NCBI GenBank assembly: GCA_003518055.1
Contig: DOZJ01000006.1
Coordinates: 201,631 to 265,630, forward strand
Length of the DNA: 64,000 nt
From: Candidatus Falkowbacteria bacterium
Lineage (GTDB): Bacteria > Patescibacteriota > Patescibacteriia > UBA11705
Reading direction: 5' to 3'
Part shown: one piece after another, positions 1 through 64,000 of the stretch
Layout: every line of letters begins with the position of its first letter
Position numbering within the stretch: the first letter of the stretch is position 1
The notes under the pieces: model-generated
Database searches by the model: none
Told to the model about the DNA's origin: nothing
What the model saw: the letters and a program-made list of their open reading frames with translations, nothing else
Translations under genes and position numbers: made by a program

Positions 1-3
1 GTC

Positions 4-276
4 ATGAATAATATAGATGAAAAAATAAAAATATATATTGATTTTGATATCGCCGGACATGAGGGACGGTATGTTTTTAGTCTGGATGGGATTGGTGAGG
101 TGCCGTTTGAAATGTATCACAAATTGGGTGATCAGCTTGGATTCGGCTGGACGATTGAACATCGCGGTACCAGTTTGGAGATATTTAATGAGATGGAGGG
201 TTATCGGGATGATAATTTTATTTGTAATTGTATTAATAAAATAATCGGCGAAGAGTTTGTCTTTGAGGCTATTTAG
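4..276 (+). CDS. hypothetical protein (90 aa)
   Basis: Intact ORF followed by a hairpin plus T-run terminator at 305-329. No recognisable motif. Confidence 0.4.
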   Translation: MNNIDEKIKIYIDFDIAGHEGRYVFSLDGIGEVPFEMYHKLGDQLGFGWTIEHRGTSLEIFNEMEGYRDDNFICNCINKIIGEEFVFEAI

Positions 277-304
277 TGATAATTGATCGAGAAGAAAAAG
301 AAAA

Positions 305-329
305 AGACCGATTGGGGTCTGTTTTTTTA
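305..329 (+). terminator. rho-independent terminator (AGACCGattggGGTCT + T7)
   Basis: Perfect 6-bp stem followed by TTTTTTT immediately after the stop of the 4-276 ORF. Confidence 0.6.
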
Positions 330-430
330 TTAGTTAATGATTTTGTAAAATTTAGGTTAATATTTTTTTACCCGGGTCGGCATGATATTTTTAGTTTAAT
401 TTATGACAAAATTGTTGGGGATAACTTTGG

Positions 431-459
431 TTGACCGGGTATGGTTAGCGGTATATAAT
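431..459 (+). promoter_or_regulatory. sigma70-like promoter of the mraZ operon (TTGACC-N17-TATAAT)
   Basis: TTGACC at 431-436 and TATAAT at 454-459 with a 17-nt spacer, ~150 nt upstream of mraZ. Confidence 0.6.
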
Positions 460-477
460 GGGGTTGTAAGGTGTTAC

Positions 478-497
478 GTGGGGAAATGTGGGGAAAT
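478..497 (+). promoter_or_regulatory. putative MraZ operator: tandem GTGGGGAAAT x2
   Basis: Direct 10-bp repeats containing the GTGGG core immediately downstream of the -10. MraZ is known to bind tandem GTGGG-type repeats in its own promoter. Confidence 0.5.
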
Positions 498-606
498 TGT
501 TTAACCAGGTGTTAAATGATTGCCCCGCTTTTAATACAGCAAGTTTGAAGATTTAAGAGAATGAGTAATTGAGAGAATTAAGTTTTAAACTTGTTGATAA
601 ATAATT

Positions 607-1038
607 ATGTTCATCGGCGAATACACACATTCAATTGATGAAAAAGGTCGTTTGGCGATTCCAGTAAAGTTTCGAGCCAAATTGCTAAAAGGGGCAGTTG
701 TCACACGCGGTTTAGACAACTGTTTGTTTTTGTATAGTAAGGATGAGTGGAGTAAGTTGGCGGAAAAGTTGGTTCAGCTGCCAATCAGCCAAGCTAATAC
801 ACGCGCGTTCTCACGTCTGATGCTCGCCGGAGCCATGGACGTGGATTTGGATAAACAGGGAAGGATCACCTTGCCTGATTATCTAAGAAAATTTGGTACA
901 TTAAAGAAAAAGGTCGTGGTCGCCGGATTGTATAATCGGTTGGAAATCTGGGATGAAAAAGCTTGGAGCGAATATAATCAGGTGACCCAAAAAGACGCTA
1001 ATAATATCGCCGAAAAACTCGGCGAGTTGGGAGTTTGA
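607..1038 (+). CDS. mraZ: transcriptional regulator MraZ
   Basis: 143 aa with two tandem MraZ/SpoVT-AbrB-like halves (DEKGRLAIP, DKQGRITLP). Directly precedes rsmH. Confidence 0.9.
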   Translation: MFIGEYTHSIDEKGRLAIPVKFRAKLLKGAVVTRGLDNCLFLYSKDEWSKLAEKLVQLPISQANTRAFSRLMLAGAMDVDLDKQGRITLPDYLRKFGTLKKKVVVAGLYNRLEIWDEKAWSEYNQVTQKDANNIAEKLGELGV

Positions 1039-1042
1039 GATT

Positions 1043-1972
1043 ATGACTATACATGATCCGGTTTTATTAAACGAAGTTATAGAAATCTTAAATCCTGAAG
1101 CCAATCAGGATTTTATTGACGGAACGCTCGGCGGCGGCGGGCACGCGGAAAAGATTGTTGAACGGATTTTGCCTTCAGGCCGGTTGTTGGGCTTTGATTG
1201 GGACGGTGGCGCGGTTTCAGCGGTTAAGGAGCGGCTGAATAATTATAAAAAAAATGTTGTTTTGATCAATGATAGCTACATTACAATAAAGAAACATGCT
1301 TATGAAAACGGATTTGATGCAGTTGACGGTATTCTCCTTGATTTGGGCTTATCACTGGATCAGCTCAAAACCTCTGGTCGAGGCTTTACCTTTGAGAAGG
1401 ACGAGCCGCTAGACATGAGATATTCCCTTGAAGGGGAAATGATGGCGGCGGATATTATCAACACATATTCACAGCGCGAGTTGGAGTCAATTTTTCGAGA
1501 ATATGGTGAGGAGAAGCAGGCGGGAGCAATCGCCAAAGCGATTATTCAACAGAGAGGAGAGACACGAATTACCAGAACCGGTGAGTTGGTTGAATTGGTG
1601 AAGGCGGTAAAAGGGGTAAATCCAAGATTGAGAACCAATCCGGCGACAAAGGTTTTTCAGGCTTTGCGAATTGAAGTTAACCGTGAGTTTGATAATGTGA
1701 GGTTTGTAATTAGTGAGGCGATAGATTTGTTGAAGTCTGGCGGCCGGTTAGCAATAATCACGTTTCATTCGCTCGAAGACGCAATCGTGAAAGATTGTTT
1801 CAAGGCCGAAAGCGCCGGCTGTGTTTGTCCCAAGGAACTGCCGGTATGTGTGTGTCATCACGAGGCCAGAGTCAAATTGGTGACCAAAAAACCAATGGTC
1901 CCGAGTGAAGCAGAATTGAACCGAAATAGACGATCCAGATCGGCAAAGCTGCGAGTGGTGGAAAAACTTTGA
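1043..1972 (+). CDS. rsmH: 16S rRNA (cytosine1402-N4)-methyltransferase RsmH (MraW)
   Basis: 309 aa with a GTLGGGGHA SAM-binding motif and FHSLED motif, placed in the conserved mraZ-rsmH pair. C-terminal CxCP..PxCxC insertion. Confidence 0.9.
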   Translation: MTIHDPVLLNEVIEILNPEANQDFIDGTLGGGGHAEKIVERILPSGRLLGFDWDGGAVSAVKERLNNYKKNVVLINDSYITIKKHAYENGFDAVDGILLDLGLSLDQLKTSGRGFTFEKDEPLDMRYSLEGEMMAADIINTYSQRELESIFREYGEEKQAGAIAKAIIQQRGETRITRTGELVELVKAVKGVNPRLRTNPATKVFQALRIEVNREFDNVRFVISEAIDLLKSGGRLAIITFHSLEDAIVKDCFKAESAGCVCPKELPVCVCHHEARVKLVTKKPMVPSEAELNRNRRSRSAKLRVVEKL

Positions 1973-1995
1973 GTGGAAATTTTAAGGTGAAATAT

Positions 1996-2148
1996 ATGTC
2001 AGCGATAAAAATACAACGGCAGAAATGCGAAGTTTATACCAGGGTTGTCGGATATCTCAGTCCGGTGCACCGCTGGAATAGGGGTAAACAGCAGGAGTTC
2101 CGTGATCGGCGGATGTTTGATGCTAGGCAGATCGAAATTCGAGGGTGA
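1996..2148 (+). CDS. small ORF (50 aa) resembling the NrdD C-terminal glycyl-radical domain
   Basis: AAGGTG Shine-Dalgarno 7 nt before the ATG. The peptide EVYTRVVGYLSPVHRWNRGKQQEFRDRRMF matches the class III RNR (NrdD) C-terminal signature TRRVCGYLGSP...NAGKQEEVKRRVKH, with the radical-site RVxGY motif conserved. Below the 60-aa cutoff of the ORF track. Confidence 0.4.
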   Translation: MSAIKIQRQKCEVYTRVVGYLSPVHRWNRGKQQEFRDRRMFDARQIEIRG

Positions 2149-2207
2149 AATATTAAAACGATTTTGATGAAAATACTTTTCGTTTAAATAAAAATAAAAA
2201 TAAAAAC

Positions 2208-2567
2208 ATGACCCGCTATTCAACCTCAATGAAGTCGAAAATGGCTAAGAATCAAAGCCGGAAGCAGATAAGTTTATTTAAATTATTCAAATCAAAATTG
2301 ATCGGAGCTTTGATTGTCGTGGTGGTTTTGGCTTCAGCCCTGCTATATCTTTTTGAAATAAACAATATGGCGGTAACCGGTTATCAAATAAGAGAGTTGG
2401 AAAAGCAAGTCGCGGCAGTGAAGGCGGAAAACGAACATCTTGAATTGAAAACGGTTGAGTTGCAGTCGATGAAACATTTGCGCGAACGCGTGGGTGAGTA
2501 TAATTTTGTGGAGGCAGCTCAGATCAATTATGTTTCATGGCATGATACGTCGTTTGTACAGCGGTAA
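2208..2567 (+). CDS. ftsL: cell division protein FtsL/DivIC-like (single TM plus coiled coil)
   Basis: 119 aa with a basic N-terminus, one TM helix and a leucine-zipper-like coiled coil. Sits after rsmH in the dcw position. Confidence 0.6.
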   Translation: MTRYSTSMKSKMAKNQSRKQISLFKLFKSKLIGALIVVVVLASALLYLFEINNMAVTGYQIRELEKQVAAVKAENEHLELKTVELQSMKHLRERVGEYNFVEAAQINYVSWHDTSFVQR

Positions 2568-2866
2568 ATCGGGGTGAAATTCAAGGCTAAAGTTTACAGT
2601 GATTGCCGGTCGGTATTTGGCGGAAACACGATTCCCGCTAAAAGCTGACCGATAATGAAAGAAATTGTTTGTTCTTTCTATTTTACGAAAAGACCATGGC
2701 TCATTTGCCGTGGTTTTTTCGTTGTATAATGCGATTATTAATGTGAAAATTATAAACAGACCGAAAAATGGTTGGAACAAGGTTTTTTTTGTGCTATTAT
2801 GGCATTAGATTAGGTTGTTAACTTAACTAATTTCAGTTGGGTAATTAACCATAGACCATAAATAAA

Positions 2867-3904
2867 ATGTTTGGATTTTTCAAAACAAAAATTAAGGTGG
2901 CCATCGTAGCTCCGCCATTTGGTGATACAGGCGGTCCGGAAGTGGTGGCGCAAATTTTGGCTGAATCCTTGCTGGATTTGGGCGTTGAGGTGACTCTTTT
3001 TGCTCCCGCTGACTGGAAAACCAAAGCAGCGCATATTCCGACGTTGGACAAAAGTATTTGGAATATGATAAATCTCAAGGGGATGGATAGCGGAATTCTA
3101 AGAAATTTTGTGACGGCCAGTCAGGTAAAAATCATTGATTATCAAGATGATTTTGACATAATCCATTTGCATTCGCAGACATATGCCTACGCTATCGCCA
3201 AAAATCTGCGAAAACCATGTGTTTTGTCGCTGCACAACCGGTTTACCAGAGGATTTTTGAAGCAAATAAAACAAGCTGGAATATACCCGGTCGCCTTGTC
3301 GAGATCGCAAAGAGGTCAACAAAGAGTTTCGGCGGTGATTATGAACGGAGTGCCGACAGCGGATATCACATATTCAGTTGAGCGTGGGCAGTATTTGATT
3401 TTTGTTGGTCGTTTGACCGACCAGAAGGGGGTTGATACAGCAATTCAGATTGCGTTGAAAGCAAAAAAGAAATTGTTGATTTTTGGCCGGATTGGTAATT
3501 CGGAAAAGCGCCAAAGATTTTATCAGAAAAAAATTGCGCCATATTTGAATAAAAGGGTTATTTATAAGGGTGAGGTTGGGCATAATGAAATTTATGAATA
3601 TTTGCGCGGGGCGGAAGCATTGCTTTTCCCAATTAGACGACCTGAGGTGTGTCCGATGGTGATGGCGGAGGCGTGGGCGTGTGGTACGCCGGTTATTGGG
3701 AGCAAAGTTGATCCTTTGCCCGAGATGGTTAAAAATAAAAAAGTTGCTTTTTTGTCTGATAATTTTAATGATTTGGTAGCGGCGGTAAAGAATCTTGATC
3801 AATTTGACCGGCTGGAATGTCGAAACTACGCTGAAACTTATTTTGATAGCAAAGTAATGGCGGGGAGATATTTGGAGTTGTATAAAAAGATTTTGAAGAA
3901 ATAA
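2867..3904 (+). CDS. glycosyltransferase family 4 (GT-B, EX7E motif)
   Basis: 345 aa with a typical GT4 C-terminal domain (EVCPMVMAEAWACGTPVIGSKVDPLPEMV). Confidence 0.75.
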   Translation: MFGFFKTKIKVAIVAPPFGDTGGPEVVAQILAESLLDLGVEVTLFAPADWKTKAAHIPTLDKSIWNMINLKGMDSGILRNFVTASQVKIIDYQDDFDIIHLHSQTYAYAIAKNLRKPCVLSLHNRFTRGFLKQIKQAGIYPVALSRSQRGQQRVSAVIMNGVPTADITYSVERGQYLIFVGRLTDQKGVDTAIQIALKAKKKLLIFGRIGNSEKRQRFYQKKIAPYLNKRVIYKGEVGHNEIYEYLRGAEALLFPIRRPEVCPMVMAEAWACGTPVIGSKVDPLPEMVKNKKVAFLSDNFNDLVAAVKNLDQFDRLECRNYAETYFDSKVMAGRYLELYKKILKK

Positions 3905-3909
3905 TTAAT

Positions 3910-5076
3910 ATGTCTTATAGACGATTGAAACAATCAAAATCATCAAAGGCGCGGCGAGGTCAGCTGACAACGCGACGCGGAGTATTGGAAACGCCGTTTT
4001 TTATGCCGATCGCGACCAAAGCAGCGGTTAAAAGTTTGACTTATGAAGATTTGCAAGCGCTCGAGGCGCAAATTGTGCTCAGCAATACATATCATTTGAT
4101 GCTCAAGCCGGGAAATTCATTGATAAAAAAAGTTGGAGGATTGCATCACTTTATGAATTGGGATAAACCGATTTTAACCGATAGCGGCGGTTTTCAGGTG
4201 TTTTCATTATCCAAAATCAGAAAGATTACCGAAGAAGGGGTTGAATTTCGGTCACACATTGATGGCAGCAAACACTTTATAAAACCGGAAGATTCAATTC
4301 AGATTCAGTTGGATTTGGGGTCGGATATTGTCATGGCTTTTGATGAATGTGTGGAATTGCCGGCGAAAAAAGAATATCTGGAGAAATCCGTGGAGTTGAC
4401 AACGAGATGGGCGAAGCGGTGTCAAGAGTATTTCGTTTCAAATTTACGAAAGGTTACGAATAATACGAAAACAAGACAGCCATTATTGTTTGGGATTGTG
4501 CAGGGAGGGTTGGATAAGGGGTTGCGCAAAAAAAGTGCTCAGGATTTGGTGAGTATTGGTTTCGACGGTTATGCGATTGGAGGCTTGTCCGTGGGAGAGT
4601 CGGAAAAAGAAATGTATAAAGTGTTGGATTATATCACTGATGAATTACCGGAAGATAAGCCCAGATACCTCATGGGTGTTGGCCGACCGGAAAACATCAT
4701 AAACGCGGTTAAAAGAGGTGTGGATATGTTTGATTGCGTGATTCCGACCAGAGAGGCGAGGCATGGGCGGCTCTACCTGTGGCGTGATGGGTTACGAAAT
4801 TACAAAAGGTTGCGAAAGGTTACAAAAACTAAACAGCTAAATATTTTAAATAATCCGAAGAGTTGTTATAAAACAATCAACATCACGTCGGAAAAGTATT
4901 CAAAGAAGTTTGAGCCGATAAACGCGGAATCGAAATTTCCGGTGTTGAGGAATTATACCAAAGCGTATTTGAGGCACTTGTTTTCTGTTAACGAACCTTT
5001 GGCCATCAGATTGGCGACTTTGAACAATTTGGAGTTTTATTTGGGATTGATGGAGAAAATTAGGCGGGCGATATAA
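3910..5076 (+). CDS. tgt: queuine tRNA-ribosyltransferase Tgt (divergent, zinc-site cysteines absent)
   Basis: TIM-barrel Tgt motifs are present (LTDSGGFQV, FDCVIPTR, GVGRPE). The region that normally carries CxCxxC is replaced by a lysine-rich insertion, and a second small insertion lies at 4441-4470. Confidence 0.85.
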   Translation: MSYRRLKQSKSSKARRGQLTTRRGVLETPFFMPIATKAAVKSLTYEDLQALEAQIVLSNTYHLMLKPGNSLIKKVGGLHHFMNWDKPILTDSGGFQVFSLSKIRKITEEGVEFRSHIDGSKHFIKPEDSIQIQLDLGSDIVMAFDECVELPAKKEYLEKSVELTTRWAKRCQEYFVSNLRKVTNNTKTRQPLLFGIVQGGLDKGLRKKSAQDLVSIGFDGYAIGGLSVGESEKEMYKVLDYITDELPEDKPRYLMGVGRPENIINAVKRGVDMFDCVIPTREARHGRLYLWRDGLRNYKRLRKVTKTKQLNILNNPKSCYKTINITSEKYSKKFEPINAESKFPVLRNYTKAYLRHLFSVNEPLAIRLATLNNLEFYLGLMEKIRRAI

Positions 5077-5143
5077 GGGGTGTTTGGAGAACAACGATTT
5101 TTGCGATGAAGGCGAATTTTGAAACAGGGTGGAGGTTTCTTCG

Positions 5144-5313
5144 TTTGACAGTTGACGGAGGCTGTCACGCCTGCCTGCCGGCAGGCAGGGCGCTACTTCG
5201 TACGCCTCGCAGCAAGAAAGAGAGGATTTTTTGCGAGGAAGGTACGACGAAGCAAACTACGATTGGCTGCTAATGGAGGCTGCTGCGTCGGTACTGCGTA
5301 CTCCTCGCAGCAA
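5144..5313. repeat. repeat family R1 (two units plus spacer; the first unit carries the R2 palindrome) upstream of the GIY-YIG gene
   Basis: Consensus unit TTGACAGCTAA(T/C)GGAGGCTGC(C/T)GCGTCGTTACTGCGTACTCCTCGCAGCAA. Units lie at 5144-5216 and 5265-5313, joined by the spacer TTTGCGAGGA(A)GGTACGACGAAGCAAACTACGA. Confidence 0.8.
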
Positions 5314-5326
5314 CAAACGTTTATCT

Positions 5327-5647
5327 ATGGGAGGGTTTGTATATATAATAACAAATAAATATAACACAGCTTTGTATGTAGGATCGGCAACTGATCTGCT
5401 GTTTAGAATTCAACAGCATAAGAACAAGGCATATAAGAGTTCATTTTCGGCTAGATATAATATTTCAAAATTGGTTTATTTTGAATGTTTTAATAGCAGA
5501 TATGAGGCATATCAACGAGAATATCAAATAAAGTCAGGATCAAGGGCTAAAAAGATTGCGTTAATAATAAAAGCGAATCCAGATTTTGATGATCTTTATG
5601 ATGATATTGTTTTAAATGGGATTGAAAAAAGTATATATAATAAATAG
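5327..5647 (+). CDS. GIY-YIG nuclease superfamily protein (YhbQ/UPF0213-like, ~106 aa)
   Basis: GFVYIITNKYNTALYVGSATDLLFRIQQH matches the GIY-YIG core of the short stand-alone family. The ATG at 5327 was chosen because the upstream part of the listed ORF is repeat sequence. Confidence 0.7.
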   Translation: MGGFVYIITNKYNTALYVGSATDLLFRIQQHKNKAYKSSFSARYNISKLVYFECFNSRYEAYQREYQIKSGSRAKKIALIIKANPDFDDLYDDIVLNGIEKSIYNK

Positions 5648-5686
5648 TGTAGCGTGAATTACGGAGCTGGTTGGAGACTGCTAAGA

Positions 5687-5922
5687 TTGACAGCTAATGG
5701 AGGCTGCTTCGTCGTAACTGGGTTGATGTGGAGTTCGAAACCGGGTGGAGCTGCTACATCTGTCAGCTAACGGAGGCTGCCACGGCGTTACTGCGTACGC
5801 CTCGCAGCAAAAGAAAGAGATGATATTTGCGAGGAGGTACGACGAAGCAAACTACGAACAAGCTGCCGTGTTTGCCTACTGATGGAGGCTGCTTCGTCGT
5901 TACTACGTACTCCTCGCAGCAA
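5687..5922. repeat. repeat family R1 (three units plus spacer) downstream of the GIY-YIG gene
   Basis: Units at 5687-5720 (truncated), 5758-5810 and 5876-5922. The same spacer as upstream lies at 5826-5857. Confidence 0.8.
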
Positions 5923-5948
5923 TAAAAAGGGGTTATGTTCAAAATAAT

Positions 5949-6680
5949 ATGTCTGCAAGCGATGTTGTAAAAGAATTAAAAGCTTTAAAAGATCCGAAAA
6001 AAGCCAATAATTTGGCTTGGTTTTTTAAAACAGGGAAGGGTGAATACGGCGAAGGTGATAAGTTTCTGGGAATCGTGATGGGTGATTTGCGGCAAATAGC
6101 GAAAAAATATTGTGACTTGCCGTTAACTGAAGTTCAAAAATTGGTTGTTAATCCTTACCACGAAATAAGAATGGCCGCGTTGTTGGTTCTGGTTTATAAA
6201 GTTACGGATTTACAGAAATTACGAATATTACGAACACGAGAAATTGATTCTTTGAAACAAATTTACGATTTTTATTTGAAAAATACTAAATATATTAATA
6301 ATTGGGATTTGGTGGATGTGACAACGCCGCAAATCGTAGGGAATTATTTGGTCAATCGAGACCGGAAGATATTATACAAATTAGCCAAGTCAAAGAGCTT
6401 GTGGGAAAAAAGAATCGCTGTCTTGGCGACCTTTTCGTTTATTAAAAATAGGGATTTTCATGATGCCTTGAAAATAGCTGAAGTTTTACTTAATGATAAT
6501 CATGACTTGATTCATAAGGCGGTAGGATGGATGCTCCGGGAGGTGGGTAAACGAGATCCGGCGGAGGAAAGAGCTTTTCTTGATAAACATGGTTTAAATA
6601 TGCCGAGGACGATGTTGCGATATGCGATTGAAAAGTTTCCGGAGCCAATGAGACAGAAGTATTTGAAAAGAAAATCCTAA
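5949..6680 (+). CDS. DNA alkylation repair enzyme (AlkD/AlkC HEAT-like repeat family)
   Basis: 243 aa with N-terminal KANNLAWFFKTGKGEYGEGDKFLG and a HEAT-repeat architecture typical of PF08713. Confidence 0.7.
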   Translation: MSASDVVKELKALKDPKKANNLAWFFKTGKGEYGEGDKFLGIVMGDLRQIAKKYCDLPLTEVQKLVVNPYHEIRMAALLVLVYKVTDLQKLRILRTREIDSLKQIYDFYLKNTKYINNWDLVDVTTPQIVGNYLVNRDRKILYKLAKSKSLWEKRIAVLATFSFIKNRDFHDALKIAEVLLNDNHDLIHKAVGWMLREVGKRDPAEERAFLDKHGLNMPRTMLRYAIEKFPEPMRQKYLKRKS

Positions 6681-6749
6681 TAACATAGGGATCAATCTAA
6701 ATGATACGAATTAAAAAAAATTGACGTTGATTAGCGTCTGATTTTTTTA

Positions 6750-7049
6750 TCACGGATTACTGTTTTTAGAAGTCTTGTCGCCAGTTAGTAGTTGAAATTT
6801 TTGGAATTTTTTGTAAAATACGATATAGGTGGAGACGTAGTTCAACGTGAGGGAGAGGCAAAACCACAGCAGCGGAGAAATATTAAAGGTCAAGAGATGA
6901 TTAACCAGCCAGAGATAAAATAGATTGACTGTAAGCCAGCAAATGGCGTATGGCCATGTGGATATATAATCGAACGTCAAGTGGAAAATTTGTTCATAAT
7001 AAGCGTTGGTTTTGGTGGTCATGTTGATTCTCCTTTGGTGATGGTTCAC
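6750..7049 (-). CDS. hypothetical small membrane protein
   Basis: 99 aa with 2-3 predicted TM helices. AAAGGAG RBS upstream. Confidence 0.4.
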   Translation of the reverse strand: MNHHQRRINMTTKTNAYYEQIFHLTFDYISTWPYAICWLTVNLFYLWLVNHLLTFNISPLLWFCLSLTLNYVSTYIVFYKKFQKFQLLTGDKTSKNSNP

Positions 7050-7089
7050 GATATCATTTATTTATAATTTTGTCAATATTATTTGATTT

Positions 7090-7563
7090 ATGAAGATTAC
7101 TATTTGTTTGAGCATTTTATTCTATCCGGAGATGTTGGCGATAAAAGAAGCGCTTGAAAATTCTGGTCATGAAGTTTTGGTGCCGCCGAGCGAAGTGGCG
7201 GATGGCGAGGGAAAAATGATTCCGGTGGCTGAATATTACAAATTGCGGCACGCGGATGAAGTGGGTGAAGATTGGGTTTGGGAAAGAAAAAAAGAAGCCA
7301 TGAGATGGCATTTTGACAAGGTGGCGGCGGCGAACGCGGTGTTGATTTTGAATTTTGATAAACATGGCATAAAAAATTATATAGGCGCGAATACTTTACT
7401 TGAGATGGGGCTGGCGTTTCATTTGGGTAAACCGATATATTTGTGGAATCCGATACCGGAGGGAATGAGCTATTTGGAAGAAATTAAGGGGATGATGCCG
7501 GTGGTGATAAATAATGATTTAAGTAAAATAATCCTCCGCCAAAGGACGCCTGCCTGCCGGTAG
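7090..7563 (+). CDS. nucleoside 2-deoxyribosyltransferase-like protein (putative); 3' end supplied by the R2 palindromic element
   Basis: 157 aa. The central LILNFDKHG...GANTLLEMGLAFHLGKPIYLW resembles the Rossmann-like deoxyribosyltransferase/DUF4406 fold. The last 9 codons and the stop lie inside repeat R2. Confidence 0.4.
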   Translation: MKITICLSILFYPEMLAIKEALENSGHEVLVPPSEVADGEGKMIPVAEYYKLRHADEVGEDWVWERKKEAMRWHFDKVAAANAVLILNFDKHGIKNYIGANTLLEMGLAFHLGKPIYLWNPIPEGMSYLEEIKGMMPVVINNDLSKIILRQRTPACR

Positions 7564-7577
7564 GCAGGGACGCGTCC
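7544..7577. repeat. repeat family R2: palindrome GGACGCCTGCCTGCCGGTAGGCAGGGACGCGTCC
   Basis: Near-perfect 34-bp inverted repeat. The same core CCTGCCTGCCGG(C/T)AGGCAGG also occurs at 5170-5189, 20367-20399 and 43374-43416. Confidence 0.85.
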
Positions 7578-7726
7578 TCCGGCGCGGAATAGAAAGCGGC
7601 AATCCGAATAATCCGAATGAGAAATTTGAGTTTTGCGTTAATCAGATAAAATTACACTAGTTGACAAAGAAGCATATATAAGGTAATTTAAGGGAAGTAG
7701 CAACCACAACCTCAGGGAGGTGGCCG

Positions 7727-8914
7727 ATGGTGCTTAATTTCCGGTTGTTTGAAAATTCAACTGATATGGTTGTGTCTGCGGCTAGTTTACAGCTCGAAAC
7801 AAATTTTGGCGTTAAGTTGATCAAGGTGCCCGGGTTGGTTCAAGTGATCAATACCTTGTTTAGAGAAGTCGTTCGGGTGAAAACCGACCGAGGTGAATTG
7901 CTGACAGGGGTTGATATCGGTTGGGACAATGTGGCGTGGATGCGTTTGCTTGATACCAATGACAAGGGATTTGAAGTTTTGTTGGAAGGCATTCAGGCGA
8001 CGCCGAAATATGATGAATCGAATTTGTTATTCTTGAAAGATCTCGGTGCTATGGCAGAATTGGTCAGGGCTTTGCACAGTCTCTGTCATTCGATTGTAGG
8101 TTTTTCTTCGAATCGAGTGGCTTTCGCGCTGCCCGATTGCGCGGTTATGACGAAGTATTTTTCCTTTGACGCGGCTGAGAGCGATAACCTGGAAGTTCTG
8201 GTTAAAAGACGGTTTGAGGAAACCTTTCCGTTCGCACCGGAGCATTTTATCTGGGGGTGGCGGGAATCAGCGCGAGTTGATGGTTGTATTTTTGTCATGG
8301 CGTCAGCGGTGAAGAAAGATCTTTATAATGGATATTTGGCGGTATTGACTCAAGCGGGTTTGGACCCAGTGGTCATGACGACTCGAGCTGAGGTTTATAG
8401 TTTGACTCACAGCATTCAAGAGAGCGCTCGAAGGGGTGAAAACGCGGTGGTGATTGATCTTGGTCGAGCGGATTTTTCCGTTTACTCGTATCAATCCGGC
8501 CGGTTGTGTTTTGACCGTTATGTGGCCCCAAGTGAAACAGGTGAAGTGTCGCTGGGACAGCTGTGGCGGACGATTAATTATGAAAGGTTGGTTGCCCTTC
8601 ATAGAATTGATCGGTTTTTTATTACCGGTATCGGAGCAGATGATCCGGAATTGGCTGAAAAGTTTCATCATACAGCCTGTGAAGTTTCAGCCCGGCATGA
8701 TCATTTGCCCGGTTTGTCTCTTGACGAAGACGAGCCGTCAACCGTAACTATAACCAATTCAGTTGCACCAAAGACTGAACCGGAAAGAATTGTGTTTGAA
8801 AAGCTGGAGGTGTTTGATCCAACGCTGGAAGTGTTTGATCCAACATTGAATAGCGCGATCCGTTTCGAGCCGGAAATGAGTCTGGCAGCGGCACTTGCCA
8901 GTATTAAGGGTTAA
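7727..8914 (+). CDS. hypothetical protein, possibly actin-like ATPase fold (PilM/FtsA-like)
   Basis: 395 aa with GVDIGWDNVAWMRLL (phosphate-1-like) and VIDLGRADFSV (phosphate-2-like). Internal tandem duplication LEVFDPT x2. Locally higher GC (~50%). Confidence 0.3.
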   Translation: MVLNFRLFENSTDMVVSAASLQLETNFGVKLIKVPGLVQVINTLFREVVRVKTDRGELLTGVDIGWDNVAWMRLLDTNDKGFEVLLEGIQATPKYDESNLLFLKDLGAMAELVRALHSLCHSIVGFSSNRVAFALPDCAVMTKYFSFDAAESDNLEVLVKRRFEETFPFAPEHFIWGWRESARVDGCIFVMASAVKKDLYNGYLAVLTQAGLDPVVMTTRAEVYSLTHSIQESARRGENAVVIDLGRADFSVYSYQSGRLCFDRYVAPSETGEVSLGQLWRTINYERLVALHRIDRFFITGIGADDPELAEKFHHTACEVSARHDHLPGLSLDEDEPSTVTITNSVAPKTEPERIVFEKLEVFDPTLEVFDPTLNSAIRFEPEMSLAAALASIKG

Positions 8915-8940
8915 GAACGTTATCAAGACGTTCTTTTTTA
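8915..8940 (+). terminator. rho-independent terminator (GAACGTtatcaagACGTTC + T-run)
   Basis: Stem-loop plus TTTTTT right after the stop of 7727-8914. Confidence 0.6.
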
Positions 8941-8997
8941 TTATCGTGAGGTGGTTGGTGGAGGCTCATTCATCTGTCGGTTAATGAGGCTGCCGCG

Positions 8998-9048
8998 CTT
9001 GACAGCTAATGGAGGCTGTCGCGTCGTTACTGCGTACTCCTCGCAGCG
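8998..9048. repeat. repeat family R1, solo unit (a degenerate partial unit lies at 8951-8997)
   Basis: CTTGACAGCTAATGGAGGCTGTCGCGTCGTTACTGCGTACTCCTCGCAGCGA. Confidence 0.8.
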
Positions 9049-9124
9049 AGGGAAAGGGATGATTTTTACATAGTTTTTATTTTGGTATATAATATGGATG
9101 TAAAAGATAAATAATTGGAAATTT

Positions 9125-10147
9125 ATGACTATGGAATTTGCGGCCGCGGCCATGAATAAACAGCCGAATATTAATGATTTGAGGTCTGAGTTTGATGAAG
9201 AAAGTATTGATCGAGCCAAACGGTCTATTGAAAAAGGAAAGGGTGATATGAAATTAAAAGAGTTGTTGGCTGATCCTGACAGCGCAGCCTATTTGGAAGC
9301 GTTACGGCGAAATTTGGTGGGTTTGGATAAAAGACGCCGGAAATCAGAACGGTTGGTCGAGAGAGAAAAACAAGGGCGAGTCGCAAAAGCGGAAAATACG
9401 ATTATGCTTTTGGCGGGGAGGGGAATGATTTATTCAAATGACGCGCAGACTTTGGAAGGAGCTCTGTCCGTGGTAAAAGGGGCTCCCGAGGCTACGCGGG
9501 AAGAATTTTCAGCCAAGTGGAATGAGATGTTTTTTTCAAGGATGACTGAATTGACCGATCGAATGGAAAATCCGCTGGAACAAAAATTGGAAACATTACG
9601 GGAATTGATGGGATTAGCCTATGATTGGCTCAGAGCCAGACAGCGTAAATATTTTGAGGGCGGCGCAGCTTTTGCCGGCAATAAAAGCAAAAGCAATTTT
9701 GTGGATATGACAATTTTTACTGCCGGGCCGTTGATCAAAGCGTTGCGGGATAATTTGGGAGACGGATTTGCAAAAAAAATGGCGGTGTTGAATGAATTGA
9801 ATGATTCTCCCGGATCATACGGCCGGTTTATTGGTGATTTGAATCGCTTTGTGAAAAAATTTGAGGTTTTAAAGAGGGAGGCTGTCATGATGTCAAATGG
9901 TGATGATCGTCAAGAACGGACTCGAGGAGATAAACTCCAAAAAAAAATGGTCGCGTTGGAATCTTTGGATGATAAACATGCCCATGAAGTATTCGCGGCT
10001 TTGGCGGAGAATCTAAATTTGATTGATGAGGGCGATGAAGCGGTAATAATGACTCCGGGGAAGGTTTGGGACAGTCCGCAGATGACGATGAGAAAATTGC
10101 AGGCTGTAGATGAGTCCGTAACCGCCGCTTTGGCAAAAAAAGAATAA
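9125..10147 (+). CDS. hypothetical protein (340 aa, soluble, charged or coiled-coil rich)
   Basis: Intact ORF with its own -10 region and a terminator at 10163-10190. Confidence 0.45.
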   Translation: MTMEFAAAAMNKQPNINDLRSEFDEESIDRAKRSIEKGKGDMKLKELLADPDSAAYLEALRRNLVGLDKRRRKSERLVEREKQGRVAKAENTIMLLAGRGMIYSNDAQTLEGALSVVKGAPEATREEFSAKWNEMFFSRMTELTDRMENPLEQKLETLRELMGLAYDWLRARQRKYFEGGAAFAGNKSKSNFVDMTIFTAGPLIKALRDNLGDGFAKKMAVLNELNDSPGSYGRFIGDLNRFVKKFEVLKREAVMMSNGDDRQERTRGDKLQKKMVALESLDDKHAHEVFAALAENLNLIDEGDEAVIMTPGKVWDSPQMTMRKLQAVDESVTAALAKKE

Positions 10148-10217
10148 ACAAAAGAAATAAAATAGACGTCAGATGAGCGTCTATTTTCTTGTAAAAAAAA
10201 GAGAAGTTATCTCTTTG

Positions 10218-10445
10218 TTAACGAAATTTGTCACCGCTGTACATGGGATTGGCCAGATAATCATTGGTTGGCTGATGGCCGGAATCAAAATTGATTTCAA
10301 TTGAAAATATTTCAGGATGTTCGCGGATTAGTTTACCGGCGGCGGCGTCAGCGCTGAGCGACGATTTGGCCGTGGTGGCCGGTGAATTTGAGGGAAAGGC
10401 AATGAACCAGACACTATCCCGGCGGATAAAAATTTTTGGTGGCAT
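10218..10445 (-). CDS. hypothetical protein (75 aa)
   Basis: AGGAGG RBS upstream. Shares a bidirectional terminator with the convergent upstream gene. Confidence 0.35.
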   Translation of the reverse strand: MPPKIFIRRDSVWFIAFPSNSPATTAKSSLSADAAAGKLIREHPEIFSIEINFDSGHQPTNDYLANPMYSGDKFR

Positions 10446-10564
10446 TTGTCCTCCTTGGTTGATTGAATCATAATGACATTGACAGGGAAGTTTGTCAACT
10501 TTACGGACCGAGAAGAAATCAGCTATAATAAAATTATATTTGCGAAATAAATAATCATAAAAAT

Positions 10565-11596
10565 ATGAAAAAACAATGGCGGTATTTGGGCGGGATTCTG
10601 AGTGTTTTATTACTGATGGTATTATTGACCGGCTGCACCAAAACGCCGGAGTCCGTGGTGGATAAAATGATCGCTAAAATGGCGGCGGTAAAAACTTACC
10701 AATTTGATGCCACCGTTGGTTTGAAGGGGACGATGGCGGCCTTGGAGCAGGGGCTTCAGCTCAGTAACGAGAGTAGCGAAACCAAAATTAAGGCTAAGGG
10801 GCAGGTTGATATGAGAAATGATGATAATGTAAAATATGTCGCGAATCTGGATGTGGCTTTTCAGGCTGAAGGTACGGCCCTTACGCTGAAGGCGGATTTG
10901 TTGACTACCAGCCAGGCGACATATATCAAGGTGAATGAAGCACCCCAGATCGCTTTGATGGATTTTTCACAGTTGAAAGATACGTGGTATAAATTCCAGG
11001 CTGCGGATGGAACAGCGGAGTCGGGTGAAGAGCCGCTGTCAGCTTCTCAGGTCAGAAAAATCAAGAAGTTATTTCAAAATACAGATTTTTTCACGGTCGC
11101 TGAAGATTATGGCACCGAAGATTTGAATGGTATAAAAACATATCATTATCGGGTAAAATTGAACGGCGATGAGCTGAAACGATTTTTTGTCGAGATGAAA
11201 ACCATTGTTGATGAACAGGAACCGACAACGCAAGAGTTTGAAGAGATTCAGGCAAATTTGGCTAAATGGTCTGGTATGGAAGGTGATGTTTGGATCGGAA
11301 CAAACGATTATTATTTGTATCAGGTTAATGTTGGCGCTAACATTGAAGAAGAAAATAGCGATCTCGAAAGGATGGATTTGTCATTGTCGATGTCTGCGTA
11401 TAATGAGCCGGTTACGATTGACATACCTGCGAACGCCAAGATAATGGATTGGGCGGAAATAATGGGAGTGAATGACGCGACAATTCCAGCTGGAACAGAT
11501 CAGAATTTGACCAAACAACTTGAAGATTTGAATTTGTCAGACGAAGAAATGGCCGTGTTTCAAAAACAGCTTGAGGCGTTGGAAGCCGGACAATAA
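10565..11596 (+). CDS. lipoprotein, hypothetical (signal peptide plus LTGC lipobox)
   Basis: N-terminal MKKQWRYLGGILSVLLLMVLLTGCTK is a canonical lipoprotein signal. 343 aa acidic mature domain. Confidence 0.6.
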   Translation: MKKQWRYLGGILSVLLLMVLLTGCTKTPESVVDKMIAKMAAVKTYQFDATVGLKGTMAALEQGLQLSNESSETKIKAKGQVDMRNDDNVKYVANLDVAFQAEGTALTLKADLLTTSQATYIKVNEAPQIALMDFSQLKDTWYKFQAADGTAESGEEPLSASQVRKIKKLFQNTDFFTVAEDYGTEDLNGIKTYHYRVKLNGDELKRFFVEMKTIVDEQEPTTQEFEEIQANLAKWSGMEGDVWIGTNDYYLYQVNVGANIEEENSDLERMDLSLSMSAYNEPVTIDIPANAKIMDWAEIMGVNDATIPAGTDQNLTKQLEDLNLSDEEMAVFQKQLEALEAGQ

Positions 11597-11630
11597 AATA
11601 GGCGCGAAATAATTATTAAATCAAAAAAGT

Positions 11631-12371
11631 ATGTGGTATGTAATCGGTTTTGTGGTGCTGGTGTTGTTGATCAGTTTGCGCCAAATCAATGAGTATGAAC
11701 GCGGGGTGATGTTTACCACGGGAAAATATAGCGGGACCAAGAAACCCGGCTGGAGATTGGTGGTACCGGTTTTTCAACAGATGAGGAAAATCGATTTGCG
11801 GGTCAAGGCGGTAGACGTGCCGGACCAAAAAGCCATTACCAAAGATAATATTTCCGTGACGGTAAACGCAGTGATTTATTATAAAATCAGCATGGCGGAA
11901 AAAGCGGTGCTGGAAGTTGAGAATTTTTTCTTTGCCATGAGCCAATTGGCGCAGACAACGATGAGAAACGCCGTTGGTGAGGTGGAATTGGACCAGCTTC
12001 TTAGCTCGCGCGAAAACGTATCGGAGAGGATTCGCGCAGTCATCGATAAAGCGTCAGATCCATGGGGCATTAAAGTCGAGAATGTGGAGTTGAAAGATAT
12101 TTCTTTGCCGGAAGATATGGAACGAACCATCGCTAAACAGGCTGAAGCGGAACGCGAAAAGCGAGCGGTAATTATTCGCGCCGAGGGTGAAGTAGTGGCC
12201 GCGGAAAATATGGCGAAGGCGGCAACTATGTTGTCAGCAGCGCCCGGGGCTTTGCATTTGCGTACTTTGCAGTCAATCAATGATATCAGTTCAGATCAAT
12301 CAAATACGGTAGTTTTTGCGATGCCGATTGAGGTGTTGAGAGCGCTGGAAAGGGTGGGGACGAAGGAGTAA
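11631..12371 (+). CDS. SPFH/band-7 (stomatin/prohibitin-like) membrane protein
   Basis: N-terminal TM followed by an SPFH domain (YERGVMFTTGKYSGTKKPGWRLVVPVFQQM...) and a C-terminal coiled coil. Confidence 0.85.
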   Translation: MWYVIGFVVLVLLISLRQINEYERGVMFTTGKYSGTKKPGWRLVVPVFQQMRKIDLRVKAVDVPDQKAITKDNISVTVNAVIYYKISMAEKAVLEVENFFFAMSQLAQTTMRNAVGEVELDQLLSSRENVSERIRAVIDKASDPWGIKVENVELKDISLPEDMERTIAKQAEAEREKRAVIIRAEGEVVAAENMAKAATMLSAAPGALHLRTLQSINDISSDQSNTVVFAMPIEVLRALERVGTKE

Positions 12372-12385
12372 AGCGAGTAAAGTAA

Positions 12386-12423
12386 AGAGAGATTAAGAGA
12401 ATTAAGAGATTTAGAGATTAGAG
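12386..12423. repeat. repeat family R3, solo copy (AGAGATTAAGAGAATTAAGAGATT)
   Basis: Matches the inverted repeats that flank the four-helix-bundle gene at 20544-20584 and 20977-21015. Confidence 0.7.
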
Positions 12424-12567
12424 TAAAAAAATAAAAAAAGAGGCTCGAGAGGGCTTCTTTTTTTGAACAAAAAAAGATACAATAAATGGAAAATTGGAAT
12501 GTGGTTGACAATGATGATGTTTTGAGCTAAGATTATCAACCGAATCATCCACGGACAGGAGGCGCGG

Positions 12568-13077
12568 ATGGATAAGGGAAAACCACTGAGTTTTGGTGGA
12601 ATGGAATTGCGGGAATTGCTGCTCGGAGGATTTTATTTGTGGAGCGGAGTGCCGGAACCGATGGAGGGGGTGGTGGTTCTAAATGTTTTTGTTCGCGGTG
12701 ATGATCTGCATCTGGAAATGGTGGATAATGATGTTCGTTGTCCCTGTGAGATTCCAATGGATTTGGTGGTCCGTCGATTTAAAACTGATCCGACAATTGA
12801 TGTTTTTTGTCCGGCTAAGCGGTTGGTTGATCCTGATCCTTTTGGGATGTCGACGGCGTTAAATGTGTTTGTTTTTTCTCTGTCATTTACACTTTCGGTT
12901 TCCCCCATGCTTTTGGGGCTGCGGTTTCTGATTGGGGCAACCAATAAGATTCGAGGATACAGTCAGTATGGTGCGGAGTTTCTTTATCGGTTGAAGGGGC
13001 AGGTGAGCGAGGATGTTTTTGAAACGGTAAAGCAAGCGCTCCGAAATTATTACCGCGAAGGTCCGGTTCTGGTTTGA
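12568..13077 (+). CDS. hypothetical protein (169 aa)
   Basis: Preceded by a TTGACA-N17-TAAGAT promoter and an AGGAGG RBS, and followed by a terminator at 13077-13103. GC ~47%. Confidence 0.45.
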   Translation: MDKGKPLSFGGMELRELLLGGFYLWSGVPEPMEGVVVLNVFVRGDDLHLEMVDNDVRCPCEIPMDLVVRRFKTDPTIDVFCPAKRLVDPDPFGMSTALNVFVFSLSFTLSVSPMLLGLRFLIGATNKIRGYSQYGAEFLYRLKGQVSEDVFETVKQALRNYYREGPVLV

Positions 13078-13103
13078 GAGTCATAATGGTGACTCTTTTT
13101 TGT
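13077..13103 (+). terminator. rho-independent terminator (AGAGTCAtaatggTGACTCT + T6)
   Basis: Perfect 7-bp stem plus TTTTTT at the end of the 12568-13077 ORF. Confidence 0.65.
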
Positions 13104-13193
13104 TGGGTGATAATGGCATTAATAAAATGGGAGACTTGACATTGTTTTATTATTATGATATTATTTTAAGTTCAAACAACAAAAGGGGGAATT

Positions 13194-13799
13194 ATGAGCT
13201 TAAGTGATCATGATTTGGCTAAATTGTCTTCGGTTTTGGAATCGGCGGGATATGGCGTTCAGGGAGCTTTAATTAGATTAAAAATAGTTTGTTTGCGACT
13301 TAATATCTCTGATCTTGAACGGTTGACGTCAGTTTATCATAGACATTTGGAATTGATGAAGGATTTATTGCGCAAAATGGAAGATAAATGGAATGATTTT
13401 GCGGTGAACTGTTTTACTGATTTTGAATTAGCTTGTATTGACGCCCTGTATCCGCTGGGTGATAAACCTACGCCTGTGAGTAATGTTCCGGAAATTTTGA
13501 AGACGGAAGAAAAGTATACTCAAGCAGCATTTATCAGAATGGAAATTAATCATCATCGTCGGAGGCTGGCGGCTATCAATTGGATGAATGATTTACTTCC
13601 TGTTGAATATGCAAGTTCAGCAAAACATTTGGCGAATCAAGAGTGGCTGTGGGCAGAATTGACGAGAGGATTGCCGGTGGAGGTTATTCAGGCCATTGAT
13701 GATCTGTATCCGCTGGTTAATCCGGAGCCAATAACGAAAGCTATGGCTAGACAAATTTTTATGACCAGATTAAGCCTAGTATTCAATAGCGAGCATTAA
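13194..13799 (+). CDS. hypothetical protein, paralog 1 of a tandem pair
   Basis: 201 aa. Own TTGACA-N17-TATTAT promoter at ~13128-13157 and a terminator at 13791-13816. Shares ELACIDxLYPL, VPEILKT and LYPLVxPEP blocks with 13988-14581. Confidence 0.5.
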   Translation: MSLSDHDLAKLSSVLESAGYGVQGALIRLKIVCLRLNISDLERLTSVYHRHLELMKDLLRKMEDKWNDFAVNCFTDFELACIDALYPLGDKPTPVSNVPEILKTEEKYTQAAFIRMEINHHRRRLAAINWMNDLLPVEYASSAKHLANQEWLWAELTRGLPVEVIQAIDDLYPLVNPEPITKAMARQIFMTRLSLVFNSEH

Positions 13800-13987
13800 T
13801 AGATGCTCTTTTTTGTTGAAAAAAATACTAGGCTTAGAACAAATCATATAAAATATGAGTAATTAAGGCTGGTGGCGGGATATTTTAGCGGTGGATGGTT
13901 AGATTCAAGGGTGAATAAAATGGATGATTTGACAGTTTTTATTCGATGTGTTATATTATATAGTCACTTCACACACGAGGGGGAAGC

Positions 13988-14581
13988 ATGAAACTTAGAG
14001 ATTTTGATTCTTATAAGCTAAGTACAGTTTTTGACTCTGCCGGCTATGGTAGTCATGGAGCTTTGATTAGGCTAAGAATAAATTTTGGGCGGCGGCATAT
14101 CGCGGATCTTGAATGGTTGAAAGATGTTTATCAGGTATATTTCGTATATTTGAAAGCATTTTTGCGTCAACAGGAAGATAAATGGAATGTTTTTACTGGC
14201 TTTTTTACTGCTTTTGAATTGGCTTGTATTGACGAGCTGTATCCACTTGATGATAAGCATAAGTCCGTGAGTGGTGTCCCTGAAATTCTGAAGACAGCAC
14301 AAATCGGCCCACAGGTAGCGTTTCGCCGAATGAAAATTAATTATCGGCGCCAGATGGTCGCGGCCATGGATTGGATGAAGGATCTGTTCCCCGATGAATA
14401 TGAAAATTCAGTACTAGAATTGGAGTCATCTGAACAGATGTGGGTAAGGTTGACTGAAAGTTTGTCGGTCGAGGTACTTCGTGCAGTTGATGATTTATAT
14501 CCGCTGGTTCATCCGGAGCCAATGACAAAAGATAAGGCTAGGCAAATGATCATTGATCAAAATCTTCTCGAGATTAATTAG
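13988..14581 (+). CDS. hypothetical protein, paralog 2 of a tandem pair
   Basis: 197 aa, clearly homologous to 13194-13799. Own TTGACA-N17-TATATT promoter and a terminator at 14582-14610. Confidence 0.5.
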   Translation: MKLRDFDSYKLSTVFDSAGYGSHGALIRLRINFGRRHIADLEWLKDVYQVYFVYLKAFLRQQEDKWNVFTGFFTAFELACIDELYPLDDKHKSVSGVPEILKTAQIGPQVAFRRMKINYRRQMVAAMDWMKDLFPDEYENSVLELESSEQMWVRLTESLSVEVLRAVDDLYPLVHPEPMTKDKARQMIIDQNLLEIN

Positions 14582-14677
14582 AGAGCATGAATAAGGTGCT
14601 CTTTTTTGTTGGAGTGGATGTGAATATTAAAGGGGGTAATTTTGTGGTATAATAAAGTTGAATAAAGGAGAGGCTTT

Positions 14678-16609
14678 ATGTCTTTTTTAATAAAAAAAAC
14701 CAAAATACGCAAAGTCAAAAAGTACGGTTATTCTTTCACGCAGAATAAAAGCGTGAAAATTGAACCGTCAAATCGTCGAATTAAAATTTTGATGGTATTT
14801 TTTACGTTGGTGACAATTGCGATTGTTTTTCGGCTGACGCGGCTGCAGATTTTCGATGGTGGTTATTATTACGCCTTGGCCAATGATCAGCATGAAATTT
14901 TTCAGCAGTTGTATCCGCAGCGAGGGACGATTTATGTTCAAGACAAATCAATAAGCGGTGAGGAAAAATTGTATCCAATCGCCACCAATCGGGAACTGAC
15001 TTTTATTTACGCCATCCCCTCGGTGATCACCGATCCGGAGGCGGTTTTGACGGCCTTGATGGAAGTACTTGATTTTGACGATGAGATCGGTAAACTAAAA
15101 AAAGATTTGCCGCCGATGGCGATGTCAGAGGAACTAACAGCGGAAGAGGTTGAAAAAGAAAAAAAACGATTGGAAGGATTGGCCCGGTCGGAAGCCCTTG
15201 ATTTATTTAAGGCCAAAACTCTCGAGCGTCTGAGTAAAAATGATGACCCGTATGAACCAATACAACATCGGGTGACTGATGACAGAGTCCAAAAGTTAAA
15301 AGAATATAATTTGGAGGGAATACGTTTTGTGGCTGAGGATGCTCGTTATTACCCCGAGGGGAATGTCGGGAGTGTTTTGCTTGGATTTGTCGGACATACA
15401 AGTGAGAATAATATGCTGAAAGGATATTACGGCATTGAGGGGAATTTTAATGAATACTTGGCGGGAGAGGCTGGTTTTATTCGCTCGGAGTCTGATGTGG
15501 CCGGACGATGGATCGCTTTGGCCGGTAAAGAGTTTAAGCAAGCCAAGGACGGATCGGACGTGGTTTTGACGATTGATAAAACTATTCAATATTACGCGTG
15601 CGATGAGTTGAATAATGGATTGAGCAAATATGGCGCCGATAGCGGTTCAATCATCGTTATGAATCCAAAAACAGGAGCGATTATCGCTATGTGTTCCGCT
15701 CCTGATTATAACCCGAATGATTACAACAAAGTTGATGACGTTTCAGTCTATAATAATCAGTCATTGATTACAGCGTATGAGCCGGGTTCGGTATTCAAGG
15801 CGGTTACCATGGCAATCGCTCTTGATTATGGTAAGGTGACGCCATTTACCACTTACAACGATACCGGGGTGGAAAAAATCGCGGAATACAGTATTCGAAA
15901 TTCAGATTTGAAAGCTCATGGAATCAGAACTATGACGCAAGTGTTGGAAGAGTCATTGAATACAGGCACGATTTTTGCCGCGAGGCAGGTGGGGATTGAT
16001 GTGTTTGCCGATTATGTCAAACGGTTTGGGTTCGGCCGGCAGACAGATTTTGATTTGACGCCGGAAGCTGCGGGGGACTTGAGTAATTTGGATAAAAAAC
16101 ATGATTTGTATTTGGCTACCGCTTCTTTTGGGCAGGGAATAACCGTCACTCCGATGCAAATGGTTCGCGCTTATGCCGCGATTGCCAATGAAGGTAAATT
16201 GATGCGGCCGTTTGTGGTAGAAAAGGTTAACGGTTTGGATCAGAGTAAAATTACAGAACCGAAGACGGTCGGACAGATAATTTCCAAGGAAACTGCGAAA
16301 CAACTTGGGAGTATGCTGGTGTCCGTGGTGCAAAATGGTCATGCCAAAGGCGCTCAGGTTTCGGGATATTTGGTCGCCGGTAAAACCGGCACAGCTCAGG
16401 TGCCTGATTTGGAACGTGGCGGCTATTCCGATAAAACGATTCATACGTTTGTTGGATATGCGCCTTATGATGACCCGGCGTTTGTCATTTTGGTTAAGTT
16501 CGATAATGTGAGAAACGGTCGGTTTGCTGAGTCCTCGGCTGTGCCCTCGTTTCAAAAAATTGCCAAATTTATTCTTGATTATTATGAAATTCCGCCGAGT
16601 GTAAGGTAG
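14678..16609 (+). CDS. ftsI: peptidoglycan D,D-transpeptidase FtsI/PBP2 (class B PBP)
   Basis: 643 aa with an N-terminal TM, a PBP dimerisation domain and a transpeptidase domain carrying SVFK and KTG motifs. Confidence 0.85.
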   Translation: MSFLIKKTKIRKVKKYGYSFTQNKSVKIEPSNRRIKILMVFFTLVTIAIVFRLTRLQIFDGGYYYALANDQHEIFQQLYPQRGTIYVQDKSISGEEKLYPIATNRELTFIYAIPSVITDPEAVLTALMEVLDFDDEIGKLKKDLPPMAMSEELTAEEVEKEKKRLEGLARSEALDLFKAKTLERLSKNDDPYEPIQHRVTDDRVQKLKEYNLEGIRFVAEDARYYPEGNVGSVLLGFVGHTSENNMLKGYYGIEGNFNEYLAGEAGFIRSESDVAGRWIALAGKEFKQAKDGSDVVLTIDKTIQYYACDELNNGLSKYGADSGSIIVMNPKTGAIIAMCSAPDYNPNDYNKVDDVSVYNNQSLITAYEPGSVFKAVTMAIALDYGKVTPFTTYNDTGVEKIAEYSIRNSDLKAHGIRTMTQVLEESLNTGTIFAARQVGIDVFADYVKRFGFGRQTDFDLTPEAAGDLSNLDKKHDLYLATASFGQGITVTPMQMVRAYAAIANEGKLMRPFVVEKVNGLDQSKITEPKTVGQIISKETAKQLGSMLVSVVQNGHAKGAQVSGYLVAGKTGTAQVPDLERGGYSDKTIHTFVGYAPYDDPAFVILVKFDNVRNGRFAESSAVPSFQKIAKFILDYYEIPPSVR

Positions 16610-16654
16610 GTCATCGATAGATAATTCGGAATGGAATCGGTAGATGTTGCTTCG

Positions 16655-16706
16655 TTTGACAGCTAACGGAGGCTGCCGCGTCGTTACTGCGTACTCCTCG
16701 CAGCAA
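16655..16706. repeat. repeat family R1, solo unit between ftsI and murF
   Basis: TTTGACAGCTAACGGAGGCTGCCGCGTCGTTACTGCGTACTCCTCGCAGCAA. Confidence 0.8.
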
Positions 16707-16774
16707 TAAAAGTTTAATGTCGGGAGTTGAAATTCTTGTGAAATTGATATATAATGAATATTATTCATTGAAAA

Positions 16775-18061
16775 ATGAAAGCAATTATGAAGAAATTACT
16801 GCAAAAAATATTGGCTTATTATTCAAAAAAAATATTGCTCAAATATAAACCAAGGGTGATTGGAATCACCGGTTCAATTGGAAAAACTTCGACCAAGGAA
16901 GCGGTTTTTGCCGTGGTGAAAACAAAGTTCCGGGCGCGGCAAAATATTAAAAACTATAATAATGAAATTGGGGTGCCGCTCACGGTAATTGGAGCTGAAA
17001 CAGGCGGACGGTCAATTGGCGGTTGGTGGCGAGTGTGGCGGCAGGCGATTAAGCTGTTGACTTCAACCGATGATAATTATCCGGAAATTTTGGTTTTGGA
17101 GATGGGCGCGGATAAACCGGGTGATATCGAGTATCTGGTTGATGTGGCGTCTTGTGATATTGGGGTGGTAACAAAAGTGGCGCCGGCTCACGTGGAGTTT
17201 TTCGGTTCAATCGAGGAAATCGCCAAAGAAAAAAAGAAAATTGTCACTCATATTGATAAAGATGGATTTGCTGTGTTGAATTTTGATGATAATCGAGTGA
17301 AAAACATGGCTAAACAGGTAAAGGCCAAAGTGGTGTCTTATGGTTTCGCTCCCGAGGCGGCGGTCCGAGCGATTGAGCTGACCAGTCAGGGGCAGGGAAT
17401 TAATTTATCAGGATTACAATTTAAACTATCTTATGGCGGAAGTTCGGTGCCGGTTTCAATTCCGGGTGTGATCGGCGGTCATCAGATATACGCGGCCTTG
17501 GCGGCGGCGGCTGTCGGCGTCTGTCTTGGGTTAAATATTCTGGAGATTTCCGATGGGTTGAAAAATTATCAGGCGCCGAAAGGCCGAATGCGGCTTTTGC
17601 CCGGAATAAATGGTTCTCTGCTGGTTGATGATACATATAACTCTTCACCCGAAGCAGCTAAAGCGGCGGTCGAGGCGGTCGGAAAGATTGAGACCGTCGG
17701 ATCGAGGGTGGCCGTGCTGGGTGATATGCTGGAATTGGGTGAAATATCAAATGAAGAACATCAGAATTTGGGCCGAGAAATCGCTGTTAATGGTTTTGAT
17801 GTTTTGGCGGCGGTGGGAAAATATCGACAAGAAATAATTAAGGGAGCCAAAGCAAGCGGTTTTGGCGGCTTGATTTTGGACTTTGAGCAATCAGATGGAG
17901 TGTCTGAGGAACTTGTTCATGGGTTAAAATCAGGCGATGTGGTTTTGGTGAAGGGTTCTCAGGGGTCAAGAATGGAGAAAGTGGTTCGAGGCTTGCTGGC
18001 TGATCCGAGCCGCGCGAGTGAGTGGCTGGTTCGGCAGGACGGAAAGTGGCTAAAAAATTAA
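16775..18061 (+). CDS. murF: UDP-N-acetylmuramoyl-tripeptide--D-alanyl-D-alanine ligase MurF
   Basis: 428 aa Mur ligase with a GITGSIGKTSTKE P-loop and a C-terminal Mur ligase domain. Its position after ftsI fits murF. Confidence 0.8.
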   Translation: MKAIMKKLLQKILAYYSKKILLKYKPRVIGITGSIGKTSTKEAVFAVVKTKFRARQNIKNYNNEIGVPLTVIGAETGGRSIGGWWRVWRQAIKLLTSTDDNYPEILVLEMGADKPGDIEYLVDVASCDIGVVTKVAPAHVEFFGSIEEIAKEKKKIVTHIDKDGFAVLNFDDNRVKNMAKQVKAKVVSYGFAPEAAVRAIELTSQGQGINLSGLQFKLSYGGSSVPVSIPGVIGGHQIYAALAAAAVGVCLGLNILEISDGLKNYQAPKGRMRLLPGINGSLLVDDTYNSSPEAAKAAVEAVGKIETVGSRVAVLGDMLELGEISNEEHQNLGREIAVNGFDVLAAVGKYRQEIIKGAKASGFGGLILDFEQSDGVSEELVHGLKSGDVVLVKGSQGSRMEKVVRGLLADPSRASEWLVRQDGKWLKN

Positions 18062-18107
18062 TCATTTAATTTTGTAAAATATTGACAATGTAAACAAGGG
18101 GGGATCA

Positions 18108-18404
18108 ATGCCCGGGTTCAACGAAGCACGGGTAAGAAAATTTTTTAAGCAGGTTTTGGGGCGGAATTTTTTGAAAATAATGTTCGATGAAATTGATTCA
18201 ACCTTGACGATTGAGTTTGAGGCATTCAATGATGTTATTGATTTTTCGCTAAAAAGGTATTTGATGGTGCAAAAAGTTTTTGGCGCTGAAGATGTGTTGG
18301 GAACGGTAAAATTGATGGAATATCCCAAGACGTCACGTCATTCGGCGACGAGATGTAAGAGAGTGATCATCTCGGTGTTGAAAGTTTCCTCTTGGCCCGA
18401 ATGA
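18108..18404 (+). CDS. hypothetical protein (98 aa)
   Basis: Intact ORF with a terminator hairpin at 18404-18440. Confidence 0.35.
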   Translation: MPGFNEARVRKFFKQVLGRNFLKIMFDEIDSTLTIEFEAFNDVIDFSLKRYLMVQKVFGAEDVLGTVKLMEYPKTSRHSATRCKRVIISVLKVSSWPE

Positions 18405-18497
18405 TCTCCTGATAATGTCAGGAGATTTTTAATTTTTAGTTGATTGACGAAAGGAAAAAATGATGATAGAATATTTTTGTTATTTCTTGTTTTTTTT

Positions 18498-18572
18498 GCC
18501 TCCATCGTCTAGCGGTTAGGACATCGCCTTCTCACGGCGGAAACCGGGGTTCGATTCCCCGTGGAGGTACCA
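18498..18572 (+). tRNA. tRNA-Glu (anticodon CUC)
   Basis: 75-nt cloverleaf with acceptor GCCTCCA/TGGAGGT, a CTC anticodon in the loop cTTCTCAc, a GGTTCGATTCC T-arm and an encoded CCA end. Preceded by a TTGACG-N17-TAGAAT promoter at ~18446-18475. Confidence 0.85.
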
Positions 18573-18592
18573 GCCTACGCTCTTACTGCGTA

Positions 18593-18690
18593 GAGCTTCG
18601 GCTGGCACGGCCAGTACTATAGCTTTTTAAATGAGCTTCGGCTGGCACGGCCAGTACTATAGCTTTTTAAATGAGCTTCGGCTGGCGAGC
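18593..18690 (+). repeat. 40-bp tandem repeat x2.5 (GAGCTTCGGCTGGCACGGCCAGTACTATAGCTTTTTAAAT) immediately 3' of tRNA-Glu
   Basis: Two perfect copies and one partial copy. Each unit contains a CTGGC-acg-GCCAG hairpin followed by a T-run. Confidence 0.85.
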
Positions 18691-18714
18691 CAATATTGGC
18701 GAGATAAGGGGGAA

Positions 18715-18745
18715 AGAGAATTGAGAGATTAAGAGAATTAAGAAA
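18715..18745. repeat. repeat family R3, solo copy
   Basis: AGAGAATTGAGAGATTAAGAGAATTAAGAAA. Confidence 0.7.
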
Positions 18746-18814
18746 TGTAATTTGTAGAAATAGTAAAAAGTAAAAATACTGAAATATACATAAATAAAAG
18801 CGCGTGATGGCGTG

Positions 18815-18852
18815 TTTTTTTTGTACGAAAAAACCTGAACGATGTCAGGTTT
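18815..18852 (-). terminator. rho-independent terminator of the GC-rich cassette A (minus strand)
   Basis: AAACCTGAacgatgTCAGGTTT hairpin, followed on the minus strand by a T-run. Confidence 0.6.
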
Positions 18853-18883
18853 GGGGAAGTTGAGGCGGGAAAGAACTGGTGGG

Positions 18884-19429
18884 CTAGAGGTGGAAGTCGG
18901 TGCAGATGATGGATTCGAGCATGTTGTAGGAGTCGTCCCATTCGGGATGCTCGGGGTCGTGGCAGCGGAGGTCGGGCAGGTCGTCGGCGAAGGTGCCTTG
19001 GGTGACGGTGCCGGCGGGAACGGTGCGTCTGGTGCGGATGGCGACCGTGAGCTCGGCCACGGTCTGCAGCGCGATGATGTCGGGGTGGGTCGGGTCTCCG
19101 GTTTCGCGCAGGATCTCGATGGCGCGTCGGGCGTGATTCGGGCCGTAGTAGAAGTTGTACTGGCCCGTCTCGATCTTCCCGTGCTTCTTCACGTCGCCGA
19201 AGTCGATCACGAAGCGCTTGCCGCCGGCCCAGTCGATGTAGAAGCGGCTGGTGGCGTGTTCGAGCAGAATGGCGAGCGCCCCCACGTCGTCGATGATGTT
19301 GGGGGTGGGGTCGGCGGCGCTGACGCCGAACTTGACGCCGGCGTTGTACAGAGCCGCCAGAATATCTTCCTCGACGAGTCCTTGAACGTCCACGATGCTG
19401 TCGTGGGTGCAGGTGCGATCGAATGGCAT
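18884..19429 (-). CDS. hypothetical protein encoded in GC-rich island A (181 aa)
   Basis: Body ~65% GC against ~40% in the flanks. AAGGAGGAGG RBS and the shared TTGACT-N17-TATAAT promoter immediately upstream, with a terminator downstream. The overlapping plus-strand ORF is regarded as a GC artefact. Confidence 0.55.
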   Translation of the reverse strand: MPFDRTCTHDSIVDVQGLVEEDILAALYNAGVKFGVSAADPTPNIIDDVGALAILLEHATSRFYIDWAGGKRFVIDFGDVKKHGKIETGQYNFYYGPNHARRAIEILRETGDPTHPDIIALQTVAELTVAIRTRRTVPAGTVTQGTFADDLPDLRCHDPEHPEWDDSYNMLESIICTDFHL

Positions 19430-19490
19430 GGTTTTCTCCTCCTCCTTAAAGCGGCCGTTGAGAGCGAAGGAACAGTTGAATTAACTTTAA

Positions 19491-19519
19491 ATTATATCAT
19501 ATATTTATCAAAAAGTCAA
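19491..19519 (-). promoter_or_regulatory. shared promoter module, copy A (TTGACTTTTT-N-TATGATATAAT)
   Basis: Minus-strand -35 TTGACT and -10 TATAAT with a 17-nt spacer. A near-identical 35-nt module recurs at 50097-50128 and 55685-55716. Confidence 0.7.
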
Positions 19520-19753
19520 TAGGCTGGGGGGCGGTTATTGTTTAAACGATATGAGCAGCCTTTATTTGGCTTAAAATGGACGATATTTGTCCTTGGTGGA
19601 ATTGTGTATTATTAATGAACCATGAAGAGCATTTTTTTTGTTGTGAAAAAAAGGAATATTGGGTATAATTTATGGCAGAAGTATAATTGACGTCGGAGAA
19701 ATAAAGCTTAAAAGGATTATAAAAAATAAGTTTATAAATTTAATTTTAATTAT

Positions 19754-19987
19754 ATGGGATTTTTTGATGTGTTCAAACCTAAAGTTGAGCCAGTTCAATC
19801 AGCAGTGGTTGAAAAGCCGAATCTAGATCGAGATACAGCCGTGGCGACAGAGGCTGTGGTTTTGGCGACGGCGCGGGAAACCGTGGGGGAAAACGGACGT
19901 TTGATTGTTGAATTGTTGGATCAGTCAACTCAGTATTTTGCTAATAGCGATCGGGTGCCTGAGCACCAAGAAGGTGAAGCTGCTTAA
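19754..19987 (+). CDS. hypothetical protein (77 aa)
   Basis: ORF with an extended -10 (TGgGTATAAT) upstream. Confidence 0.35.
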   Translation: MGFFDVFKPKVEPVQSAVVEKPNLDRDTAVATEAVVLATARETVGENGRLIVELLDQSTQYFANSDRVPEHQEGEAA

Positions 19988-20016
19988 CAAGCATAATTTA
20001 AAATAAAATTAAAAAT

Positions 20017-20307
20017 ATGGATCGAGACGAAAAATTCAATAAAGTCGTGGAAATGATGAATCGCGCTGAAACCGATCCGAGGCAGCAGGAGCATTTGAGA
20101 GTGTTTTTGTTTCAAATGATTGAGAAACCGGAATTTGATCGGTTGGTGGAGTTGTTTGATAAAAATCATGAATTATTTGATAAGTTTGTTCGTATTTTTG
20201 AATTAAAGTTGAAGTTTTTTGAATTCGGTGATGATGAGGCTTCATGGAATCATCTGATGGACGAAGAAAAAGAGGCGGTGTTGATGGCGGAGAAGTCGGC
20301 AAATTAA
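20017..20307 (+). CDS. hypothetical protein (96 aa, acidic, helical)
   Basis: Intact ORF with an R2 palindrome ~55 nt downstream. Confidence 0.35.
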   Translation: MDRDEKFNKVVEMMNRAETDPRQQEHLRVFLFQMIEKPEFDRLVELFDKNHELFDKFVRIFELKLKFFEFGDDEASWNHLMDEEKEAVLMAEKSAN

Positions 20308-20357
20308 TGGAAATTGATCCCGCTCCTTACGAGGCGTGGGATTGATGGAAATAAATA

Positions 20358-20409
20358 TCCGCCAAAGGACGCCTGCCTGCCGGTAGGCAGGGATGCGCCT
20401 CTGGCGCAG
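20358..20409. repeat. repeat family R2 (extended copy, identical in its outer arms to the 7533-7588 copy)
   Basis: ATCCGCCAAAGGACGCCTGCCTGCCGGTAGGCAGGGATGCGCCTCTGGCGCAG. Confidence 0.85.
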
Positions 20410-20543
20410 AAATTACTAGGCAGGTAAAAATATAAGCCGCTTCGGGGAAGCGGTTTTTGGTTTATCCACAGGTGGGTTTTGACGTTCGGTTTTTGTTTGG
20501 GTATAGTGGAGGTAGGCGAACAAGAAGCGAACAGAAGAAAGAT

Positions 20544-20584
20544 AATTGAGAGATTAAGAGAATTAAGAGATTGAGAGAGTGAGT
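20544..20584. repeat. R3 left inverted repeat flanking the four-helix-bundle gene
   Basis: AATTGAGAGATTAAGAGAATTAAGAGATTGAGAGAGTGAG, the reverse complement of the right-hand repeat at 20977-21015. Confidence 0.75.
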
Positions 20585-20609
20585 TAAAAAAAAGACAAAA
20601 TATTATTTT

Positions 20610-20981
20610 ATGCCTACTTCATATCGAGAATTAAGAATTTGGAAGAAAGGATACGATCTTCTTTTGGAGGTTTATGAAATAACGAGTCATTATCCAAATG
20701 GTGAAAAATTTGGCTTGGTTTCTGATACTAGACGTTCGGCTAATTCGATTATCGCCAATATTGCGGAAAGCCATGGGCGTTATTACTTTCTGGATAAAAT
20801 TAGGGTTTTATATATTGCTAGGGGTGAAGTTGAGGAAGTGAGAAGTCATTTAGAAGTGGCTTTTGGGGTGAATTATTTAACACAAGAAGTTTATAAAAAA
20901 TTAGATTTAGAGTATCAAGGTTTATTAATTGGTTTAAATGAATACATAAACAGCATTTTTAAAGAAAAAAATAAAACTTAA
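20610..20981 (+). CDS. four-helix-bundle protein (23S rRNA intervening-sequence protein / Avd-like family)
   Basis: 123 aa. YRELRIWKKGYDLLLEVYEITSHYP...GLVSDTRRSANSIIANIAESHGR matches the PF05635/TIGR02436 signature. Confidence 0.8.
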   Translation: MPTSYRELRIWKKGYDLLLEVYEITSHYPNGEKFGLVSDTRRSANSIIANIAESHGRYYFLDKIRVLYIARGEVEEVRSHLEVAFGVNYLTQEVYKKLDLEYQGLLIGLNEYINSIFKEKNKT

Positions 20982-21015
20982 TTCTCTTAATCTCTTTTTA
21001 TTCACTTAATTCTCT
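20977..21015. repeat. R3 right inverted repeat flanking the four-helix-bundle gene
   Basis: CTTAATTCTCTTAATCTCTTTTTATTCACTTAATTCTCT. Confidence 0.75.
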
Positions 21016-21023
21016 AAAAACAT

Positions 21024-21626
21024 ATGACTTTAAGCAAGCGTCAAAGTGAAATTCTCAGTTTTATAAAAGAATTTGTCCGTGATTATGATTATTCGCCGAG
21101 TTATCGCGAGATCGGGGAAGCCATGGGAATTTCTTCGCCGGCGACGATTCATCAGCATATGCAGACGCTCAAGGCCAAGGGATATCTGGATATTGATCCG
21201 AACGCGCCGCGGTCATTGCAGCTAACTAGCAAGGTGATGAAATTGGGCAAGAGCATTGAGCTGCCCCTTCAGGGGTTGATTGCCGCGGGTGAGCCGATTG
21301 AGGCGGTGATGCAGAATGAAACTATCGCGGTGCCGGTTGATTTTGTCACCAACGACAATTCTTACGTTTTGAAGGTCAAGGGGTTATCGATGATTGATGA
21401 GGGAATTTGGGATGGCGATTATGTGGTGGTGGAATACAACCCATCACCTAAAAATGGGGATGTGGTTGTGGCCTTGCTTGATAATGCTTATGTGACATTG
21501 AAAAAGTTTTTTCGGGAAAAGACTCGCATTCGATTACAGCCGGCCAATGCCAGCATGAAACCGATTTACTGTAAGGATGTGATTATTCGGGGTGTGGTCA
21601 AGGCGATTATAAGAAAGTTCGCGTGA
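21024..21626 (+). CDS. lexA: LexA repressor (S24 peptidase)
   Basis: 200 aa with an N-terminal wHTH, an AAGEP cleavage region, and a catalytic Ser (GLSMIDEGI) and Lys (VTLKKF). Confidence 0.85.
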   Translation: MTLSKRQSEILSFIKEFVRDYDYSPSYREIGEAMGISSPATIHQHMQTLKAKGYLDIDPNAPRSLQLTSKVMKLGKSIELPLQGLIAAGEPIEAVMQNETIAVPVDFVTNDNSYVLKVKGLSMIDEGIWDGDYVVVEYNPSPKNGDVVVALLDNAYVTLKKFFREKTRIRLQPANASMKPIYCKDVIIRGVVKAIIRKFA

Positions 21627-21918
21627 TGATTAAAAAGAATGGAGGCAGGATGAATCAAGTTCAGAGTTTGGCTACTGGTAGGAGATGCTGAAACGAGTTC
21701 AGCATGACGATAATTCAGGTTTGGTCATTCTGAACTTGCTAATAGATGTAATAAAAATAAATAAATAAATAACTAACTAAGGGGGCTCGTTTATTGGGTA
21801 ATTTACAAGCATGGTTATCCAACAGCGTTTCCCCCGCCAAAACAAAAATGTATGTCAAAAAGAAAAGTCCGGTCGTTTTATCGACGTTATTTCAAGGCGT
21901 ATTTTGAAGCATTAACAA

Positions 21919-22179
21919 TTGAAGTTTAATTCTATGTACAGCAAAATAAACGAAAAAATTGAAGTCTTGTGCGCTTACGTCAAAAATAAATCTTTGCCGC
22001 TGTATTTCCGCTGGGGTGAGAAAAAATATAAGGTTGATAAAGTTAATTTGGTTCATTCGATGAGGCGCGGTCGTGATAAGCTGTATTTTTATTCAGTCAG
22101 TAACAAAGATAATTTTTTTAAGTTATGTTTTGATACGGAAAAAAATCAGTGGATGCTGGTGGAAAGATTTTGCCAATAG
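21919..22179 (+). CDS. hypothetical protein (86 aa)
   Basis: ORF only. Confidence 0.3.
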   Translation: MKFNSMYSKINEKIEVLCAYVKNKSLPLYFRWGEKKYKVDKVNLVHSMRRGRDKLYFYSVSNKDNFFKLCFDTEKNQWMLVERFCQ

Positions 22180-22196
22180 AAATAAAATATTAATTT

Positions 22197-22643
22197 ATGC
22201 CTGATAGACACAGCCTGATTCACGCTTCCTACTTGGTTTTAATTAAGGATAATAAAGTGCTTTTGGCTCGAAGAATCAATACTGGTTATGAAGACGGGAA
22301 TTATTCTCTGATAGCCGGTCATGTGGAGCGGAGTGAAACTTTCACTGAATGTGTAATCAGGGAATCCATGGAGGAGGGGCGGATTATAATTAAAGCTGAG
22401 GATTTGCGAGTGGTTCATGTAATGCAGAGAAATTCTAAAGAAAAAGTAGCTAATGAACGGCTCGATGTGTTTTTCGTCGCGGAAAAGTGGTCCGGCGAGC
22501 CGATGATTAATGAACCACATAAGTGCGATTATATGGGTTGGTTTGACATGGATCATTTACCTGAGAATATCATTCCATATATCAAACACGCTTTGGAACA
22601 GATTCAACGCCGGAATTTTTACAGCGAGTATGGCTGGCATTAA
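22197..22643 (+). CDS. NUDIX hydrolase
   Basis: Nudix box GHVERSETFTECVIRESMEEGRI (GX5EX7REUXEEXGU). Confidence 0.8.
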   Translation: MPDRHSLIHASYLVLIKDNKVLLARRINTGYEDGNYSLIAGHVERSETFTECVIRESMEEGRIIIKAEDLRVVHVMQRNSKEKVANERLDVFFVAEKWSGEPMINEPHKCDYMGWFDMDHLPENIIPYIKHALEQIQRRNFYSEYGWH

Positions 22644-22764
22644 TTAGTGTAGAAAGTTTTTGTTAATAGAACGTGAAATTTATTTATGAATACTTTTGTT
22701 CTTGAATAAAAAAGACAATCCGATTGGGGATTGTTTTTATAATTTTGTCAGGAGTAGTTACTTC

Positions 22765-23082
22765 TTATCTGTAGCTATAATACTGCGGCTCGTCGGGCTG
22801 CGCATTTTTGTACAATTTTACCCCACCATAAGTAAAACCAATTATGCCGCAGCTGGTAATGATAGCAAGTGCGATACTTGCCCCGATTTGTTTCATGATT
22901 GGAATCAGAGTGGGGTCAATGATCGCGGTAATGACGCCAATGACGTAGCTTATTGGGAGGCCTAGGAAGTAGAGAATTAGCCCTGAGCCAAAGAATCCGA
23001 TTGCACAGCCGATTAGCGCCCAAAACAGAAACTCCATAGTTATCCAGACCCAGCGATTAATATGGTTTTTGGCAGCTTCCAT
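22765..23082 (-). CDS. small membrane protein (glycine-zipper rich), member 3 of a tandem trio
   Basis: 105 aa with 2-3 TM helices and GxxxG motifs, paralogous in character to the two upstream genes. Confidence 0.45.
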   Translation of the reverse strand: MEAAKNHINRWVWITMEFLFWALIGCAIGFFGSGLILYFLGLPISYVIGVITAIIDPTLIPIMKQIGASIALAIITSCGIIGFTYGGVKLYKNAQPDEPQYYSYR

Positions 23083-23155
23083 TTCAGAACCTTCCCTTGT
23101 TGCGGTGATCGGAGACTAAATGAGATTGTTTTTGTTCTGGATGAAGATTCGATTT

Positions 23156-23467
23156 TTAGGCCGGAAGTGATTTCTTGTAGGCTTTTTTGCTAAAATCGAG
23201 GCCAAATAGAACGAAGCCAATGGAGCCTCCGACCCAAATCCCTATGGGATAAATCCACTGGAAGAAAAATATCACGGTATCATGCAGAGATGTGGTGGAA
23301 AAAAGAAAGCTATACGCGGGTGAAAGAAGGTAGGCAGCAAAGAAAATTCCGATAAGGGCTATTGCTGTAATTAGGCCTCCAATAATAGCACCCCCGATAC
23401 CGCCGCCAATGAAACCGCTAATTGACCAGAGAAAGGCTGAGAATTTTTTGGTTTTGAATTGGTTCAT
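23156..23467 (-). CDS. small membrane protein (glycine-zipper rich), member 2 of a tandem trio
   Basis: 103 aa with a GGGIGGAIIGGLITAIALIG glycine-zipper TM. Confidence 0.45.
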   Translation of the reverse strand: MNQFKTKKFSAFLWSISGFIGGGIGGAIIGGLITAIALIGIFFAAYLLSPAYSFLFSTTSLHDTVIFFFQWIYPIGIWVGGSIGFVLFGLDFSKKAYKKSLPA

Positions 23468-23515
23468 GTTGAATCCTTTCTTTGGCGATGGGTTTTATGA
23501 TTAAAATGTCTCTGA

Positions 23516-23812
23516 TTAATCTTTTTTCAAATCCCAGTATACACCGTCTAGGGCACAGTATACTCCACCCCAGATTAGTCCAATGGCAATGCCCATGATA
23601 TAGCAGATATATCTAAGAGTTATTCCGAATTGTTGAACTGCTGGAATGGATTCAGGGCTAAAAGTTTGAATAAACGCATAGGCGATATTGCTGATAATGA
23701 CAGCCAAGACGAGTGCGATAGCGAATCCGCAGATAGCTCCGAAAGCGCCGCCGGCAAGAAACCAGCTGGTAGCGATTCCTGCATTTCGAATTGTGGCCAT
23801 GGTTCTTGTCAT
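23516..23812 (-). CDS. small membrane protein (glycine-zipper rich), member 1 of a tandem trio
   Basis: 98 aa. Strong TTGACA-N17-TAATAT promoter at 23850-23878 (minus) and an AAAGGAGG RBS. Confidence 0.5.
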   Translation of the reverse strand: MTRTMATIRNAGIATSWFLAGGAFGAICGFAIALVLAVIISNIAYAFIQTFSPESIPAVQQFGITLRYICYIMGIAIGLIWGGVYCALDGVYWDLKKD

Positions 23813-23849
23813 GTTGGTCCTCCTTTTGTGTGGGCTGGCGGAATAGTGA

Positions 23850-23878
23850 ATATTAACCTTTTAAAAATAAGTTGTCAA
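23850..23878 (-). promoter_or_regulatory. promoter of the small-membrane-protein operon (divergent from dinB)
   Basis: On the minus strand, TTGACA (plus 23873-23878) with a 17-nt spacer and TAATAT (plus 23850-23855). Confidence 0.55.
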
Positions 23879-23945
23879 TCCTGTCTCTCGTCCCGATTTT
23901 CGCGAAGGGCGGGATGGCGAGAAGCGGGATCAATGTTTTTGAGAT

Positions 23946-25157
23946 ATGCAGCGGATTATTTTTCACATTGACATGGATTCGTATTTTGCCACGCTGGAGC
24001 AGCAGGCTAATCCGTTTTTGCGCGGCAAACCGGTCGGTGTCAGCGGCAAGGAGGATTCCCGAACGGTGATTGTGGCGGCGTCGCGTGAAGCCAAGCAATT
24101 TGGCGTGAAAACAGCAATGAGTTTGTTTGAGGCGCGAAAATTGTGTCCACAGATGTATTTGGTTGAAGGTGATGGGCCGAAATATCGGTTTGTAACCGAT
24201 GAGTTTATTAAAATTTTTAAACGCGTGTCATCACAAGTTGAAATTTATAGCATTGATGAAGCGTTTTTGGATTTGACCGGGTATGTCAATGATTTTAAGG
24301 CGGCGAGAATTAGGGCGCTTTGGATCAAGGAGCAGTTGAAAATCAAGGCGGGTGAGTGGGTCACATGCTCCATTGGGATCGCCAAAAATAAATTGCTGGC
24401 CAAAGTGGCCTCAGATTTGAATAAACCAAATGGATTGGTGGTGATTAACGATACAAATTTATTTAATATTATTGATAAGTTGAAACTAACGGATTTTTGG
24501 GGGCTCGGACCGCGGATCAATCGGCGGCTGGAAGCAATGGGAATTGAAACGGTGAAGAAACTTCGAGCTTATCCGGTTGCCGAGTTGATAAAAGAGTTTG
24601 GGTTGTTTTACGGTCGCAAATTGCATGATATGGTTAGAGGCGAAGATGTCGGATCGGTGGTATCTGACTACAATGAACCAGCGGTGAAGTCTGTTAGCCG
24701 GGCCTATACTTTGGATCGTGATACTTGGGACAAAGGAGAAATTTTTCAGGTGCTGGCGCATTTGTGTTATAAATGCGGTCGAGAACTCAGGCGGAAAAAA
24801 ATCGCCGGCCGAACTTTGGAATATTATTGGCGTTATGATGATTTTACTCATGCCGGTTTTAGATTCACATTAAAAAAGAAGATTGATGATGGGTTGGAGT
24901 TATTCAAAATCGGGCAGGTAAAATTAATCAGATATGATTTGGCCAAAGCGGTGCGTTTGGTTGGCGTTAGGGTAGCCAATTTGGAGCCGGTTAGCGGTCA
25001 GCAGTTATTGTTTACCAATGAACGTAAATGGCAGCGGCTGGGGCCGTTTTTGGACCAAATTAATGACACTTATGGGGAATTAACGATAAAATCAGCTTAT
25101 TTGGTAAAAAAGTCTAGATTAAGAAATAAAATAGGCGGGTTTAAGTATGGAGATTGA
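23946..25157 (+). CDS. dinB: DNA polymerase IV (DinB, Y-family)
   Basis: 403 aa with an N-terminal IFHIDMDSYFATLE motif and Y-family palm, fingers and little-finger organisation. Confidence 0.85.
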   Translation: MQRIIFHIDMDSYFATLEQQANPFLRGKPVGVSGKEDSRTVIVAASREAKQFGVKTAMSLFEARKLCPQMYLVEGDGPKYRFVTDEFIKIFKRVSSQVEIYSIDEAFLDLTGYVNDFKAARIRALWIKEQLKIKAGEWVTCSIGIAKNKLLAKVASDLNKPNGLVVINDTNLFNIIDKLKLTDFWGLGPRINRRLEAMGIETVKKLRAYPVAELIKEFGLFYGRKLHDMVRGEDVGSVVSDYNEPAVKSVSRAYTLDRDTWDKGEIFQVLAHLCYKCGRELRRKKIAGRTLEYYWRYDDFTHAGFRFTLKKKIDDGLELFKIGQVKLIRYDLAKAVRLVGVRVANLEPVSGQQLLFTNERKWQRLGPFLDQINDTYGELTIKSAYLVKKSRLRNKIGGFKYGD

Positions 25158-25162
25158 CAAAA

Positions 25163-25192
25163 ATGGCCAAATTTGTTACAATTTATGGTGCG
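25163..25192 (+). promoter_or_regulatory. promoter TTGACA-N17-TACAAT of the Cys-rich secreted protein gene
   Basis: Consensus -35 and near-consensus -10 hexamers, followed by a GGGGGAGG RBS. Confidence 0.55.
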
Positions 25193-25249
25193 TTTGAACC
25201 TTGAAAAAGACCAACAAAGACAGCAACCCATAAGCCGGGGGAGGCTAAG

Positions 25250-25831
25250 ATGATGCGGAGAGTTGCGATGTCGGTGTTTTTTGCTGTTTTAGTTTTTGTT
25301 ACTTTGTGTGGTAACCGCAGCTGTGTTCCGGTAGAGCCTGAGCAGGTGGTTGGGATTCCTTGTGAGATTAATGATGATTGTGATGATAATAATGAGTGCA
25401 CGGTGGAAACTTGCGTTGCCGGCGAATGTGTTTATGATCTGACGGTCATGGATGGAGAGGTGTGGTTTGGTTCATCACCCTCGATGGGTTTTTACAAAAT
25501 TTGCTGGAATGGCCGCTATGCTGGTTACAACGGTTATTGTCATGTGGGTGAAGATGCGGCGATTTGTTCGGATACAACCATGGAGCTTTACAATTCTGAT
25601 ACGGGTCATTATGAATATTTGTGGGGTGTAGATTATTGTGTCGCTGATGAAGCCGGCAGAGGTTGGTGTCAGGAGTGCCAGCCAGGCACAGCTCTAGATG
25701 ATGGTGTTGATGCCGGGTGTTCGCTGGATTTTCCTCGGTGCACTACGGAAATGATTAGTTTGAACGGTCTTTGGGAGGAAAGCGCTACAGGAACAATATA
25801 CCGGCCTAGGTGGTTTTGCTCTGGTATCTAA
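25250..25831 (+). CDS. secreted cysteine-rich protein (signal peptide)
   Basis: 193 aa with the N-terminal signal MMRRVAMSVFFAVLVFVTLCG and more than 20 Cys in the mature part (CEINDDCDDNNECTVETCVAGECV). GC ~50%. Confidence 0.55.
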   Translation: MMRRVAMSVFFAVLVFVTLCGNRSCVPVEPEQVVGIPCEINDDCDDNNECTVETCVAGECVYDLTVMDGEVWFGSSPSMGFYKICWNGRYAGYNGYCHVGEDAAICSDTTMELYNSDTGHYEYLWGVDYCVADEAGRGWCQECQPGTALDDGVDAGCSLDFPRCTTEMISLNGLWEESATGTIYRPRWFCSGI

Positions 25832-25897
25832 AATATAGAAGTCTAAATCGGCTTCTTTTTTATATGAAAAAACCAGCGTATTACTGGTTTGGGAAAT

Positions 25898-26764
25898 TTA
25901 TTTTTCGAGTTGTTTCTTGGTTCTCATCAAGTGATCACGAAGTTTTTCTAGAGCGGATCTCTGTTCCGGATCACTGGCAGACGAGGTTGGGGGCAGGGTA
26001 ATGTCGGTTACTTCATTCGGGTAGCGAAGCCGCATGGCGACTTGGGTGTCGATTGGCTTAAGTGGAATATTCAGTTGTGGGTGGCGTCCGGGCTGCATGA
26101 ATAATTCGAAATCGCCGTTCGCGTGTTCATAATACCAGAATAGCGGCTGGCCATCCGGAGTGAAGAGTCTCAGATTTGGGTTTAGCTCTACGGTTTCGAT
26201 GGTAATTGGCGGCCGGCTAACCATTTCTTTGGATCGGTTCAGGCTTTTGATTTCAGCTGGGTCGCGAATGACAGGATTACCGGTTTGGGGATCAATTTCC
26301 CACTCGCATGGGACTTCGACATAACTGTCAAGGCGAGCGCTGAAGCATTTTTTCGGTTCTCCGGTTTCGGGATCAAAGAGCAGATTAGCGTCAGCGTAAT
26401 ACATGAAACCGCAAAAGGCCAAATAGGCGGAGCTGCCCAGAATGATGCCAATCAGACGTTTACGTCGGCGGAAAGAAAGTATCATGCCTACGCTGATCAC
26501 GAACAGAATGGCTGGCAGAATGGCGATCATTTTGGCCAGCCATGGATTAAGTGCGGCATGAAGTTCCAAATATTCGGAGATCCACGGAAATACCAAGAAA
26601 AAGGCAATTAGACTGCCGAATTTAAACAGGCTGAATAGCATCAATAGTCCAAAGACAAATAAAATAATACCCCAAATGAGTTTTTTTCGGCTGCGTTTGA
26701 TCTTTGGTGGTTCATCTCGGTTGGATTCGGATTTGATTTCACCAAATGGCTGTGTCATGATCAT
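25898..26764 (-). CDS. membrane protein, family M (cytoplasmic N-terminus, TM helices, extracytoplasmic C-domain)
   Basis: 288 aa, paralogous to the disrupted copy at 34676-35466 (same LIWGxILxxFGLLMLFSLFKFGS and VPCxWEIDPQTGNPVI blocks). Confidence 0.6.
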   Translation of the reverse strand: MIMTQPFGEIKSESNRDEPPKIKRSRKKLIWGIILFVFGLLMLFSLFKFGSLIAFFLVFPWISEYLELHAALNPWLAKMIAILPAILFVISVGMILSFRRRKRLIGIILGSSAYLAFCGFMYYADANLLFDPETGEPKKCFSARLDSYVEVPCEWEIDPQTGNPVIRDPAEIKSLNRSKEMVSRPPITIETVELNPNLRLFTPDGQPLFWYYEHANGDFELFMQPGRHPQLNIPLKPIDTQVAMRLRYPNEVTDITLPPTSSASDPEQRSALEKLRDHLMRTKKQLEK

Positions 26765-26779
26765 CTCCTTGCTGGTGGT

Positions 26780-27175
26780 TTGGAAACGAACAGGTTATGT
26801 ATCATTGTGTGGTTTATGGCGCAATTTGTCAAGTCGCTTTTGACAAGAAGGGTCATTTTTGGTAGGTTAAGGGCAAGGAATCATAGTTTAATCGAGACCT
26901 CAAAATTGAGGGAAAGGGAGGCTCAGATGCTGAGAGTATTGCTCATTGTAGCAGTGGTGGTCTTGATCGCCATCATCTTGGCCGGTGTCGCGTTGATCAG
27001 GGATTATTGGCGGCCGTTGAAGGATAGCAATGGCCAGCCGGTTGAACTTGATTCAAAGCAAAAGTCAAGATTGAAAATTATGATGGGCGCGGCGGCGATC
27101 GCGTTGTTCACGATTTTTCTTTCATCCAAGCATAATTGGGTGAAAAAAATGAAGCGGTCAATGGGCCGAGCGTAA
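26780..27175 (+). CDS. small membrane protein, hypothetical
   Basis: 131 aa with 2 TM helices and a terminator at 27185-27208. Confidence 0.35.
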   Translation: METNRLCIIVWFMAQFVKSLLTRRVIFGRLRARNHSLIETSKLREREAQMLRVLLIVAVVVLIAIILAGVALIRDYWRPLKDSNGQPVELDSKQKSRLKIMMGAAAIALFTIFLSSKHNWVKKMKRSMGRA

Positions 27176-27217
27176 TTATTGTCCAGCAAACTAACAGTTT
27201 GCTTTTTTGATTAAAAA

Positions 27218-27240
27218 AAACTAACAGGTGCTGTTAGTTG
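27218..27240 (-). terminator. terminator family AACTAACA-N-TGTTAGTT (copy for L1)
   Basis: AACTAACAGgtgCTGTTAGTT followed by a T-run on the minus strand. Related hairpins lie at 28542-28567, 30580-30603 and 35545-35568. Confidence 0.6.
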
Positions 27241-27253
27241 TTGTTTTATTCGG

Positions 27254-28465
27254 TCATCGCTTGAAAGGAACCAATGGTAATGCATGAGTCGGACAATGTT
27301 CGGTGGCGCAGTTTCCTTTGAAATCCACATCAGAAATAATAGTTTGGTAGTCACATCTGATGTTTGGGCAAAAACAGTATTTTTTTTGATTTTCTTCTTT
27401 CCATGCTTTCCATTCTGCGACCGATGCAGCCGCTTTTTCTTCTTCTTGGCGTTTTTTTTCTGCCGCCACCTTTATAAACAGTACTGCTAGTTCCAATTGG
27501 CGTATAAATTGTTCTTTGGCTACTCTTTGTCTTTCTAATTCTGCTTCACGCCTTTTTTCATCTTCGATCTGTTTCAAACGTTCAAATTCGATTTGCCGTT
27601 GTCGTTCTTGTTCGATTTGTTTCTGTTTGGCCAGTTCTATTTCATGGAGTTGTGTTTCCGCTTTCTTTTTTTCCAATATACGTAACCTACGGGATTTTTG
27701 GCGGCGTTGTTCGAGTAATTCAGCCCTTTTCTGTTTCTCAAGTTCTTTCTTTTGTTTTAATTCTTCTTCCTGTTTAGATTTAAGCAACTTCTCTTGTACT
27801 TTTTTCTTTTCTTCTGCAAAGATGTATTGATCATAAATTTCATCAAGTTCTTTGAGGTCTGCCTCTTTGGGAGGCGGCAAAATCAGCTTTTGAGTTCGGG
27901 GTTGATATTGGGTTATGACCAGATCCAAACGATCAAGTAGTCGGTCAATTTCCGCGTCTTCCATGCTGTCGAGAAGAATAATGTCTAAATCAAGCTGCTT
28001 TTCCACCCCGACCAGTTCAATTTCACCGGCTTCGGTTTTTTGTGCCGCTTCGATCACGATTTGTTTATATCCATGGGCTTTTTGTATCGCTTCAAGACAA
28101 TTTCTAATCCGCTGATTTTTAATACTTTCATCAAACCCCTGTTGACCAGTATAGCTTTTTTCCTCTTGAATTTCTTTGACGTTTCTTTGAATTTCTGATT
28201 CAAATTTGACGACTGTGCCGCGTAGCGTTTGGGCTTTGGCCGCCAGTTCGGCTTTTAGAGCTTTGACTGTTTGAAGTTTTTCTTCTGAGAGCTGCTTTTT
28301 ACTTTTGGCGTCATGTTGTTGAATATCTTTTGTAGTTTTGTGTACGCCAATTTGTTTCCGATTTGGATTTTTGTTCGGGCTTTCTGATTGTTGATGAGAG
28401 CAGGAAGCAATTATCAGCCATAGAACAGCAATGATTGTAATGCCAAGGTATTGACGGTGGAGCAT
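27254..28465 (-). CDS. lipoprotein L1 of a paralogous family (conserved N-domain, KE/QR-rich coiled coil, Cys-rich C-terminus)
   Basis: 403 aa with an IIASC lipobox. Shares the N-terminal ~200-aa domain (…CLEAIQ…LDLVITxYQP…) with 28562-30505, 30603-32915 and 35568-37634. Its C-terminal CxCPN…HCPTHALPL is shared with L3. Confidence 0.65.
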   Translation of the reverse strand: MLHRQYLGITIIAVLWLIIASCSHQQSESPNKNPNRKQIGVHKTTKDIQQHDAKSKKQLSEEKLQTVKALKAELAAKAQTLRGTVVKFESEIQRNVKEIQEEKSYTGQQGFDESIKNQRIRNCLEAIQKAHGYKQIVIEAAQKTEAGEIELVGVEKQLDLDIILLDSMEDAEIDRLLDRLDLVITQYQPRTQKLILPPPKEADLKELDEIYDQYIFAEEKKKVQEKLLKSKQEEELKQKKELEKQKRAELLEQRRQKSRRLRILEKKKAETQLHEIELAKQKQIEQERQRQIEFERLKQIEDEKRREAELERQRVAKEQFIRQLELAVLFIKVAAEKKRQEEEKAAASVAEWKAWKEENQKKYCFCPNIRCDYQTIISDVDFKGNCATEHCPTHALPLVPFKR

Positions 28466-28541
28466 GGTTCCTCCTTGGGTGTAGTTGTAAATGAACTTTT
28501 CATGATATTTTATATCAAAACTTCTAATTTGTCAATGAAAA

Positions 28542-28567
28542 AACTAACATCGGGTTAAATGTTAGTT
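28542..28567 (-). terminator. terminator family AACTAACA-N-TGTTAGTT (copy for L2; contains the stop codon)
   Basis: AACTAACATcgggttaaATGTTAGTT. On the minus strand it is followed by TTTTTTCATTGACAA, which runs directly into the promoter of L1. Confidence 0.6.
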
Positions 28568-30505
28568 GAGTTGCCGCATATCCCAAATGCAAAATCTCCA
28601 GCCGTCAGATCTCGCGAGAAGGTAACGGCCATCATGACTCCAGTCAAAGTTGGTTTGAATAAGAGGGCCGCCGCAAAGTAAGGCGGCAACAGTTTTTTGA
28701 GTTGAGTAATCTTTTACGTAGTATACGCCATGAGCTTTGGCCATGTTCGCGCTGAGAGCGGGATTTTCGGTGGTGGGATTGAGAAAATAGAGTGGATTGG
28801 TTGGCGACCAAAATTTGAGATCGACAGAATGTTCAGGCAAGGACATGGGTAAAGTTAATGGCGTTTGGGTGTTTTTTTCCGGATCCAAGACAATAATCTT
28901 ATCACCGTTGGCAATCAGTAATTGCTGGCCATGCCACCACATGTGAGTTTTCGCGGTAACAAGCGGTAGACGACTGAGGAGGCTGTTGGTAACCGTATTC
29001 CAGACAGACACTCTGAGGCCTGTTTGATCCTTGACCAGCGTGGCCAATCGATGGTTGGCGTAGTTTAAGCGAACGATTTGGACTTTATTGCATTCAGTGG
29101 CAAACAAAGTCGGATCCGAGGCGTCCGGACATTCATTGAGCTCAACCATGACGGTATTGGTCGTGAAATCAAGCAATCTGATTTTTCCTGATTCTCCGTA
29201 GTAAAAAGATTTTGAATCTTTATCGCATGAAGAATTGGCTCGAAATGAAATTGAAAGATTAGATGCAAATGCCTTACTGTAACCCAGTCTTGAATAACAA
29301 GAGTCAGGAGAAATGCATGATCCCTGATGAACAACATACCCATGGTCTGTCCAGCTGATTAATTTATTCCTGGCGTCAGCGCAGCTTACAGATTCATAAG
29401 CTGTGAAAATGGTTTCCCCAGATTCAATTGCCCAAATCCGAAATGTAGATCTGACTGTATCTGTAGCTGAACATGCCACCTGATCGATAATGGCCAGTCT
29501 TTGATCATCGGTTGACCAGACAACGTCAGTAAGATTTCCGATATAACGTTCTTGAAAAGAGGTGATTATATTTTCAGTGCCGGTTTCGTTAATCAGAATT
29601 TGTGTCGTTGAACTGCCATTGATTAATGCGATATACTTTCCAGAGTAAGAAAATCTGGCGAATCTAAAATGGCCGCCTAGCTGTTCGATGGTGATGTGGA
29701 AAGCCGGCCGAACGACCTTGATCCGCGACAGATCGGCTTGAACTCGTTTTTCTTGTTCGATTCTTCTTTGTTCCTCGAGCTCTTTTTGACGCTGTAAGGC
29801 GGTTTGTTGGTCTTGGAGGTCTTTTTGCCGTTGCAATTCCAATTGGCGTTGTTGGTCTTTGGCCGCTTCTTCCGGTCGAATATAATGGTCGTAGATTTCA
29901 GACAATGGTTTTAGGTCGGTTTTTTCATCGGTGAGGACCAACCTGTTGGAGTCGGGTTGGATGCGAGTGATGACCAAGTCAAGATCAGCCAGAATATTAT
30001 TGATTTCGTCTTCATCCAAGCTATTAAACATGATGGCGTCAAGTCTTAATTTTTTTTCCAAGGTACTGAGTTCAACGGTGCCCGCTTGGGTCAGATGGAT
30101 ATGTTTGTTCACAATTTGAATGTAGGCATTAGCTGTTTGGATCGCTTCGAGACAACCTCGGATTTTTTCATCCTTGATCGCTTGATCAAAACCAATCAAA
30201 CCGGTTCGGCTTTTCTCCGTCTTAATTTCGATAACATTAGCGTTGATTTCAGCATCAATTTGGGTCAGGGTAGCGGCAAGGGTGGTTTCTTTTTGTTGAA
30301 GCACGGATTTGAGCGTTTGAACTTCTTGTAGTTTTTCCGTGGTTAATTCTTGCTTGCTTTTTGTCGCTTTAGCCGCGGGGACAATTTTGACACTTTCGGT
30401 TGGCTTCATTTCGTCGGAATGGTTGGGGTTGGAATTACAGGCGAGGCCGGTCATGATGATTAAAATTCCAAACGCTAGCGTCTCAAAGAAATTTGATGAT
30501 TTCAT
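28562..30505 (-). CDS. lipoprotein L2 (conserved N-domain, coiled coil, PD40/TolB-like beta-propeller repeats)
   Basis: 647 aa with a signal peptide and a Cys at ~22. The N-domain is homologous to L1, L3 and L4. C-terminal repeats of the WSTDDQRLAIID / WSHDGRYLLARSDG type match PD40/WD40-like blades. Confidence 0.65.
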   Translation of the reverse strand: MKSSNFFETLAFGILIIMTGLACNSNPNHSDEMKPTESVKIVPAAKATKSKQELTTEKLQEVQTLKSVLQQKETTLAATLTQIDAEINANVIEIKTEKSRTGLIGFDQAIKDEKIRGCLEAIQTANAYIQIVNKHIHLTQAGTVELSTLEKKLRLDAIMFNSLDEDEINNILADLDLVITRIQPDSNRLVLTDEKTDLKPLSEIYDHYIRPEEAAKDQQRQLELQRQKDLQDQQTALQRQKELEEQRRIEQEKRVQADLSRIKVVRPAFHITIEQLGGHFRFARFSYSGKYIALINGSSTTQILINETGTENIITSFQERYIGNLTDVVWSTDDQRLAIIDQVACSATDTVRSTFRIWAIESGETIFTAYESVSCADARNKLISWTDHGYVVHQGSCISPDSCYSRLGYSKAFASNLSISFRANSSCDKDSKSFYYGESGKIRLLDFTTNTVMVELNECPDASDPTLFATECNKVQIVRLNYANHRLATLVKDQTGLRVSVWNTVTNSLLSRLPLVTAKTHMWWHGQQLLIANGDKIIVLDPEKNTQTPLTLPMSLPEHSVDLKFWSPTNPLYFLNPTTENPALSANMAKAHGVYYVKDYSTQKTVAALLCGGPLIQTNFDWSHDGRYLLARSDGWRFCIWDMRQLN

Positions 30506-30579
30506 GGGTGGTCTCCTGTTTGGTTGTCAAGGGTCATTCAATTAAAGCTACCTCTAATCGCACTCTTTGTCAATGAAAA

Positions 30580-30603
30580 AACTAACATTGGTTGATGTTA
30601 GTT
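30580..30603 (-). terminator. terminator family AACTAACA-N-TGTTAGTT (copy for L3)
   Basis: AACTAACATtggttgATGTTAGTT plus a T-run on the minus strand. Confidence 0.6.
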
Positions 30604-32915
30604 TAGTAAACCATGATTGTTAGAGGAAGGTGATGCTTGGGGCATTTTTTTCTAGAGCACGGAAGAGTTCTCGAGGCATCTCTTGCGAAATCACAACTCT
30701 CATTCGGACAAGTGCAATAATCCCTGTTGTTTGGGTCATCAGGCTCCATTTCACTGTAGTTATTTTCATAATCATCTTTTGTATAACTTTTTTTTGCGTA
30801 TTTCAGGTATTCAGAATATTGTTTTTCATTAAGAAGTGGGATTCCATGCTCTAAACAAGTTTGTTTTGAACACGTATCGAACTTTTTAATATACACAGTG
30901 GTAGCTTCAATTGGACAATAACAGTGAGAACCTTCGGGAATTTTAACTTCTACATATCGTGGTGATGATAATTGAGGATCGACTGGAGTAACTTCTAGGG
31001 GCGGGGTGGTCGGTGCGGTTTCAATTTCAACTTCGGGTTCTTTTGGTTTTTGGGGTGGTGGTGTGAAAGGTGGTGAGTATGGTGGTGAGTAAGTCACATT
31101 CCACAAACAATAATTCCATCCGTTAGTTAATCCGATGATGTGTTTCCCATCTGGACTCCACGATATTTCCCCAGCAATTCTTTGATTGCAGAGTAGAGCG
31201 GCGATGGTGCTTTCTGATTCTATGTCTTTAATATAGTACTTCCCATAAGCCGCCGCTATTTTTTTCGCTAGACCAGTGACTTCTGTCGTCGGACTTAGAA
31301 ATACATAGGGATCTCGAGGCGACCAAGAAATATCGGCGGTAACAAAGAAGCTGGTTTTTTTTAATTCCCATTTTTGGGAGCCCAGTTTGTAGATCTCGCC
31401 ACCGGTGACAATTACAAGAGCATCGCCCCACCACCAGAATTGGGTGTCGGGAACGAGTTTAATCATGGAGTTGATCTTTTCTTTGGTCGTGGTGTCCCAG
31501 ACTGATAGTCTGTATCCTTTTTTGTCTTGAACAAAGGTTACAAGGCGATCGCGTTCATATAGCATCTGGAGCACAACGACTGAACTGCATTCTGTTTTAA
31601 ACAGATTTGGATCTGATTTATCAGGACATTCATTAACTTCAACGGTTTCTTGGCCGGTGTTTAAGTCATACAACTTTACTTTTCCGTCTTTACTATAATA
31701 AAAAGAATGATCATCTTTCCAAAACGTGGAAGAAGCTCGGAATGAATGTTTGCCGATTCTTTCTCCAGTATCGCTAAGAATGTTCACATGACAATTGTAA
31801 CCAGCACTATCTCCATAAATTACAATGTTTATTTTATTCCAACCAAGAAGCTGGGGAGTACAACCGGAATAGTCAAGCGAAACGTTAACGGAAGTATAAT
31901 CACGTTGATCCACCGACCAAACTCTAAATGTTTGATCTACACAATTTCCTGATAATACGGCGATGGTTTTGTCATCCGGAGACCAAGCGACATCATATAA
32001 GGCGTGAAGTTTATGAGCCCTTTCTGCTGGCACAGGGATAGGGATTTCGGTTGTTTCGGGTGGATCTTTGCTAAAATCTTCAATATAGAGTTTTCTTTGG
32101 TCATTACTTGTACCATATAGTAAGACTAGTGGTTTTGAGTGTGCCCATAGAACACGAGTCACTGCAGCATCCGCACCTTGAATCGTTTTGTATAAAGTGG
32201 GTTCAATTATCGGCATTTCTTGAAGTTGTTGCTTGGATTCTTCTTGGTGTTCAAGTTCTACTTGTCTTTGTCGCTCTTTTCCTCGTTCTTCTCGCCCAAT
32301 ATATTGTTCATAAATATCAGGCAGTGGCTGGCGGTCAATATCTTCCTCGGTAACGATTGATTCCACAGCATTTGGGCCTACGCGATCGATAACTAGATTT
32401 AGATCGGTGATGAGATCATCGAGTTTGGCTTCTTCCAGCCCTTCGAGATAGATAACGCCAAGTTCAGTTTGTTTCTCTTCTCCTTTTAAGTCTACTAACC
32501 CAGCTTCGGTGATTTGGGCGTGTTTGGTATAAGATTGTTTGTAGGCGTGGGCTGTCTGTATGGCTTCAAGGCAGTGACTAATAGAGACTTGTTGCATGGA
32601 CTGTTCAAAGCCGGTAATGCCGGCGCGGCTTTGTTCAGTTTTGATTTCAGCTACGTTAGCGGTGATTTTCGCATCAAACTTAGCAAGTGTGGTTTGTAAA
32701 ACGGTTTTTTTCTGTTGCAGTGCAACGGAGAGATCTTTTATTGCCTGTAGTTTTTCTTGATACAAGAGAACTTTGCTTTTTTTATCAATGGGTTTCGGAG
32801 TGTAGCGAATTACTACTTCATCCGGAGGCGGAGGTACCGGAGTTTCAGTCTTGTTGCAGGCGGCAAAAATCATGATGGTAGCTAGGAAAAAACAAAAGAT
32901 GGGTTTAGATCTCAT
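30603..32915 (-). CDS. lipoprotein L3 (conserved N-domain, beta-propeller, Pro-rich linker, Cys-rich C-terminus)
   Basis: 770 aa with an IFAAC lipobox. PD40-like WSPDDKTIAVLSG / WSPDGKHIIGLTNG blades, a PPYSPPFTPPPQKPKEPE linker, and a C-terminal CxC…HHLPL module related to the L1 C-terminus. Confidence 0.65.
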   Translation of the reverse strand: MRSKPIFCFFLATIMIFAACNKTETPVPPPPDEVVIRYTPKPIDKKSKVLLYQEKLQAIKDLSVALQQKKTVLQTTLAKFDAKITANVAEIKTEQSRAGITGFEQSMQQVSISHCLEAIQTAHAYKQSYTKHAQITEAGLVDLKGEEKQTELGVIYLEGLEEAKLDDLITDLNLVIDRVGPNAVESIVTEEDIDRQPLPDIYEQYIGREERGKERQRQVELEHQEESKQQLQEMPIIEPTLYKTIQGADAAVTRVLWAHSKPLVLLYGTSNDQRKLYIEDFSKDPPETTEIPIPVPAERAHKLHALYDVAWSPDDKTIAVLSGNCVDQTFRVWSVDQRDYTSVNVSLDYSGCTPQLLGWNKINIVIYGDSAGYNCHVNILSDTGERIGKHSFRASSTFWKDDHSFYYSKDGKVKLYDLNTGQETVEVNECPDKSDPNLFKTECSSVVVLQMLYERDRLVTFVQDKKGYRLSVWDTTTKEKINSMIKLVPDTQFWWWGDALVIVTGGEIYKLGSQKWELKKTSFFVTADISWSPRDPYVFLSPTTEVTGLAKKIAAAYGKYYIKDIESESTIAALLCNQRIAGEISWSPDGKHIIGLTNGWNYCLWNVTYSPPYSPPFTPPPQKPKEPEVEIETAPTTPPLEVTPVDPQLSSPRYVEVKIPEGSHCYCPIEATTVYIKKFDTCSKQTCLEHGIPLLNEKQYSEYLKYAKKSYTKDDYENNYSEMEPDDPNNRDYCTCPNESCDFARDASRTLPCSRKKCPKHHLPLTIMVY

Positions 32916-33198
32916 GGATTTTCTCCTGTTGGGGTTGTCAAAGGGCTTTCAATTAAGGGTAGTGGTTATGGGGTGTTTTGTCAATCAAAAAACAGGTTTC
33001 TTTGTTGGTTGAAGTAATTAATTATAAATACATAATATTGATCTAAAAATTTGTTTATATGGTTGACGGAAAAATAAGTTTGTGTTAATGTATTCTGTCA
33101 AACATAAACGGAGGGTGCGTGAGAGCGAATTTTGTTTTTGCGTTTGAAATTGTCCGGGTAAAAACCAATCAACTTCAAATTCAACCAAGGAGGGCAGC

Positions 33199-33684
33199 AT
33201 GAGGCTGATGGTTAAATTTCAGCAGGCGGTTGGATGTGAGGCGGCTCAGCAGATTCTGGCGCCGTTTATGGCTCGGTTGGCTTTGATTGAGTCAAAGACG
33301 TATCAACTATTGATGTTTAATGAAGTCTCAGTGGAAGAATTGCTACGAATGTTTTTTTCTCAGATGAAGCAGTCAGAATCAAAGGTGCATTTTTTCCCCA
33401 GTTCAAAAAGTGTTATTCTGTCGGCCAAGAATCAGGCTCCTGATGTGGTGGTTACCACGATTATTAGCGAATTGACTGAGCAGCAGCTGCTTTTGCTTAA
33501 AGTTGTTTATGATTTGTACCAGTTGAATCAAGATGAAAAGGTTTTTCTCGTTTTTGTTAACGCCTTGAGCGATTTTTGGCGAGCCAAAGGAGATGGCGGT
33601 TTTTATCAGATGATTGGGGTGGATGCGGATGATGTGTGGCGCTTTTGGCAGGAATTTAGAGACCGGCAAATGCGAATGAGGTAA
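33199..33684 (+). CDS. hypothetical protein (161 aa)
   Basis: AAGGAGG RBS, a TTGACG promoter-like element upstream, and a terminator at 33755-33778. Confidence 0.4.
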   Translation: MRLMVKFQQAVGCEAAQQILAPFMARLALIESKTYQLLMFNEVSVEELLRMFFSQMKQSESKVHFFPSSKSVILSAKNQAPDVVVTTIISELTEQQLLLLKVVYDLYQLNQDEKVFLVFVNALSDFWRAKGDGGFYQMIGVDADDVWRFWQEFRDRQMRMR

Positions 33685-33893
33685 AGAATTTATGGTGGAA
33701 AAAAATAATGAAAGTATCAGTCAATTGAGTTGGTTTGAATTGATAATAATCCGTAAGAGCTAAACAAGCTCTTTTTTGGTGGGAAAAAAGTGCGAGATAA
33801 AAATTGAAAGAAGTATCAACTGGTAATAAAACGTGCTTGACAAAAATAACGCTTATTGATAGTATAAACACATAATATTCATTTGAAACTTAT

Positions 33894-34010
33894 ATGCATA
33901 AAATTAGACCGAGTGAACGCGCAAGCAAATTTCTCAATCCGGTAAAGAAGGACAAAAAGTCCAAAAAGGCGAAAATCAGGGACCGGAAGAAAAAGACTAA
34001 AATGCGATAA
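33894..34010 (+). CDS. possible small lysine-rich peptide (38 aa), or an untranslated short transcript
   Basis: A TTGACA-N17-TAGTAT promoter at ~33837-33866 and a terminator CAGCTGaaaaGCTG plus T8 at 34019-34040 bracket a ~170-nt unit. No SD in front of the ATG, so translation is uncertain. Confidence 0.2.
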   Translation: MHKIRPSERASKFLNPVKKDKKSKKAKIRDRKKKTKMR

Positions 34011-34159
34011 AAAAAATTCAGCTGAAAAGCTGTTTTTTTGTTTTTAGCCAAAAATTTCAGGCTTTCAACTGATGCGAGGTACTGTTTATGGTTTATGCCC
34101 AACGGTTTTTACAAAAAGGAAAAAATTTTGTATAATTTATCCATAATATATTAAAGATT

Positions 34160-34633
34160 ATGACTATACTTTTTAAGGAGAGGCAGCTGATGCAGCCGAT
34201 TTTTACGGTTGTTAATCTCGGGGTCATCGGGTTCCTGTTGTATTCCATTTTAGTTTACAATGAACAGTACAGTCGAGGTTCGTTGATTTTTTTGGCGGCC
34301 GCGCTATGCGTCTTATCGTTTACCATGATTAATTTCGCGGTCTTAAACATTAGAGTGACGGAAACAGCGTTGGATTTTGGTTTTGGATTATTCAAACGAT
34401 CATTTTTTATCAAAAATTTGGTCGAGGTGGAAATCCAGAAATACGAATTTCGTCGTTTTGGCGGTTATGGTATCCGAAAATCATTAACCGGCGAAACCGG
34501 TTTTGTCGCTCGCGGCGGAAGCGGAGTATATTTTCGCGATACTAATTCCGGAAAAAAAGTCTATCTCAGCAGCGATAAACCGGAAGAATTGTATACCAAA
34601 TTGATTGAAAATGGTGCGATGGAAAAAAGGTAG
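34160..34633 (+). CDS. membrane protein with a putative bacterial PH-like (bPH/YdbT-like) domain
   Basis: 157 aa with two N-terminal TM helices then a ~90-aa soluble domain. Assignment is by architecture only. Confidence 0.3.
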   Translation: MTILFKERQLMQPIFTVVNLGVIGFLLYSILVYNEQYSRGSLIFLAAALCVLSFTMINFAVLNIRVTETALDFGFGLFKRSFFIKNLVEVEIQKYEFRRFGGYGIRKSLTGETGFVARGGSGVYFRDTNSGKKVYLSSDKPEELYTKLIENGAMEKR

Positions 34634-34675
34634 TCTTTATATAAAAAGTAAAAGACCGCATTGTTATGCTGTTTT

Positions 34676-35466
34676 TTAATAGGGGCCATGTTTGACTTCT
34701 TGTTGTTTAATTTGCCAATAATTGCGAAGGTCTTCTAACGCCGTGCCATACTCTGAACAGGGACCTGCTTCGGCTTGTTCGGGATCAGGTGGCGAGAATG
34801 TGGCTTTGGGCAGTTTCTTGTATCTTTCCGGAAAGTAAATGCGTTTAACGATTTCGGGTGTGATTGGTTTTAGTTCAATTTGAAATTGAGGATCAAACCC
34901 CGGTTCGCTCGCAAAGTAAAAATCATCGGTTGCTCGTTCTGAATACCAGATTAGTGGTTGGCCGTCATTACCAAAATAGCGGGTGTTTTGAGTTGTTTTG
35001 ATTGACACGATTTCGTGTGATACGGGTTTTTTAAACTGTTGCGCTCTGGCAATTGTTTTGATGTTATCAGGATCTTTGATAACAGGATTGCCGGTCTGAG
35101 GATCAATTTCCCACGAGCAAGGAACTTCGATATAACCGACACTACCCATAATGACACAGATCAGGTGTTTACGTCGGCGAAGGAGAAAATCATGCCTACG
35201 CTGATGATAAAAAAGATAGCCGGCAGAAAAGCGATGATTTTGGCTAGCCAAGTATTGATTGCGGCATGAACTTCCATGTATTCAGCGAACCAAGGGAAGA
35301 CCAAGAAGAAAGCGATAATACTGCCGAATTTAAACAGGCTGAATAACATCAGGAGGCCAAAGGCTACTAAAATAAAACCCCAAATGAGTTTTTTCCGATT
35401 GTGCTTGGTCACCGGTGTTTCAGTTTTGTTGGATTCGGATTTGATCGCAGCAAATGGTTTTGTCAT
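34676..35466 (-). pseudogene. disrupted paralog of membrane protein family M (frameshift plus internal deletion)
   Basis: Two overlapping ORFs (35161-35466 and 34676-35251) together align with 25898-26764. About 37 codons are missing relative to the intact copy and the frame changes near 35160-35250. The 5' region, including the upstream motif, is duplicated. Confidence 0.6.
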
Positions 35467-35544
35467 GATCAGCTCCTCGCCGGAGGTTTGGAAATGAACA
35501 GGTTATATATCGTTGTACATTGTTTTGTGTCTAATGTCAACAAA

Positions 35545-35568
35545 AAACTAACATCTTTGGTGTTAGTT
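35545..35568 (-). terminator. terminator family AACTAACA-N-TGTTAGTT (copy for L4)
   Basis: AACTAACATctttggtGTTAGTT hairpin plus a T-run on the minus strand. Confidence 0.55.
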
Positions 35569-37634
35569 TAATCGAGTAACGAGGTGTCCCAAACAGCAAC
35601 TTTTAGTTCGCGGTTAATTCCTATCAGGTAGCGGTTGGTTGGATCCCAGTGGAAGTTGACGGCATCATCTTTGATAAATCCATCGGGGAAAAAGTCAAAT
35701 GGAGCTTTCAAAACAGCTAAGAATTGTTTTGGTTGCAAGTGATCTTTGAAGAGCCTATAAGTTTTACAAATATACGTTGGAGTTGGTTCAAGCTGTAGTC
35801 CTGAAGATTTGACAGGTGTCGTTTTTTTATAAGGTGGTTGCTCGAGAACAACAAAATAATTTTTTGACGGACGTGAAGTAATCCGGCCACTATTATATAA
35901 CATCCACCAGATGTCAATAATATTTACAACCGGTGCGTCTGTAGTAAATGAAGTTTGCGTTTTATCGCTCCAGTTCCAAAAAGATATTCTGTACGTTGTT
36001 TTAGAGAAGTCATCATTTTTGGATTCAGATAAAACTACCAAGGTTCCGTTGTCATACATAATTTGGCTAATATGCAAAAGATCTTGGCACTGTTTGAATA
36101 AATTTTTGGGATCTGACTTCCAAGGGCATTCATCGAATCCAACTTCCTTTCGTGTTGCGAGGTTGTACTCATAAAAATTATTTGCTCCAACGTGATAAAT
36201 AATTGTACCATTACCCGTTGCAACAGTCTGGTCCACATTGGTTAAATATGCTTTTCGTCGGAAGGCATACTCGTGAGATTCAGAAACATCTATGATATGT
36301 ATGGGGAAATCATTAAAAAACTTACCACCAGAAGCGCCAAATCGGTGTATTACGATTGTATCATTGGTCCAGTTAATGATGTGTTGCGCCTTAAAACAGC
36401 AGTTTGGGTCCCACCAGCAATCACGCTCACTTTGTTGGACGTTAACTCCCTTTAATATTTCACGAAAAGTTGCCTCTCTTTGAGTAAACGACCAAACCTT
36501 GAGACTGCTTTCACAATCATCATCCTTATGTTCAGTTAATATGGCAAGACCGGTATTGTCTGGTGACCACATAACATCTTTATATGATTCTGCTCTTGGA
36601 GTTAAACGGCTGAAAGGGCTATAAGCTTTTTTTTCGGCTGCATCATAAATAAAAATTCTGATAGGGGAAAAAAAAGCAAAGAGACTTGGTTTCCCGGACC
36701 AAATAACCTTGAACTCAGATAAGAATTCTTTGGCGTTACTTTCGGGGAATGGTTTATTGAGTTCAAATGTATACAGCGGTTGCAGACACAAAAAGTCGAA
36801 ATCAGGGTCTTTTGTCGTGAATTTAGCTTTTAATTGCTGTAGTACTTGTTTTTTATATTCAGCCTTTCTGGCCTCATCTTGCTGTTTTTGTTCCTGAGAT
36901 TTTTTTTGTTCCTGTTGTCTTTTTTCTTCTTCAGTCCGGATATACTTTTGGTAGATTTCATCAAGACTTTTGGTTTTGGCGTCTTGCGGGCGTGGCAACT
37001 TCAGCATTTCAGCTTGGGGTTGATATTCGGTGATGACAATATTCAGTTTGGCGATTAGATCGTCAACGCTGTCAACGTCCATTGAGTCCAAGAGTTCAAT
37101 ATCCAGTTTTAGTCTTTTTTCCAGACCATTCAATTCACTTCGTCCAAGTTCAGTTTGGCTTAGCGCTTCGGTTACGATTTGGATGTAGGCATCGGCCACG
37201 CTAATGGTTTCAAGGCAAAATTGAATATCTTTGTTAGCGATTGTTTTTTCAAGTACGGTTTGTGAGGTTTCACTTTTTTTTGCCATAATTTCATTGACAT
37301 TGGTTTGAATGTCATCAGTGAATTTTTGGATTTTTTGGCGCAATTCCGTGGCGCGATCGGATAGGCTTGCTTTCAGAAGTTGAACCTCAGATAATTTTTG
37401 ACGAGTCAAGTCCTGTTTGCTTTTAATTTCTTTGGTGGGCGCCGGTGGACTGATGACAATTACTTTTTGCGGTTGATTGGTTGGAGTTGGTGAGTTTGAA
37501 TGTTGATTGCAAGAACAGAAGGTCAGGATAATGATCGTCAGCAAGGCAAATTTTCGGTGTTTCATGGTTGGTCTCCTAGTTTGGTTGTCAATGGGCATTC
37601 CTTTATGTTTACATCGAATTGATAATTTTGTCAA
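35568..37634 (-). CDS. lipoprotein L4 (conserved N-domain, coiled coil, beta-propeller-like C-domain)
   Basis: 688 aa with signal peptide LLTIIILTFCSC. The N-domain is homologous to L1-L3, followed by a KE/Q-rich segment and C-terminal MWSPDNTGLAILTEH-type blades. Confidence 0.65.
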   Translation of the reverse strand: MTKLSIRCKHKGMPIDNQTRRPTMKHRKFALLTIIILTFCSCNQHSNSPTPTNQPQKVIVISPPAPTKEIKSKQDLTRQKLSEVQLLKASLSDRATELRQKIQKFTDDIQTNVNEIMAKKSETSQTVLEKTIANKDIQFCLETISVADAYIQIVTEALSQTELGRSELNGLEKRLKLDIELLDSMDVDSVDDLIAKLNIVITEYQPQAEMLKLPRPQDAKTKSLDEIYQKYIRTEEEKRQQEQKKSQEQKQQDEARKAEYKKQVLQQLKAKFTTKDPDFDFLCLQPLYTFELNKPFPESNAKEFLSEFKVIWSGKPSLFAFFSPIRIFIYDAAEKKAYSPFSRLTPRAESYKDVMWSPDNTGLAILTEHKDDDCESSLKVWSFTQREATFREILKGVNVQQSERDCWWDPNCCFKAQHIINWTNDTIVIHRFGASGGKFFNDFPIHIIDVSESHEYAFRRKAYLTNVDQTVATGNGTIIYHVGANNFYEYNLATRKEVGFDECPWKSDPKNLFKQCQDLLHISQIMYDNGTLVVLSESKNDDFSKTTYRISFWNWSDKTQTSFTTDAPVVNIIDIWWMLYNSGRITSRPSKNYFVVLEQPPYKKTTPVKSSGLQLEPTPTYICKTYRLFKDHLQPKQFLAVLKAPFDFFPDGFIKDDAVNFHWDPTNRYLIGINRELKVAVWDTSLLD

Positions 37635-37718
37635 ATGATCAGGGATGAAAAGTCTGTAGGGATTGTATTTACCTTACTCGAATAAATATGCTATAATTAT
37701 GAATGAATTAAAATCATT

Positions 37719-38909
37719 TTGGTTATGAAATTACGTTCAATCAAAGAAATAAGAAGCTTGGCGGGGAAAACGGTTTTGGTCCGGGTTGATTTTAATGTTG
37801 ACATAAAAAATGGCCGAGTGTCAGAGAAATTTCGGTTAAAACAAGCGGTGGAAACCGTCAAATATTTATTAAAACACGATTGCCGGGTGATTGTCATGGC
37901 TCATTTGGGGCGTCCCGGAGGAAAGTTGAACCATGATTATAGTTTGGCGCCGTTGGTAAAAGAATGGCGGCAGCTGATCTCTCCGTTTGGGGTGAAGTTT
38001 TATCCCGGGAAAATCGATGCCGGTTTGGTTGGGCGGGTTAGTGCTGATAAGTCACGATTGATAATGTTGGATAATTTGCGGTTTAATGCCGGTGAAGAAA
38101 AAAATGATCGGAAGTTTGCTGAAATGTTGGCGTCGATGGTGGATTTTTATGTTAATGAGGCATTTTCGGTTAGTCATCGAGAGGCGGCGTCGGTCGTGGC
38201 TATTACCAAATTATTGCCCAGTTACGCTGGATTAAATCTGATGGATGAAGTTAATTTTTTAAGCCGGGCCGCTGATCCAAAGAAGCCGGCAATGGCTTTG
38301 ATCGGTGGAATTAAGATCGGGTCTAAATTTGGCGTGATTGATACATTTGTGAAAAAGTACGATGTGGTGGCGGTCGGCGGCGGGATTGCCAATACGTTTT
38401 TTTACGCTCAAGGTTGTTCCGTCGGCAAGTCAGTGGTTGATAAAAAATGTTTGGGGAAAATTAAAAAATTAAGCAAGAAAAAAATATTGCTGCCGCTGGA
38501 TGTGATTGTAACCGACGTCAAGACAAAAACCAAAAAAAGATATCATAAGTTGAGCTGGGGAAAAGATATTTGCGAGCCGGACGAAATGATCGCTGATGTA
38601 GGTCCGGAAACCATCCAAATGATTACAAAGATTTTAGCCGGAAAAAAGAGCATTGTTTGGAGCGGAGTTTTTGGCGATACATCAATTCCGGAATTCAAAA
38701 AAGGGTCTAAACAAATTATGACTGCCGTGGCCGATCAGGTGAAAAAAAAGAATGTGGTCGGGGTAATCGGCGGTGGTTCGATGATTGATTTGGTGTTCGA
38801 AATGAAAAAAAATACCAGTTTGGATTTTATTTCCACCGGCGGCGGGGCGATGCTGGAATTTTTGGAGCAAAAAACTTTGGTCGGGTTAAAATCGTTGATA
38901 AAAAAATAA
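37719..38909 (+). CDS. pgk: phosphoglycerate kinase
   Basis: 396 aa with RVDFNVDIKNGRVSE…MAHLGRPGG N-domain motifs and a C-terminal nucleotide-binding domain. Confidence 0.9.
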   Translation: MVMKLRSIKEIRSLAGKTVLVRVDFNVDIKNGRVSEKFRLKQAVETVKYLLKHDCRVIVMAHLGRPGGKLNHDYSLAPLVKEWRQLISPFGVKFYPGKIDAGLVGRVSADKSRLIMLDNLRFNAGEEKNDRKFAEMLASMVDFYVNEAFSVSHREAASVVAITKLLPSYAGLNLMDEVNFLSRAADPKKPAMALIGGIKIGSKFGVIDTFVKKYDVVAVGGGIANTFFYAQGCSVGKSVVDKKCLGKIKKLSKKKILLPLDVIVTDVKTKTKKRYHKLSWGKDICEPDEMIADVGPETIQMITKILAGKKSIVWSGVFGDTSIPEFKKGSKQIMTAVADQVKKKNVVGVIGGGSMIDLVFEMKKNTSLDFISTGGGAMLEFLEQKTLVGLKSLIKK

Positions 38910-39015
38910 ACAAATATAAAAATTAATGGCGGGTGCGGTTGATTGACGCGGATAGCGATGCAGGCTTCGGCCCTTTGTCGTTCATCTCGTTAATCGGCTA
39001 AACCCGTGAAATAGT

Positions 39016-39801
39016 ATGGAAAACAAATCTATGAGCGGGCAATGTTGCGGCTCAGCTCATTTGTGGAAAATGGTGTTGATGACCGTGGGCGTGGTGTTTT
39101 TGTCGCTGTTTTTGATCTTTTTAACTCGTAATGCTTGGAAACAGTATGATTATATCGGCCGGTCAGCTGAGGTCAGAGATACTATTAGTATGACTGGTGA
39201 AGGTAAAGTTGTAGTCGTTCCTGATATTGCCAAGGTCTCGCTTGGGCTTGAAACCAAGAATTTTGATGTAGCCAAAGCGCAAAAAGAAAATTCCGATCGA
39301 ATGAATCAAGTGATCGGAGATTTGAAGGCGCTCGATGTGGCAAAGGAAGATATCAAGACCACGAATTACAATATTTATCCGAATTATGATTGGACATCCG
39401 GCAGTCAAACTTTGCTGAATTACAGCGTGACTCAGACGGTGGAAATAAAAATTCGCGATTTGAACAAAGTTAGTCAGGTTTTGGCTTTGGCCGGAAAATA
39501 TAACTTGAACCAGGTCGGCGGGCTGCAATTCTCGGTTGACAATATTGAAGCGGTGAGAGAAGAAGCGCGGATTAAAGCGTTTGATCAAGCTAAGTCAAAA
39601 GCCAAGGTGTTGGCTGAGGCCGCGGGAGTTAAACTCGGTAATGTCGTGTCTTTTTATGAAAATAACGGCGGATCATATTATTACAGTGATGATGTTTATG
39701 GTTTGGGTGGATCTCCGGAGGCTTCATATAAAGAGCCAACCATTGAAACCGGTAGTCAGGATGTAATTGTTAATGTGACAATCGATTACGAAATTTTGTA
39801 G
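39016..39801 (+). CDS. SIMPL domain protein (DUF541; periplasmic/immunogenic protein family)
   Basis: 261 aa with an N-terminal TM then GEGKVVVVPDIAKVSLGLETK…, typical of PF04402. Confidence 0.7.
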   Translation: MENKSMSGQCCGSAHLWKMVLMTVGVVFLSLFLIFLTRNAWKQYDYIGRSAEVRDTISMTGEGKVVVVPDIAKVSLGLETKNFDVAKAQKENSDRMNQVIGDLKALDVAKEDIKTTNYNIYPNYDWTSGSQTLLNYSVTQTVEIKIRDLNKVSQVLALAGKYNLNQVGGLQFSVDNIEAVREEARIKAFDQAKSKAKVLAEAAGVKLGNVVSFYENNGGSYYYSDDVYGLGGSPEASYKEPTIETGSQDVIVNVTIDYEIL

Positions 39802-39892
39802 CGAAAAATTTTGTTAAAATCGGGCAAGTCGGCGTGATGTTGGCTTGCCTTCATTTTTACGAAATTGATTTTAAGTATGTTGCTGGTAAATT

Positions 39893-40654
39893 ATGGTAGA
39901 AGAAATTAAAACAAGAACAGAAGTGAATGATAAGCCATGGATGTATTTTGCTGATTCAAAAGTTAGAGAGCAATTCAAAAAAAGAATTGAGCAGTTAATA
40001 CTTGAAGTGTCAGATCGACAGCCTCGAGCGTTAATCTTCATTGATCGGGCGGCGAGACCATTGGCTTGGGCTCTAAAAGCGGCGTGGGAGAAACAGTCTC
40101 AGGGATCATTGCCGCCAATAAAGTTTTTTAATTTGGCCGCGGTGAAAGAAAAAATCTTTCCTTTGATTAAGAAAGATTCCAATATGGCTTTGCGCGAGGG
40201 CGGTGAATATACGACGCAGAGAGCTCCGTGGTCGGAGCTGCAGATTGATACAGAAAAAGCGAAAGCAGTGTGGCGGACGGTGGGATCGGACAAGGAACTG
40301 TTGGCGATGATGCCAGATTTGTATAGTTCAAGTGGACCGGTATTGGTGATTGATGATTACCGCGGTCAAGGATCAACAATGAAAGTGGCGAGGAGTTTTT
40401 TGGAGTTTCAGTTTCCTGAAATTGATTTCGAAGAGTATACGGTTTTCTCGGAAATGGACGCGGTTAATTTCCGACCGCCAAAAGGATTGAGCTGGATTGG
40501 CCCGTGGCTGCCATGGAATAGTGATAAGGATTTGACTGGGGTTGAGTCTCGGGAAAATGACAAAGAAGTAATTTCAAAGAGACAGGATTCGCCCGAAGCA
40601 AGACAGAAAATGAAACGACTGAGAGAAGAAATAAATAGACTTTTTGCTGATTAA
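39893..40654 (+). CDS. hypothetical protein with a phosphoribosyltransferase-like motif
   Basis: 253 aa. VLVIDDYRGQGSTMKVA resembles the PRTase PRPP-binding loop. Confidence 0.3.
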   Translation: MVEEIKTRTEVNDKPWMYFADSKVREQFKKRIEQLILEVSDRQPRALIFIDRAARPLAWALKAAWEKQSQGSLPPIKFFNLAAVKEKIFPLIKKDSNMALREGGEYTTQRAPWSELQIDTEKAKAVWRTVGSDKELLAMMPDLYSSSGPVLVIDDYRGQGSTMKVARSFLEFQFPEIDFEEYTVFSEMDAVNFRPPKGLSWIGPWLPWNSDKDLTGVESRENDKEVISKRQDSPEARQKMKRLREEINRLFAD

Positions 40655-40675
40655 AAAAACATCCAGTTTTGGATG

Positions 40676-41305
40676 TTATGAAGCGCAAAGAGTGAGTTTG
40701 TCGGCAATAAATACCAGATGGACCTTGGCAGTTAAAGGAATTGGTGCGGTTATGCAGTGCTGTTTGAGATTAGCGGCAAAAACACTGAATTCCGCGATGA
40801 AAGTTTCGGGTTTGGTTAGATTGAATTCCCTTGTTCCTGCAGAGACCAAAGAAGTTTGCCAGGCTTCGGCGAGGTCACTCGGAATATCACATTCAGGCAT
40901 AGCGTAGTTGTTCAAGGTAAAAGAAGTATTACGTCGTCTATGGAGCAGAAGAAGAAATTCCCGCCATTGACTAACAATGTTTTCGGTACAAGTAAGCACA
41001 TTCTCATTGAGGATTTCAGCGTCAACCGGGTCGGAGCTGTCAAACGGTTTTTCCATGATATCGATTAATTCTTCTGCTTGAACCCTTGCTCGGGTATTCA
41101 TTTCAGAGCATTCCCTTCGCATTTGCGCAATTTCATCAGAGCTTGGGGTAGCGGCTTGGGCCTCTGCAAGAAAAGCTTTTTTCATGTGTTCTTCAGGGAA
41201 AAGACCGATAAGAATATGAATCGCTTGACTACGAGCTTGAGTGGCTAATCGGACTTGAGCCATGTTATGAACCGGAAGGTCTGGAATCGGGCTTTTGGGC
41301 TCCAT
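40676..41305 (-). CDS. hypothetical protein, paralog pair member A
   Basis: 209 aa. Its C-terminal block (FAANLKQHCITAPIPLTAKVHLVFIADKLTL) is related to the C-terminus of 41412-41990. Terminator hairpin ACATCCAgttttGGATGT at its 3' end. Confidence 0.4.
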   Translation of the reverse strand: MEPKSPIPDLPVHNMAQVRLATQARSQAIHILIGLFPEEHMKKAFLAEAQAATPSSDEIAQMRRECSEMNTRARVQAEELIDIMEKPFDSSDPVDAEILNENVLTCTENIVSQWREFLLLLHRRRNTSFTLNNYAMPECDIPSDLAEAWQTSLVSAGTREFNLTKPETFIAEFSVFAANLKQHCITAPIPLTAKVHLVFIADKLTLCAS

Positions 41306-41411
41306 GTGTCCTCCTGTTGGTGTTAAAGTATCAACTTATAATTATAGTAAAAATAAATCATTTTGTCAAGTATTATGAAGATTAAAAAAACATCCAAATG
41401 ATTTTGGATGT

Positions 41412-41990
41412 CTATTTCCGGGCAGTCACGGTGAGTTCTTCGTTGACTAGCTTTAGATGAAATCTATCGGTTAAGCAAAGTGGTTCGTTCGTGGTCTGAA
41501 GATGTGTTCTGAGATTGGTGGCGAAAGTCTGGAAAAATGGTACTTCCATACCGGGCTGATAGGTCGTAACTGTGTTGAAGATTACAGCAATAGTTATTTC
41601 CCATGTGTCTTGGACATTGGTGGGAATTGGAGCCATTGACAAGGCATGGTCATTCAATTTCATTTCATTTGTATGGGGTGTCTGTATAGTAGTCAAAATA
41701 ATAAAGTTCAACCAGTTGTTAGTGAACATTTCGAGAAGCCATTGTTCAATGTTTTGAGATGGCGTTTGCGCTTGTTTCGACTGTGACGTTTCATTTGATT
41801 GAGTGGCGGGCTGCGTAGCCGAATCGGCAACCGAAGATGTGTGATTTAATTCGGCTAGAAGCCACTCTTGAGCAAGCGGTTTGAGTGTTGCGACTGTTTC
41901 GATATTTTCTTTCCCAACAATTTTTCGTAGAAAATCGGTGATCATGGTAATCGGAAAGAGTGATTTCAGTGTTGCGTCACAATGGAGCAT
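41412..41990 (-). CDS. hypothetical protein, paralog pair member B
   Basis: 192 aa whose C-terminus (FATNLRTHLQTTNEPLCLTDRFHLKLVNEELTV) is homologous to that of 40676-41305. The same ACATCCA…TGGATGT hairpin follows it. Confidence 0.4.
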   Translation of the reverse strand: MLHCDATLKSLFPITMITDFLRKIVGKENIETVATLKPLAQEWLLAELNHTSSVADSATQPATQSNETSQSKQAQTPSQNIEQWLLEMFTNNWLNFIILTTIQTPHTNEMKLNDHALSMAPIPTNVQDTWEITIAVIFNTVTTYQPGMEVPFFQTFATNLRTHLQTTNEPLCLTDRFHLKLVNEELTVTARK

Positions 41991-42050
41991 GTTCCCTCCG
42001 TTTGTTGTGGAAAAATAAATGAAAATTGATTATAACAAATATAACATTTT

Positions 42051-43319
42051 TTGTCAATCAGTATGAAAATCAAAAAAATTACAGCTCGTGAAATCCTCGA
42101 CTCCCGCGGCAATCCGACCGTGGAAGCTTTAGTTGAGCTTGAAAATGGCATCAAAGCCAAAGCATCGGTGCCGAGTGGCGCGTCAACAGGAGAACACGAA
42201 TCGTTAGAGTTAAGAGATGGGGATAAAAAAAGGTATTTGGGCCGTGGCGTGCTTAAAGCGATAAAAAATGTGAATCAGAAAATCGCGCCGAAATTGAAAG
42301 GCATGGATGTAACGAAGCAAACGGATTTGGATCAAATGATGCTTGAGCTTGACGGCACAGAAAATAAATCAAAACTTGGGGCGAATGCGATTTTGGCGGT
42401 TTCAATGGCCGTGGCCCGAGTCGGAGCTCTAGCTACGAATAAACCGTTATATAAATATATTCGTGAAACTTTCGGTTTTAAGGAGAAGGGTTGGAGGCTG
42501 CCGATTCCAACTATGAACATTATCAATGGAGGCAAGCACGCGGATAATTCTTTGACCGTGCAGGAATTTATGGTGGTGCCATTGGCGTCAAAGTTTGCCA
42601 CCCGTGTTCGAATCGGGTCGGAAGTGTTTCATCATTTGAAAAAATTGTTAAAGGAAGCAGGGTATCAGACTTTGGTCGGAGATGAAGGCGGTTTCGCGCC
42701 GAATTTGAAAAGAAATGAGGACGCTCTGGAGTTTATTGTCAAGGCGATAAAAAAAGCCGGATATACTCCGGGCAAAGACGCGGTTTTGGCGGTGGATTTG
42801 GCGTTGTCGGAGTATTACAGCGGCGGCAAGTACGCGATGAATGATAAAACAGGAAAAATAAAAATTTCCGCCGACCAGGTGATCAAAACTTTGGACAAGT
42901 GGGTGGCTAAATATCCGATCGTGTCACTCGAAGATCCTTTGGCTGAGGATGATTGGGAAAATTGGGCCAAGATGACGGATTTTCTTGGCCATAAAGTATT
43001 GTTCGTCGGCGATGATTTGTTTGTGACAAACGCCGAGCGGTTGCAACAGGGAATCGATACCGGTGTGGCCAATGCGATTTTGATTAAACTTAATCAGATA
43101 GGAACATTGTCGGAAACAATGGAAACTATTTATCTGGCGAAAAAGAATGGCTATAAAATCAGCGTTTCTCATCGTTCCGGTGAGACAGCCGATACATTTA
43201 TCGCTGATTTGGCGGTGGCGGTCAACGCGGATTTTATCAAAACTGGGTCATTGTCGCGGTCGGAACGAGTGGAGAAATATAACCGGCTCATGGAGATTGA
43301 AGGGGAAGTAAAAGCATAA
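42051..43319 (+). CDS. eno: enolase
   Basis: 422 aa with canonical enolase N- and C-domains ([17 protein letters not shown]…, …SHRSGETEDT-like [10 protein letters not shown]). Confidence 0.95.
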
Positions 43320-43373
43320 ATAATCAATGTGGATCGAGTTCGATAAATCGACGTCGAGATAATTTAATTTTGT

Positions 43374-43416
43374 CATGCTGAGCCTGCCTGCCGGTAGGCA
43401 GGGCCCTCGAAGCATG
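43374..43416. repeat. repeat family R2 (43-bp palindrome CATGCTGAGCCTGCCTGCCGGTAGGCAGGGCCCTCGAAGCATG)
   Basis: Same core as the other R2 copies, sitting between eno and gpmI. It is followed at 43436-43462 by a second hairpin GTCACCCttcaagagcctcaGGGTGAC. Confidence 0.85.
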
Positions 43417-43470
43417 GCAACTCAATTTTATGACCGTCACCCTTCAAGAGCCTCAGGGTGACAGAATGCT

Positions 43471-45045
43471 ATGCAAAAAAAACCAATAGTCTTGCTAATC
43501 CTCGACGGCTGGGGTTTGGCCCCGAAGTCAAAATTTAACGCGGTGGAGCAGGCCAAAAAGCCTAATTTCGACAAGTTGTGGAAAAAATATCCGCATACTT
43601 CGTTATCCGCGAGCGGGGATGGTGTCGGTTTGCCGGCGCGGCAGCCGGGAAATTCAGAAGCCGGTCATATGAACATCGGCGCTGGGCGTTTGGTGTTACA
43701 GGACACGATGATTATCAACCGCTCCATTGATGATAGAACTTTTTTTGGCAATACAGCGTTTTTGCACGCGTTTGATCATATAAAGGCCAACAAGTCGCGG
43801 CTGCATTTGATGGGTTTGGTCTCGGTTAACGGCAGCCCGCATAGTGATTTGAGGCATCTTTTTGCTTTGATTGAGTTGGCTAATGCGCAAAAACAACAAA
43901 AGATTTTTTTGCACCTTTTTACCGATGGCCGTGATTCGCCGCAGCATTCAATTTCTTCAATTATAAAAAAAATAAGATCACACGTACAAAAAATAAATGT
44001 TACCGGTGATATTGATGTTCAGATTGTAACTTTGATGGGTCGGTTTTACGCGATGGATCGGGGTAAAAATTGGAATCGAACCAAGGCGGCGTACGATTGT
44101 TTGGTTGAAAGTCGCTGCCGGCGTTTTCCTTCGGTTGAAGCGGCAATTGAGCACTCATATAACGCTGGTAATACGGATGAATATTTTGAGCCGTCAATTG
44201 TTGAAGATGATGATAATAAGGAACAGACACGGGTCAAAAAAAATGATGCAATTATATTTTTTAATTTGAGATCAGATCGAGCGCGGCAAATAGCGAAGGT
44301 GTTTGCGCAAAATGATTTTACCAAAAAAAACAACAAATCATTTACTCGGTCAAAGGTGGTGAAAAACGTTTTGTTTTGCGCCTTGACGGATTTTGGTCCG
44401 GATTTATCGAGTAATTTGGTCACTGCTTTTCCCGGTGATGATTTGATCGGCACGATGCCGTTTATCATGAATCGATATAAACAATTGTATATCGCTGAAA
44501 CGGAAAAATTTGCCCATGTAACATACTTTATCAACGGCGGTCATGCTGATCCGGTTTTTGCTGAGCAGCGCGTAAAGATTGATTCACCGAAAATACGCAG
44601 TTATGCGCAAAAACCGGAAATGTCAGTTTACAAAATTACCGATTATATAGTAAAAAGTATACAGAAGGGGACGGCAAATTTTATTGTGGCGAATTTTGCT
44701 AATCCTGATATGGTTGGGCATACCGGTGATTTTGAAGCCACGAAGGCGGCCATCTCGCATGTTGATAATTGTCTTGGGATGGTGGTGGCGGCGGTTCATG
44801 AACAGGAAGGAACATTGTTTGTTACCGCTGATCATGGTAACGCGGAAAAAATGATGGATGCCAATGGGGAAATTAATGTCCAGCATACGACCAACCCGGT
44901 GCCGTTCATTGTGGCTAACCATGATAAATCCATCCGGCTACGAAAAGGAATCTTGGGTGATATCGCGCCGACAATATACGATTATTTTGATATTATTAAG
45001 CCGGATTATGTGACTGGTAAGTCATTAATAACAAATCACAAATAA
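43471..45045 (+). CDS. gpmI: 2,3-bisphosphoglycerate-independent phosphoglycerate mutase, copy 1
   Basis: 524 aa with an LILDGWG N-terminus, a GNSEAGHMNIGAGR phosphoserine loop and an HTGDFEA metal-site motif. Confidence 0.85.
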   Translation: MQKKPIVLLILDGWGLAPKSKFNAVEQAKKPNFDKLWKKYPHTSLSASGDGVGLPARQPGNSEAGHMNIGAGRLVLQDTMIINRSIDDRTFFGNTAFLHAFDHIKANKSRLHLMGLVSVNGSPHSDLRHLFALIELANAQKQQKIFLHLFTDGRDSPQHSISSIIKKIRSHVQKINVTGDIDVQIVTLMGRFYAMDRGKNWNRTKAAYDCLVESRCRRFPSVEAAIEHSYNAGNTDEYFEPSIVEDDDNKEQTRVKKNDAIIFFNLRSDRARQIAKVFAQNDFTKKNNKSFTRSKVVKNVLFCALTDFGPDLSSNLVTAFPGDDLIGTMPFIMNRYKQLYIAETEKFAHVTYFINGGHADPVFAEQRVKIDSPKIRSYAQKPEMSVYKITDYIVKSIQKGTANFIVANFANPDMVGHTGDFEATKAAISHVDNCLGMVVAAVHEQEGTLFVTADHGNAEKMMDANGEINVQHTTNPVPFIVANHDKSIRLRKGILGDIAPTIYDYFDIIKPDYVTGKSLITNHK

Positions 45046-45090
45046 TAAATCATAAAAATTAAAATAGCTAGTTTAGAATTTATATATTAT

Positions 45091-46668
45091 ATGGCTCAAA
45101 AAAAACCGTTTGCTTTGATTGTCATGGATGGCTGGGGCGTTGCTCCGGCTTGCGATAGTAATGGCGTGACTTTGGCCAAAACGCCTAACTTTAACAATTA
45201 TATCTCGAATTTTCCCACATATACGTTATTGGCTTCAGGCGAAGCGGTGGGCTTGTCGTGGGGGGAAATCGGTAACTCGGAAGTCGGCCATTTAAATTTG
45301 GGGGTTGGGAAAATTATGTTTCAGAATTTGCCGCGAATCGATCGTGAAATCAATGACGGTAGTTTTTTTTCCAATGAAAGCTTTTTGAAGGCACTGGAAC
45401 ACGTAAAGAAAAATCGAAGCCGCTTGCACTTGATTGGTCTCATGAGTGATGGCAAGGTTCATTCAACCATAACGCATTTTTACGCTTTTTTGGATTTAGC
45501 CAAAAAAAATAAAGTGAAAGACGTATATATTCATGGGTTTTTGGATGGACGAGATACTCTGTACAACGGCGGCAAGGGTTATGTTCAAGAAATGCTAAAT
45601 AAAATGAAAGAAATCGGGGTCGGTGAATTGGCGACTTTGAGTGGTCGTTATTATGCCATGGATCGGGATAATCATTGGGAAAGAGTTGAAAAAACATATA
45701 AAGCGATGACTGAGGGCGTTAGCGATGAGTATTTTGATGATCCGGGTGAGGCGGTTGAAGCTTCTTACGCCAAAAAAGTGTATGATGAAGAGTTTATTCC
45801 GGTGGTTATTGGTAAACAAGGAAAACCAACAGCTGTAGTTGAGGCCGGTGATGCGTGTATTTTTATTAATTATCGCTCTGATCGGGCACGGCAGCTGACC
45901 AAGGCTTTTGTGGCGGATGATTTCAACAAGTTTAATCGAACGAAGATTGATAATTTGGTTTTTGTGACCATGACCGAATATGAAAAGGGCTTGCCGGTTG
46001 ACGTGGCGATGTCAAGGGACGACGCGGAGACCTGTTTGGCGCGGGTCGCCAGCGAGTCAGGGGTAAGTCAGTATCATATCGCGGAAACGGAAAAGTACGC
46101 GCATGTTACGTTCTTTTTTAATGGAGGCAAGGAAGATGTTTTTAAAAATGAAGATCGTGATGTGATTCCATCGCCCCGCGTGGCCAGTTTTGCTGATAAG
46201 CCGGAAATGTCCGCGCTTGATGTTACTCAGAAATTATCAAAAGTAATGTTGCAGGAGAAACATGATTTTTATGTGGTTAATTATGCCAATCCGGATATGG
46301 TTGGTCATACCGGCGATATTAACGCGGTGATCAAGGCGGTTCAAACAACCGATTATTGTGTGGGACAGATTGTTGATTTGATTTTGTCCAAAGGCGGCAG
46401 CTGTATTTTGACGGCTGATCATGGCAACTGCGAGGAGCTGCGGAATTTGCAGACCGGGGAAATCAGCAAGGATCACTCAACCAATCCGGTGCCGTGCGTT
46501 GTTATCGGTGAAAAGTATCGCGGCAAAACCAACCCTGATTCTCAGGTTATTGGCGGTGATTTGAGTTTACTCCGGCCGGTGGGGTTGCTGTCCGATGTTT
46601 CGGCCACAGCGTTGAAAATGATGGATTTGGAGATTCCCAAGTACTTGAGTGGGAGACCGTTGATATAA
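45091..46668 (+). CDS. gpmI: 2,3-bisphosphoglycerate-independent phosphoglycerate mutase, copy 2 (tandem paralog)
   Basis: 525 aa with IVMDGWG, GNSEVGHLNLGVGK and HTGDINA. Divergent from copy 1 (~35-40% identity by eye). Confidence 0.85.
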   Translation: MAQKKPFALIVMDGWGVAPACDSNGVTLAKTPNFNNYISNFPTYTLLASGEAVGLSWGEIGNSEVGHLNLGVGKIMFQNLPRIDREINDGSFFSNESFLKALEHVKKNRSRLHLIGLMSDGKVHSTITHFYAFLDLAKKNKVKDVYIHGFLDGRDTLYNGGKGYVQEMLNKMKEIGVGELATLSGRYYAMDRDNHWERVEKTYKAMTEGVSDEYFDDPGEAVEASYAKKVYDEEFIPVVIGKQGKPTAVVEAGDACIFINYRSDRARQLTKAFVADDFNKFNRTKIDNLVFVTMTEYEKGLPVDVAMSRDDAETCLARVASESGVSQYHIAETEKYAHVTFFFNGGKEDVFKNEDRDVIPSPRVASFADKPEMSALDVTQKLSKVMLQEKHDFYVVNYANPDMVGHTGDINAVIKAVQTTDYCVGQIVDLILSKGGSCILTADHGNCEELRNLQTGEISKDHSTNPVPCVVIGEKYRGKTNPDSQVIGGDLSLLRPVGLLSDVSATALKMMDLEIPKYLSGRPLI

Positions 46669-46729
46669 AATTCTAAATCATAAATTATAAATTCTAAAAC
46701 ATTTAGGATTTATAATTTATTTTGTAAAT

Positions 46730-47599
46730 ATGCCTGAGCTGCCAGAGGTTGAAACCGTCCGGAGTGATTTGGAACGGTTTGTGACCGGGAAAAAAGTGAT
46801 AAAAATCACGATTAAACAAGATTTTGTTAAAAAAATTCAGCCATCAGCGGCGGAATTTGTTTCAAGTCTTGAAAATGAAAGATTGGCAGGAATATACAGG
46901 CGAGGGAAAATGCTGGTGTTTGATTTTGGGCCAAATAAAAAGGTGCTGGCCCATCTCAAAATGACCGGCCAGTTTGTATTTGTTTCGCCGCGCAACGAAT
47001 TAACCGCCGGCGGTCATCCTATTGATCAAGAAGCGGGAAAACCAATGAAGTTTAACAAAGTTCACTTTGATTTTGGGTCGGCTGGGGATTTGTTTTTTAA
47101 TGATATGCGGAAATTCGGTTATTTCAAATTGGTTGGTGATGAAGAAGCGGAAAGAGAAATGATAAGATTTGGTCTTGAACCTCACACTAGAAGTTTTACC
47201 ATAAAGAAATTTGAGGGTATTTTAGAGCGACGCCCAAGGTGGGAAATAAAAAAATTCCTGCTGGCACAGGATTTAATCGCTGGTGTGGGGAATATTTACG
47301 CGGATGAATGTTTGTTCGCGGCTGGAATCCGAGGTGATCGGCCGGTAGCGAGTTTGGCTGGAGACGAAATTGAAAAGTTGTTTGCAGCCCTGAAACGGAT
47401 TATGGCTAAGGCCATTAAATATCGCGGCACGTCGGTCAGTGATTATGTTGACGGCCGAGGCAACAAGGGAGGCTATGCTCGGTTTCTCAATGTTTATAAA
47501 CAAGCAGGGAAAATTTGTCACCGCTGCGGCCGCGGGCAGATTCAAAAAACCAAGTTGGCCGGCAGAGGAACGAGTTATTGTCCCGTGTGTCAGAAGTGA
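46730..47599 (+). CDS. mutM: formamidopyrimidine-DNA glycosylase (Fpg/MutM)
   Basis: An N-terminal PELPEVE catalytic proline, an H2TH domain and a C-terminal CHRCG…CPVCQ zinc finger. Confidence 0.9.
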   Translation: MPELPEVETVRSDLERFVTGKKVIKITIKQDFVKKIQPSAAEFVSSLENERLAGIYRRGKMLVFDFGPNKKVLAHLKMTGQFVFVSPRNELTAGGHPIDQEAGKPMKFNKVHFDFGSAGDLFFNDMRKFGYFKLVGDEEAEREMIRFGLEPHTRSFTIKKFEGILERRPRWEIKKFLLAQDLIAGVGNIYADECLFAAGIRGDRPVASLAGDEIEKLFAALKRIMAKAIKYRGTSVSDYVDGRGNKGGYARFLNVYKQAGKICHRCGRGQIQKTKLAGRGTSYCPVCQK

Positions 47600-47662
47600 A
47601 CTTTATAGAGTATTTTTTCAGGTTGTGGTAACTGATAACGTAAAGAACAGTTAGTTGACAGA

Positions 47663-48094
47663 TTAACCGAGAAATAAAATATATAAAGCGGTGATTAGCA
47701 AGCCGACAACCATACCGGCAAAGACTTCGAGGTAGGTGTGGCCGACTCGTTCATTAAGATATTGATATTGGTAATTTTTATCGTGTGGCAGCCGGCTGAT
47801 TTGCAAATTAATGGTCTGCGCGTGGAGACCGATTTGGCGGCGGAAGCCGACGGCGTCGCGCAGGACGATCAGAGAGAAAACGATGGCCAAAGCAAAGATA
47901 GCTGAATCCCAGCCGTCATAATAACCGGCGGCAGCGCTGAGAGATATAACCATTGCTGTGTGAGAAGATGGCATCCCGCCATAACTGTTGAATTCTTTCC
48001 ATGAAAATTGGCGCTTGGAGAGAAAAATTATTATTTTGATGATTTGGGCCACGATGGCGGCAGTAAGCGGGATGATCAAAAGGGTGTAGTTCAT
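47663..48094 (-). CDS. divergent PAP2 family membrane protein (YuiD/DUF212-like)
   Basis: 143 aa with 4 TM helices and a GGMPSSHTAMV motif. Confidence 0.7.
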   Translation of the reverse strand: MNYTLLIIPLTAAIVAQIIKIIIFLSKRQFSWKEFNSYGGMPSSHTAMVISLSAAAGYYDGWDSAIFALAIVFSLIVLRDAVGFRRQIGLHAQTINLQISRLPHDKNYQYQYLNERVGHTYLEVFAGMVVGLLITALYILFLG

Positions 48095-48176
48095 ATGGGA
48101 TTTTATGTATAATAGAATATATTAACTATGACGGTTGAAAGTTTGGCGTGTTGGTTTTAAATATTAATAATGTATT

Positions 48177-48986
48177 ATGATAATTATTTACGCGACATTT
48201 TTTGCCTTGGTTCAAGCGGTAACGGAATTTTGGCCCGTGTCGAGTTCCGGACACTTGGTTTTGCTGCACGAATTGCTCCAGATGCAGGTGATAGATGATT
48301 TAACTTTTGATGTGGCCTTGCATTTAGGTACAGCATTAGCTTTGATTTGGTATTTTTGGGTTGATATCAAGCGGTATGCCAAAGCTTTTTTTTCTATCTT
48401 TCGTGGAGTGAACTTGGGCAGTGAAGATCAGAAAACTGTATTTAATTTAATGCTGGCAACCGTGCCGGCTGTGTTGGTTGGAATCTTTTTGGAAAGTACG
48501 ATTGAGGTGGTGTTTCGCAGTGTCATCATTGTAGCGATAAATCTTATAGTCGGCGGATTGATTATTTTTGCCGTAGAGCGCTGGGGGCAGAAAAAACGAG
48601 ATTTTGAGAATTTGTCACTGATTGAATCGTTTGGGATCGGCTGCGCTCAAGCTTTGGCGTTGATTCCCGGCGTGTCGCGGTCCGGCAGTACCATTATAAC
48701 AGGAATGATTTTAAAATTGAAACGACCGGAAGCGGCGAGATTTTCTTTTTTACTCAGCATCCCGATTGTGCTTGGCGCCGCGGCCAAAAAATTATTTGAA
48801 ATTTCATGGAATTTGGTCAGTGCCAAAGAATTATACATTTTTTTGTATAGCGTTATTCTGACCTTTGTCATCGGCTATTTCATTATCAAATATTTTTTGC
48901 GCTTTTTGCAAAATCGGTCATTAAATATTTTCGGCTGGTACCGGATTTTGTTGGGATTGATTATTTTGGCGGTGTATTATTTATAG
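48177..48986 (+). CDS. uppP: undecaprenyl-diphosphatase UppP (BacA)
   Basis: 269 aa polytopic membrane protein with the conserved VTEFWPVSSSGHL N-terminal motif. Confidence 0.9.
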   Translation: MIIIYATFFALVQAVTEFWPVSSSGHLVLLHELLQMQVIDDLTFDVALHLGTALALIWYFWVDIKRYAKAFFSIFRGVNLGSEDQKTVFNLMLATVPAVLVGIFLESTIEVVFRSVIIVAINLIVGGLIIFAVERWGQKKRDFENLSLIESFGIGCAQALALIPGVSRSGSTIITGMILKLKRPEAARFSFLLSIPIVLGAAAKKLFEISWNLVSAKELYIFLYSVILTFVIGYFIIKYFLRFLQNRSLNIFGWYRILLGLIILAVYYL

Positions 48987-49002
48987 CGATTGCATGTTTG
49001 GC

Positions 49003-49034
49003 CAAACGAAAAAGACTCCAGGTTTGAAGTCTTT
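49003..49034 (-). terminator. terminator of GC-rich cassette B (AAAGACTccaggtttgaAGTCTTT), bidirectional with uppP
   Basis: 7-bp stem. On the minus strand it is followed by TTTTTCGTTT. Confidence 0.55.
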
Positions 49035-49067
49035 TCTCAATGTTGTGAGATTTGTTCGATCAGTGGG

Positions 49068-49622
49068 TTAGTAGCGGAATGCTTCATCTTCGAGTGGGAG
49101 GCCGAGCGCGGAGCCCAGCCGGTGAAGGCCGAGCCAGATCAGGGCGATGAGGCTCACGACGTAGCCGATGGCCATGAACGGCCAGACGAACGACATCAGA
49201 CCGATGTACGTGCCGCGTTCGCCGACGATGTTGGTCCCGAAGGATAGCTTTTCCGGGATTTCGACATCGTTAATGTTGCTATCTCGGTCGAGAAACGCTG
49301 GCAGGAGTGACGGGAACAGGATGAAGTGGTACCAGCGGATGTGGTCGAGCCGGAAGAAGATCCGGCTGACATCCCTGCTGGGAAGCTTGTAATGCCCCAA
49401 GAGAGTCAGTCTGAACTGGTATCCTTTGTTGGCCTCGTGCCACCGGATCCAGCCGTAGATCAGGCCGAATGCGAAGTAGCCGAGCGGAATCATGACGAAC
49501 CAAGTCCACAGGAACGCGTGAGCGGCTTCCATGTATTTCTCTTTCCGGTCAGCATTGGCTGACTGAATTGACGTTGTTTGAGCTTCAGGCACGCTCGAAG
49601 GACAGGTTTTCTTGGCCGTCAT
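49068..49622 (-). CDS. membrane protein encoded in GC-rich island B, distal gene (real start probably MEAAHAF… near 49532)
   Basis: ~62-65% GC with 3-4 TM helices. Lies downstream of and slightly overlapping the 145-aa ORF. The listed start overlaps the upstream gene. Confidence 0.45.
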   Translation of the reverse strand: MTAKKTCPSSVPEAQTTSIQSANADRKEKYMEAAHAFLWTWFVMIPLGYFAFGLIYGWIRWHEANKGYQFRLTLLGHYKLPSRDVSRIFFRLDHIRWYHFILFPSLLPAFLDRDSNINDVEIPEKLSFGTNIVGERGTYIGLMSFVWPFMAIGYVVSLIALIWLGLHRLGSALGLPLEDEAFRY

Positions 49623-50022
49623 CGTCGATGTAGTAGTTGAATACTTCTCCGTTGTATTCGGCTTTGAGCGCTCGGGCGAAGTAGATTCGGGTGGCGGACT
49701 GTTCGATGTATATGGTGATGTAGAACGTCGATCCTGACGGGAAGCTGATCGAGGCTAGGATATGCCAGTCCCAGCCGGCGCCGTTGTGGAATTCCTTCAG
49801 ATCAGGATTGAAGAGAGTGGTGGCGACCGGATTGCCGAAGTTGGCCTGGAGAATTGCGGCATATGCGTTCAGCACGGCGATCGTTTTGAGATCGATACGT
49901 GTCAGTGTCAGCTTCGTGCCGGATTTACGGCACTTGTCCGAGATGCTCCTTGAGACAAATCCGGGCAGCGTCGGATCGATACCCAGAAACAGCCGAGCCA
50001 TGTCACGACCATGAGCGTTCAT
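49585..50022 (-). CDS. hypothetical protein encoded in GC-rich island B, proximal gene (145 aa)
   Basis: ~65% GC. GGGAGGGAAACC RBS, a structured 5' UTR and shared promoter module copy B immediately upstream. Confidence 0.5.
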   Translation of the reverse strand: MNAHGRDMARLFLGIDPTLPGFVSRSISDKCRKSGTKLTLTRIDLKTIAVLNAYAAILQANFGNPVATTLFNPDLKEFHNGAGWDWHILASISFPSGSTFYITIYIEQSATRIYFARALKAEYNGEVFNYYIDDDGQENLSFERA

Positions 50023-50096
50023 GGTTTCCCTCCCGGAGCCTTGAGCTCCAATGTGTCCCTCTTGAAGGGACGGGTGAAAAGAACTATATAGTAGAT

Positions 50097-50128
50097 ATTA
50101 TATCATACTTTGAATAAAAAGTCAATAG
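50097..50128 (-). promoter_or_regulatory. shared promoter module, copy B (TTGACTTTTTATTCAAAGTATGATATAAT)
   Basis: Minus-strand TTGACT-N17-TATAAT, near-identical to copies A and C. Confidence 0.7.
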
Positions 50129-50291
50129 TAGTGGCTAGAATTAGGTGAAAATAGGCGATAATTGTTATAATTTTGCTAATTAATCTAATTATTTTGATAA
50201 TTGTTCTTATTTAGAGCAATTAGAATAATTAGGACTTAGAATAATTTTTAATGATTTTTTGTTTTTTAGATTTATGCTACAGTAGTTTTAT

Positions 50292-51371
50292 ATGAAATTA
50301 GTGATCATGGCCGGAGGCGGCGGGACTCGATTGTGGCCGCTCAGCCGCGAGGCCAAACCAAAACAATTCAGCCGAATTGTCGGCAACAAAACCATGTTCG
50401 AGGAAACAGTGGCCAGATTTATGGCGGATTTTAGTTTCAACGATATTTACGTGGTTTTGAATGAACAGCTGTTGGCTCAAGCGCGGGAATTGGTCCCGGA
50501 AATCCCGCGACAAAATTATATCGTGGAACCGGAAAAACGTGATACAGCGCCGGCGATGGGTTTTGTCGCGGCCACGTTGTATGATCAAATGCCGGATGAG
50601 CCGATCGCTTTTATTCCGTCCGATCATTATATCGCTGATACTGGTAAATTTATTCGGATGATCAAAATGGCTGAGGCGATAATTCGCAATCAAGGCAAAA
50701 TGGTTGATATCGCCATTCATCCGACTTTTCCCAGCACAGTGCTCGGCTATACCAAAGTCGGTCAATGTTTAAGCTGCGACGATGTTGAAATATATGAATT
50801 TCTTGGCCATACGGAAAAACCCAAATTCGAAACGGCCAAACAATACCTTGAAGACGGTAGTTATTTGTGGCACGCCAGCTATTATATGTGGACACCGCGG
50901 AAAATGCTCGAGGCTTTTAGCAAACACAGCCCAAGCCACGGCGACAAATTGCATCAAATAGTCGAAGCGTTAAAAATAAATAATCAAGAATTGGTGAAAA
51001 TGGCTTTTAATCAGATGGAAAAGATTTCGTTTGACTACGCGGTGACGGAAAAGATTGATCCGAGTGAAGTTTTGATTATGAAAGGTGATTTTGGCTGGAG
51101 CGATGTGGGTGCGTTTGATGTGCTGCACGAGGCGCAAAAGCATTTGATGGATGAAAATTCCAATGTGGTAAAAGCCAACCATATTCATCGTGATTCTTCC
51201 GACAATTTGATATACACGACCAAGGATAAATTGGTGGCGACGGTCGGTTTGAATGATTACGCGGTGATTGATACTGATGATGTTCTCTTGATTTGTCCGA
51301 AAAGCAAATCGCAGGAAGTAAAAAAAATTGTCGAGCAATTAAAAAATAACGGGCAGGATAAATATTTATGA
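50292..51371 (+). CDS. mannose-1-phosphate guanylyltransferase (NTP-transferase family)
   Basis: 359 aa with an N-terminal LVIMAGGGGTRLWPLS nucleotidyltransferase motif. Confidence 0.8.
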   Translation: MKLVIMAGGGGTRLWPLSREAKPKQFSRIVGNKTMFEETVARFMADFSFNDIYVVLNEQLLAQARELVPEIPRQNYIVEPEKRDTAPAMGFVAATLYDQMPDEPIAFIPSDHYIADTGKFIRMIKMAEAIIRNQGKMVDIAIHPTFPSTVLGYTKVGQCLSCDDVEIYEFLGHTEKPKFETAKQYLEDGSYLWHASYYMWTPRKMLEAFSKHSPSHGDKLHQIVEALKINNQELVKMAFNQMEKISFDYAVTEKIDPSEVLIMKGDFGWSDVGAFDVLHEAQKHLMDENSNVVKANHIHRDSSDNLIYTTKDKLVATVGLNDYAVIDTDDVLLICPKSKSQEVKKIVEQLKNNGQDKYL

Positions 51372-52372
51372 ATGTGGCAGTGAAAATCATTCTAGGTTTA
51401 CTCGCAGTGTTTGTGGTTTTTTGGTTTGGGTTGAATATTATGATCGAAGCGCCGAATAATAATCCTTTCGGATCAAAAAAACTTATTGTCGATGAGGGAA
51501 TGGGTGTCGGTGACATCGCTGAAAGATTAAAAAATGAGGGTTTCACAAAAAAAGATTTTATTTTCAAAACCTATGTGTTATTGAGAGGGCTGCGGGCTGA
51601 ATTTCATCCGGGTGAATATCAACTTGAGACCAACATGAATTTGAAAGAAATCATTACCATTTTAACTGATGAGAGAACGGTCCGTGATGAAGTGTCAATA
51701 ACGATAATCGAGGGGTGGAAAAACGTAGAGATCGCCGAGTATTTGGAAAGTAAGGTTTTGTTTTCGGCTGAGGATTTTTTACACGTGGCAAATGAAACGC
51801 CAAATTTTGATTATAATTTTTTGGGATTTAAGCCGCGAACGGTTGGTTTGGAGGGATTTCTTTATCCTGATACATATGTTGTCTACACGGATTCAACGCC
51901 CGAAGACGTGATAATAAAAATGTTGGATAATTTTGAGAGAAAACTTGATGCTGAGGTGATGAAAGAGATTGGGCGTCAGAAAAGAGACCTGTATGAGGTT
52001 TTAACTTTGGCCAGTATCGTGGAAAAAGAGATGTTTGGGTATGAGAATCGGCAAATCGTCGCCGGGATTTTTTGGGAAAGGTTAGGCGACAATTATCCTT
52101 TGCAATCGGACGCGACCGTAAATTACATCACTCGAAAGGGGACAACCAGACCCAGCCTTGATGACACAAAAATTGAAAATCCCTATAATACATATCAGGT
52201 GATAGGGCTGCCGCCAACTCCGATATGTAATCCCAGCATTGAGGCGATTAGAGCGGTGGTTTACCCCAAAGAAACTGATTATTACTTTTTTCTCACTACG
52301 CCGAATAATAAAATAATATTCAGCCGAAATCATGAGGAACACATCGCGAATAGAATAAAATATTTGGATTAA
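51368..52372 (+). CDS. mltG: endolytic murein transglycosylase MltG (YceG-like)
   Basis: 334 aa with an N-terminal TM and a YceG domain (LTLASIVEKE…, QSDATVNY). Confidence 0.8.
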   Translation: MNVAVKIILGLLAVFVVFWFGLNIMIEAPNNNPFGSKKLIVDEGMGVGDIAERLKNEGFTKKDFIFKTYVLLRGLRAEFHPGEYQLETNMNLKEIITILTDERTVRDEVSITIIEGWKNVEIAEYLESKVLFSAEDFLHVANETPNFDYNFLGFKPRTVGLEGFLYPDTYVVYTDSTPEDVIIKMLDNFERKLDAEVMKEIGRQKRDLYEVLTLASIVEKEMFGYENRQIVAGIFWERLGDNYPLQSDATVNYITRKGTTRPSLDDTKIENPYNTYQVIGLPPTPICNPSIEAIRAVVYPKETDYYFFLTTPNNKIIFSRNHEEHIANRIKYLD

Positions 52373-52404
52373 ATAAAAATCATTACTATTATATTGAAAT
52401 AAGT

Positions 52405-52977
52405 ATGCTCAATCAAAATTTTTGGAAGAAAATCAATGATGATCAGGCTGAATATGATCAATCTCGACGGATTATTATCGGTCAATCGAGCAAGGCCTTG
52501 CATCTGGCAAAACAGACTATTTTCGCGCTTCATCGGAATAACCTTGATGAGGCGAGGACGAAGCTGGAAGAAAGTGAGCAATTTTTGAAAGCTTTGGAAA
52601 AGGATTTCGCCAAGAACCAGAAGCTTCGATTCGAGGGCAGCTGGTGTGCGGCGGTCGAGGAGTATGTGGAGGCCAGATTATTTTTTATGTATGTGAATGG
52701 CGATGAGGTCGGTGAAATTACCGGTTTGCATATTGAGCCGCAAGAATATTTGGGCGGATTTTCAGATTTTACCGGCGAGCTTTTGCGCCGAGCGGTGTTG
52801 CTTTCCGCCGAAGAAAAGTTTGATGAGGTGAAAAAGATTGCTCAGGAAATATCTGATGCGATTGATATCTTGTTGGCTTACAATTTGAGCGGCTTGCTCA
52901 GAACAAAGTTTGATCAGGCCAAGAATAATTTGAATAAAATTGAACATGTGTTGTACGATATTAGCATGAGAAGATAA
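52405..52977 (+). CDS. hypothetical protein (190 aa, helical)
   Basis: ORF only. No confident family assignment. Confidence 0.4.
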   Translation: MLNQNFWKKINDDQAEYDQSRRIIIGQSSKALHLAKQTIFALHRNNLDEARTKLEESEQFLKALEKDFAKNQKLRFEGSWCAAVEEYVEARLFFMYVNGDEVGEITGLHIEPQEYLGGFSDFTGELLRRAVLLSAEEKFDEVKKIAQEISDAIDILLAYNLSGLLRTKFDQAKNNLNKIEHVLYDISMRR

Positions 52978-52980
52978 CTT

Positions 52981-53655
52981 ATGATCGAAAATAATGATTA
53001 CAATCAAGAGGATCGGTATGCTGACGAACTGCATGAACGGCGAGAAGAAAAAAGAGGCCGGATTCCAGAGCCACATGATCGGCCGGAGAAAAAGAAACGT
53101 TTGAGCTTGTCATGCGGCGTGTTATTGGCGGTTATATTGGGTTTATCTTTTTATTTAATTTATTTTGTTTGGTCACAGCTCAGTGGTCCGCTCAAGGATG
53201 AATGGGCTAAAAGAAAAGTTGATTGGGAAAAATTGCCGCAGACAATTGAACAATTAAAAATCGACGCACAGAAACAAGCGGAGGAAGGCAAAGAGGTTTT
53301 GGATCAGCCCAATAATTCAAATAACGACGGGGGCGAAATTGACAATACGTTGCCTCTTTGGATGTCCAAGATGATTTTGAATGATGATAATTACGCGCCC
53401 AGTGTCAGGTGTGATTATTTGGGCGAGAAATATTATATCGGGTTTAATCGGGAGGTCGATTGCCGTGATTGTTATACCGATCAAGTTTATAACAGAGATG
53501 GTGTGGCTTTTTGTTCGACCGGCGGAGGATTGAGCGGCCGCGGCGATGGGGGCTGTCCTGACTTCGATTCAATGGCGGGAAACTGTCAGATTTGGAATGG
53601 CGAGCGGTGGGAAAAGACGATTTGGAGCGGGGCAATGAAAAATAAGGTGCCGTGA
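52981..53655 (+). CDS. hypothetical membrane-anchored protein with a Cys-rich C-terminal domain
   Basis: 224 aa with a charged N-terminus, one TM helix and a C-terminal domain containing 8 Cys. Confidence 0.4.
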   Translation: MIENNDYNQEDRYADELHERREEKRGRIPEPHDRPEKKKRLSLSCGVLLAVILGLSFYLIYFVWSQLSGPLKDEWAKRKVDWEKLPQTIEQLKIDAQKQAEEGKEVLDQPNNSNNDGGEIDNTLPLWMSKMILNDDNYAPSVRCDYLGEKYYIGFNREVDCRDCYTDQVYNRDGVAFCSTGGGLSGRGDGGCPDFDSMAGNCQIWNGERWEKTIWSGAMKNKVP

Positions 53656-53718
53656 GATCAATTGAAGCCTGATGAAAATTTAATTTTCAATAATTTTAAA
53701 TTAGTTTGATGTTTATAT

Positions 53719-53749
53719 AGAAAAAATCGGGTTGTCCCGATTTTTTTTG
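53719..53749. terminator. bidirectional terminator (AATCGGGttgtCCCGATT flanked by an A-run and a T-run)
   Basis: Perfect 7-bp stem between convergent genes. Confidence 0.65.
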
Positions 53750-54358
53750 TTATAAATATTTTTTGATTTGATCACAGGCGATTTTGCGATGATTGATTTG
53801 GGCGTGTTCTTTTTCCGTCAGCGATGAATATGGTTTGGCAAATTCTTTAACTATGAACAAAGCTCTAAATGGGAAGCCGGGCGTGTATTCAGCAATAACG
53901 TGATCAGCGATTGATCCTTCGATTGATTCAGCAATAAATACGGGTTCTTGATTTGGTTTAATAAAGCATAGCGTCATGGTCAGTCGGGCGGTTCTTTTTT
54001 CATTTGGAACTTTTCGTAGTCGAAATAATGTATATTCAATAATTTCTTCGTCTGTCATTTCGACTTCTGGTAGTCCCTCAGCTCGGCTTTTCCAGCGGCG
54101 GCTATAAACTCCGGGTTCTCCGTTTAGGGCATCAATCTCAATCCCGCCATCATCAGCCAGGGTGGGTAAGCCGGTTAATGCAAAAAAGTGTCTGGCTTTG
54201 AGTTCGGCGTTGGCTCTGAAAGTTTGACCGGTTTCTTTGATATCAGCTTCAAGCCCCAATTCAGCTGGAGACACAATTTCATAACCGATATCAGCCATGA
54301 ATTTTTTAAAATCAGAGATTTTGGCTTGGTTGTTGGAAGCGATGAGTAGTCTTTTCAT
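53750..54358 (-). CDS. rdgB: non-canonical purine NTP pyrophosphatase (RdgB/Ham1/ITPase)
   Basis: 202 aa. LIASNNQAKISDFK…TGQTFRANAELKA…ADDGGIEIDALNGEPGVYSRR is a typical Ham1 pattern. Confidence 0.85.
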   Translation of the reverse strand: MKRLLIASNNQAKISDFKKFMADIGYEIVSPAELGLEADIKETGQTFRANAELKARHFFALTGLPTLADDGGIEIDALNGEPGVYSRRWKSRAEGLPEVEMTDEEIIEYTLFRLRKVPNEKRTARLTMTLCFIKPNQEPVFIAESIEGSIADHVIAEYTPGFPFRALFIVKEFAKPYSSLTEKEHAQINHRKIACDQIKKYL

Positions 54359-54484
54359 AGTTTTACAAAAATTTGTTAGTCGGTTACTGGTTTCTGATTT
54401 GTTTTTACAAAAGTATAACAGTAACTGCGAAAGTTTGGCTGCGTGTGATTGGTTTTTACTCGTCCTATGGCGGACAAAAATTTG

Positions 54485-55372
54485 TTAGTCAGCTACTGAT
54501 TTCAGATCTTTGTTTACTGTTAACTGTAATCTTTTGTGGGACAGAATATAAAACTTTTTATCGATTTCAAAACCAATATATTTTCGGTTCAGTTTTTTGG
54601 CCACGGCAGCCGTTGTTCCTGAGCCGAGAAATGGGTCAAGAATAATATCACCTGTATTTGATGATGCCATGATTAAACGTTCAATGAGTTTTTCCGGTTT
54701 TTGGGTTGGGTGTTCGGTATTTTCCGGCATGGACCAAAAGGGGACGATTAAATCTGTCCAAATGTTTGAGGGATGAGTATAGCGAAATTTTTGGCCGTTT
54801 TCTTCAAACCAGTCTTTGGGCCGGCCGAGCGAGTCGATATACGGTGCTTTGACCGCGCGTTTTTCTTTGACGGCGTCGAGATTGAAGGTGTACTCAGGAC
54901 TTTTGGTGGCAAACCAGATGTCTTCCATGTTGTTTTTCCAGTTGGATTTTGAACCGCGGCCTTTGTCGCGTTTCCAGGTAATACGGTTTTGGATAATCAA
55001 ATATTTTTCCAAGATGTTTTGAAACAAACATGAGCTGGGCCAGTCAATACATAGATACAAACTGCCGGTTGGTTTTAAAATTCGGCTTGATTGTTCAATC
55101 CAAGCCAGGTTCCAATTGTAGTATTCGTTTTTGCTCAAATTGACATTGCCGGCGCCAAAATTTTTACGCAGATTAAAATATGGTGGGTCGGCAATGATTA
55201 AATCAACGGATTCTGATGGAAGTTTTTTTAGCGCGATGATGGAATTTTCCAGATAAATTTTATTTTGGAGAGTCGTTATGTTTTTAATTTCATCAGGTAA
55301 ACGCAAAAAATGACTGAAAGATTTCAGGTCAAGATCAGAAACTGATAAGGTTTTATTTCTTGATGACGGCAT
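54485..55372 (-). CDS. DNA methyltransferase (N6-adenine/N4-cytosine, beta class; orphan in this window)
   Basis: 295 aa with motif IV IIADPPYFNL preceding motif I ILDPFLGSGTTAAVA (PF01555-like order). No adjacent restriction endonuclease is recognisable. Confidence 0.8.
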   Translation of the reverse strand: MPSSRNKTLSVSDLDLKSFSHFLRLPDEIKNITTLQNKIYLENSIIALKKLPSESVDLIIADPPYFNLRKNFGAGNVNLSKNEYYNWNLAWIEQSSRILKPTGSLYLCIDWPSSCLFQNILEKYLIIQNRITWKRDKGRGSKSNWKNNMEDIWFATKSPEYTFNLDAVKEKRAVKAPYIDSLGRPKDWFEENGQKFRYTHPSNIWTDLIVPFWSMPENTEHPTQKPEKLIERLIMASSNTGDIILDPFLGSGTTAAVAKKLNRKYIGFEIDKKFYILSHKRLQLTVNKDLKSVAD

Positions 55373-55439
55373 TAGAATGTAGGTAACGGTTTCAAATCAT
55401 CGCGTGTGATATAAAATAGTATAGCAGATGAATTGATTT

Positions 55440-55684
55440 TTAAAAGGTTATTTAAAATATTAAACCGCCGGGCGCTTGCGCTCGGCGGTGTCGAACTGGT
55501 TTGAATTGTAGGCTCTTGCGGCCCCATAACCGTTGAAAGAGCGGATCTCTTCGGCTCGGGGTGGTTGGCTCGCAAGGGGCAGTTTGCCCGCGCCCATGAT
55601 CACTGCTCCATTCCTTGTTTCGGGTCATTTCACGTATCGTGAATCTCCTAGAGCTGCGCCGTTGCAGCTCATATGGGCATATAT
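55440..55684 (-). promoter_or_regulatory. GC-rich (~63%) structured leader/small-RNA-like segment between shared promoter copy C and the methyltransferase gene
   Basis: Contains perfect hairpins GAGCTGCaacggcGCAGCTC and TTCACGataCGTGAA, and ends in CCGCCGagcgcaagcgccCGGCGG plus TTTAATATTTT, which is terminator-like. It could encode a 45-aa peptide (MGAGKLPLASQ…) instead. Confidence 0.35.
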
Positions 55685-55716
55685 ATTATATCATGTTTGT
55701 ATAAAAAGTCAATAGG
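55685..55716 (-). promoter_or_regulatory. shared promoter module, copy C (TTGACTTTTTATACAAACATGATATAAT)
   Basis: Near-identical to copies A and B. Oriented toward the GC-rich leader and the methyltransferase. Confidence 0.7.
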
Positions 55717-55837
55717 AATTACAATTATTATGAAAAAAAGGCTAAAATATGTGTGTCTGTACGCTTTTGAGATTCAAATTGTTGACATGTTTGATAAATT
55801 GTGATAATATTTAAAGTCTCAAACAAGGAGGAGACAC

Positions 55838-56578
55838 ATGGAACACATGGATCGGTTGCGAGCGTTTGAAAATGGATTAACGCGATTTTTCCATGGTGTT
55901 TCAAATTTGAGGGCGAGTGTCTCAGCGCAGAGTTTTACTTTTAACATGAAAAAGCCTAACGGCTGTTTGGTATTGCAATATAATCAGCGTTTGGTTGATT
56001 ATTTGCTTGAGCAGTTTGGCACCGCCAAGATGTTGATTTCAATTTCAAGCGTCAGTAGTGTTGGTCTAGTGGGATTGAGCTCACAAGTATTTCCAATGCG
56101 TGATAATTGCGGAATTATGGGGCAGGTTGAACTTCGGGATGCAGACGTGTCGCAAATTTTGGGCACAGAGTTGCCGCCGGCTAGGAATCTGAAGCTGATT
56201 GAGATTTATGAAAGACTCGCATCAGTCGAACATGTTTTCGCGACTGCCACACTGGATTTGGCTAGAGCAAAGGATTCCACGCGGGTAGCGAGTGGATGGA
56301 GAGCCTCGGAAATTAATCAGGAACTGAACGTGGTGTTGTGTCCTGAGCTCTTGGAGTCAGTCCGTCAATTCGGGTATTCCAGGTTGGAGCTGGAATTTGA
56401 TCCAAGCGTTGAGCGTACTGATGCCGATCCTATGTGGGCAGATTATAATTTCTGGGTTAAGTATCAATACGTGGCGTTGCATAAATTAAAAGTAGGTAAA
56501 TCACCTTCTTTTTTATTGGTAATATTGACAAATGCTATTATGCAATGTACAGTGATACATTCAAATCTGTTTTGTTGA
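55838..56578 (+). CDS. hypothetical protein (246 aa)
   Basis: TTGACA-N17-TAATAT promoter and an AAGGAGG RBS. GC ~48%. Confidence 0.45.
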   Translation: MEHMDRLRAFENGLTRFFHGVSNLRASVSAQSFTFNMKKPNGCLVLQYNQRLVDYLLEQFGTAKMLISISSVSSVGLVGLSSQVFPMRDNCGIMGQVELRDADVSQILGTELPPARNLKLIEIYERLASVEHVFATATLDLARAKDSTRVASGWRASEINQELNVVLCPELLESVRQFGYSRLELEFDPSVERTDADPMWADYNFWVKYQYVALHKLKVGKSPSFLLVILTNAIMQCTVIHSNLFC

Positions 56579-56601
56579 ACTAACCACCAAGGAGGGGATA
56601 G

Positions 56602-57048
56602 GTGGCAGCTAAAAAGATCGAAACATTTGAAGAATTGTGTTCTTTGCCAATTGGTACTCTGATTTTGAATATGAGAATCAACTCTATATTTCATCCGGCG
56701 AGTACAAAGCCGTGTGTCGGGGTAACGATGATTGTGGATCAGGCAAGATATGATCGCGTTTCGAATAAAGGCGGTGGGTATGTGTTTACAGGTATTGCCG
56801 ATAAAAAGTTTTTCAGAGCGTTGTATTTATCAGATGAGGCGCAAAAAGAAATGGCGGATGATATTAACGCGGAAACTTTTAGTGAATGTGAATTGTATGT
56901 ATTGGGTCCTGAAGCTTTGGCGGATTTTTGGCTTCATTATTGTCAGCAGGCGGAAGATTTTATTGAAATGCAAAGTCGTGTAAGCGAAAAAGTCAAGCAG
57001 GCGAAATATACCACGTTTCAGAGATTGCGTGAAAGATCCGGATCATAA
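56602..57048 (+). CDS. hypothetical protein (148 aa)
   Basis: AAGGAGGGG RBS. Co-oriented with, and immediately after, 55838-56578. Confidence 0.45.
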   Translation: MAAKKIETFEELCSLPIGTLILNMRINSIFHPASTKPCVGVTMIVDQARYDRVSNKGGGYVFTGIADKKFFRALYLSDEAQKEMADDINAETFSECELYVLGPEALADFWLHYCQQAEDFIEMQSRVSEKVKQAKYTTFQRLRERSGS

Positions 57049-57139
57049 ATTCGGTCAAAAAAGGTCAGTTACATAGAGTCTAACAAGGCTCTTTTATGTT
57101 TTTATAATCAAAAAATGCTGGTGTTACAGCATTTAATAA

Positions 57140-57361
57140 TCAGCCGCGGCGTTTTTGATTGTGCCGGATGGCTTTCGAATCACCATGTCTTTTCCCGTAA
57201 AAGCGTTTGGCTCGGCCCTTGTGACCATCAGAGTCTCGGCTCGCAGGCAGCGGAAGCACCGAGTGTGGTTCGCTTCGCAAATGAGTAAATAGAAAGCTTG
57301 GAAGACGCTTGATCTTGTCAATGGTTCGACGGAAGAAATGGGCAAGGCTTGCTCGAATCAT
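57140..57361 (-). CDS. small basic protein, hypothetical (73 aa)
   Basis: A GGAGG RBS 6 nt upstream, 12 nt after the stop of 57374-57892. Terminator hairpin at 57114-57133. Confidence 0.35.
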   Translation of the reverse strand: MIRASLAHFFRRTIDKIKRLPSFLFTHLRSEPHSVLPLPASRDSDGHKGRAKRFYGKRHGDSKAIRHNQKRRG

Positions 57362-57373
57362 CGGCCGCCTCCA

Positions 57374-57892
57374 TTACCATGTTTTGTTGGCCGCGATTTT
57401 TTCGGCGAATCTGGGATGATTCTTGTCATACCCCAGACAGTTAATTACCCATTGCTCCAGCAGAAAATCAACTTGAAGGCGATCGACAACGGCTTTGAGC
57501 GTATCCGTGTGCCGTTCGAAATTAAAGTGCAGTCCAGCCTTCAAGTGAGGCTCAAGAAATTCGCGATAACAGGCGGTCAATTTGCAGAACCAACTGATGA
57601 TAAGGTTAGTATCGATGGTGACGTTGACCGGTTTGGTTTTCGGCCAGTGGCTTTCAATATGCCGGTTCATTCCCACAATTCCGAATTCAACCAAGCGATC
57701 CATCAAGTCGTAAAGAAAATGATTAGGCGTCAGATCTGGGAAATTGGCCACGAGACTTTGCAGTCTTTTCTGGATGTCTGTCCACGTGAAAATAACGAGA
57801 GGCCTTTCACCTTCAAGTTCAGATCGGTGGTTTTCCAGAAGCGCGGAGAAATCTTCGGCGGCGATAATAAAGTCGCGCGGGAGTGGCTTCAT
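57374..57892 (-). CDS. hypothetical protein (172 aa)
   Basis: AGGAG RBS. Part of a minus-strand operon running 59241 to 57140. Confidence 0.45.
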   Translation of the reverse strand: MKPLPRDFIIAAEDFSALLENHRSELEGERPLVIFTWTDIQKRLQSLVANFPDLTPNHFLYDLMDRLVEFGIVGMNRHIESHWPKTKPVNVTIDTNLIISWFCKLTACYREFLEPHLKAGLHFNFERHTDTLKAVVDRLQVDFLLEQWVINCLGYDKNHPRFAEKIAANKTW

Positions 57893-57918
57893 GATGTGTT
57901 CTCCTAGCTGTCGGGGTG

Positions 57919-58431
57919 TTAATTGTGAATAAATGTATGAATTTTTTTTACCGTATCAAGCCGGTTCAGCTTACACTTGGCAATATAAATCAAAACATTT
58001 AACACGTCTAGCCAGAGCCAGCTGATCAGCCAAAAGGTAATGATAAGGTTTCGAAATTGTTCCGTTGAATCCGGTGCGCCACGAGTCATAGCCGGCGCCA
58101 GATAAAGCGCTATCAGGACGATAATGAAAGATATAATGCTTACTAATTCTGCAATCGGCGGGTTATTCAGTTTCGTGACCATGAATATTTTGACCACAGC
58201 GGAAAAACTCATGAAATTTGCCAGCGCCCAGCTAGCGATCAATACTTCAGTTGAAAATTGAGACGGGTTATATTTTGGTTCGTATTCAACCATATAAAGG
58301 AAGAGCATACCAATCGTACCAATTATGAGCATGTATATACCGGTGGTGCGTTTGTAGGTGTCAAGTTTCAGGAGAAATAAACCAAGAGCATTTAACAGCT
58401 CGTTGAGGCTGCGTCGAAGCGTGGTCAGCAT
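57919..58431 (-). CDS. hypothetical membrane protein (170 aa, ~4 TM helices)
   Basis: ORF with multiple hydrophobic helices, in an operon with the flanking hypothetical genes. Confidence 0.45.
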   Translation of the reverse strand: MLTTLRRSLNELLNALGLFLLKLDTYKRTTGIYMLIIGTIGMLFLYMVEYEPKYNPSQFSTEVLIASWALANFMSFSAVVKIFMVTKLNNPPIAELVSIISFIIVLIALYLAPAMTRGAPDSTEQFRNLIITFWLISWLWLDVLNVLIYIAKCKLNRLDTVKKIHTFIHN

Positions 58432-58494
58432 GTGATGGTCTCCTTTGTCGGTGAAGTTAAAATTTGACTCGCATTCAGTTCAGCTAGGCGGGAT

Positions 58495-58755
58495 CTATTT
58501 TGTCAGACCAAACGCTTTGGCCAGTTCCTCCGCTTTGTCTCTGACAGCAGCATGAAACGCCAAACAATCTTCTTGATAGCTGGAATCAGGATCACAATAG
58601 TCAAGATCAATTCCGAGTGATCGGACTTGAATCGCGACGCAATCATCATCACCGAGAAGAATCTCATATTTCGTTTCCCAATCAGCGGTTGATTCCATAA
58701 TATTCGCAGTGGTGATGGCGAGTTCAAGAAAGGAGATCAATTTTTTTTCGGTCAT
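58495..58755 (-). CDS. hypothetical acidic protein (86 aa)
   Basis: ORF only, in the operon. Confidence 0.35.
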   Translation of the reverse strand: MTEKKLISFLELAITTANIMESTADWETKYEILLGDDDCVAIQVRSLGIDLDYCDPDSSYQEDCLAFHAAVRDKAEELAKAFGLTK

Positions 58756-58815
58756 TGATTCCTCACTTCGGCCGTTGAAGTTGTTGCGAATAGTTGTCAG
58801 CAGGTGAATGCCGCT

Positions 58816-59241
58816 TTAGACTTTGGTGTTAAGAACTTGAACCAGATCTCGATAATTCACCTGAACCAACACCGTCTCACCCTCATAATCAAACCGGCAA
58901 CATCCGGTAAGATCGATAATGTTTTCAATTTTTGATCGCTCAAAAACAGTTAGAAATCGACTCACGTAATAATCCGGCGAGTTGAAGTACTGGCGCAGCG
59001 CGACGAAGTCAGGATTGGCCACCAGCCATAGACAAAGGTCAGCCGGAGTTTCGGTGAATGATTGATTTACTCGTTGGTTATTGGGGTCAAATTCATCATC
59101 CATAATATACGGTCCGGTATGCTCAATGGTAGTATTTCCGGCGGCATCTTCGGAGATATTTTTGATATCATCAACAGCAAAAAGCCATGGGAGTTCTTCG
59201 CCTTGGCCGGCATAGATTTCCAGAATGATTTTGTGGCTCAT
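58816..59241 (-). CDS. hypothetical protein (141 aa)
   Basis: First gene of the minus-strand operon, divergent from rsmI. Confidence 0.4.
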   Translation of the reverse strand: MSHKIILEIYAGQGEELPWLFAVDDIKNISEDAAGNTTIEHTGPYIMDDEFDPNNQRVNQSFTETPADLCLWLVANPDFVALRQYFNSPDYYVSRFLTVFERSKIENIIDLTGCCRFDYEGETVLVQVNYRDLVQVLNTKV

Positions 59242-59359
59242 TGTTTGCTCCTGTATGTGGGACGAGTCGAACGCTGAATATTATCATAAAACTAATTATT
59301 TGTCAATGGGTTGTGACTTTACTGATAGTTGCGAAATGATTCAACTTCTGGTATAGTTT

Positions 59360-60040
59360 TTGTATATGAATAAGGGAAATTTATACATCGTAGCCACACC
59401 GATTGGAAATCTCGGGGATATGACGTTTAGAGCGGTGGAGATATTGAAATCGGTCGAGATTATCTGGTGTGAAGATACGCGTGAAACCGCAAAGTTGCTC
59501 GCTCATTTTGATATTAAGAAAAAAACGACTGGTTTGCACCAGCATTCCGATGACAGCAAGATTATTAAAATGATCGAACAATATTTGGGCGAGGGGCAGG
59601 ACGTGGCTTATGTCAGTGATGCCGGTACCCCTGGAATATCGGATCCGGGCGGCAAGGTAGCGCAGCTGGCGATTGAAAGGGGAGTGAATATAATTCCGAT
59701 CCCTGGTGCCAGCGCGGTGACGGCGATTCTGAGTGTGTCGGGGTTCCCAACCGATAAATTTTTGTTTCTCGGCTTCATGCCGCACAAAGGCAAGGGTAAA
59801 TATTTTGATCAAATCAATGAATCAAAAATTACGACCGTTTTTTATGAATCACCTCACCGAATAATCAAAACATTAGAGCAGATGTTGGCGGTTGTAGAGT
59901 CTGAAAGAGAAGTCGTAGTTGGCCGCGAGTTAACAAAAATGTTTGAGACGATTTATCGCGGAAAATTGTCAGAAGTGATTGAAACGGTTAAGGAAAAGGT
60001 AAAGGGTGAGTTCGTGGTCGTGGTTAGGGGGAATCAATAA
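59360..60040 (+). CDS. rsmI: 16S rRNA (cytidine1402-2'-O)-methyltransferase RsmI
   Basis: 226 aa tetrapyrrole-methylase-fold protein. LYIVATPIGNLGDMTFRAVEILKSVEIIWCEDTR is the RsmI N-terminal signature. Confidence 0.85.
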   Translation: MYMNKGNLYIVATPIGNLGDMTFRAVEILKSVEIIWCEDTRETAKLLAHFDIKKKTTGLHQHSDDSKIIKMIEQYLGEGQDVAYVSDAGTPGISDPGGKVAQLAIERGVNIIPIPGASAVTAILSVSGFPTDKFLFLGFMPHKGKGKYFDQINESKITTVFYESPHRIIKTLEQMLAVVESEREVVVGRELTKMFETIYRGKLSEVIETVKEKVKGEFVVVVRGNQ

Positions 60041-60140
60041 TGTGATACAAAAGACACAAAACGTTACAAAAGGTTACAAAAATAAAAAATTGTGATACAA
60101 AAGTTACGAAAGGTTACAAGGGGTTACAAAAATAAAAATT
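60041..60140 (+). repeat. R4 tandem repeat (2 x ~49 bp, rich in GTTACAAAAGGTTACAAAA) upstream of the GxxExxY gene
   Basis: TGTGATACAAAAG…GTTACAAAAGGTTACAAAAATAAAAAAT x2. An inverted partner lies at 60532-60568, and related in-frame copies lie inside tgt at 4441-4470 and 4791-4830. Confidence 0.75.
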
Positions 60141-60515
60141 ATGGTCACTGTGTATTATAAGGATTTGAGTTATGAATTGAATGGTTTAGCATTTGAAATG
60201 TTTAAGTATCATGGCTACGGACAAAGAGAAAAAACATATTGTGATTATTATTGCTCATTGTTAGATGAGAAAAATTTGAAGTATAAAAGGGAAAGATATA
60301 TCCCTGCACTTTGTCACAATGAAAAAATATTAAAACGCTACGCAGATATTATTGTTGAAGATTTGGTGGTGATTGAAATGAAAGTGGGTAAGCGTCTTCG
60401 AAAAGTAAGTTTTGATCAAACTTTAGAGTATCTGAAATTATTAGATAAAAAATTGGGATTATTAATTTGGATTTCTCCCAATGGGGCTCAAGTTTATAGA
60501 GTTCTGAATGGTTAA
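60141..60515 (+). CDS. GxxExxY family protein (PDDEXK_3 nuclease-fold family)
   Basis: 124 aa. LNGLAFEMFKYHGYGQREKTYCDYY matches the GxxExxY motif region of PF13366. Flanked by inverted R4 repeats. Confidence 0.65.
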   Translation: MVTVYYKDLSYELNGLAFEMFKYHGYGQREKTYCDYYCSLLDEKNLKYKRERYIPALCHNEKILKRYADIIVEDLVVIEMKVGKRLRKVSFDQTLEYLKLLDKKLGLLIWISPNGAQVYRVLNG

Positions 60516-60531
60516 ATAAATATTATTTGAA

Positions 60532-60568
60532 TTTTGTAAGGTTTTGTATTGTTTTGTAATTTTGTAAC
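60532..60568 (-). repeat. R4 inverted copy downstream of the GxxExxY gene
   Basis: TTTTGTAAGGTTTTGTATTGTTTTGTAATTTTGTAAC, the reverse complement of GTTACAAAATTACAAAACAATACAAAACCTTACAAAA. Confidence 0.7.
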
Positions 60569-60576
60569 AAATATAT

Positions 60577-62103
60577 ATGCAAAAATTTTATATTACCACT
60601 CCAATTTATTACGTGAATGACAAGCCGCACCTCGGACACGCGTACACGACAATCGCAGGCGATGTTTTAGCGCGGTATTACCGGCAAAAACTCGGTCCGG
60701 ATAATGTTTGGTTTCTGACCGGCACCGATGAACACGGCGTCAAAGTGTCACAGACAGCGGAAAAGTTTGATAAAACACCGCAGGCATACGCGGATGAAAT
60801 TTCTGCGAAGTTTCAGTTTGCTTGGGATCAGTTGAATATTTCCTATAACGATTTCATCCGTACCACTCAGACGCGGCATGAGGAGAACGTTGAATTTTTT
60901 GTCAGCAAATTAAAAGAAGCGGTTGGTCCCGATGGTCAGTCGGTAATTTATAAAGGAACATACGAAGGTTTGTATTGCTACGGCTGCGAGGCGTATAAGA
61001 CTGAAAACGATTTGGTCGATGGCAAGTGTTTGGATCACCCGAATATTGAGCCGGCGTATCTAAAGGAAGAAAATTGGTTTTTTCGATTGTCCGCTTTTGC
61101 CGATCATATAAAAGAGGTGATTGAGCGTGGTGATTTTATTGTTGCGCCGGAATCGCGCAAGAATGAGGTACTGCGATTTATCACTGATGGGCTCGACGAT
61201 ATAGCTATCAGCCGCGCCAATGTTGATTGGGGGATAAAAGTGCCGTTTGATCAGGATCAAACCATATACGTTTGGGTTGACGCGCTTTTGAATTATATTT
61301 CCGCGTTGGGGTACAAAGACAATGACGAAAAATTTAAAACTTTTTGGCCGGCCAATGTGCAGCTTTTGGCCAAAGATATTTTGAAGTTTCACGCGATAAT
61401 TTGGCCGGCGATACTAATGGCTGGCGGGCTGGACTTGCCCCGCGTTTGTTTTGCTCATGGTTTTTTTACTGTTGACGGCCAGAAAATGAGCAAGACGATT
61501 GGCAACGTGATCGATCCGAATAATTTGGTGGCTGAATTCGGTTCGGACGGCGCTCGGTATCTGATTTTATCTCAATATCCTTTTGGTAATGACGGTGATA
61601 TCAAAGCCGATGATTTTGTGATTAAATACAACGCTGATTTGGCCAATGGCATCGGTAATTTGGTCAGCCGCGTTCTTGGAATGATAGAAAAATATTTTGG
61701 CGGATTGGTGCCCCAGGGCAAATATGGAGCTGAATACAATTTAAAAGATTTTTGGGGCAACCTTGATCAGGGATATGCGGATTTGAAATTGTATGAAAAT
61801 TTGAAGTCAATGATTGATTTGGTTTCTTGGTGTGATAATTACATTGATCAAACAAAACCGTGGGAGCTCGCGAAAAATGATCAAGACAAATTGGAAAAAG
61901 TATTATATAATCTAATTGAAATTGTTCGACATTTATCAATCGCGGTTTATCCGTATTTACCGGAAACAGCGGAAGCGATTTGGGATAAACTGAATATTTC
62001 ACAGGTGATGGTGGAAACAAAATTTGAGGATTTACAAAAAATCGGTTTAATGGAACCGGGGTTGAAAGTGACGAAGGGTGATGCGTTGTTTGCGCGAAAA
62101 TAA
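60577..62103 (+). CDS. metG: methionyl-tRNA synthetase (short form)
   Basis: 508 aa with PHLGHAYTTIAGD (HIGH-type) and KMSKT motifs and a zinc-knuckle CxxC…C region. Confidence 0.9.
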   Translation: MQKFYITTPIYYVNDKPHLGHAYTTIAGDVLARYYRQKLGPDNVWFLTGTDEHGVKVSQTAEKFDKTPQAYADEISAKFQFAWDQLNISYNDFIRTTQTRHEENVEFFVSKLKEAVGPDGQSVIYKGTYEGLYCYGCEAYKTENDLVDGKCLDHPNIEPAYLKEENWFFRLSAFADHIKEVIERGDFIVAPESRKNEVLRFITDGLDDIAISRANVDWGIKVPFDQDQTIYVWVDALLNYISALGYKDNDEKFKTFWPANVQLLAKDILKFHAIIWPAILMAGGLDLPRVCFAHGFFTVDGQKMSKTIGNVIDPNNLVAEFGSDGARYLILSQYPFGNDGDIKADDFVIKYNADLANGIGNLVSRVLGMIEKYFGGLVPQGKYGAEYNLKDFWGNLDQGYADLKLYENLKSMIDLVSWCDNYIDQTKPWELAKNDQDKLEKVLYNLIEIVRHLSIAVYPYLPETAEAIWDKLNISQVMVETKFEDLQKIGLMEPGLKVTKGDALFARK

Positions 62104-62121
62104 AAATAGAAAAAATAAAAT

Positions 62122-62619
62122 ATGAATCCATTGGATTACATCCTTCTTGGCACAATGATTTTATTTTTGCTTTGGGGGGCTAAAAAAGGTTTTTTGCAGG
62201 CGGTTGGCAGTATTGTCGGAATTGTTATTGCCACGGTGGTCGCGGGTCAATTTTACGAATGGCTGGCCGAGTTTTTTGGTCAGTCCAATTTGTCGCTATT
62301 TATTGCGTTTATAGTCTTGTTTTCAGTCGTGCTGAAAATCGTTGGTTTGGTATTCTGGGGTTTGGGCAAGGTGTTTCAACTGATTTCTCTCGTGCCGTTT
62401 TTGCGGACTTTTGATCGTGTCCTTGGTTCGGTTTTGGGGTTGGTCTCCGGAATTTTATCTTTGGCAGTTGTGGTTTATTTTACCAACAAATTTCCTTTTA
62501 ATGACTGGGTGGCACTGCAATTAAAAGATTCTGTGGTTGCTCCGGTATTGCTTATGGTTTCGTATATCTTTTTACCGTTAATGCCGGAGGCGCTGAAAAG
62601 GATGAAGGCAGTAATTTAG
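62122..62619 (+). CDS. cvpA: CvpA family membrane protein (colicin V production protein-like)
   Basis: 165 aa with 4 TM helices. The N-terminal DYILLGTMILFLLWGAKKGFL is typical of CvpA. Confidence 0.7.
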   Translation: MNPLDYILLGTMILFLLWGAKKGFLQAVGSIVGIVIATVVAGQFYEWLAEFFGQSNLSLFIAFIVLFSVVLKIVGLVFWGLGKVFQLISLVPFLRTFDRVLGSVLGLVSGILSLAVVVYFTNKFPFNDWVALQLKDSVVAPVLLMVSYIFLPLMPEALKRMKAVI

Positions 62620-62675
62620 TGTGTTGGTTAACTAGTTAATTAGTTAACTGGTTAATTTATTTTATAATTTATAAT

Positions 62676-63518
62676 ATGCTTTTCGACACCCATGCCCATG
62701 TAAATTTTAATGACTTCAAAGATGATCATGAAGATGTTTTGACGCGGGCTAGAGAAAAAAATGTCGTGATGATTAATGTTGGTTCTCAGATATCCACAAG
62801 TGAACGTGCGGCGGAAATGGCGGTGAAGTATGCAAAAACATTTGCCGCGGTCGGTTTGCATCCAATTCATTTGCAGTCATTTGAGGTCAAAGAAGAGGGT
62901 TTGACGTTTATGTCTCGCGCCGAGGATTTTGATGTCGAAGCATATGCCCTGCTCGCGGCCAAGGATCAGGTGGTGGCAATTGGCGAGTGTGGGTTGGATT
63001 ATTACCATATTGATTTGAATGGTGATCTTGATTTGATTAAACAAAAGCAAAAACAAGTATTAAATCTGCAAATTGATTTGGCGAACCAGCACGAATTGCC
63101 GCTGATATTGCATTGCCGCGGCAGCAAAATGAATCCCCAAGACGCTTATAAAGATTTACTGCGGGAATTGAAAAAAAATTTACCGCGCAAGCGAGGTGTG
63201 CTTCATTGTTTTGGTTCGAATTGGGAAGTGGCACAAGAGTTTTTGGAATTGGGTTTTTATCTCGGATTCACCGGCGTGATTACATTTGATAAAACCGGAA
63301 ATTTGGCTGAGGTAGTCCGCAATGTGCCTGAGGCGCAAATGCTGGTTGAAACCGATTGTCCGTATTTGACGCCTGATCCATATCGAGGCAAAAGAAATGA
63401 ACCCATATATGTGGAGTATGTAGTCAAAAAAATAGCTGAATTACGTAATTTATCTTTTGAACAAGCGGCGGAGATAACCACGCGTAATGCGAAGAATTTA
63501 TTTAATGTTGTGGTCTAA
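62676..63518 (+). CDS. tatD: TatD family metal-dependent hydrolase/DNase
   Basis: 280 aa with FDTHAHV at the N-terminus, plus conserved His and Asp metal ligands (IGECGLDY, LHCR, VETDCPY). Confidence 0.85.
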   Translation: MLFDTHAHVNFNDFKDDHEDVLTRAREKNVVMINVGSQISTSERAAEMAVKYAKTFAAVGLHPIHLQSFEVKEEGLTFMSRAEDFDVEAYALLAAKDQVVAIGECGLDYYHIDLNGDLDLIKQKQKQVLNLQIDLANQHELPLILHCRGSKMNPQDAYKDLLRELKKNLPRKRGVLHCFGSNWEVAQEFLELGFYLGFTGVITFDKTGNLAEVVRNVPEAQMLVETDCPYLTPDPYRGKRNEPIYVEYVVKKIAELRNLSFEQAAEITTRNAKNLFNVVV

Positions 63519-63618
63519 TTTTGAGTTAAATTAAATAAAAAGTAGCCATTGTGGTTGACTTTTTTTATATTTTGTTATATAATCGATTGTTGCGTTCCAC
63601 TCACGCGGGAGGATGAAG

Positions 63619-64000
63619 ATGGCTAATGTTGTTGGAATTTTGTTTTTTCTGGTAATTATCATCACTCCTTTGGTAGTGTTTTTCCGGATCGTTTGGTGGA
63701 TTGGGCGGATAACTATCGGATCAAAAATGTTTTCGCATACGGGATGTTTGGTTGGCTATCATTTGGTTCGGCCGATCGGTGATGATTTGGAAGGAGACTA
63801 TTTTCTGCGACGAACGATTTATTTGTATCTCCAGAAGGGCAAAGACAAGCAAAAGGTGCGGTTGGGGACTTTCTTTTGGGATAATGTTCCATCTTTGGAG
63901 CTTCAAAAATTGCTTGGCGAGAATGTCCAAGTTCACGTACCCGGTGTCGGCGCGAAGATTTTTTCGAATCAAAAACCGATGATTTCGCTTGCATCTGCAG
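63619..64000 (+). CDS. hypothetical membrane protein (5' partial; runs off the end of the window)
   Basis: A GGGAGG RBS 7 nt before the ATG at 63619. More than 127 codons are open to the window end, and the N-terminus carries a TM helix. Not in the ORF track because no stop lies within the window. Confidence 0.45.
   Translation, partial: MANVVGILFFLVIIITPLVVFFRIVWWIGRITIGSKMFSHTGCLVGYHLVRPIGDDLEGDYFLRRTIYLYLQKGKDKQKVRLGTFFWDNVPSLELQKLLGENVQVHVPGVGAKIFSNQKPMISLASA

What the first reader, a model, noticed from the sequence alone, without database searches (positions are those of the whole stretch)
22765..23880. Three tandem paralogous ~100-aa glycine-zipper membrane proteins between NUDIX and dinB, expressed divergently from dinB with a strong promoter
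Genes 23516-23812, 23156-23467 and 22765-23082 (minus strand) encode small 2-3-TM proteins rich in GxxxG/GxxxA packing motifs. They lie in an operon with a consensus TTGACA-N17-TAATAT promoter and an AAAGGAGG RBS, back to back with dinB and ~2 kb from lexA. Candidate roles are holin-like or bacteriocin-like peptides, membrane stress or SOS-associated small toxins, or envelope biogenesis. Nothing in the sequence assigns them to a known family.
Basis: partly seen in the sequence, partly recalled or inferred. Interest (0 to 1): 0.5.

Follow-up and report, generated by a model that had tools for sequence, protein, structure and literature searches.

The report
Orphan small membrane protein gene trio
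Three small two-helix membrane protein genes with no relatives in public data, apart from one gene in a sister species, were inserted into the DNA-damage (lexA-dinB) locus of a groundwater Candidatus Falkowbacteria bacterium, and nothing in the sequence shows that they respond to DNA damage.

Summary
The three minus-strand ORFs, their promoter, ribosome-binding site and terminator are all present as described. AlphaFold2 models of A and C are two-helix hairpins. GxxxG motifs are enriched in A and B, weakly in C.

The family is an orphan. A profile search of 1.84 billion representative proteins returned only the three genes themselves, and Pfam, NCBIfam, PHROGs, PADLOC, PDB and phage searches found nothing.

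Synteny explains the location. Other Patescibacteria have lexA, an 82-aa gene and dinB on one strand, with the 82-aa gene abutting dinB. Only the closest relative (DinB 74% identical) has a gene there: one minus-strand small membrane gene, frameshifted, and homologous to A and C. The window lineage expanded this insert to three genes and separately gained the NUDIX gene.

A, C and the sister gene are demonstrably related. B shares only architecture.

The clade's LexA operator is GTTCG-N6-GTTCG and scores 23-26 bits at the lexA promoter. The best site between A and dinB scores 10 bits and is absent from the sister species. The SOS link is therefore positional.

Holin, bacteriocin and division-inhibitor readings each fail defining features. 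The most likely reading is a fast-evolving hairpin membrane protein that oligomerises, with unknown physiological role. Interest is modest.

The parts
23850..23878 (-). Sigma-70-type promoter of the trio: TTGACA, 17-nt spacer, TAATAT
   Evidence: 10 of 12 matches. A TTGACA-N17-TAAGAT lies at the equivalent position in sister locus L090.
23819..23826 (-). Shine-Dalgarno AAAGGAGG, 6 nt upstream of the ATG of gene A
   Evidence: Only 7 of 30 long genes in the window have any SD-like motif. The RBS region resembles that of the upstream ORF in L090.
23516..23812 (-). Gene A, 98 aa. Two-helix hairpin membrane protein with a G21-G25-G29-A33-A37-S41 stripe in helix 1 and G74-G78-G82 in helix 2
   Evidence: Retrieved by the B+C+D' profile at E=3.9e-5, ranked first.
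23156..23467 (-). Gene B, 103 aa. Very glycine-rich membrane protein of the same size and hydrophobicity layout; homology to A and C not demonstrated
   Evidence: RBS-like GAAAGGA lies 6 nt upstream of the ATG.
22765..23082 (-). Gene C, 105 aa. Two-helix hairpin with a disordered C-terminal tail; probable ortholog of the single sister-species gene D
   Evidence: C against D' gives a Smith-Waterman z of 6.4 with global shuffles and 2.55 with block shuffles. The downstream terminator is homologous in the two species.
22711..22738 (.). Bidirectional intrinsic terminator ending both the trio (minus strand) and the lexA, 86-aa gene, NUDIX transcript (plus strand)
   Evidence: Related hairpin ACAATC...GATTGT after D in L090.
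23802..23817 (+). Weak LexA-box-like sequence GTTCTTGTCATGTTGG overlapping the start codon of A; probably not functional
   Evidence: PSSM score 10.1 bits against 23-26 bits for real boxes; rank 14 of 127,970 positions; no counterpart in L090.
22197..22643 (+). Context: NUDIX hydrolase gene, a separate insertion specific to this lineage
   Evidence: Pfam PF00293 at 5.7e-15. Absent from L090 and all other relatives.
22647..22669 (+). Context: relic copy of the 3' end of the 86-aa gene (compare 22158-22179), marking the NUDIX insertion
   Evidence: blastn 90% over 20 nt to the 3' end of the L090 81-aa gene.
21919..22179 (+). Context: 86-aa gene (weak DUF6504 match). In all relatives without the insert it abuts dinB
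   Evidence: It is 88% identical to the L090 copy.
23946..25157 (+). Context: dinB (Y-family polymerase), divergent from gene A and cut off from the lexA operon by the insert
   Evidence: Pfam IMS, IMS_C and IMS_HHH; synteny.
20484..20532 (.). Context: the only strong LexA operators in the window, two GTTCG-N6-GTTCG boxes flanking the -10 of the lexA-operon promoter
   Evidence: Conserved in L012, L090, L095 and L097 (both boxes) and in L014 and L100 (first box).

Best explanation
Gene structure. A, B and C form a tricistronic operon with its own sigma-70-type promoter and intrinsic terminator.

Evolutionary history.
- An ancestral gene, seen as the single gene D in the sister species, was inserted on the opposite strand between the 82-aa gene and dinB. 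This broke a lexA, 82-aa gene, dinB operon that other Patescibacteria retain.
- In the window lineage the insert became three genes. A and C are demonstrably related, most simply by tandem duplication. The origin of B is open.
- The family evolves very fast: C and D' are 29% identical, while the neighbouring LexA, 86-aa protein and DinB are 91%, 88% and 74% identical.

Mechanism (inferred, not shown). Each protein inserts into the cytoplasmic membrane as an N-in/C-in helical hairpin. The turn sits at a conserved S/D-P motif. Stripes of small residues (GxxxG/A/S) on both helices of A and B pack the hairpins into homo- or hetero-oligomeric bundles. Such bundles would either form a small channel-like assembly or attach to a larger membrane complex.

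Regulation. The trio is probably not under direct LexA control. Its place in the SOS locus is a by-product of where the insertion landed. The physiological role remains unknown.
For: Shown:
- ORFs, promoter, RBS and terminator are present.
- Strand-specific GC skew fits minus-strand coding.
- AlphaFold2 gives two-helix hairpins for A and C.
- GxxxG motifs are enriched.
- Basic residues lie at both termini and few in the loop.
- The family is an orphan.
- Seven relatives have the 82-aa gene abutting dinB with no membrane gene between them. In an eighth, L094, a 23S rRNA IVP-like gene takes that position.
- A single syntenic gene D occurs only in the closest relative.
- D is the best non-self hit of the A/B/C profile among about 7,900 ORFs: E=0.015 as called, and 8.4e-5 after correcting the frameshift.
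- Leave-one-out profiles retrieve A and C.
- Promoter layout, RBS region and terminator are homologous in the two species.
- Strong LexA boxes occur only at the lexA promoter.

Inferred: topology (positive-inside rule), oligomerisation through the small-residue stripes, and absence of SOS control.
Against: - There are no expression, localisation or interaction data.
- B cannot be shown to be homologous to the others.
- The glycine zipper is absent from D', so it is not a conserved family trait.
- D is split by a frameshift at a T6 run in all four sister-species contigs. The gene may therefore be dispensable or decaying.
- A 10-bit LexA-like site overlaps the start codon of A. About 0.04 such sites would be expected by chance in that 180-bp spacer, so weak LexA control cannot be excluded.
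- Codon usage is ambiguous for A and B.
- All ten contigs of this organism are near-identical, with a single mismatch in L009, so selection cannot be measured.
- The AlphaFold2 models rest on a three-sequence alignment.
Confidence: 0.55

Rival explanations
1. SOS-linked small membrane effectors: a DNA-damage-induced division inhibitor like YneA, SosA, ChiZ or DivS, or a membrane-depolarising toxin like TisB or DinQ. Induction would come through the weak LexA-like site at the start of A. Alternatively, the trio would be repressed by antisense read-through from the LexA-controlled lexA, 86-aa gene, NUDIX transcript.
For: - The genes lie inside the lexA-dinB locus, divergent from dinB.
- Known Gram-positive inhibitors are small, poorly conserved membrane proteins located next to lexA (PMC6851548).
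- A LexA-like site of 10.1 bits at 23802-23817 ranks 14th of 127,970 positions.
- Fast sequence divergence is typical of that class.
Against: - Real LexA boxes in this clade score 23-26 bits, always have G at position 5 of each half-site and have a T-rich spacer. The 23802 site lacks these features.
- The sister species has no equivalent site (best 3.5 bits).
- The locus position is explained by insertion into an operon.
- The proteins are two-helix hairpins with both termini predicted inside. Known inhibitors have a single TM helix and an extracellular C-terminal domain.
- A bidirectional terminator blocks read-through.
Confidence: 0.12
2. Remnant of a mobile element or prophage: a holin or pinholin-like protein, a superinfection-exclusion or immunity protein, or a toxin cassette that arrived with its own promoter and terminator.
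For: - The genes arrived as an insertion carrying their own promoter, strong SD and terminator.
- An AAAGGAGG SD is unusual in this genome, where 7 of 30 genes have an SD-like motif.
- The predicted N-in/C-in two-TM topology with charged C-terminal tails and glycine-zipper helices matches class II holins and pinholins (own knowledge).
- The family is an orphan and evolves fast.
Against: - No PHROG family scored better than E=0.16.
- There were no tblastn hits in 50,697 phage genomes.
- No relative was found in IMG/VR contigs, and BFVD fold hits were all above E=0.4.
- No endolysin, integrase or other phage gene was found among the flanking genes scanned with Pfam.
- There were no PADLOC hits.
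- A near-consensus promoter with no recognisable operator is hard to reconcile with a lethal holin.
Confidence: 0.12
3. Some or all of the ORFs are not functional protein-coding genes. They could be decaying relics or chance ORFs in inserted DNA.
For: - Codon usage does not favour the annotated frame for A and B.
- There are no homologues outside two lineages.
- The sister-species copy is frameshifted in four contigs.
- There are no polymorphism data to test constraint.
Against: - Three consecutive ORFs of about 100 codons fill the interval on one strand.
- Each is preceded by a purine-rich RBS-like motif, and a promoter and terminator bracket them.
- Strand GC skew fits minus-strand genes.
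- A and C have the same modelled hairpin architecture with confident helices, and B has the same hydrophobicity layout.
- Protein-level similarity between A, C and D' persists although DNA similarity is gone.
Confidence: 0.08
4. Secreted class IIb-like bacteriocin peptides with GxxxG motifs.
For: GxxxG motifs are present, and several small genes are co-transcribed.
Against: - At about 100 aa they are roughly twice the size typical of the class (own knowledge).
- There is no double-glycine leader; the N-termini are basic and run directly into helix 1.
- No C39-peptidase ABC exporter or immunity gene was found among the flanking genes scanned with Pfam.
- No bacteriocin family appeared in Pfam at E<=1.
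Confidence: 0.03

Closest known systems
SOS-induced small membrane division inhibitors of Gram-positive bacteria (YneA, SosA, ChiZ, DivS)
   Same: They are small, poorly conserved membrane proteins encoded within the lexA neighbourhood and transcribed divergently from an SOS gene (PMC6851548).
   Different: Those have one TM helix and an extracellular C-terminal part, often with a LysM domain. They lie directly beside lexA and are LexA-controlled. The trio are two-helix hairpins with both termini predicted inside, lie 2.2 kb from lexA, have no credible LexA box, and occur as three genes.
Class II holins and pinholins (for example phage 21 S21)
   Same: They are 70-100 aa, have two TM helices with an N-in/C-in topology, have a charged C-terminal tail, and use a glycine-zipper face for oligomerisation (own knowledge).
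   Different: There is no phage context, no endolysin or spanin, no PHROG or phage-genome match, and no dual-start motif.
Glycine-zipper small membrane protein families (Pfam Gly-zipper_2TM/Rick_17kDa_Anti, Gly-zipper_Omp, Gly-zipper_YMGG; GlsB/YeaQ/YmgE 'Transgly_assoc')
   Same: They are short proteins whose helices carry GxxxG repeats.
   Different: None of these Pfam models matched A, B or C even at E<=1. The sister-species homologue lacks the zipper.
F-type ATP synthase c subunit and AtpI
   Same: Both are helical hairpins with a glycine-rich first helix. The c subunits are the top-ranked Foldseek PDB hits, and A gives a sub-threshold Pfam ATP-synt_I match (17.7 bits against a cut-off of 25.1).
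   Different: All Foldseek E-values exceed 1. Helix 2 has no mid-membrane carboxylate, the loop has no R-Q/N-P motif, and there is no atp operon context.
LexA-regulated type I toxins TisB and DinQ
   Same: They are hydrophobic membrane peptides associated with the SOS regulon (PMC3567139, listed).
   Different: Those are single-helix peptides (TisB 29 aa and DinQ 27 aa from own knowledge; DinQ single-TM per PMC3567139) with LexA boxes and antisense RNAs. Here the proteins are about 100-aa hairpins with no credible LexA box.

Membership tests
Gram-positive SOS division inhibitors (YneA/SosA/ChiZ/DivS) | Promoter carries a LexA operator (LexA-repressed) | tested here: not met
   The clade operator is GTTCG-N6-GTTCG and scores 23-26 bits at lexA promoters. 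The best site between A and dinB scores 10.1 bits, and the best in the sister species scores 3.5 bits.
Gram-positive SOS division inhibitors (YneA/SosA/ChiZ/DivS) | Single TM segment with an extracellular C-terminal domain (often LysM) | tested here: not met
   AlphaFold2 gives two long helices forming a hairpin. There was no LysM or other Pfam domain. Basic residues lie at both ends.
Gram-positive SOS division inhibitors (YneA/SosA/ChiZ/DivS) | Gene directly adjacent to, and divergent from, lexA | tested here: not met
   The trio is divergent from dinB and lies 2.2 kb from lexA, with the 86-aa gene and the NUDIX gene in between.
Gram-positive SOS division inhibitors (YneA/SosA/ChiZ/DivS) | Expression blocks cell division | not testable with these tools
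   This needs an expression experiment.
Holins / pinholins | Sequence membership in a holin family | tested here: not met
   The PHROGs scan gave no family below E=0.16 and none annotated as holin. Pfam gave none.
Holins / pinholins | Lysis cassette context (endolysin, spanin, phage genes) | tested here: not met
   The scanned neighbours are lexA, the NUDIX gene, dinB, a Cys-rich protein, membrane and beta-propeller proteins and a PBP. There was no phage or viral-contig match.
Holins / pinholins | Two or more TM helices, small size, charged C-terminus | tested here: met
   The feature is generic and not sufficient for membership.
Pfam glycine-zipper families and GlsB/YeaQ/YmgE | Match to the family HMM at or above the gathering score | tested here: not met
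   No such family was listed for A, B or C at E<=1. NCBIfam gave none.
Class IIb bacteriocins | Double-glycine leader and a dedicated C39-ABC exporter or immunity gene nearby | tested here: not met
   The N-termini are basic and continuous with helix 1, with no leader. No exporter was found among the neighbours scanned.
F-type ATP synthase subunit c | Essential carboxylate in the middle of helix 2, polar R-Q/N-P loop, atp operon | tested here: not met
   There is no mid-helix D or E in helix 2 of A, B or C. The loop is S/D-P-x-x. Foldseek E-values exceed 1.
Tandem paralogue family (A, B, C and sister-species D) | Sequence similarity above a composition-matched background | tested here: inconclusive
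   Leave-one-out retrieval among about 7,900 ORFs gave A at E=3.9e-5, D' at E=8.4e-5 and C at E=0.029, each ranked first. B was not retrieved. Block-shuffle z-scores were A-C 3.1, C-D' 2.55 and A-B 1.2.

The most novel reading that the evidence does not exclude
The trio is a young, rapidly diversifying hetero-oligomeric membrane module that invaded the SOS locus of a CPR bacterium and uncoupled dinB from LexA. It is itself tied to DNA damage, either through the weak LexA-like site over the start codon of A or through antisense interference from the LexA-controlled convergent transcript. In that case it would act as the CPR counterpart of the SOS membrane checkpoint or persistence effectors, but built on an unrelated two-helix scaffold.
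Probability: 0.08. Interest if true: 0.6.

Novelty: new member of a known kind. Interest (0 to 1): 0.3.

Why it matters
CPR bacteria carry many small, lineage-specific membrane proteins of unknown role. This case is unusually well resolved in evolutionary terms. The insertion site is known, the single-copy state survives in a sister species, and the subsequent expansion and the very fast divergence can all be read from the sequences. It also shows that the conserved lexA, 82-aa gene, dinB operon of Patescibacteria has been broken in this lineage. As a result, dinB probably lost direct LexA control. Practically, it is a caution that proximity to SOS genes does not imply SOS regulation. If the proteins did prove to be damage-responsive, they would be a new scaffold for an SOS membrane effector.

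Tried and rejected
- **Sequence searches that found only self or nothing.** All three k-mer-indexed homologue searches returned only the query itself. The exhaustive profile search did the same. Pfam, NCBIfam, PHROGs, PADLOC and a PDB sequence profile gave nothing significant. tblastn against phage genomes and a degenerate-pattern scan of IMG/VR found nothing.
- **Population variation.** Ten contigs of this organism are near-identical, with one mismatch in L009, so no test of selection is possible.
- **Codon-usage frame test.** It was ambiguous for A and B, probably because of their TM composition.
- **LexA operator searches.** The Gram-positive Cheo box GAAC-N4-GTTC has no site near the locus and is not enriched. 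A simple GTTC-N7-GTTC scan allowing one mismatch is at chance level, 43 found against 46 expected. I replaced it with a PSSM built from 11 conserved lexA-promoter sites.
- **dinB 5' region.** An RNA fold of 23866-23948 is not significant (z=-1.5).
- **Other paralogues.** A search of the window and all fetched loci found none.
- **Literature.** The key paper on the Patescibacteria SOS network (Sanchez-Osuna et al. 2017, PMID 28618189) is not held. I therefore derived the operator here from conserved sites.
Full report
**Observation**

The three minus-strand ORFs exist exactly as described: A 23516-23812 (98 aa), B 23156-23467 (103 aa) and C 22765-23082 (105 aa).

- Upstream of A are TTGACA (23878-23873), a 17-nt spacer and TAATAT (23855-23850).
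- AAAGGAGG (23826-23819) lies 6 nt before the ATG.
- B and C are preceded by GAAAGGA and GGGAAGG.
- A bidirectional hairpin-plus-T-run terminator at 22711-22738 separates C from the convergent NUDIX gene.
- Pfam confirms the flanks: a 23S-rRNA-IVP-like gene at 20610-20981, lexA at 21024-21626, an 86-aa ORF at 21919-22179 (weak DUF6504 match, E=0.007), NUDIX at 22197-22643 and dinB at 23946-25157.
- Sources name the organism as a Candidatus Falkowbacteria bacterium (CPR/Patescibacteria) from groundwater.

**Are they genes?**

Several lines say yes.

- Plus-strand GC skew over 22765-23812 is +0.07. This equals the value for other minus-strand gene blocks (+0.08) and differs from plus-strand genes (+0.23 to +0.31).
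- The interval is filled by three ORFs of about 100 codons on one strand, bracketed by a promoter and a terminator.
- A homologous gene occupies the same position in a sister species (see Evolutionary history).

Two tests were uninformative. Codon usage is ambiguous for A and B and mildly positive for C. All ten contigs of this organism are near-identical, with one mismatch in L009, so constraint cannot be measured.

The promoter match alone is not statistically remarkable: 14 promoter-like sites in 5 kb against 12.1 expected. However, a TTGACA-N17-TAAGAT sits at the equivalent position in the sister species. A strong SD is unusual in this genome, where only 7 of 30 long genes have any SD-like motif.

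**Protein features**

- AlphaFold2 models A as two helices (2-51 and 53-97, mean pLDDT 81) and C as two helices (2-55 and 57-94, mean pLDDT 72) with a disordered tail. The break falls at the conserved S/D-P motif.
- These are two-helix hairpins, not 3-TM proteins.
- Lys and Arg cluster at both termini, and the loop is nearly uncharged. By the positive-inside rule this suggests an N-in/C-in topology. That is an inference.
- GxxxG is enriched over shuffles: 12 observed against 3.8 expected for A, B and C together, P<0.001. A and B are individually significant, C is weak, and the sister-species protein shows no enrichment.

**Paralogy**

- BLASTP finds only A-C (E=0.006).
- Smith-Waterman z-scores against global shuffles are 4.2 for A-B, 5.9 for A-C and 0.6 for B-C. 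With block shuffles that preserve local composition they fall to 1.2, 3.1 and -0.25.
- Leave-one-out profiles were searched against about 7,900 six-frame ORFs from all fetched loci. They retrieve A (E=3.9e-5, rank 1), C (E=0.029, rank 1) and the sister protein D' (E=8.4e-5, rank 1), but not B.
- A and C are therefore demonstrably related. B shares size, position and architecture only.

**Orphan status**

- Each protein finds only itself among 5.8 billion clusters.
- A profile of the three, run with full HMMER against 1.84 billion representatives, finds only the three.
- Pfam, NCBIfam, PHROGs, PADLOC and a PDB sequence profile give nothing significant. The best is a sub-threshold ATP-synt_I match for A, at 17.7 bits against a cut-off of 25.1.
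- tblastn against 50,697 phage genomes and a pattern scan of IMG/VR found nothing.

**Evolutionary history**

I used DinB to fetch related loci.

- In a Kuenenbacteria genome (L012), other Patescibacteria (L014, L100, L095, L096, L097) and another Falkowbacteria genome (L011, L098), an 82-aa homologue of the window's 86-aa gene abuts or overlaps the dinB start on the same strand. Where enough upstream sequence is held (L012, L014, L100, L095, L097), lexA lies further upstream on that strand. No membrane gene lies between the 82-aa gene and dinB.
- In L094 (DinB 63% identical) an IVP-like gene lies directly upstream of dinB, again with no membrane gene.
- Only the closest relative differs (L090-L093; DinB 74%, LexA 91%, 81-aa protein 88% identical). 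It has one minus-strand small membrane ORF, D (L090 4561-4839, 92 aa), between the 81-aa gene and dinB, and it has no NUDIX gene.
- D is the best non-self hit of the A/B/C profile (E=0.015). Its promoter layout, RBS region and terminator are homologous to those of the window.
- Upstream of D lies a 31-codon ORF with a good SD. Adding one T to a T6 run fuses the two ORFs into a 113-aa D'. D' scores higher against the A/B/C profile (21.8 against 14.6 bits, E=8.4e-5) and aligns end to end with C at 29% identity.
- The same frameshifted sequence occurs in four contigs from four samples. The disruption is therefore probably real. It could be a pseudogene, slippage, or a leader ORF spanning a terminator-like hairpin.

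The NUDIX gene is a separate insertion. A degenerate copy of the 3' end of the 86-aa gene lies just after the NUDIX stop codon (22647-22669, compare 22158-22179).

The most likely sequence of events has three steps:

1. A single hairpin gene was inserted, splitting the operon.
2. The insert expanded to three genes in the window lineage.
3. The NUDIX gene was inserted.

**SOS regulation**

- Aligning the lexA-operon promoters of seven loci reveals two conserved boxes, GTTCG-N6-GTTCG. This is GTTC-N7-GTTC, the direct-repeat type reported for Alphaproteobacteria (PMC8565304).
- One box overlaps the -35 and the other lies just downstream of the -10. In the window they are at 20484-20499 and 20517-20532.
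- A PSSM built from 11 such sites scores them at 23-26 bits. The next best site in the 64 kb scores 14 bits.
- The best site in the A-dinB spacer is GTTCTTGTCATGTTGG at 23802-23817, over the start codon of A. It scores 10.1 bits and ranks 14th of 127,970 positions. About 0.04 such sites would be expected by chance in that spacer.
- The best site in the sister species' spacer scores 3.5 bits.
- The Gram-positive Cheo box is absent.
- Direct LexA control of the trio, and of dinB in this lineage, is therefore not supported, although weak binding cannot be excluded.

**Comparison with known systems**

- Gram-positive SOS division inhibitors (YneA, SosA, ChiZ, DivS) share small size, poor conservation and a lexA-proximal location (PMC6851548). 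The trio fails their defining features: a LexA box, a single TM helix with an external C-terminal domain, and adjacency to lexA.
- Class II holins and pinholins share the topology and the glycine-zipper logic. There is no family match and no lysis or phage context here.
- Class IIb bacteriocins are excluded by size, the missing double-glycine leader and the missing exporter.
- The ATP synthase c subunit is excluded by the missing carboxylate, loop motif and operon context.

**Verdict**

The genes are a lineage-restricted, fast-evolving family of two-helix membrane proteins that landed inside the SOS locus and broke its operon. The SOS, holin and bacteriocin readings each lack their defining evidence.

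The most likely mechanism is oligomerisation of membrane hairpins through small-residue stripes, with unknown physiological role. Confidence is about 0.55 for the structural and evolutionary account, and much lower for any specific function. Interest is modest at 0.3.

Noticed in passing
window 20479-20532; also L012 3130-3178, L014 4654-4668, L090 2497-2547, L095 2705-2755, L097 2736-2785, L100 3654-3668: There is a conserved pair of LexA operators, GTTCG-N6-GTTCG. This is the direct-repeat GTTC-N7-GTTC type reported for Alphaproteobacteria. One box overlaps the -35 and the other lies just after the -10 of the lexA-operon promoter. They score 23-26 bits and are the only strong sites in the 64 kb.
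   Followed up: yes
window 21919-22179; L012 5622-6002, L014 5458-5958 (two copies), L095 4754-5002, L097 4746-4994, L096 547-795, L011 18-230: An 81-86-aa protein with a weak DUF6504 match (E=0.007) is encoded immediately upstream of dinB in every Patescibacteria relative that lacks the insert, and its end often overlaps the dinB start. It is a candidate conserved DinB partner. It is separated from dinB only in the window and L090 lineages.
   Followed up: partly
window 22158-22179 and 22647-22669: The NUDIX gene (22197-22643) is bracketed by the 3' end of the 86-aa gene and a degenerate second copy of that end. The second copy resembles the sister-species sequence more than the window's own current 3' end. 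This looks like an insertion or recombination scar.
   Followed up: partly
L090 4839-4901 (identical in L091-L093): The sister-species homologue is split. A 31-codon ORF with a good SD is followed, after a T6 run, by the 92-aa ORF in another frame. One extra T restores a 113-aa protein that matches the family better. The T run is also the tail of a terminator-like hairpin (L090 4874-4852), so an attenuator with a leader ORF is an alternative to a pseudogene.
   Followed up: partly
whole window: GC skew is very strong and uniformly positive on the plus strand, from +0.07 to +0.32 in 2-kb bins. It stays positive even across minus-strand gene blocks. The whole 64 kb therefore appears to lie on one replichore with an unusually large strand asymmetry.
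   Followed up: no
window 21627-21918 compared with L012 4754-4960: The 292-bp spacer between lexA and the 86-aa gene contains stretches conserved with the Kuenenbacteria locus: ATTTACAAGC, CAAGCATGG and AAAAATGTATGTCAAAAAGAAAAG. It also has a GGGGG...CCCCC hairpin. In L090 the equivalent spacer holds a second IVP-like gene. There was no Rfam hit at gathering score.
   Followed up: no
window 23890-23933 and 20312-20323: The dinB 5' region carries a direct repeat, CGAAGGGCGGGAT and CGAGAAGCGGGAT, and an inverted TCCCG/CGGGA pair. The 12-mer ATTGATCCCGCT recurs downstream of the 96-aa gene at 20312-20323. The RNA fold of 23866-23948 is not significant (z=-1.5).
   Followed up: partly
window 18842-19522 (+) and 18884-19429 (-): Two long ORFs overlap on opposite strands. 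Public gene calls chose the plus-strand 226-aa low-complexity ORF. The minus-strand 181-aa ORF has a 46%-identical counterpart at the syntenic position in L090 (69-623, minus strand). The annotated strand may therefore be wrong.
   Followed up: no
L014 6052-6066 and L100 5052-5066: A LexA-box-like sequence with one mismatch (GATTCGCTTGTTGTTCGC) lies inside the 5' end of dinB in two more distant Patescibacteria. It may be an internal operator.
   Followed up: no

What the first reader, a model, noticed from the sequence alone, without database searches (positions are those of the whole stretch)
25163..37700. Cassette-like expansion of TolB/PD40-propeller lipoproteins with a shared N-terminal domain, paired with paralogous membrane proteins
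Four minus-strand genes (27254-28465, 28562-30505, 30603-32915, 35568-37634) encode lipoproteins. They share a ~200-aa N-terminal helical domain (conserved …CLEAIQ.A.AY.QIV… and …LDLVIT.YQP…) followed by a KE/QR-rich coiled coil, then diverge into PD40/WD40-like beta-propeller blades and/or a Cys-rich CxCPN…HxLPL module. Each copy has its own TTGACA promoter, a conserved 5' UTR (TTGACAACCAAACAGGAGACCACC-ATG type) and its own AACTAACA-N-TGTTAGTT terminator hairpin, so whole expression cassettes were duplicated. Two copies of a membrane-protein family (25898-26764 intact; 34676-35466 frameshifted and deleted) and a strongly expressed secreted Cys-rich protein (25250-25831) sit at the cluster borders. 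The architecture resembles a modular, fast-evolving cell-surface system (adhesion, host or partner contact, or envelope scaffolding) that I cannot assign to a described family.
Basis: partly seen in the sequence, partly recalled or inferred. Interest (0 to 1): 0.75.

Follow-up and report, generated by a model that had tools for sequence, protein, structure and literature searches.

The report
Stalked propeller lipoproteins with membrane partner
A tiny uncultured bacterium (Candidatus Falkowbacteria) carries four old gene copies for membrane-tethered proteins that share an unnamed helical base and hold an eight-bladed propeller or a small cysteine knob on a stalk, always next to an equally uncharacterised membrane protein; this looks like an undescribed cell-surface system, but its function is unknown.

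Summary
Four minus-strand genes encode lipoproteins that share a ~165-aa N-domain (42-50% identity, HMM E 1e-46 to 1e-55). Each has its own TTGACA promoter, a conserved leader and a hairpin terminator found nowhere else in the 64 kb. The interpretation needs correcting.

- **Propeller:** it is an eight-bladed WD40/BamB-like fold, not TolB/PD40.
- **Age:** the paralogues are old, with orthologues in syntenic PGK-DinB loci of other Candidatus Falkowbacteria. They are not a fast-evolving expansion.
- **Cys-rich secreted gene:** it has no homologue in any related locus fetched.

New findings:

- **N-domain:** it is a confidently predicted three-helix bundle with no Pfam, NCBIfam or PDB relative. 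It defines a family of 249 clusters and lies next to a predicted membrane anchor in the 146 hits mapped.
- **Heads:** they are swappable (WD40, LRR-like, Ank, TPR, SLT, Cys knob, or none).
- **Membrane protein:** the M1 family sits beside 1-6 N-domain genes in all nine distinct loci examined. One is a 4-nt-overlap pair in a Desulfobacterota relative, and one protein may be a fusion.

Best reading: a membrane platform plus a set of stalked surface lipoproteins with different binding heads. The architecture is well supported. Function (adhesion or envelope contact) is inferred.

The parts
27254..28465 (-). Lipoprotein A (403 aa): signal peptide with lipobox Cys22, N-domain at residues 54-219, a ~145-aa KE-rich coiled coil, and one C-terminal Cys module (CFCPNIRC...C...HCPTH).
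   Evidence: The closest N-domain among fetched loci is the L002 274-aa protein P0002, 55% identical, with the same architecture.
28562..30505 (-). Lipoprotein B (647 aa): lipobox, N-domain at 49-213, a ~50-aa coiled coil, and a beta-propeller.
30603..32915 (-). Lipoprotein C (770 aa): lipobox, N-domain at 46-210, a short helix at 198-233, an eight-bladed propeller at 236-606, a Pro-rich linker and two Cys modules.
35568..37565 (-). Lipoprotein D (665 aa from ATG 37565): lipobox, N-domain at 48-213, coiled coil, propeller.
   Evidence: The start was chosen from the conserved leader and Shine-Dalgarno site.
25898..26764 (-). M1 (288 aa), a polytopic membrane protein with a basic N-terminus and three or four hydrophobic segments. 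Its ~165-aa C-terminal domain carries an invariant Cys pair and a C.W...P.TGNPVI.D motif. It is the conserved partner of N-domain proteins.
   Evidence: Identical over the aligned 99% of the query to the NCBI protein DF272_06275 (286 aa) of Candidatus Falkowbacteria.
34676..35466 (-). M2, a decayed second copy of the membrane protein gene, with a 1-nt frameshift and a ~35-aa deletion. Its ectodomain is 68% identical to the L002 membrane protein and only 35% identical to M1.
26927..27175 (+). An 82-aa two-TM protein encoded between A and M1. It is conserved at the same place in L002. Whether it belongs to the system is uncertain.
   Evidence: A 10-nt deletion variant is seen in another sample (L010).
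27219..27239 (-). Terminator hairpin AACTAACA-N5-TGTTAGTT plus T-run, after gene A.
28542..28567 (-). Terminator hairpin after gene B, overlapping its stop codon. The promoter of A follows directly.
   Evidence: family D7
30580..30603 (-). Terminator hairpin after gene C. The promoter of B follows directly.
35546..35568 (-). Terminator hairpin after gene D. The promoter of M2 follows directly.
28466..28540 (-). Promoter (TTGACA-17-TAAAAT) and leader of A (TTTACAAC...AAGGAGG).
30506..30579 (-). Promoter and leader of B, with the leader motif TTGACAACCAAAC just before the Shine-Dalgarno site.
   Evidence: (family D2)
32916..32990 (-). Promoter and leader of C, with the leader motif TTGACAACC.
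37566..37640 (-). Promoter and leader of D, with the leader motif TTGACAACC.

Best explanation
The locus encodes a membrane-anchored 'platform plus stalked heads' system of a Candidatus Falkowbacteria (CPR/Patescibacteria) cell.

Shown:
- Four separately transcribed lipoproteins begin with a lipid-anchor signal.
- Next comes a ~165-aa three-helix-bundle N-domain from an unnamed family.
- Next comes a coiled-coil stalk of ~25 to ~145 residues.
- They end in a head, which is an eight-bladed WD40/BamB-like propeller carrying a conserved Cys pair, a small CxC...C...CxxH knob, or both.
- A polytopic membrane protein (M1 family) is encoded beside N-domain genes in every distinct locus examined.

Inferred:
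- The N-domain is the common membrane-proximal base. It may dock on M1, or assemble with it, at the outer face of the cytoplasmic membrane.
- The stalk lifts the heads about 5-30 nm away, into or beyond the wall.
- The heads bind different protein or surface ligands. Candidates are host or partner cells, the cell's own envelope layers, or secreted factors.
- The shared leader motif suggests common regulation.
For: - Paralogy and lipobox.
- The N-domain family has 249 clusters at E<=1e-3 among 1.84 billion representatives. In the 146 hits mapped, the domain lies next to a predicted lipobox, signal peptide or 1-6 TM helices where an anchor could be called.
- Its partners are WD40, Ank, TPR, SLT or nothing, LRR-like repeats and Cys-rich modules.
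- Domain order is swapped in the L012 606-aa protein.
- Full-length C model: bundle, single helix, then a confident propeller.
- The Cys pair ECP...x10...CP is invariant in 20 sequences, which fits an extracytoplasmic location.
- M1 association: the M1 family has 15 clusters, mostly Falkowbacteria or Patescibacteria. N-domain genes lie adjacent in the window, L002, L010, L011/12, L014, L015, L016 (4-nt overlap, Candidatus Magnetomoraceae), L019 (6 N-domain genes) and L020.
- Possible fusion of an M1-like TM region to an N-domain in P0029: hhalign probability 85%, E 6e-6.
- Conserved PGK...DinB position.
- Leader motif: 16 of 32 strict matches in ~215 kb lie 10-60 nt upstream of N-domain genes.
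Against: - No experimental data exist for any member. All named members seen are annotated 'hypothetical protein', apart from a small IMG cluster labelled as a histidine kinase.
- The L007/L008 Falkowbacteria contigs (12 kb) hold two N-domain genes and no M1 homologue.
- The remote N-domain loci L017 and L018 also lack M1. M1 is therefore not obligatory for the domain.
- The P0029 fusion rests on an 82-column match in hydrophobic sequence.
- Lipidation, surface exposure and the ligands are inferred only.
- The tail of C that holds the Cys modules was modelled with low confidence.
Confidence: 0.55

Rival explanations
1. Envelope spacer or tether. The lipoproteins would be structural struts, in the way Lpp sets periplasm width or S-layer anchors work. 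They would connect the cytoplasmic membrane to the peptidoglycan or S-layer, with the propeller or knob gripping the outer layer and M1 anchoring the base.
For: The layout of lipid anchor, rigid helical bundle and coiled coil. Stable synteny and old paralogues, which fit housekeeping rather than arms-race proteins. One family member carries an SLT lytic transglycosylase domain. Cell-wall genes (PBP2, Mur ligase, MltG/YceG, UppP) lie elsewhere in the window.
Against: Stalk lengths differ about six-fold within one genome (~25 to ~145 residues), which is odd for a uniform spacer. No known wall-binding domain (LysM, SLH, PG_binding, OmpA) was found. The heads are generic protein-interaction modules.
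Confidence: 0.25
2. An FtsX-EnvC/PcsB-like control module. M1 would be a membrane transducer whose outer domain grips the long helical N-domain. This would position or activate whatever is fused to it, for example wall-remodelling factors recruited by the propellers.
For: The long helical hairpin shape of the N-domain. A weak NCBIfam match of one remote member to the PcsB coiled-coil region (E 0.004, far below cut-off). One SLT-fused member. Tight M1/N-domain gene linkage.
Against: No FtsE-like ATPase or any ATPase was seen in the gene tables of the clusters. M1 has no FtsX/MacB Pfam or NCBIfam match. Nearly all heads are non-catalytic.
Confidence: 0.1
3. Bona fide TolB / Tol-Pal components, the label used in the finding's title.
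For: A single PD40 repeat match in C (E 2.4e-5, residues 578-594). The proteins are exported and carry propellers.
Against: Eight blades rather than six, and TolB is absent from the top structural matches. There is no TolB_N domain and no TolB NCBIfam hit. These are lipoproteins, whereas TolB is soluble. No TolQ, TolR, TolA or Pal was found among the window ORFs scanned. The organism is a CPR bacterium.
Confidence: 0.02
4. A rapidly switching antigenic or phase-variation family (Mycoplasma vlp/vsp-like), or mobile cassettes (integron-like or DGR-diversified).
For: A conserved 5' UTR and N-terminus with divergent C-termini, one promoter per gene, and an inverted repeat at each 3' end. A bAvd-like gene lies 4 kb away.
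Against: The paralogues are 42-50% identical and have orthologues across species. No integrase or reverse transcriptase was found among the window ORFs scanned. No template/variable repeat pairs appear in the direct-repeat scan. No simple-sequence tracts were noticed in the promoters on reading. The hairpins are 21-26 nt with T-runs, so they look like terminators. The populations sampled repeatedly are near-identical: L002 to L006 at 99.98-100%, and L010 at 99.5% to the window.
Confidence: 0.05

Closest known systems
BamB/YfgL and mycobacterial BamB-like Rv3035 (lipoprotein or exported eight-bladed propellers)
   Different: No sequence-family match to PQQ/BamB models. BamB has no three-helix base or coiled-coil stalk, and it works in the outer-membrane BAM complex. 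No BAM component appeared among the window ORFs scanned. The propellers here have a conserved Cys pair and score best against WD40 models.
Eukaryote-type eight-bladed WD40 propellers (Sif2, TBL1XR1, NLE1/Rsa4, ODA16)
   Different: Sequence identity is 13-16%. Those proteins are cytosolic or nuclear. The similarity is at the fold level only.
TolB (Tol-Pal system)
   Same: An exported beta-propeller protein of the bacterial envelope. One PD40-motif hit occurs in protein C.
   Different: TolB has a six-bladed propeller plus a TolB_N domain, is soluble, and is encoded with tolQRA-pal. None of these features is present here.
Mycoplasma variable lipoprotein gene families (vlp, vsp, vsa)
   Same: A multigene lipoprotein family in a wall-poor, reduced-genome bacterium. 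It has a conserved 5' UTR and N-terminus, divergent C-terminal parts, and one promoter per gene. This comparison rests on established knowledge of those families.
   Different: No switching device (poly-tract or invertase) was seen. The paralogues are old, and their structured heads are conserved across species.
Stalk-and-head attachment proteins (for example paramyxovirus HN/G, which has an N-terminal anchor, a helical stalk and a propeller head; and coiled-coil adhesins)
   Same: The overall design of a membrane anchor, a helical stalk and a beta-propeller head. This is an analogy from general knowledge.
   Different: There is no homology. The blade number, oligomeric state and ligands here are different or unknown.

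Membership tests
TolB | N-terminal TolB_N alpha/beta domain (PF04052) | tested here: not met
   No Pfam hit. The N-terminal part is a three-helix bundle.
TolB | Six-bladed PD40 propeller | tested here: not met
TolB | Encoded with tolQ-tolR-tolA-pal | tested here: not met
   No MotA_ExbB, ExbD, TolA or OmpA-like hits among the window ORFs scanned or in the gene tables of related loci.
Beta-propeller, eight-bladed WD40-like (fold level) | A closed propeller of eight four-stranded blades | tested here: met
BamB/YfgL | Sequence membership (PQQ-like repeats, BamB NCBIfam/TIGR model) and a BAM-complex context | tested here: not met
   No such Pfam or NCBIfam hits. No BamA or other BAM component among the window ORFs scanned. 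Only the fold is similar.
Bacterial lipoproteins (Lgt/LspA substrates) | A signal peptide ending in a lipobox with an invariant Cys | tested here: met
   A Cys at position 19-23 follows a hydrophobic stretch in A-D. The Cys column is invariant in 20 homologues.
Bacterial lipoproteins (Lgt/LspA substrates) | Actual acylation and cleavage | not testable with these tools
   This needs biochemistry. The presence of lgt and lspA in this genome was not checked.
Integron gene cassettes | IntI integrase, attC sites of about 60-140 nt, promoterless cassettes | tested here: not met
   No integrase among the window ORFs scanned. The hairpins are 21-26 nt with a T-run. Every gene has its own promoter.
DGR-diversified target proteins | A reverse transcriptase plus a template/variable repeat pair | tested here: not met
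   Only a bAvd-like/23S_rRNA_IVP gene at 20610-20981. No RT was found, and no TR/VR-type direct repeats appear in 23000-40000.
Known anti-phage defence systems | A match to PADLOC models | tested here: not met
   No hits for 8 cluster proteins.
New N-domain family (unnamed) | A ~165-aa three-helix bundle with conserved ...L..IQ.A.AY... and ...D......L...(V/I)I....P.A..L... motifs, placed next to a membrane anchor | tested here: met

The most novel reading that the evidence does not exclude
The N-domain proteins and M1 may form a previously undescribed envelope apparatus of Falkowbacteria-type CPR bacteria, with outliers in Desulfobacterota. In this reading, one polytopic membrane protein organises a changeable set of stalked lipoproteins whose heads mediate attachment to host or partner cells. 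That would make it a candidate contact organelle for an episymbiotic lifestyle. The family-specific leader motif (TTGACAACCAA) would be the operator of a dedicated regulon.
Probability: 0.2. Interest if true: 0.75.

Novelty: new variant of a known kind. Interest (0 to 1): 0.55.

Why it matters
CPR/Patescibacteria make up a large share of bacterial diversity, and many live attached to other cells. Very little is known about their surface machinery, and most of their envelope proteins are 'hypothetical'.

This locus defines two unnamed protein families that are genetically linked across lineages. One is a membrane-proximal three-helix-bundle domain, used as a universal base for swappable binding heads. 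The other is a polytopic partner protein.

The locus gives concrete, testable candidates for how such cells display binding modules at set distances from the membrane. It also shows a conserved cis-regulatory leader that could reveal how the set is controlled. If the link to cell-cell contact were shown, the system would be a handle on host recognition in an uncultured phylum.

Tried and rejected
1. A word-indexed search with the whole C protein returned only itself. Low-complexity coiled-coil words probably saturated the candidate list. The exhaustive HMMER search with the N-domain alignment solved this.
2. Scanning genome and metagenome collections by back-translated patterns gave only 1 and 3 loci. 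The 60-sequence alignment was too diverse to derive patterns.
3. The afdb50 fold library was unavailable.
5. The Rfam scan of 25000-38000 found nothing credible for the leader or the hairpins.
6. PADLOC and NCBIfam were negative for the cluster proteins.
7. I considered the hairpin as a dimeric transcription-factor operator. I rejected this because the half-site spacing varies from 5 to 10 nt and a T-run follows. I also considered an attC site and rejected it (too short, no integrase).
8. Exact stem conservation across the window, L002 and L007 first looked family-wide. More distant loci use other stems, each repeated within its own locus. The hairpins therefore travel with the genes or are homogenised, and are not a universal signal.
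9. Strain-variability test: the L002, L005 and L006 contigs are 99.98-100% identical, so they give no information on population variability.
10. Literature searches found nothing on this family.


Full report
**Source and setting**

The window is part of JGI metagenome contig Ga0103682_10000014 (173.7 kb). The organism is a Candidatus Falkowbacteria-type CPR bacterium.
- The membrane protein M1 matches the NCBI protein DF272_06275 of Candidatus Falkowbacteria at 100% identity over 99% of its length.
- The closest genome locus found is a Falkowbacteria MAG.
- Other family members are annotated as Falkowbacteria hypothetical proteins.

The rest of the window is ordinary chromosomal content: MraW, TGT, PilM-like, SPFH, PBP2, Mur ligase, LexA, DinB, PGK, enolase, two iPGM genes, Fpg, UppP, MltG/YceG, MetRS and TatD. 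No integrase or reverse transcriptase was found among the ORFs scanned.

**Check of the observation**

The four minus-strand ORFs exist. After a signal peptide ending in a lipobox Cys, they share a ~165-aa N-domain that is 42-50% identical. HMM E-values are 1e-46 to 1e-55.

The C-terminal parts then diverge.
- A has a ~145-aa KE-rich coil and one Cys module.
- B and D have a short coil and a propeller.
- C has a very short coil, a propeller, a Pro-rich linker and two Cys modules.

The hairpin AACTAACA-N5-10-TGTTAGTT occurs four times in 64 kb against 0.01 expected. All four copies sit at or just after the stop codons of the four genes. Three are followed by a TTGACA -35 box.

Exact TTGACAACC occurs three times, only in the B, C and D leaders. 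The 75-nt promoter and leader regions are 53-70% identical, while N-domain coding DNA is 47-57% identical. The regulatory DNA is therefore at least as conserved as the best-conserved coding part. Duplication of whole expression units is supported.

Two coordinate corrections follow.
- D starts at ATG 37565, because the conserved leader lies inside the longer TTG ORF.
- C starts at 32915, because the public call at M15 removes the signal peptide.

M1 is intact. M2 has a 1-nt frameshift and a ~35-aa deletion.

**The N-domain**

No Pfam, NCBIfam, PADLOC or PDB-sequence match exists.

An exhaustive HMMER search of 1.84 billion representatives found 249 clusters at E<=1e-3 and 66 at E<=1e-10. In the 146 hits mapped, the domain lies next to a predicted membrane anchor where one could be called: a lipobox, a signal peptide, or one to six TM helices.

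What is fused to it varies: WD40 propellers, ankyrin repeats, TPR, an SLT domain, or nothing. Other members carry LRR-like repeats or several kinds of Cys-rich tails. In one Falkowbacteria protein the order is reversed, with the propeller first and the N-domain last.

It is therefore a new membrane-proximal helical-bundle module, not a diverged member of a known family as far as these tools can see.

**The heads**

The full-length model of C shows the bundle, one helix (198-233) and a confident propeller (236-606, about 31 strands). The tail with the Cys modules is unreliable.

TolB is absent from the lists. A Cys pair in a propeller loop (ECP...x10...CP) is invariant in 20 homologues, which fits an oxidising, extracytoplasmic location.

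The Cys module has the pattern CxC-(x2-4)-[C]-x11-17-C-x4-5-C-x2-H. Whether it is a zinc ribbon or a disulfide knot cannot be decided here.

**The membrane partner**

A profile of three M1 homologues found 15 clusters. Nearly all are Falkowbacteria or Patescibacteria, and one is from Candidatus Magnetomoraceae.

I scanned every fetched locus with HMMs for both families. All nine distinct M1 loci hold one to six N-domain genes next to M1.
- the window, L002 and L010
- L011/12 (4 N-domain genes)
- L014 (4 genes)
- L015 (4 genes)
- L019 (6 genes)
- L020 (4 genes, in a different genomic context)
- L016, where the N-domain gene overlaps the M1 gene by 4 nt in a distant phylum

One N-domain protein (P0029) has an N-terminal TM region resembling that of M1 (hhalign probability 85%, E 6e-6). 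This may be a fusion, but the match lies in hydrophobic sequence.

There are exceptions. The 12-kb L007/L008 contigs and the remote loci L017 and L018 have N-domain genes without M1.

**Evolution of the locus**

The cluster sits between PGK and DinB in the window, L002, L011/12 and L019. In some lineages a [NiFe]-hydrogenase operon is inserted beside it.

Copy number and head types differ between genomes: 3, 4, 4 and 6 genes. In a neighbour-joining tree of N-domains (no support values):
- A pairs with the L002 274-aa protein, which has the same N-domain plus Cys architecture.
- B and C are sisters, next to the L007 741-aa protein.
- The L002 657-aa propeller protein pairs with the L007 435-aa Cys-module protein, which hints at head exchange.

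M2's ectodomain is the orthologue of the L002 membrane protein (68% identity), while M1's ectodomain is a divergent type (35%). Their TM regions, in contrast, are 74% identical. The window organism has therefore kept the divergent copy and is losing the ancestral one.

The Cys-rich secreted gene (25250-25831) and ORF 33199-33684 have no homologue in any related locus. They are not part of the system. The 157-aa gene (34160-34633) is a conserved neighbour that belongs to the hydrogenase-side genes.

**Regulatory DNA**

Within each genome the hairpins after the paralogues share stems. The window, L002 and L007 all use AACTAACA. L012, L014, L015 and L019 use other stems, each repeated within its locus. 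They look like ordinary intrinsic terminators that were copied with the genes or homogenised.

The leader motif yTTGACAAC(C/A)AA, about 20 nt before the start codon, is more notable. It is conserved in most independently transcribed N-domain genes of Falkowbacteria-like loci. Sixteen of 32 strict matches in ~215 kb lie 10-60 nt upstream of N-domain genes. It cannot be a -35 box at that distance from the ATG. It is absent from the M1 leaders. Rfam has nothing for it. It suggests a common regulator.

**Interpretation**

The best-supported reading is a membrane platform (M1) plus a set of stalked lipoproteins. These share a docking or base domain and expose different protein-binding heads at different heights. 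The stalks of ~25-145 residues would be roughly 4-22 nm as helix, plus a ~7-nm bundle.

What is shown: the architecture, the family structure and the gene linkage. What is inferred: the docking, the surface exposure and the ligands.

Rivals are an envelope strut or tether role, and an FtsX-EnvC-like control module. Bona fide TolB, integron cassettes, DGR targets and Mycoplasma-style switching families were tested and are not supported.

**Verdict**

The finding is not an expansion of a TolB family but a member of an undescribed, conserved two-family envelope system of a CPR lineage.

It is a new variant of a known kind (modular anchored surface proteins). It is of moderate interest, with a real chance of being important for understanding CPR cell contacts.

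Noticed in passing
window 26927-27175 (+): An 82-aa two-TM protein is encoded on the opposite strand between lipoprotein A and M1. It is conserved at the same spot in L002 (13069-13314). Another sample (L010) carries a 10-nt deletion inside it.
   Followed up: partly
window 30522-30530, 32933-32941, 37583-37591; also leaders in L002, L007, L012-L015, L019: A family-specific leader motif yTTGACAAC(C/A)AA lies about 20 nt upstream of the start codon of N-domain genes. It is conserved across genomes whose proteins are only 30-45% identical. It sits too close to the ATG to be a -35 box, so it may be an operator or an RNA element.
   Followed up: partly
window 52405-52977 (+): A Translin-family protein (PF01997, E 1.3e-22), a family that is mainly eukaryotic and archaeal, is encoded in this CPR genome.
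   Followed up: no
window 20610-20981 (+) and 21024-21626 (+): A 23S_rRNA_IVP/bAvd-like four-helix protein lies directly upstream of LexA. In L002 the same family flanks LexA, and a bAvd-like gene also lies in the L011/L012 neighbourhood. No reverse transcriptase is nearby.
   Followed up: partly
window 43471-45045 and 45091-46668 (+): Two tandem genes for cofactor-independent phosphoglycerate mutase lie next to enolase and PGK. The duplication is also present in L002.
   Followed up: no
window 22765-23812 (-): Three consecutive small (98-105 aa) Gly/Ile-rich membrane-protein ORFs lie just upstream of DinB. They look like paralogues.
   Followed up: no
whole window: GC skew is unusually strong and uniform, at +0.2 to +0.3 per 2 kb. 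It dips to about +0.1 over the minus-strand lipoprotein genes. Nearly all other genes are on the + strand.
   Followed up: no
L011/L012 11230-17005; L014, L015, L019: In related genomes a [NiFe]-hydrogenase operon lies between the M1 cluster and DinB. The window and L002 lack it but keep the 157/169-aa membrane gene (window 34160-34633) that sits inside that operon elsewhere.
   Followed up: partly
L006 5505-7465: The orthologue of the L002 657-aa lipoprotein gene is split into 484 + 170 aa by a single-base indel in one sample. This is either a sequencing error or gene decay, like M2 in the window.
   Followed up: partly
L020 7173-7988: In a more distant Falkowbacteria genome, a transglutaminase-core protein is encoded immediately upstream of the M1 homologue, with four N-domain genes around it.
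   Followed up: no
L016-L018 (remote N-domain proteins): In non-CPR relatives the N-domain is followed by ~24-residue LRR-like repeats (L..L.P..A..L..W.G..L.L.GL). In L017 and L018 these genes occur as a large TM-anchored gene plus a small secreted N-domain-only gene.
   Followed up: partly

Follow-up and report, generated by a model that had tools for sequence, protein, structure and literature searches.

Island B, the GC-rich stretch between uppP and an NTP-transferase gene, is a two-gene unit, an accessory operon with a strong promoter that occupies a variable slot among otherwise conserved envelope genes. Judged by its sequence, its membrane-protein ORF is a member of an unnamed, syntenic, Falkowbacteria-specific family that we define here, and a resident of the slot. 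On present evidence island B is an ordinary accessory operon and not a new toxin system.

The variable slot and the signals of island B

The window, by which we mean the whole 64,000-nt stretch that was analysed, comes from Candidatus Falkowbacteria (CPR), an uncultured groundwater bacterium, and has a GC content of 42%. Around island B, its genes follow each other in the order mutM, a PAP2-like DUF212 gene, uppP, the slot that holds island B, the NTP-transferase gene, YceG/MltG and translin. We compared the locus with about 20 syntenic Falkowbacteria relatives (loci labelled L130, L131 and so on), among which synteny around island B is kept. In these relatives, uppP and the NTP-transferase gene are separated by as little as 33 bp and as much as 3.3 kb; the gap measures 33-134 bp in L131, L132, L136, L140, L168 and L171, and 0.5-3.3 kb elsewhere. 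The content of the slot is thus polymorphic at a conserved locus, with presence and absence differing among relatives, and in L133, L137 and L162 the slot contains further GC-rich orphan ORFs. In the window, two minus-strand ORFs tile the entire island. Both had been named in an earlier note on this DNA, at 49585-50022(-) (145 aa) and 49068-49622(-) (184 aa), and both exist, the second with a shorter favoured form that is discussed below. The features of island B, in the direction of transcription, are the following.

50097 to 50125, minus strand: sigma-70-type promoter TTGACT-N17-TATAAT with a TG extended -10, matching 11/12 consensus positions
50074 to 50084, minus strand: conserved start-of-transcript motif GTTCTTTTCAC, also found in relatives
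50055 to 50071, minus strand: leader hairpin 1, GTCCCT-TCAAG-AGGGAC, from sequence reading and MFE fold
50035 to 50049, minus strand: leader hairpin 2, GGAGC-TCAA-GGCTCC, abutting the ribosome-binding site (RBS), from sequence reading and fold
50028 to 50034, minus strand: Shine-Dalgarno sequence GGGAGGG, ending 5 nt before the ATG, read from the sequence
49585 to 50022, minus strand: ORF of a 145-aa soluble protein without signal peptide (GC 54%, GC3 0.68, pI 6.3)
49548 to 49563, minus strand: intercistronic hairpin GTCAGC-CAAT-GCTGAC, directly 5' of the membrane-gene RBS, read from the sequence
49068 to 49532, minus strand: gene of a 154-aa small integral membrane protein, the longest ORF reaching to 49622 (184 aa)
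49010 to 49035, unstranded: 10-bp hairpin where the membrane gene and uppP converge, between their stop codons (z = -3.3)

The promoter, which the earlier note had read in the same form, is the best-scoring site of the region. It is orthologous to the promoter before the membrane gene of L144, with 75% identity over 92 nt (window 50162-50074 versus L144 6925-6835), and similar or orthologous promoters stand ahead of the family gene in L130, L139, L141 and L148, so that it has its counterparts in front of AT-rich family genes of the relatives. The motif GTTCTTT(T/C) follows the -10 at a distance of about 15-25 nt in L144, L130, L139, L148 and L141, and its retention in these relatives indicates that the promoter region is native to the slot.

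The two short leader hairpins and the RBS, also correctly described before, lie in a leader that folds better than its shuffles (z = -2.8, reached by 2/200). In 1.65 Mb of relative loci scanned, TTGGAGCnnnnGGCTCCnGGAGGG was found elsewhere solely before a GC-rich 159-aa gene of L137. In this comparison of two sequences, the leader formed by hairpin 2 and the RBS is common to the window and L137 with 86% identity over 29 nt; the Shine-Dalgarno counterpart in L137 is AGGAGGG, and in place of hairpin 1 L137 has a hairpin of other sequence, CCGCU-UUA-GGCGG. The GC-rich leader hairpins are better conserved than the proteins behind them. Of the "promoter module copy B" that had been proposed, the part held in common with the GC-rich L137 gene is therefore hairpin 2 with the RBS, whereas the promoter is orthologous at the slot and not a copy of a mobile module. 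Searches with Rfam covariance models gave 0 matches at E≤1 in 48900-50300 and one tRNA only over the whole window. The hairpin at 49010-49035 is probably a bidirectional intrinsic terminator; it lies where the earlier note had placed a terminator shared with uppP, but a consensus terminator scan did not call it.

The membrane protein family and the 145-aa protein

The start context of the membrane gene in the window, CCGGAAAGAGAAATACATGGAA, matches that of its closest relative in L144, CCTGGAAAGTGAGAATACATGGAA, in both RBS and start. Directly before it lies the intercistronic hairpin, and at the same place L144 has the hairpin CAGGAU-UAC-AUCCUG; the stem is 6 bp long in both, although the stem sequences differ. 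The shared RBS context and the hairpin just before it favour ATG 49532 as the start, giving a putative product of 154 aa and a 52-nt spacer to the 145-aa gene. The overlap of about 38 nt that had been described holds for the longest ORF and disappears with this start. Hydropathy supports an integral membrane protein, with one clear N-terminal transmembrane segment, a weak one in the centre and a C-terminal hydrophobic stretch that, at about 40 residues, would give 1-2 spans; the four transmembrane segments ascribed to it earlier are not established by this profile. A single-sequence AF2 model is all-helical, at low confidence (pLDDT 64).

A jackhmmer search recovered family members in 13 relative loci besides the window, which correspond to 11 distinct genomic loci, as L142 repeats L141 and L160 repeats L139. 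All members precede the NTP-transferase gene and are transcribed in the opposite direction, away from it. An HMM built from nine relatives, with the window and L144 excluded, was compared with 358 ORF segments of the window and matched the membrane ORF only (E = 1.3e-8). The membrane protein is 37% identical to that of L144 (6211-6684(-)), versus 69-87% for the flanking proteins of the same two loci. In the family alignment, G23 and P74 never vary and Y19, Y109 and P118 hardly do; the motifs are Y..IG in the first transmembrane segment, W(Y/H)xxLxFP, FWP(I/F)K and GK, with Y....FWP before the C-terminal transmembrane segment. By these comparisons, the family is a fast-evolving one of the inner membrane. 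Searches with its alignment against Pfam, PADLOC, PHROGs and NCBIfam gave nothing significant, and a pattern scan gave nothing usable because the alignment is too divergent.

L130, L139, L143, L144 and L148 have the membrane gene as a monocistronic unit, while in L141 it is present as three copies in tandem, every one of which has a promoter and a terminator to itself. Across the relatives it is usually solitary, sometimes duplicated and sometimes absent, and since it usually stands alone, the two genes of island B are no obligate pair.

The 145-aa protein is predicted to be helical in its N-terminal part and to form β structure in its C-terminal part; its single-sequence AF2 model shows three helices and then six strands, again at low confidence (pLDDT 48). 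Neither Pfam nor NCBIfam contained a family matching it at E≤1, and a profile search against the PDB yielded just two chance-level β-sandwich matches (E = 0.3). For both island B proteins, no significant family was found in Pfam, NCBIfam, PADLOC, PHROGs or the PDB, and in a word-indexed search of 5.8 billion protein clusters they matched themselves only. An exhaustive HMMER search with the 145-aa protein returned the protein itself and a repeat-inflated FN3 match, which is a weak hint. Contigs elsewhere that bear the protein are 100% identical to the window and thus offer no population variation to use.

A distant full-length relative of the 145-aa protein is encoded in synteny by the 159-aa gene of L137 (6189-6668(-)), a GC-rich gene in the same slot of a 37% GC genome. 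The Smith-Waterman score of the two proteins is 56, against 28.2±4.8 for shuffled sequences, of which 0/2000 reached it; this link is one pairwise alignment of about 20% identity, and HMMER did not recover it. In L137, the membrane gene has its own promoter.

Base composition and rival explanations

The GC content of the 145-aa gene is 54.1% and that of the membrane gene 56.4%, compared to 42% for the window. The earlier note had given about 63-65%, a figure that suits island A (63.9%), the other GC-rich gene of the window, at 18884-19429. The codon positions of the two island B ORFs have GC1 of 0.51-0.54, GC2 of 0.41-0.43 and GC3 of 0.68 and 0.75; the mean GC3 of 61 window ORFs is 0.45 (sd 0.08), and apart from island A no ORF of the window has a higher GC3. 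The deviation is thus real, though it had been overstated. GC3 is also high in the L144 membrane gene (0.73, in a 39% GC locus), in the L133 family member (0.81-0.82, in 39% GC) and in the L137 159-aa gene (0.88, in 37% GC). The remaining family members have the composition of their hosts, and the GC-rich members do not cluster together.

At fourfold-degenerate sites of the flanking genes, the window and L144 differ in 61-69% of positions. With neighbouring synonymous sites so diverged, an old foreign gene should by now match the composition of its host. The high GC may be best explained by gene exchange among Patescibacteria of differing base composition, in which a foreign copy would replace the resident gene at a slot prone to recombination. 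Gene exchange among groundwater Patescibacteria has been documented (PMC12455944). The search of 5.8 billion protein clusters revealed no donor, which is awkward for simple horizontal transfer. This lack of a detectable donor is one of the points in favour of vertical inheritance, with the high GC kept by selection for a stable, nuclease-resistant and well-translated mRNA or by locally biased mutation or repair. The others are that the genes of the window, L144 and L137 hold a GC3 of 0.7-0.9 despite near-saturated neighbouring synonymous sites, that the leader hairpins are conserved better than their proteins, and that the homologs of the island A protein in two other genomes (P0003, P0004) are likewise GC-richer than their hosts. 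Yet most family members match their host's composition, so that high GC is no property of the family, and we know of no precedent in bacteria for selection on GC3 of such strength; we hold maintenance of GC in place to be rather improbable.

Gene exchange as just described concerns copies of resident genes. A more radical proposal takes the whole of island B for a recent foreign, moron-like cassette from an unsampled GC-rich donor, which landed in the slot by chance and whose promoter module is mobile and common with island A. The atypical composition of the island agrees with this, as do its own promoter and terminator, the orphan status of both proteins, the near-identical promoter of island A, a 13-nt leader stretch, AACGGCCGCTTTA, that island A shares with the L137 cassette, a 3' hairpin common to L137 and L144 (GAGACAAxCCTGTCTCAAA), and the GC-rich orphan ORFs that L133, L137 and L162 have in the slot. 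However, the promoter and the transcript start of the window are orthologous to those of AT-rich family genes, and the membrane protein is native to the slot. We found no integrase, transposase, attachment repeats or inverted ends, and no relative in phage, plasmid or viral collections, where tblastn against phages and plasmids and scans of IMG/VR with the proteins and the leader pattern returned nothing for island B. The hexamer pattern of the promoter is also generic: at least 119 stretches of unrelated Firmicutes and CPR genomes match TTGACTTTTT-N8-TATGATATAAT, and we rejected the promoter as a specific mobile module. The sole candidate for flanking repeats as an insertion signature, a 13-nt pair, was judged to be due to chance, since one of its copies is located inside the conserved NTP-transferase gene. 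For island B as a whole we consider a foreign cassette unlikely; the 145-aa gene alone may be such an acquisition.

Island A had also been taken for a source of a paralog of the 145-aa protein. The pairwise alignment does not bear this out, as BLASTP gave E = 4 and 1229/2000 shuffles reached the Smith-Waterman score. Island A encodes a family-less protein behind a near-identical promoter and a similar RBS, but it has no protein similarity to either island B protein and is without the two leader hairpins.

The two remaining explanations concern what island B encodes. Should its ORFs be spurious, it would be a GC-rich structured non-coding RNA with a strong promoter. In AT-rich genomes, GC-rich islands classically point to non-coding RNA, relatives have GC-rich islands devoid of ORFs, and promoters of the same pattern precede GC-rich non-coding stretches in other genomes, the GC-rich downstream sequence having looked non-coding among the promoter-pattern matches listed. 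As candidates for a shared non-coding RNA, the ORF-less islands of the relatives were rejected, for they have no Rfam match and no similarity to each other or to the window. Island B itself is tiled by two ORFs on one strand, each with a strong RBS at correct spacing, shows a clear enrichment of GC at third positions, lacks an Rfam match at E≤1, and has in its membrane ORF a protein conserved as such across the 13 relative loci (11 distinct), all of which makes an RNA hardly credible.

The reading offered by the earlier note was a toxin/immunity or effector/immunity pair, to which a toxin-antitoxin pair may be added: the 145-aa protein would be the toxin, RelE/ParE-like or other, and the membrane protein the immunity factor, or the reverse. 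We see no sign that island B is such a pair, and regard the proposal as improbable. Its compact two-gene layout with a strong promoter would fit, both proteins evolve fast and vary in presence among relatives, the tandem membrane paralogs of L141 resemble an orphan-immunity array, and, with no family match to either protein, a new type is conceivable. Against this stand the membrane gene, which is solitary behind the same promoter in most relatives, and the 145-aa protein, whose relative occurs in just one other genome (L137), where the membrane gene is separately promoted. No toxin, antitoxin, immunity or defence model of Pfam (at E≤1), PADLOC, PHROGs or NCBIfam matched, sequence and fold searches of the PDB were empty or insignificant, and there is neither a DNA-binding antitoxin nor a recognisable toxin, secretion or delivery domain (Pfam, PADLOC, NCBIfam), nor a visible signal peptide or long N-terminal delivery region. 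The likeness of the C-terminal segment to RelE/ParE toxins, on which the proposal had leaned, found no match by sequence or profile in Pfam, NCBIfam or the PDB. As to the compact two-helix, four-strand fold of these toxins, a Foldseek search of the PDB, made with a model of too low a confidence (pLDDT 48) to judge the fold by, gave no match at E≤0.001 and no RelE/ParE protein among the top matches.

Proposed role and comparison with known systems

We consider it on balance probable that island B has a native promoter and a native membrane gene, to which the 145-aa gene was added, that it has a role at the envelope, and that its GC content came about by exchange. In the lineage of the window, the 145-aa gene lies between these two native parts. 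High transcription may come from the near-consensus extended -10 promoter, the GC-rich 5' hairpins may give the mRNA stability while keeping the strong RBS accessible, and the second unit of hairpin and RBS may serve the membrane gene in the same way. The products would be an abundant small membrane protein and an optional cytoplasmic partner, acting at the envelope in some fast-changing interaction, for example in phage exclusion or at a pilus or host-contact surface. We infer this functional reading throughout; our best guess is that island B is a highly expressed, rapidly diversifying envelope module.

A broader proposal, which we regard as quite unlikely, is that AT-rich Falkowbacteria carry a class of small, very highly expressed and rapidly diversifying GC-rich genes with a shared expression module, in which an extended -10 promoter close to consensus is followed by GC-rich 5' hairpins next to a strong RBS and, at the other end, by a 3' hairpin. 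Such genes would be found in variable slots like the one between uppP and the NTP-transferase gene (window, L137, L144, L133) and the flank of tRNA-Glu (island A), their GC would be actively maintained or continually re-imported from an unsampled gene pool, and the membrane family would modulate the type IV pilus/envelope interface of episymbionts, as hinted by a PilB-N2 fusion in L150.

The genomes of CPR/Patescibacteria are full of uncharacterised small proteins, and the interactions of these bacteria with hosts and phages are little understood. The locus provides a well-defined variable slot and a new fast-evolving family of membrane proteins that can be tracked across genomes. It also poses a puzzle, in that related genes have a GC3 of 0.7-0.9 in genomes of 37-42% GC although the synonymous sites of their neighbours are saturated. 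Should the cause be a hidden gene pool, or selection acting on the composition of the mRNA, this would bear on how streamlined symbionts acquire and express new genes.

Among known systems, the RelE/ParE type II toxins resemble the 145-aa protein only in their small size and in the β-rich C-terminal half of the low-confidence model. They differ in typically having roughly 90-100 aa instead of 145, and an adjacent DNA-binding antitoxin, which island B lacks; the gene that accompanies the 145-aa gene encodes a membrane protein and in most relatives stands by itself. With FN3 domains, the similarity is confined to residues 67-133 of the 145-aa protein, which align at about 30% identity to the repeats of a 1046-aa FN3 protein (P0005). 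The 46-bit score of this match sums five repeats, a single repeat reaching about 32 bits, which is insignificant against the library; the domain is covered in part only, and Pfam fn3 did not match at E≤1.

Genomic islets and phage morons are each transcribed as one unit, from a promoter to a terminator of their own, and have an atypical base composition. Island B is like them in being compact, with its own strong promoter, a 3' hairpin, a deviant composition and a variable presence at one slot; unlike them, it lies outside a prophage and is without mobility genes, and its promoter and second gene are native to the slot.

Small membrane proteins such as SieB mediate superinfection exclusion, and some phage proteins block PilB, the ATPase of the type IV pilus. 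One member of the family has a very weak match to SieB (E = 0.069), and the L150 member carries a fused domain that resembles N2 of PilB (PDB 3jc8, E = 3.7e-6); it is a single, distant member, and its score to Pfam T2SSE is below the curated cut-off. We also considered the 145-aa protein as a free-standing form of this L150 domain, and rejected it with a Smith-Waterman score within that of shuffles. The island B family has no significant homology to SieB or to the PilB-blocking proteins, and its gene is chromosomal, outside a prophage and without phage relatives in our searches. It nevertheless resembles them in being small, fast-evolving, located in the membrane and variable in copy number and presence, and through the PilB N2-like fusion of L150.

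Genes and signals of island B

Base composition sets off only two stretches of the window (42% GC overall), at 18.8-19.5 kb (island A) and at 49.0-50.1 kb (island B). ORF calling and inspection of the sequence gave the following features for island B, which its two minus-strand ORFs tile from end to end:

50125-50097, minus: promoter TTGACT-N17-TATAAT with TG extended -10, 11 of 12 consensus positions
50071-50055, minus: leader hairpin 1
50049-50035, minus: leader hairpin 2, directly followed by GGGAGGG
49585-50022, minus: ORF of the 145-aa protein
49068-49622, minus: ORF of the membrane protein, longest form, 184 aa
49010-49035: 10-bp hairpin where the membrane gene and uppP converge, between their stops

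The promoter, the two hairpins and the GGGAGGG ribosome-binding site of the earlier note were located at 50125-50028. The binding site ends 5 nt before the ATG of the 145-aa gene, and the leader folds more stably than its shuffles (z = -2.8). The hairpin at 49010-49035 was not called in a consensus terminator scan. The compositional deviation is likewise real, with GC3 values of 0.68 and 0.75 against 0.45±0.08 in 61 window ORFs, but the GC content of the two genes is 54.1% (145-aa gene) and 56.4% (membrane gene), not 63-65%. That the genes are protein-coding is supported by the pattern of GC1, GC2 and GC3, by the way in which the ORFs tile the island, by the ribosome-binding sites and by the lack of any Rfam match in island B.

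The uppP-NTP-transferase slot and its membrane-protein family

For comparison we collected metagenome loci with relatives of the neighboring NTP-transferase and mapped the flanking genes in each. The order mutM, DUF212 (PAP2-like), uppP, gap, NTP-transferase, YceG, translin is kept in about 20 Falkowbacteria-like loci. The gap, or slot, is only 33-134 bp in six of them (L168, L131, L132, L171, L140, L136) and extends to 0.5-3.3 kb at the long end; most of the longer gaps encode a membrane protein of 140-170 aa, with the strand orientation seen in the window. In locus L162 the slot (3673-7001) is occupied by genes for a reverse transcriptase (RVT_1, E = 2.4e-22) and for a bAvd-like four-helix-bundle protein (E = 2e-10). 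The pair resembles a diversity-generating retroelement, and beside it lies an orphan ORF of 200 aa that is GC-rich (4320-4922, GC3 0.73).

An iterated search found members of the membrane-protein family in 13 relative loci, all within the slot; these represent 11 distinct genomic loci, since L142 repeats L141 and L160 repeats L139. The family shares the motifs Y..IG in TM1, W(Y/H)xxLxFP, FWP(I/F)K and GK, and a profile from which the window and L144 were left out matches the window membrane ORF, and nothing else in the window, with E = 1.3e-8. In relatives the gene is mostly monocistronic. L141 (5308-6834, minus) has three tandem paralogs of 145, 140 and 152 aa, each with its own TTGACA-type promoter and terminator hairpin. 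The promoter, followed by a GTTCTTT(T/C) motif, is kept ahead of the gene in several relatives, and the promoter regions of the window and L144 are 75% identical over 92 nt. Promoter and membrane gene are thus residents of the slot and not an imported toxin/immunity cassette, and the toxin/immunity reading offered earlier is not supported.

In the region of the membrane-gene start, CCGGAAAGAGAAATACATGGAA of the window matches CCTGGAAAGTGAGAATACATGGAA of L144, in both cases directly preceded by a 6-bp hairpin with differing stem sequences. This shared context supports a start at ATG 49532, giving 154 aa; with that start, the ~38-nt gene overlap reported earlier is an artefact of calling the ORF at its maximum length. 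Four TMs are not established: the hydropathy profile and the AF2 model support one TM near the N terminus, a long hydrophobic helix towards the C terminus and a weak segment in the middle. The original observation of island B is therefore largely sound, with corrections to its GC value, second-gene start and overlap, and TM count.

Among other members, the GC-rich one of L133 (4635-5165, minus) encodes TM1 in frame but ahead of its first ATG, and none of the canonical starts ATG, GTG or TTG follows the promoter; translation may begin at a non-canonical codon, or the transcript may be leaderless. At 5560-5960 (minus) of L144, downstream of its membrane gene, lies a second promoter copy, TATTGACTTTTTATCCCAAAGATACTATACT, followed by short ORFs of frameshifted appearance. 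A 3' hairpin, GAGACAAxCCTGTCTCAAA, is common to L144 and L137. L150 (5640-6866, minus) encodes a 408-aa fusion whose N-terminal part belongs to the membrane family; its residues 176-297 are similar to the N2 domain of PilB, the ATPase of type IV pili (PDB 3jc8, E = 3.7e-6). The Pfam T2SSE score is below cut-off (E = 0.0045), and the protein has no ATPase core.

The 145-aa protein and its leader

The 145-aa protein has an identical NCBI entry (hypothetical protein, Candidatus Falkowbacteria bacterium) and occurs on contigs from groundwater metagenomes (JGI, ENA, Logan), each 100% identical to the window. Neither island B protein is matched by a Pfam, PADLOC, PHROG or NCBIfam model; a search of 5.8 billion protein clusters returned only the proteins themselves, and searches of phages, plasmids and viral contigs returned nothing. 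Exhaustive HMMER searches with the 145-aa query gave one additional match, a 1046-aa FN3-repeat protein, whose 46 bits are the sum over five repeats, each ~30% identical to residues 67-133; this is at most a hint of a β-rich C-terminal half. Single-sequence AF2 models were poor (pLDDT 48 for the 145-aa protein, 64 for the membrane protein), and a fold search with the former yielded no significant match and none to RelE/ParE, so that the RelE/ParE resemblance suggested previously is not supported. A similarity test of the 145-aa protein as counterpart of the extra domain in L150 was negative.

The closest relative, L144 (NTP-transferase 87% identical), lacks the 145-aa gene; between its promoter and membrane gene lie only ~150 nt, which are GC-rich and contain an ORF of 15 codons. 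The slot of L137 (NTP-transferase 75% identical; 520-kb contig, 37% GC) holds a 159-aa gene with GC3 0.88. Its product aligns end to end with the 145-aa protein at ~20% identity, with a Smith-Waterman score of 56 against 28.2±4.8 for shuffles (0 of 2000 reach 56) and a pairwise BLASTP E-value of 1e-4; HMMER finds no link between the two. The leaders of the two genes are clearly related: both carry TATTGACTTTTTAT...TATAAT, their first hairpins differ in sequence, and hairpin 2 with the ribosome-binding site is near-identical (CATTGGAGCtcaaGGCTCCgGGAGGG in the window, CATTGGAGCtttaGGCTCCaGGAGGG in L137; 86% over 29 nt). The non-coding leader is therefore conserved far better than the protein it precedes. 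The hairpin 2 motif with its ribosome-binding site was found neither elsewhere in 1.65 Mb of loci searched nor in IMG/VR. Island A has a promoter near-identical to that of island B and a 13-nt leader stretch in common with L137, and lacks the leader hairpins of island B. In pairwise comparison the island A and B proteins are unrelated, and the paralogy hinted at earlier is not supported.

GC enrichment and proposed role

Within the family, GC3 is high in the window (0.75), L144 (0.73, in a 39% GC locus) and L133 (0.81-0.82, 39%); GC is moderately elevated in L130 and L143 and host-like in the remaining members, and the GC-rich members do not form a cluster of their own. In the flanking genes, 61-69% of the fourfold-degenerate sites at conserved residues differ between the window and L144. 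This is near saturation, so any GC-rich gene that both had received from a shared ancestor should by now have reached host composition. One option is that related alleles have been imported again and again from a pool of higher GC, gene exchange between groundwater Patescibacteria having been documented (PMC12455944); the other is that the high GC is maintained. No donor was found, and the locus lacks mobility signatures.

GC-rich islands of 0.45-0.8 kb (50-56% GC) also occur in five relatives of 37-41% GC (L130 12953-13548, L131 12970-13617, L133 10707-11519, L136 5900-6690, L137 12395-12835). They have no long ORF, codon periodicity or Rfam match, nor any similarity to one another or to the window, and could be structured RNAs of a new kind or the decayed remains of GC-rich cassettes. 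AT-rich CPR genomes might carry a class of highly expressed, GC-rich cassettes built on one common expression module, though the support for this is thin.

Island A (18884-19429, minus) encodes an acidic 181-aa protein (pI 4.8, GC3 0.885), whose only relatives, P0003 (47% identity) and P0004 (33%), also exceed their hosts in GC (57% against ~37% in L010; 65% against ~52% in L008). It adjoins tRNA-Glu(CTC) (18498-18572), after which a 40-nt unit is repeated in tandem 2.3 times (18593-18686), a flank that may be an integration site. Two small window genes are unusually AT-rich: a 23S rRNA intervening-sequence/Avd-like four-helix-bundle protein (20610-20981, plus, 31.5% GC, E = 1.6e-29) and a PD-(D/E)XK nuclease family protein (60141-60515, plus, 30.4% GC, PDDEXK_3, E = 2.8e-18). 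GC skew is positive in nearly all 400-nt bins of 1-64000, its cumulative curve climbs almost monotonically and genes lie mostly on the plus strand, from which we infer that the window is in a single leading-strand replichore.

Five points combined suggest a role for the membrane protein at a fast-changing envelope interface: the envelope-biogenesis genes around the slot, its very fast evolution (37% identity against 69-87% for flanking proteins), duplication of the family gene in some relatives and loss in others, the strong promoter with stabilising leader hairpins, and the fusion of one distant member, L150, to a PilB N2-like domain. The small membrane protein would be abundant, the 145-aa protein would be an optional addition to it in the cytoplasm, and the interface might be one of phage exclusion or a pilus or host-contact surface. 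Island B is best classed as an accessory operon, specific to its lineage, in a variable slot; its membrane protein belongs to a new family of ordinary appearance, and the partner has no family.
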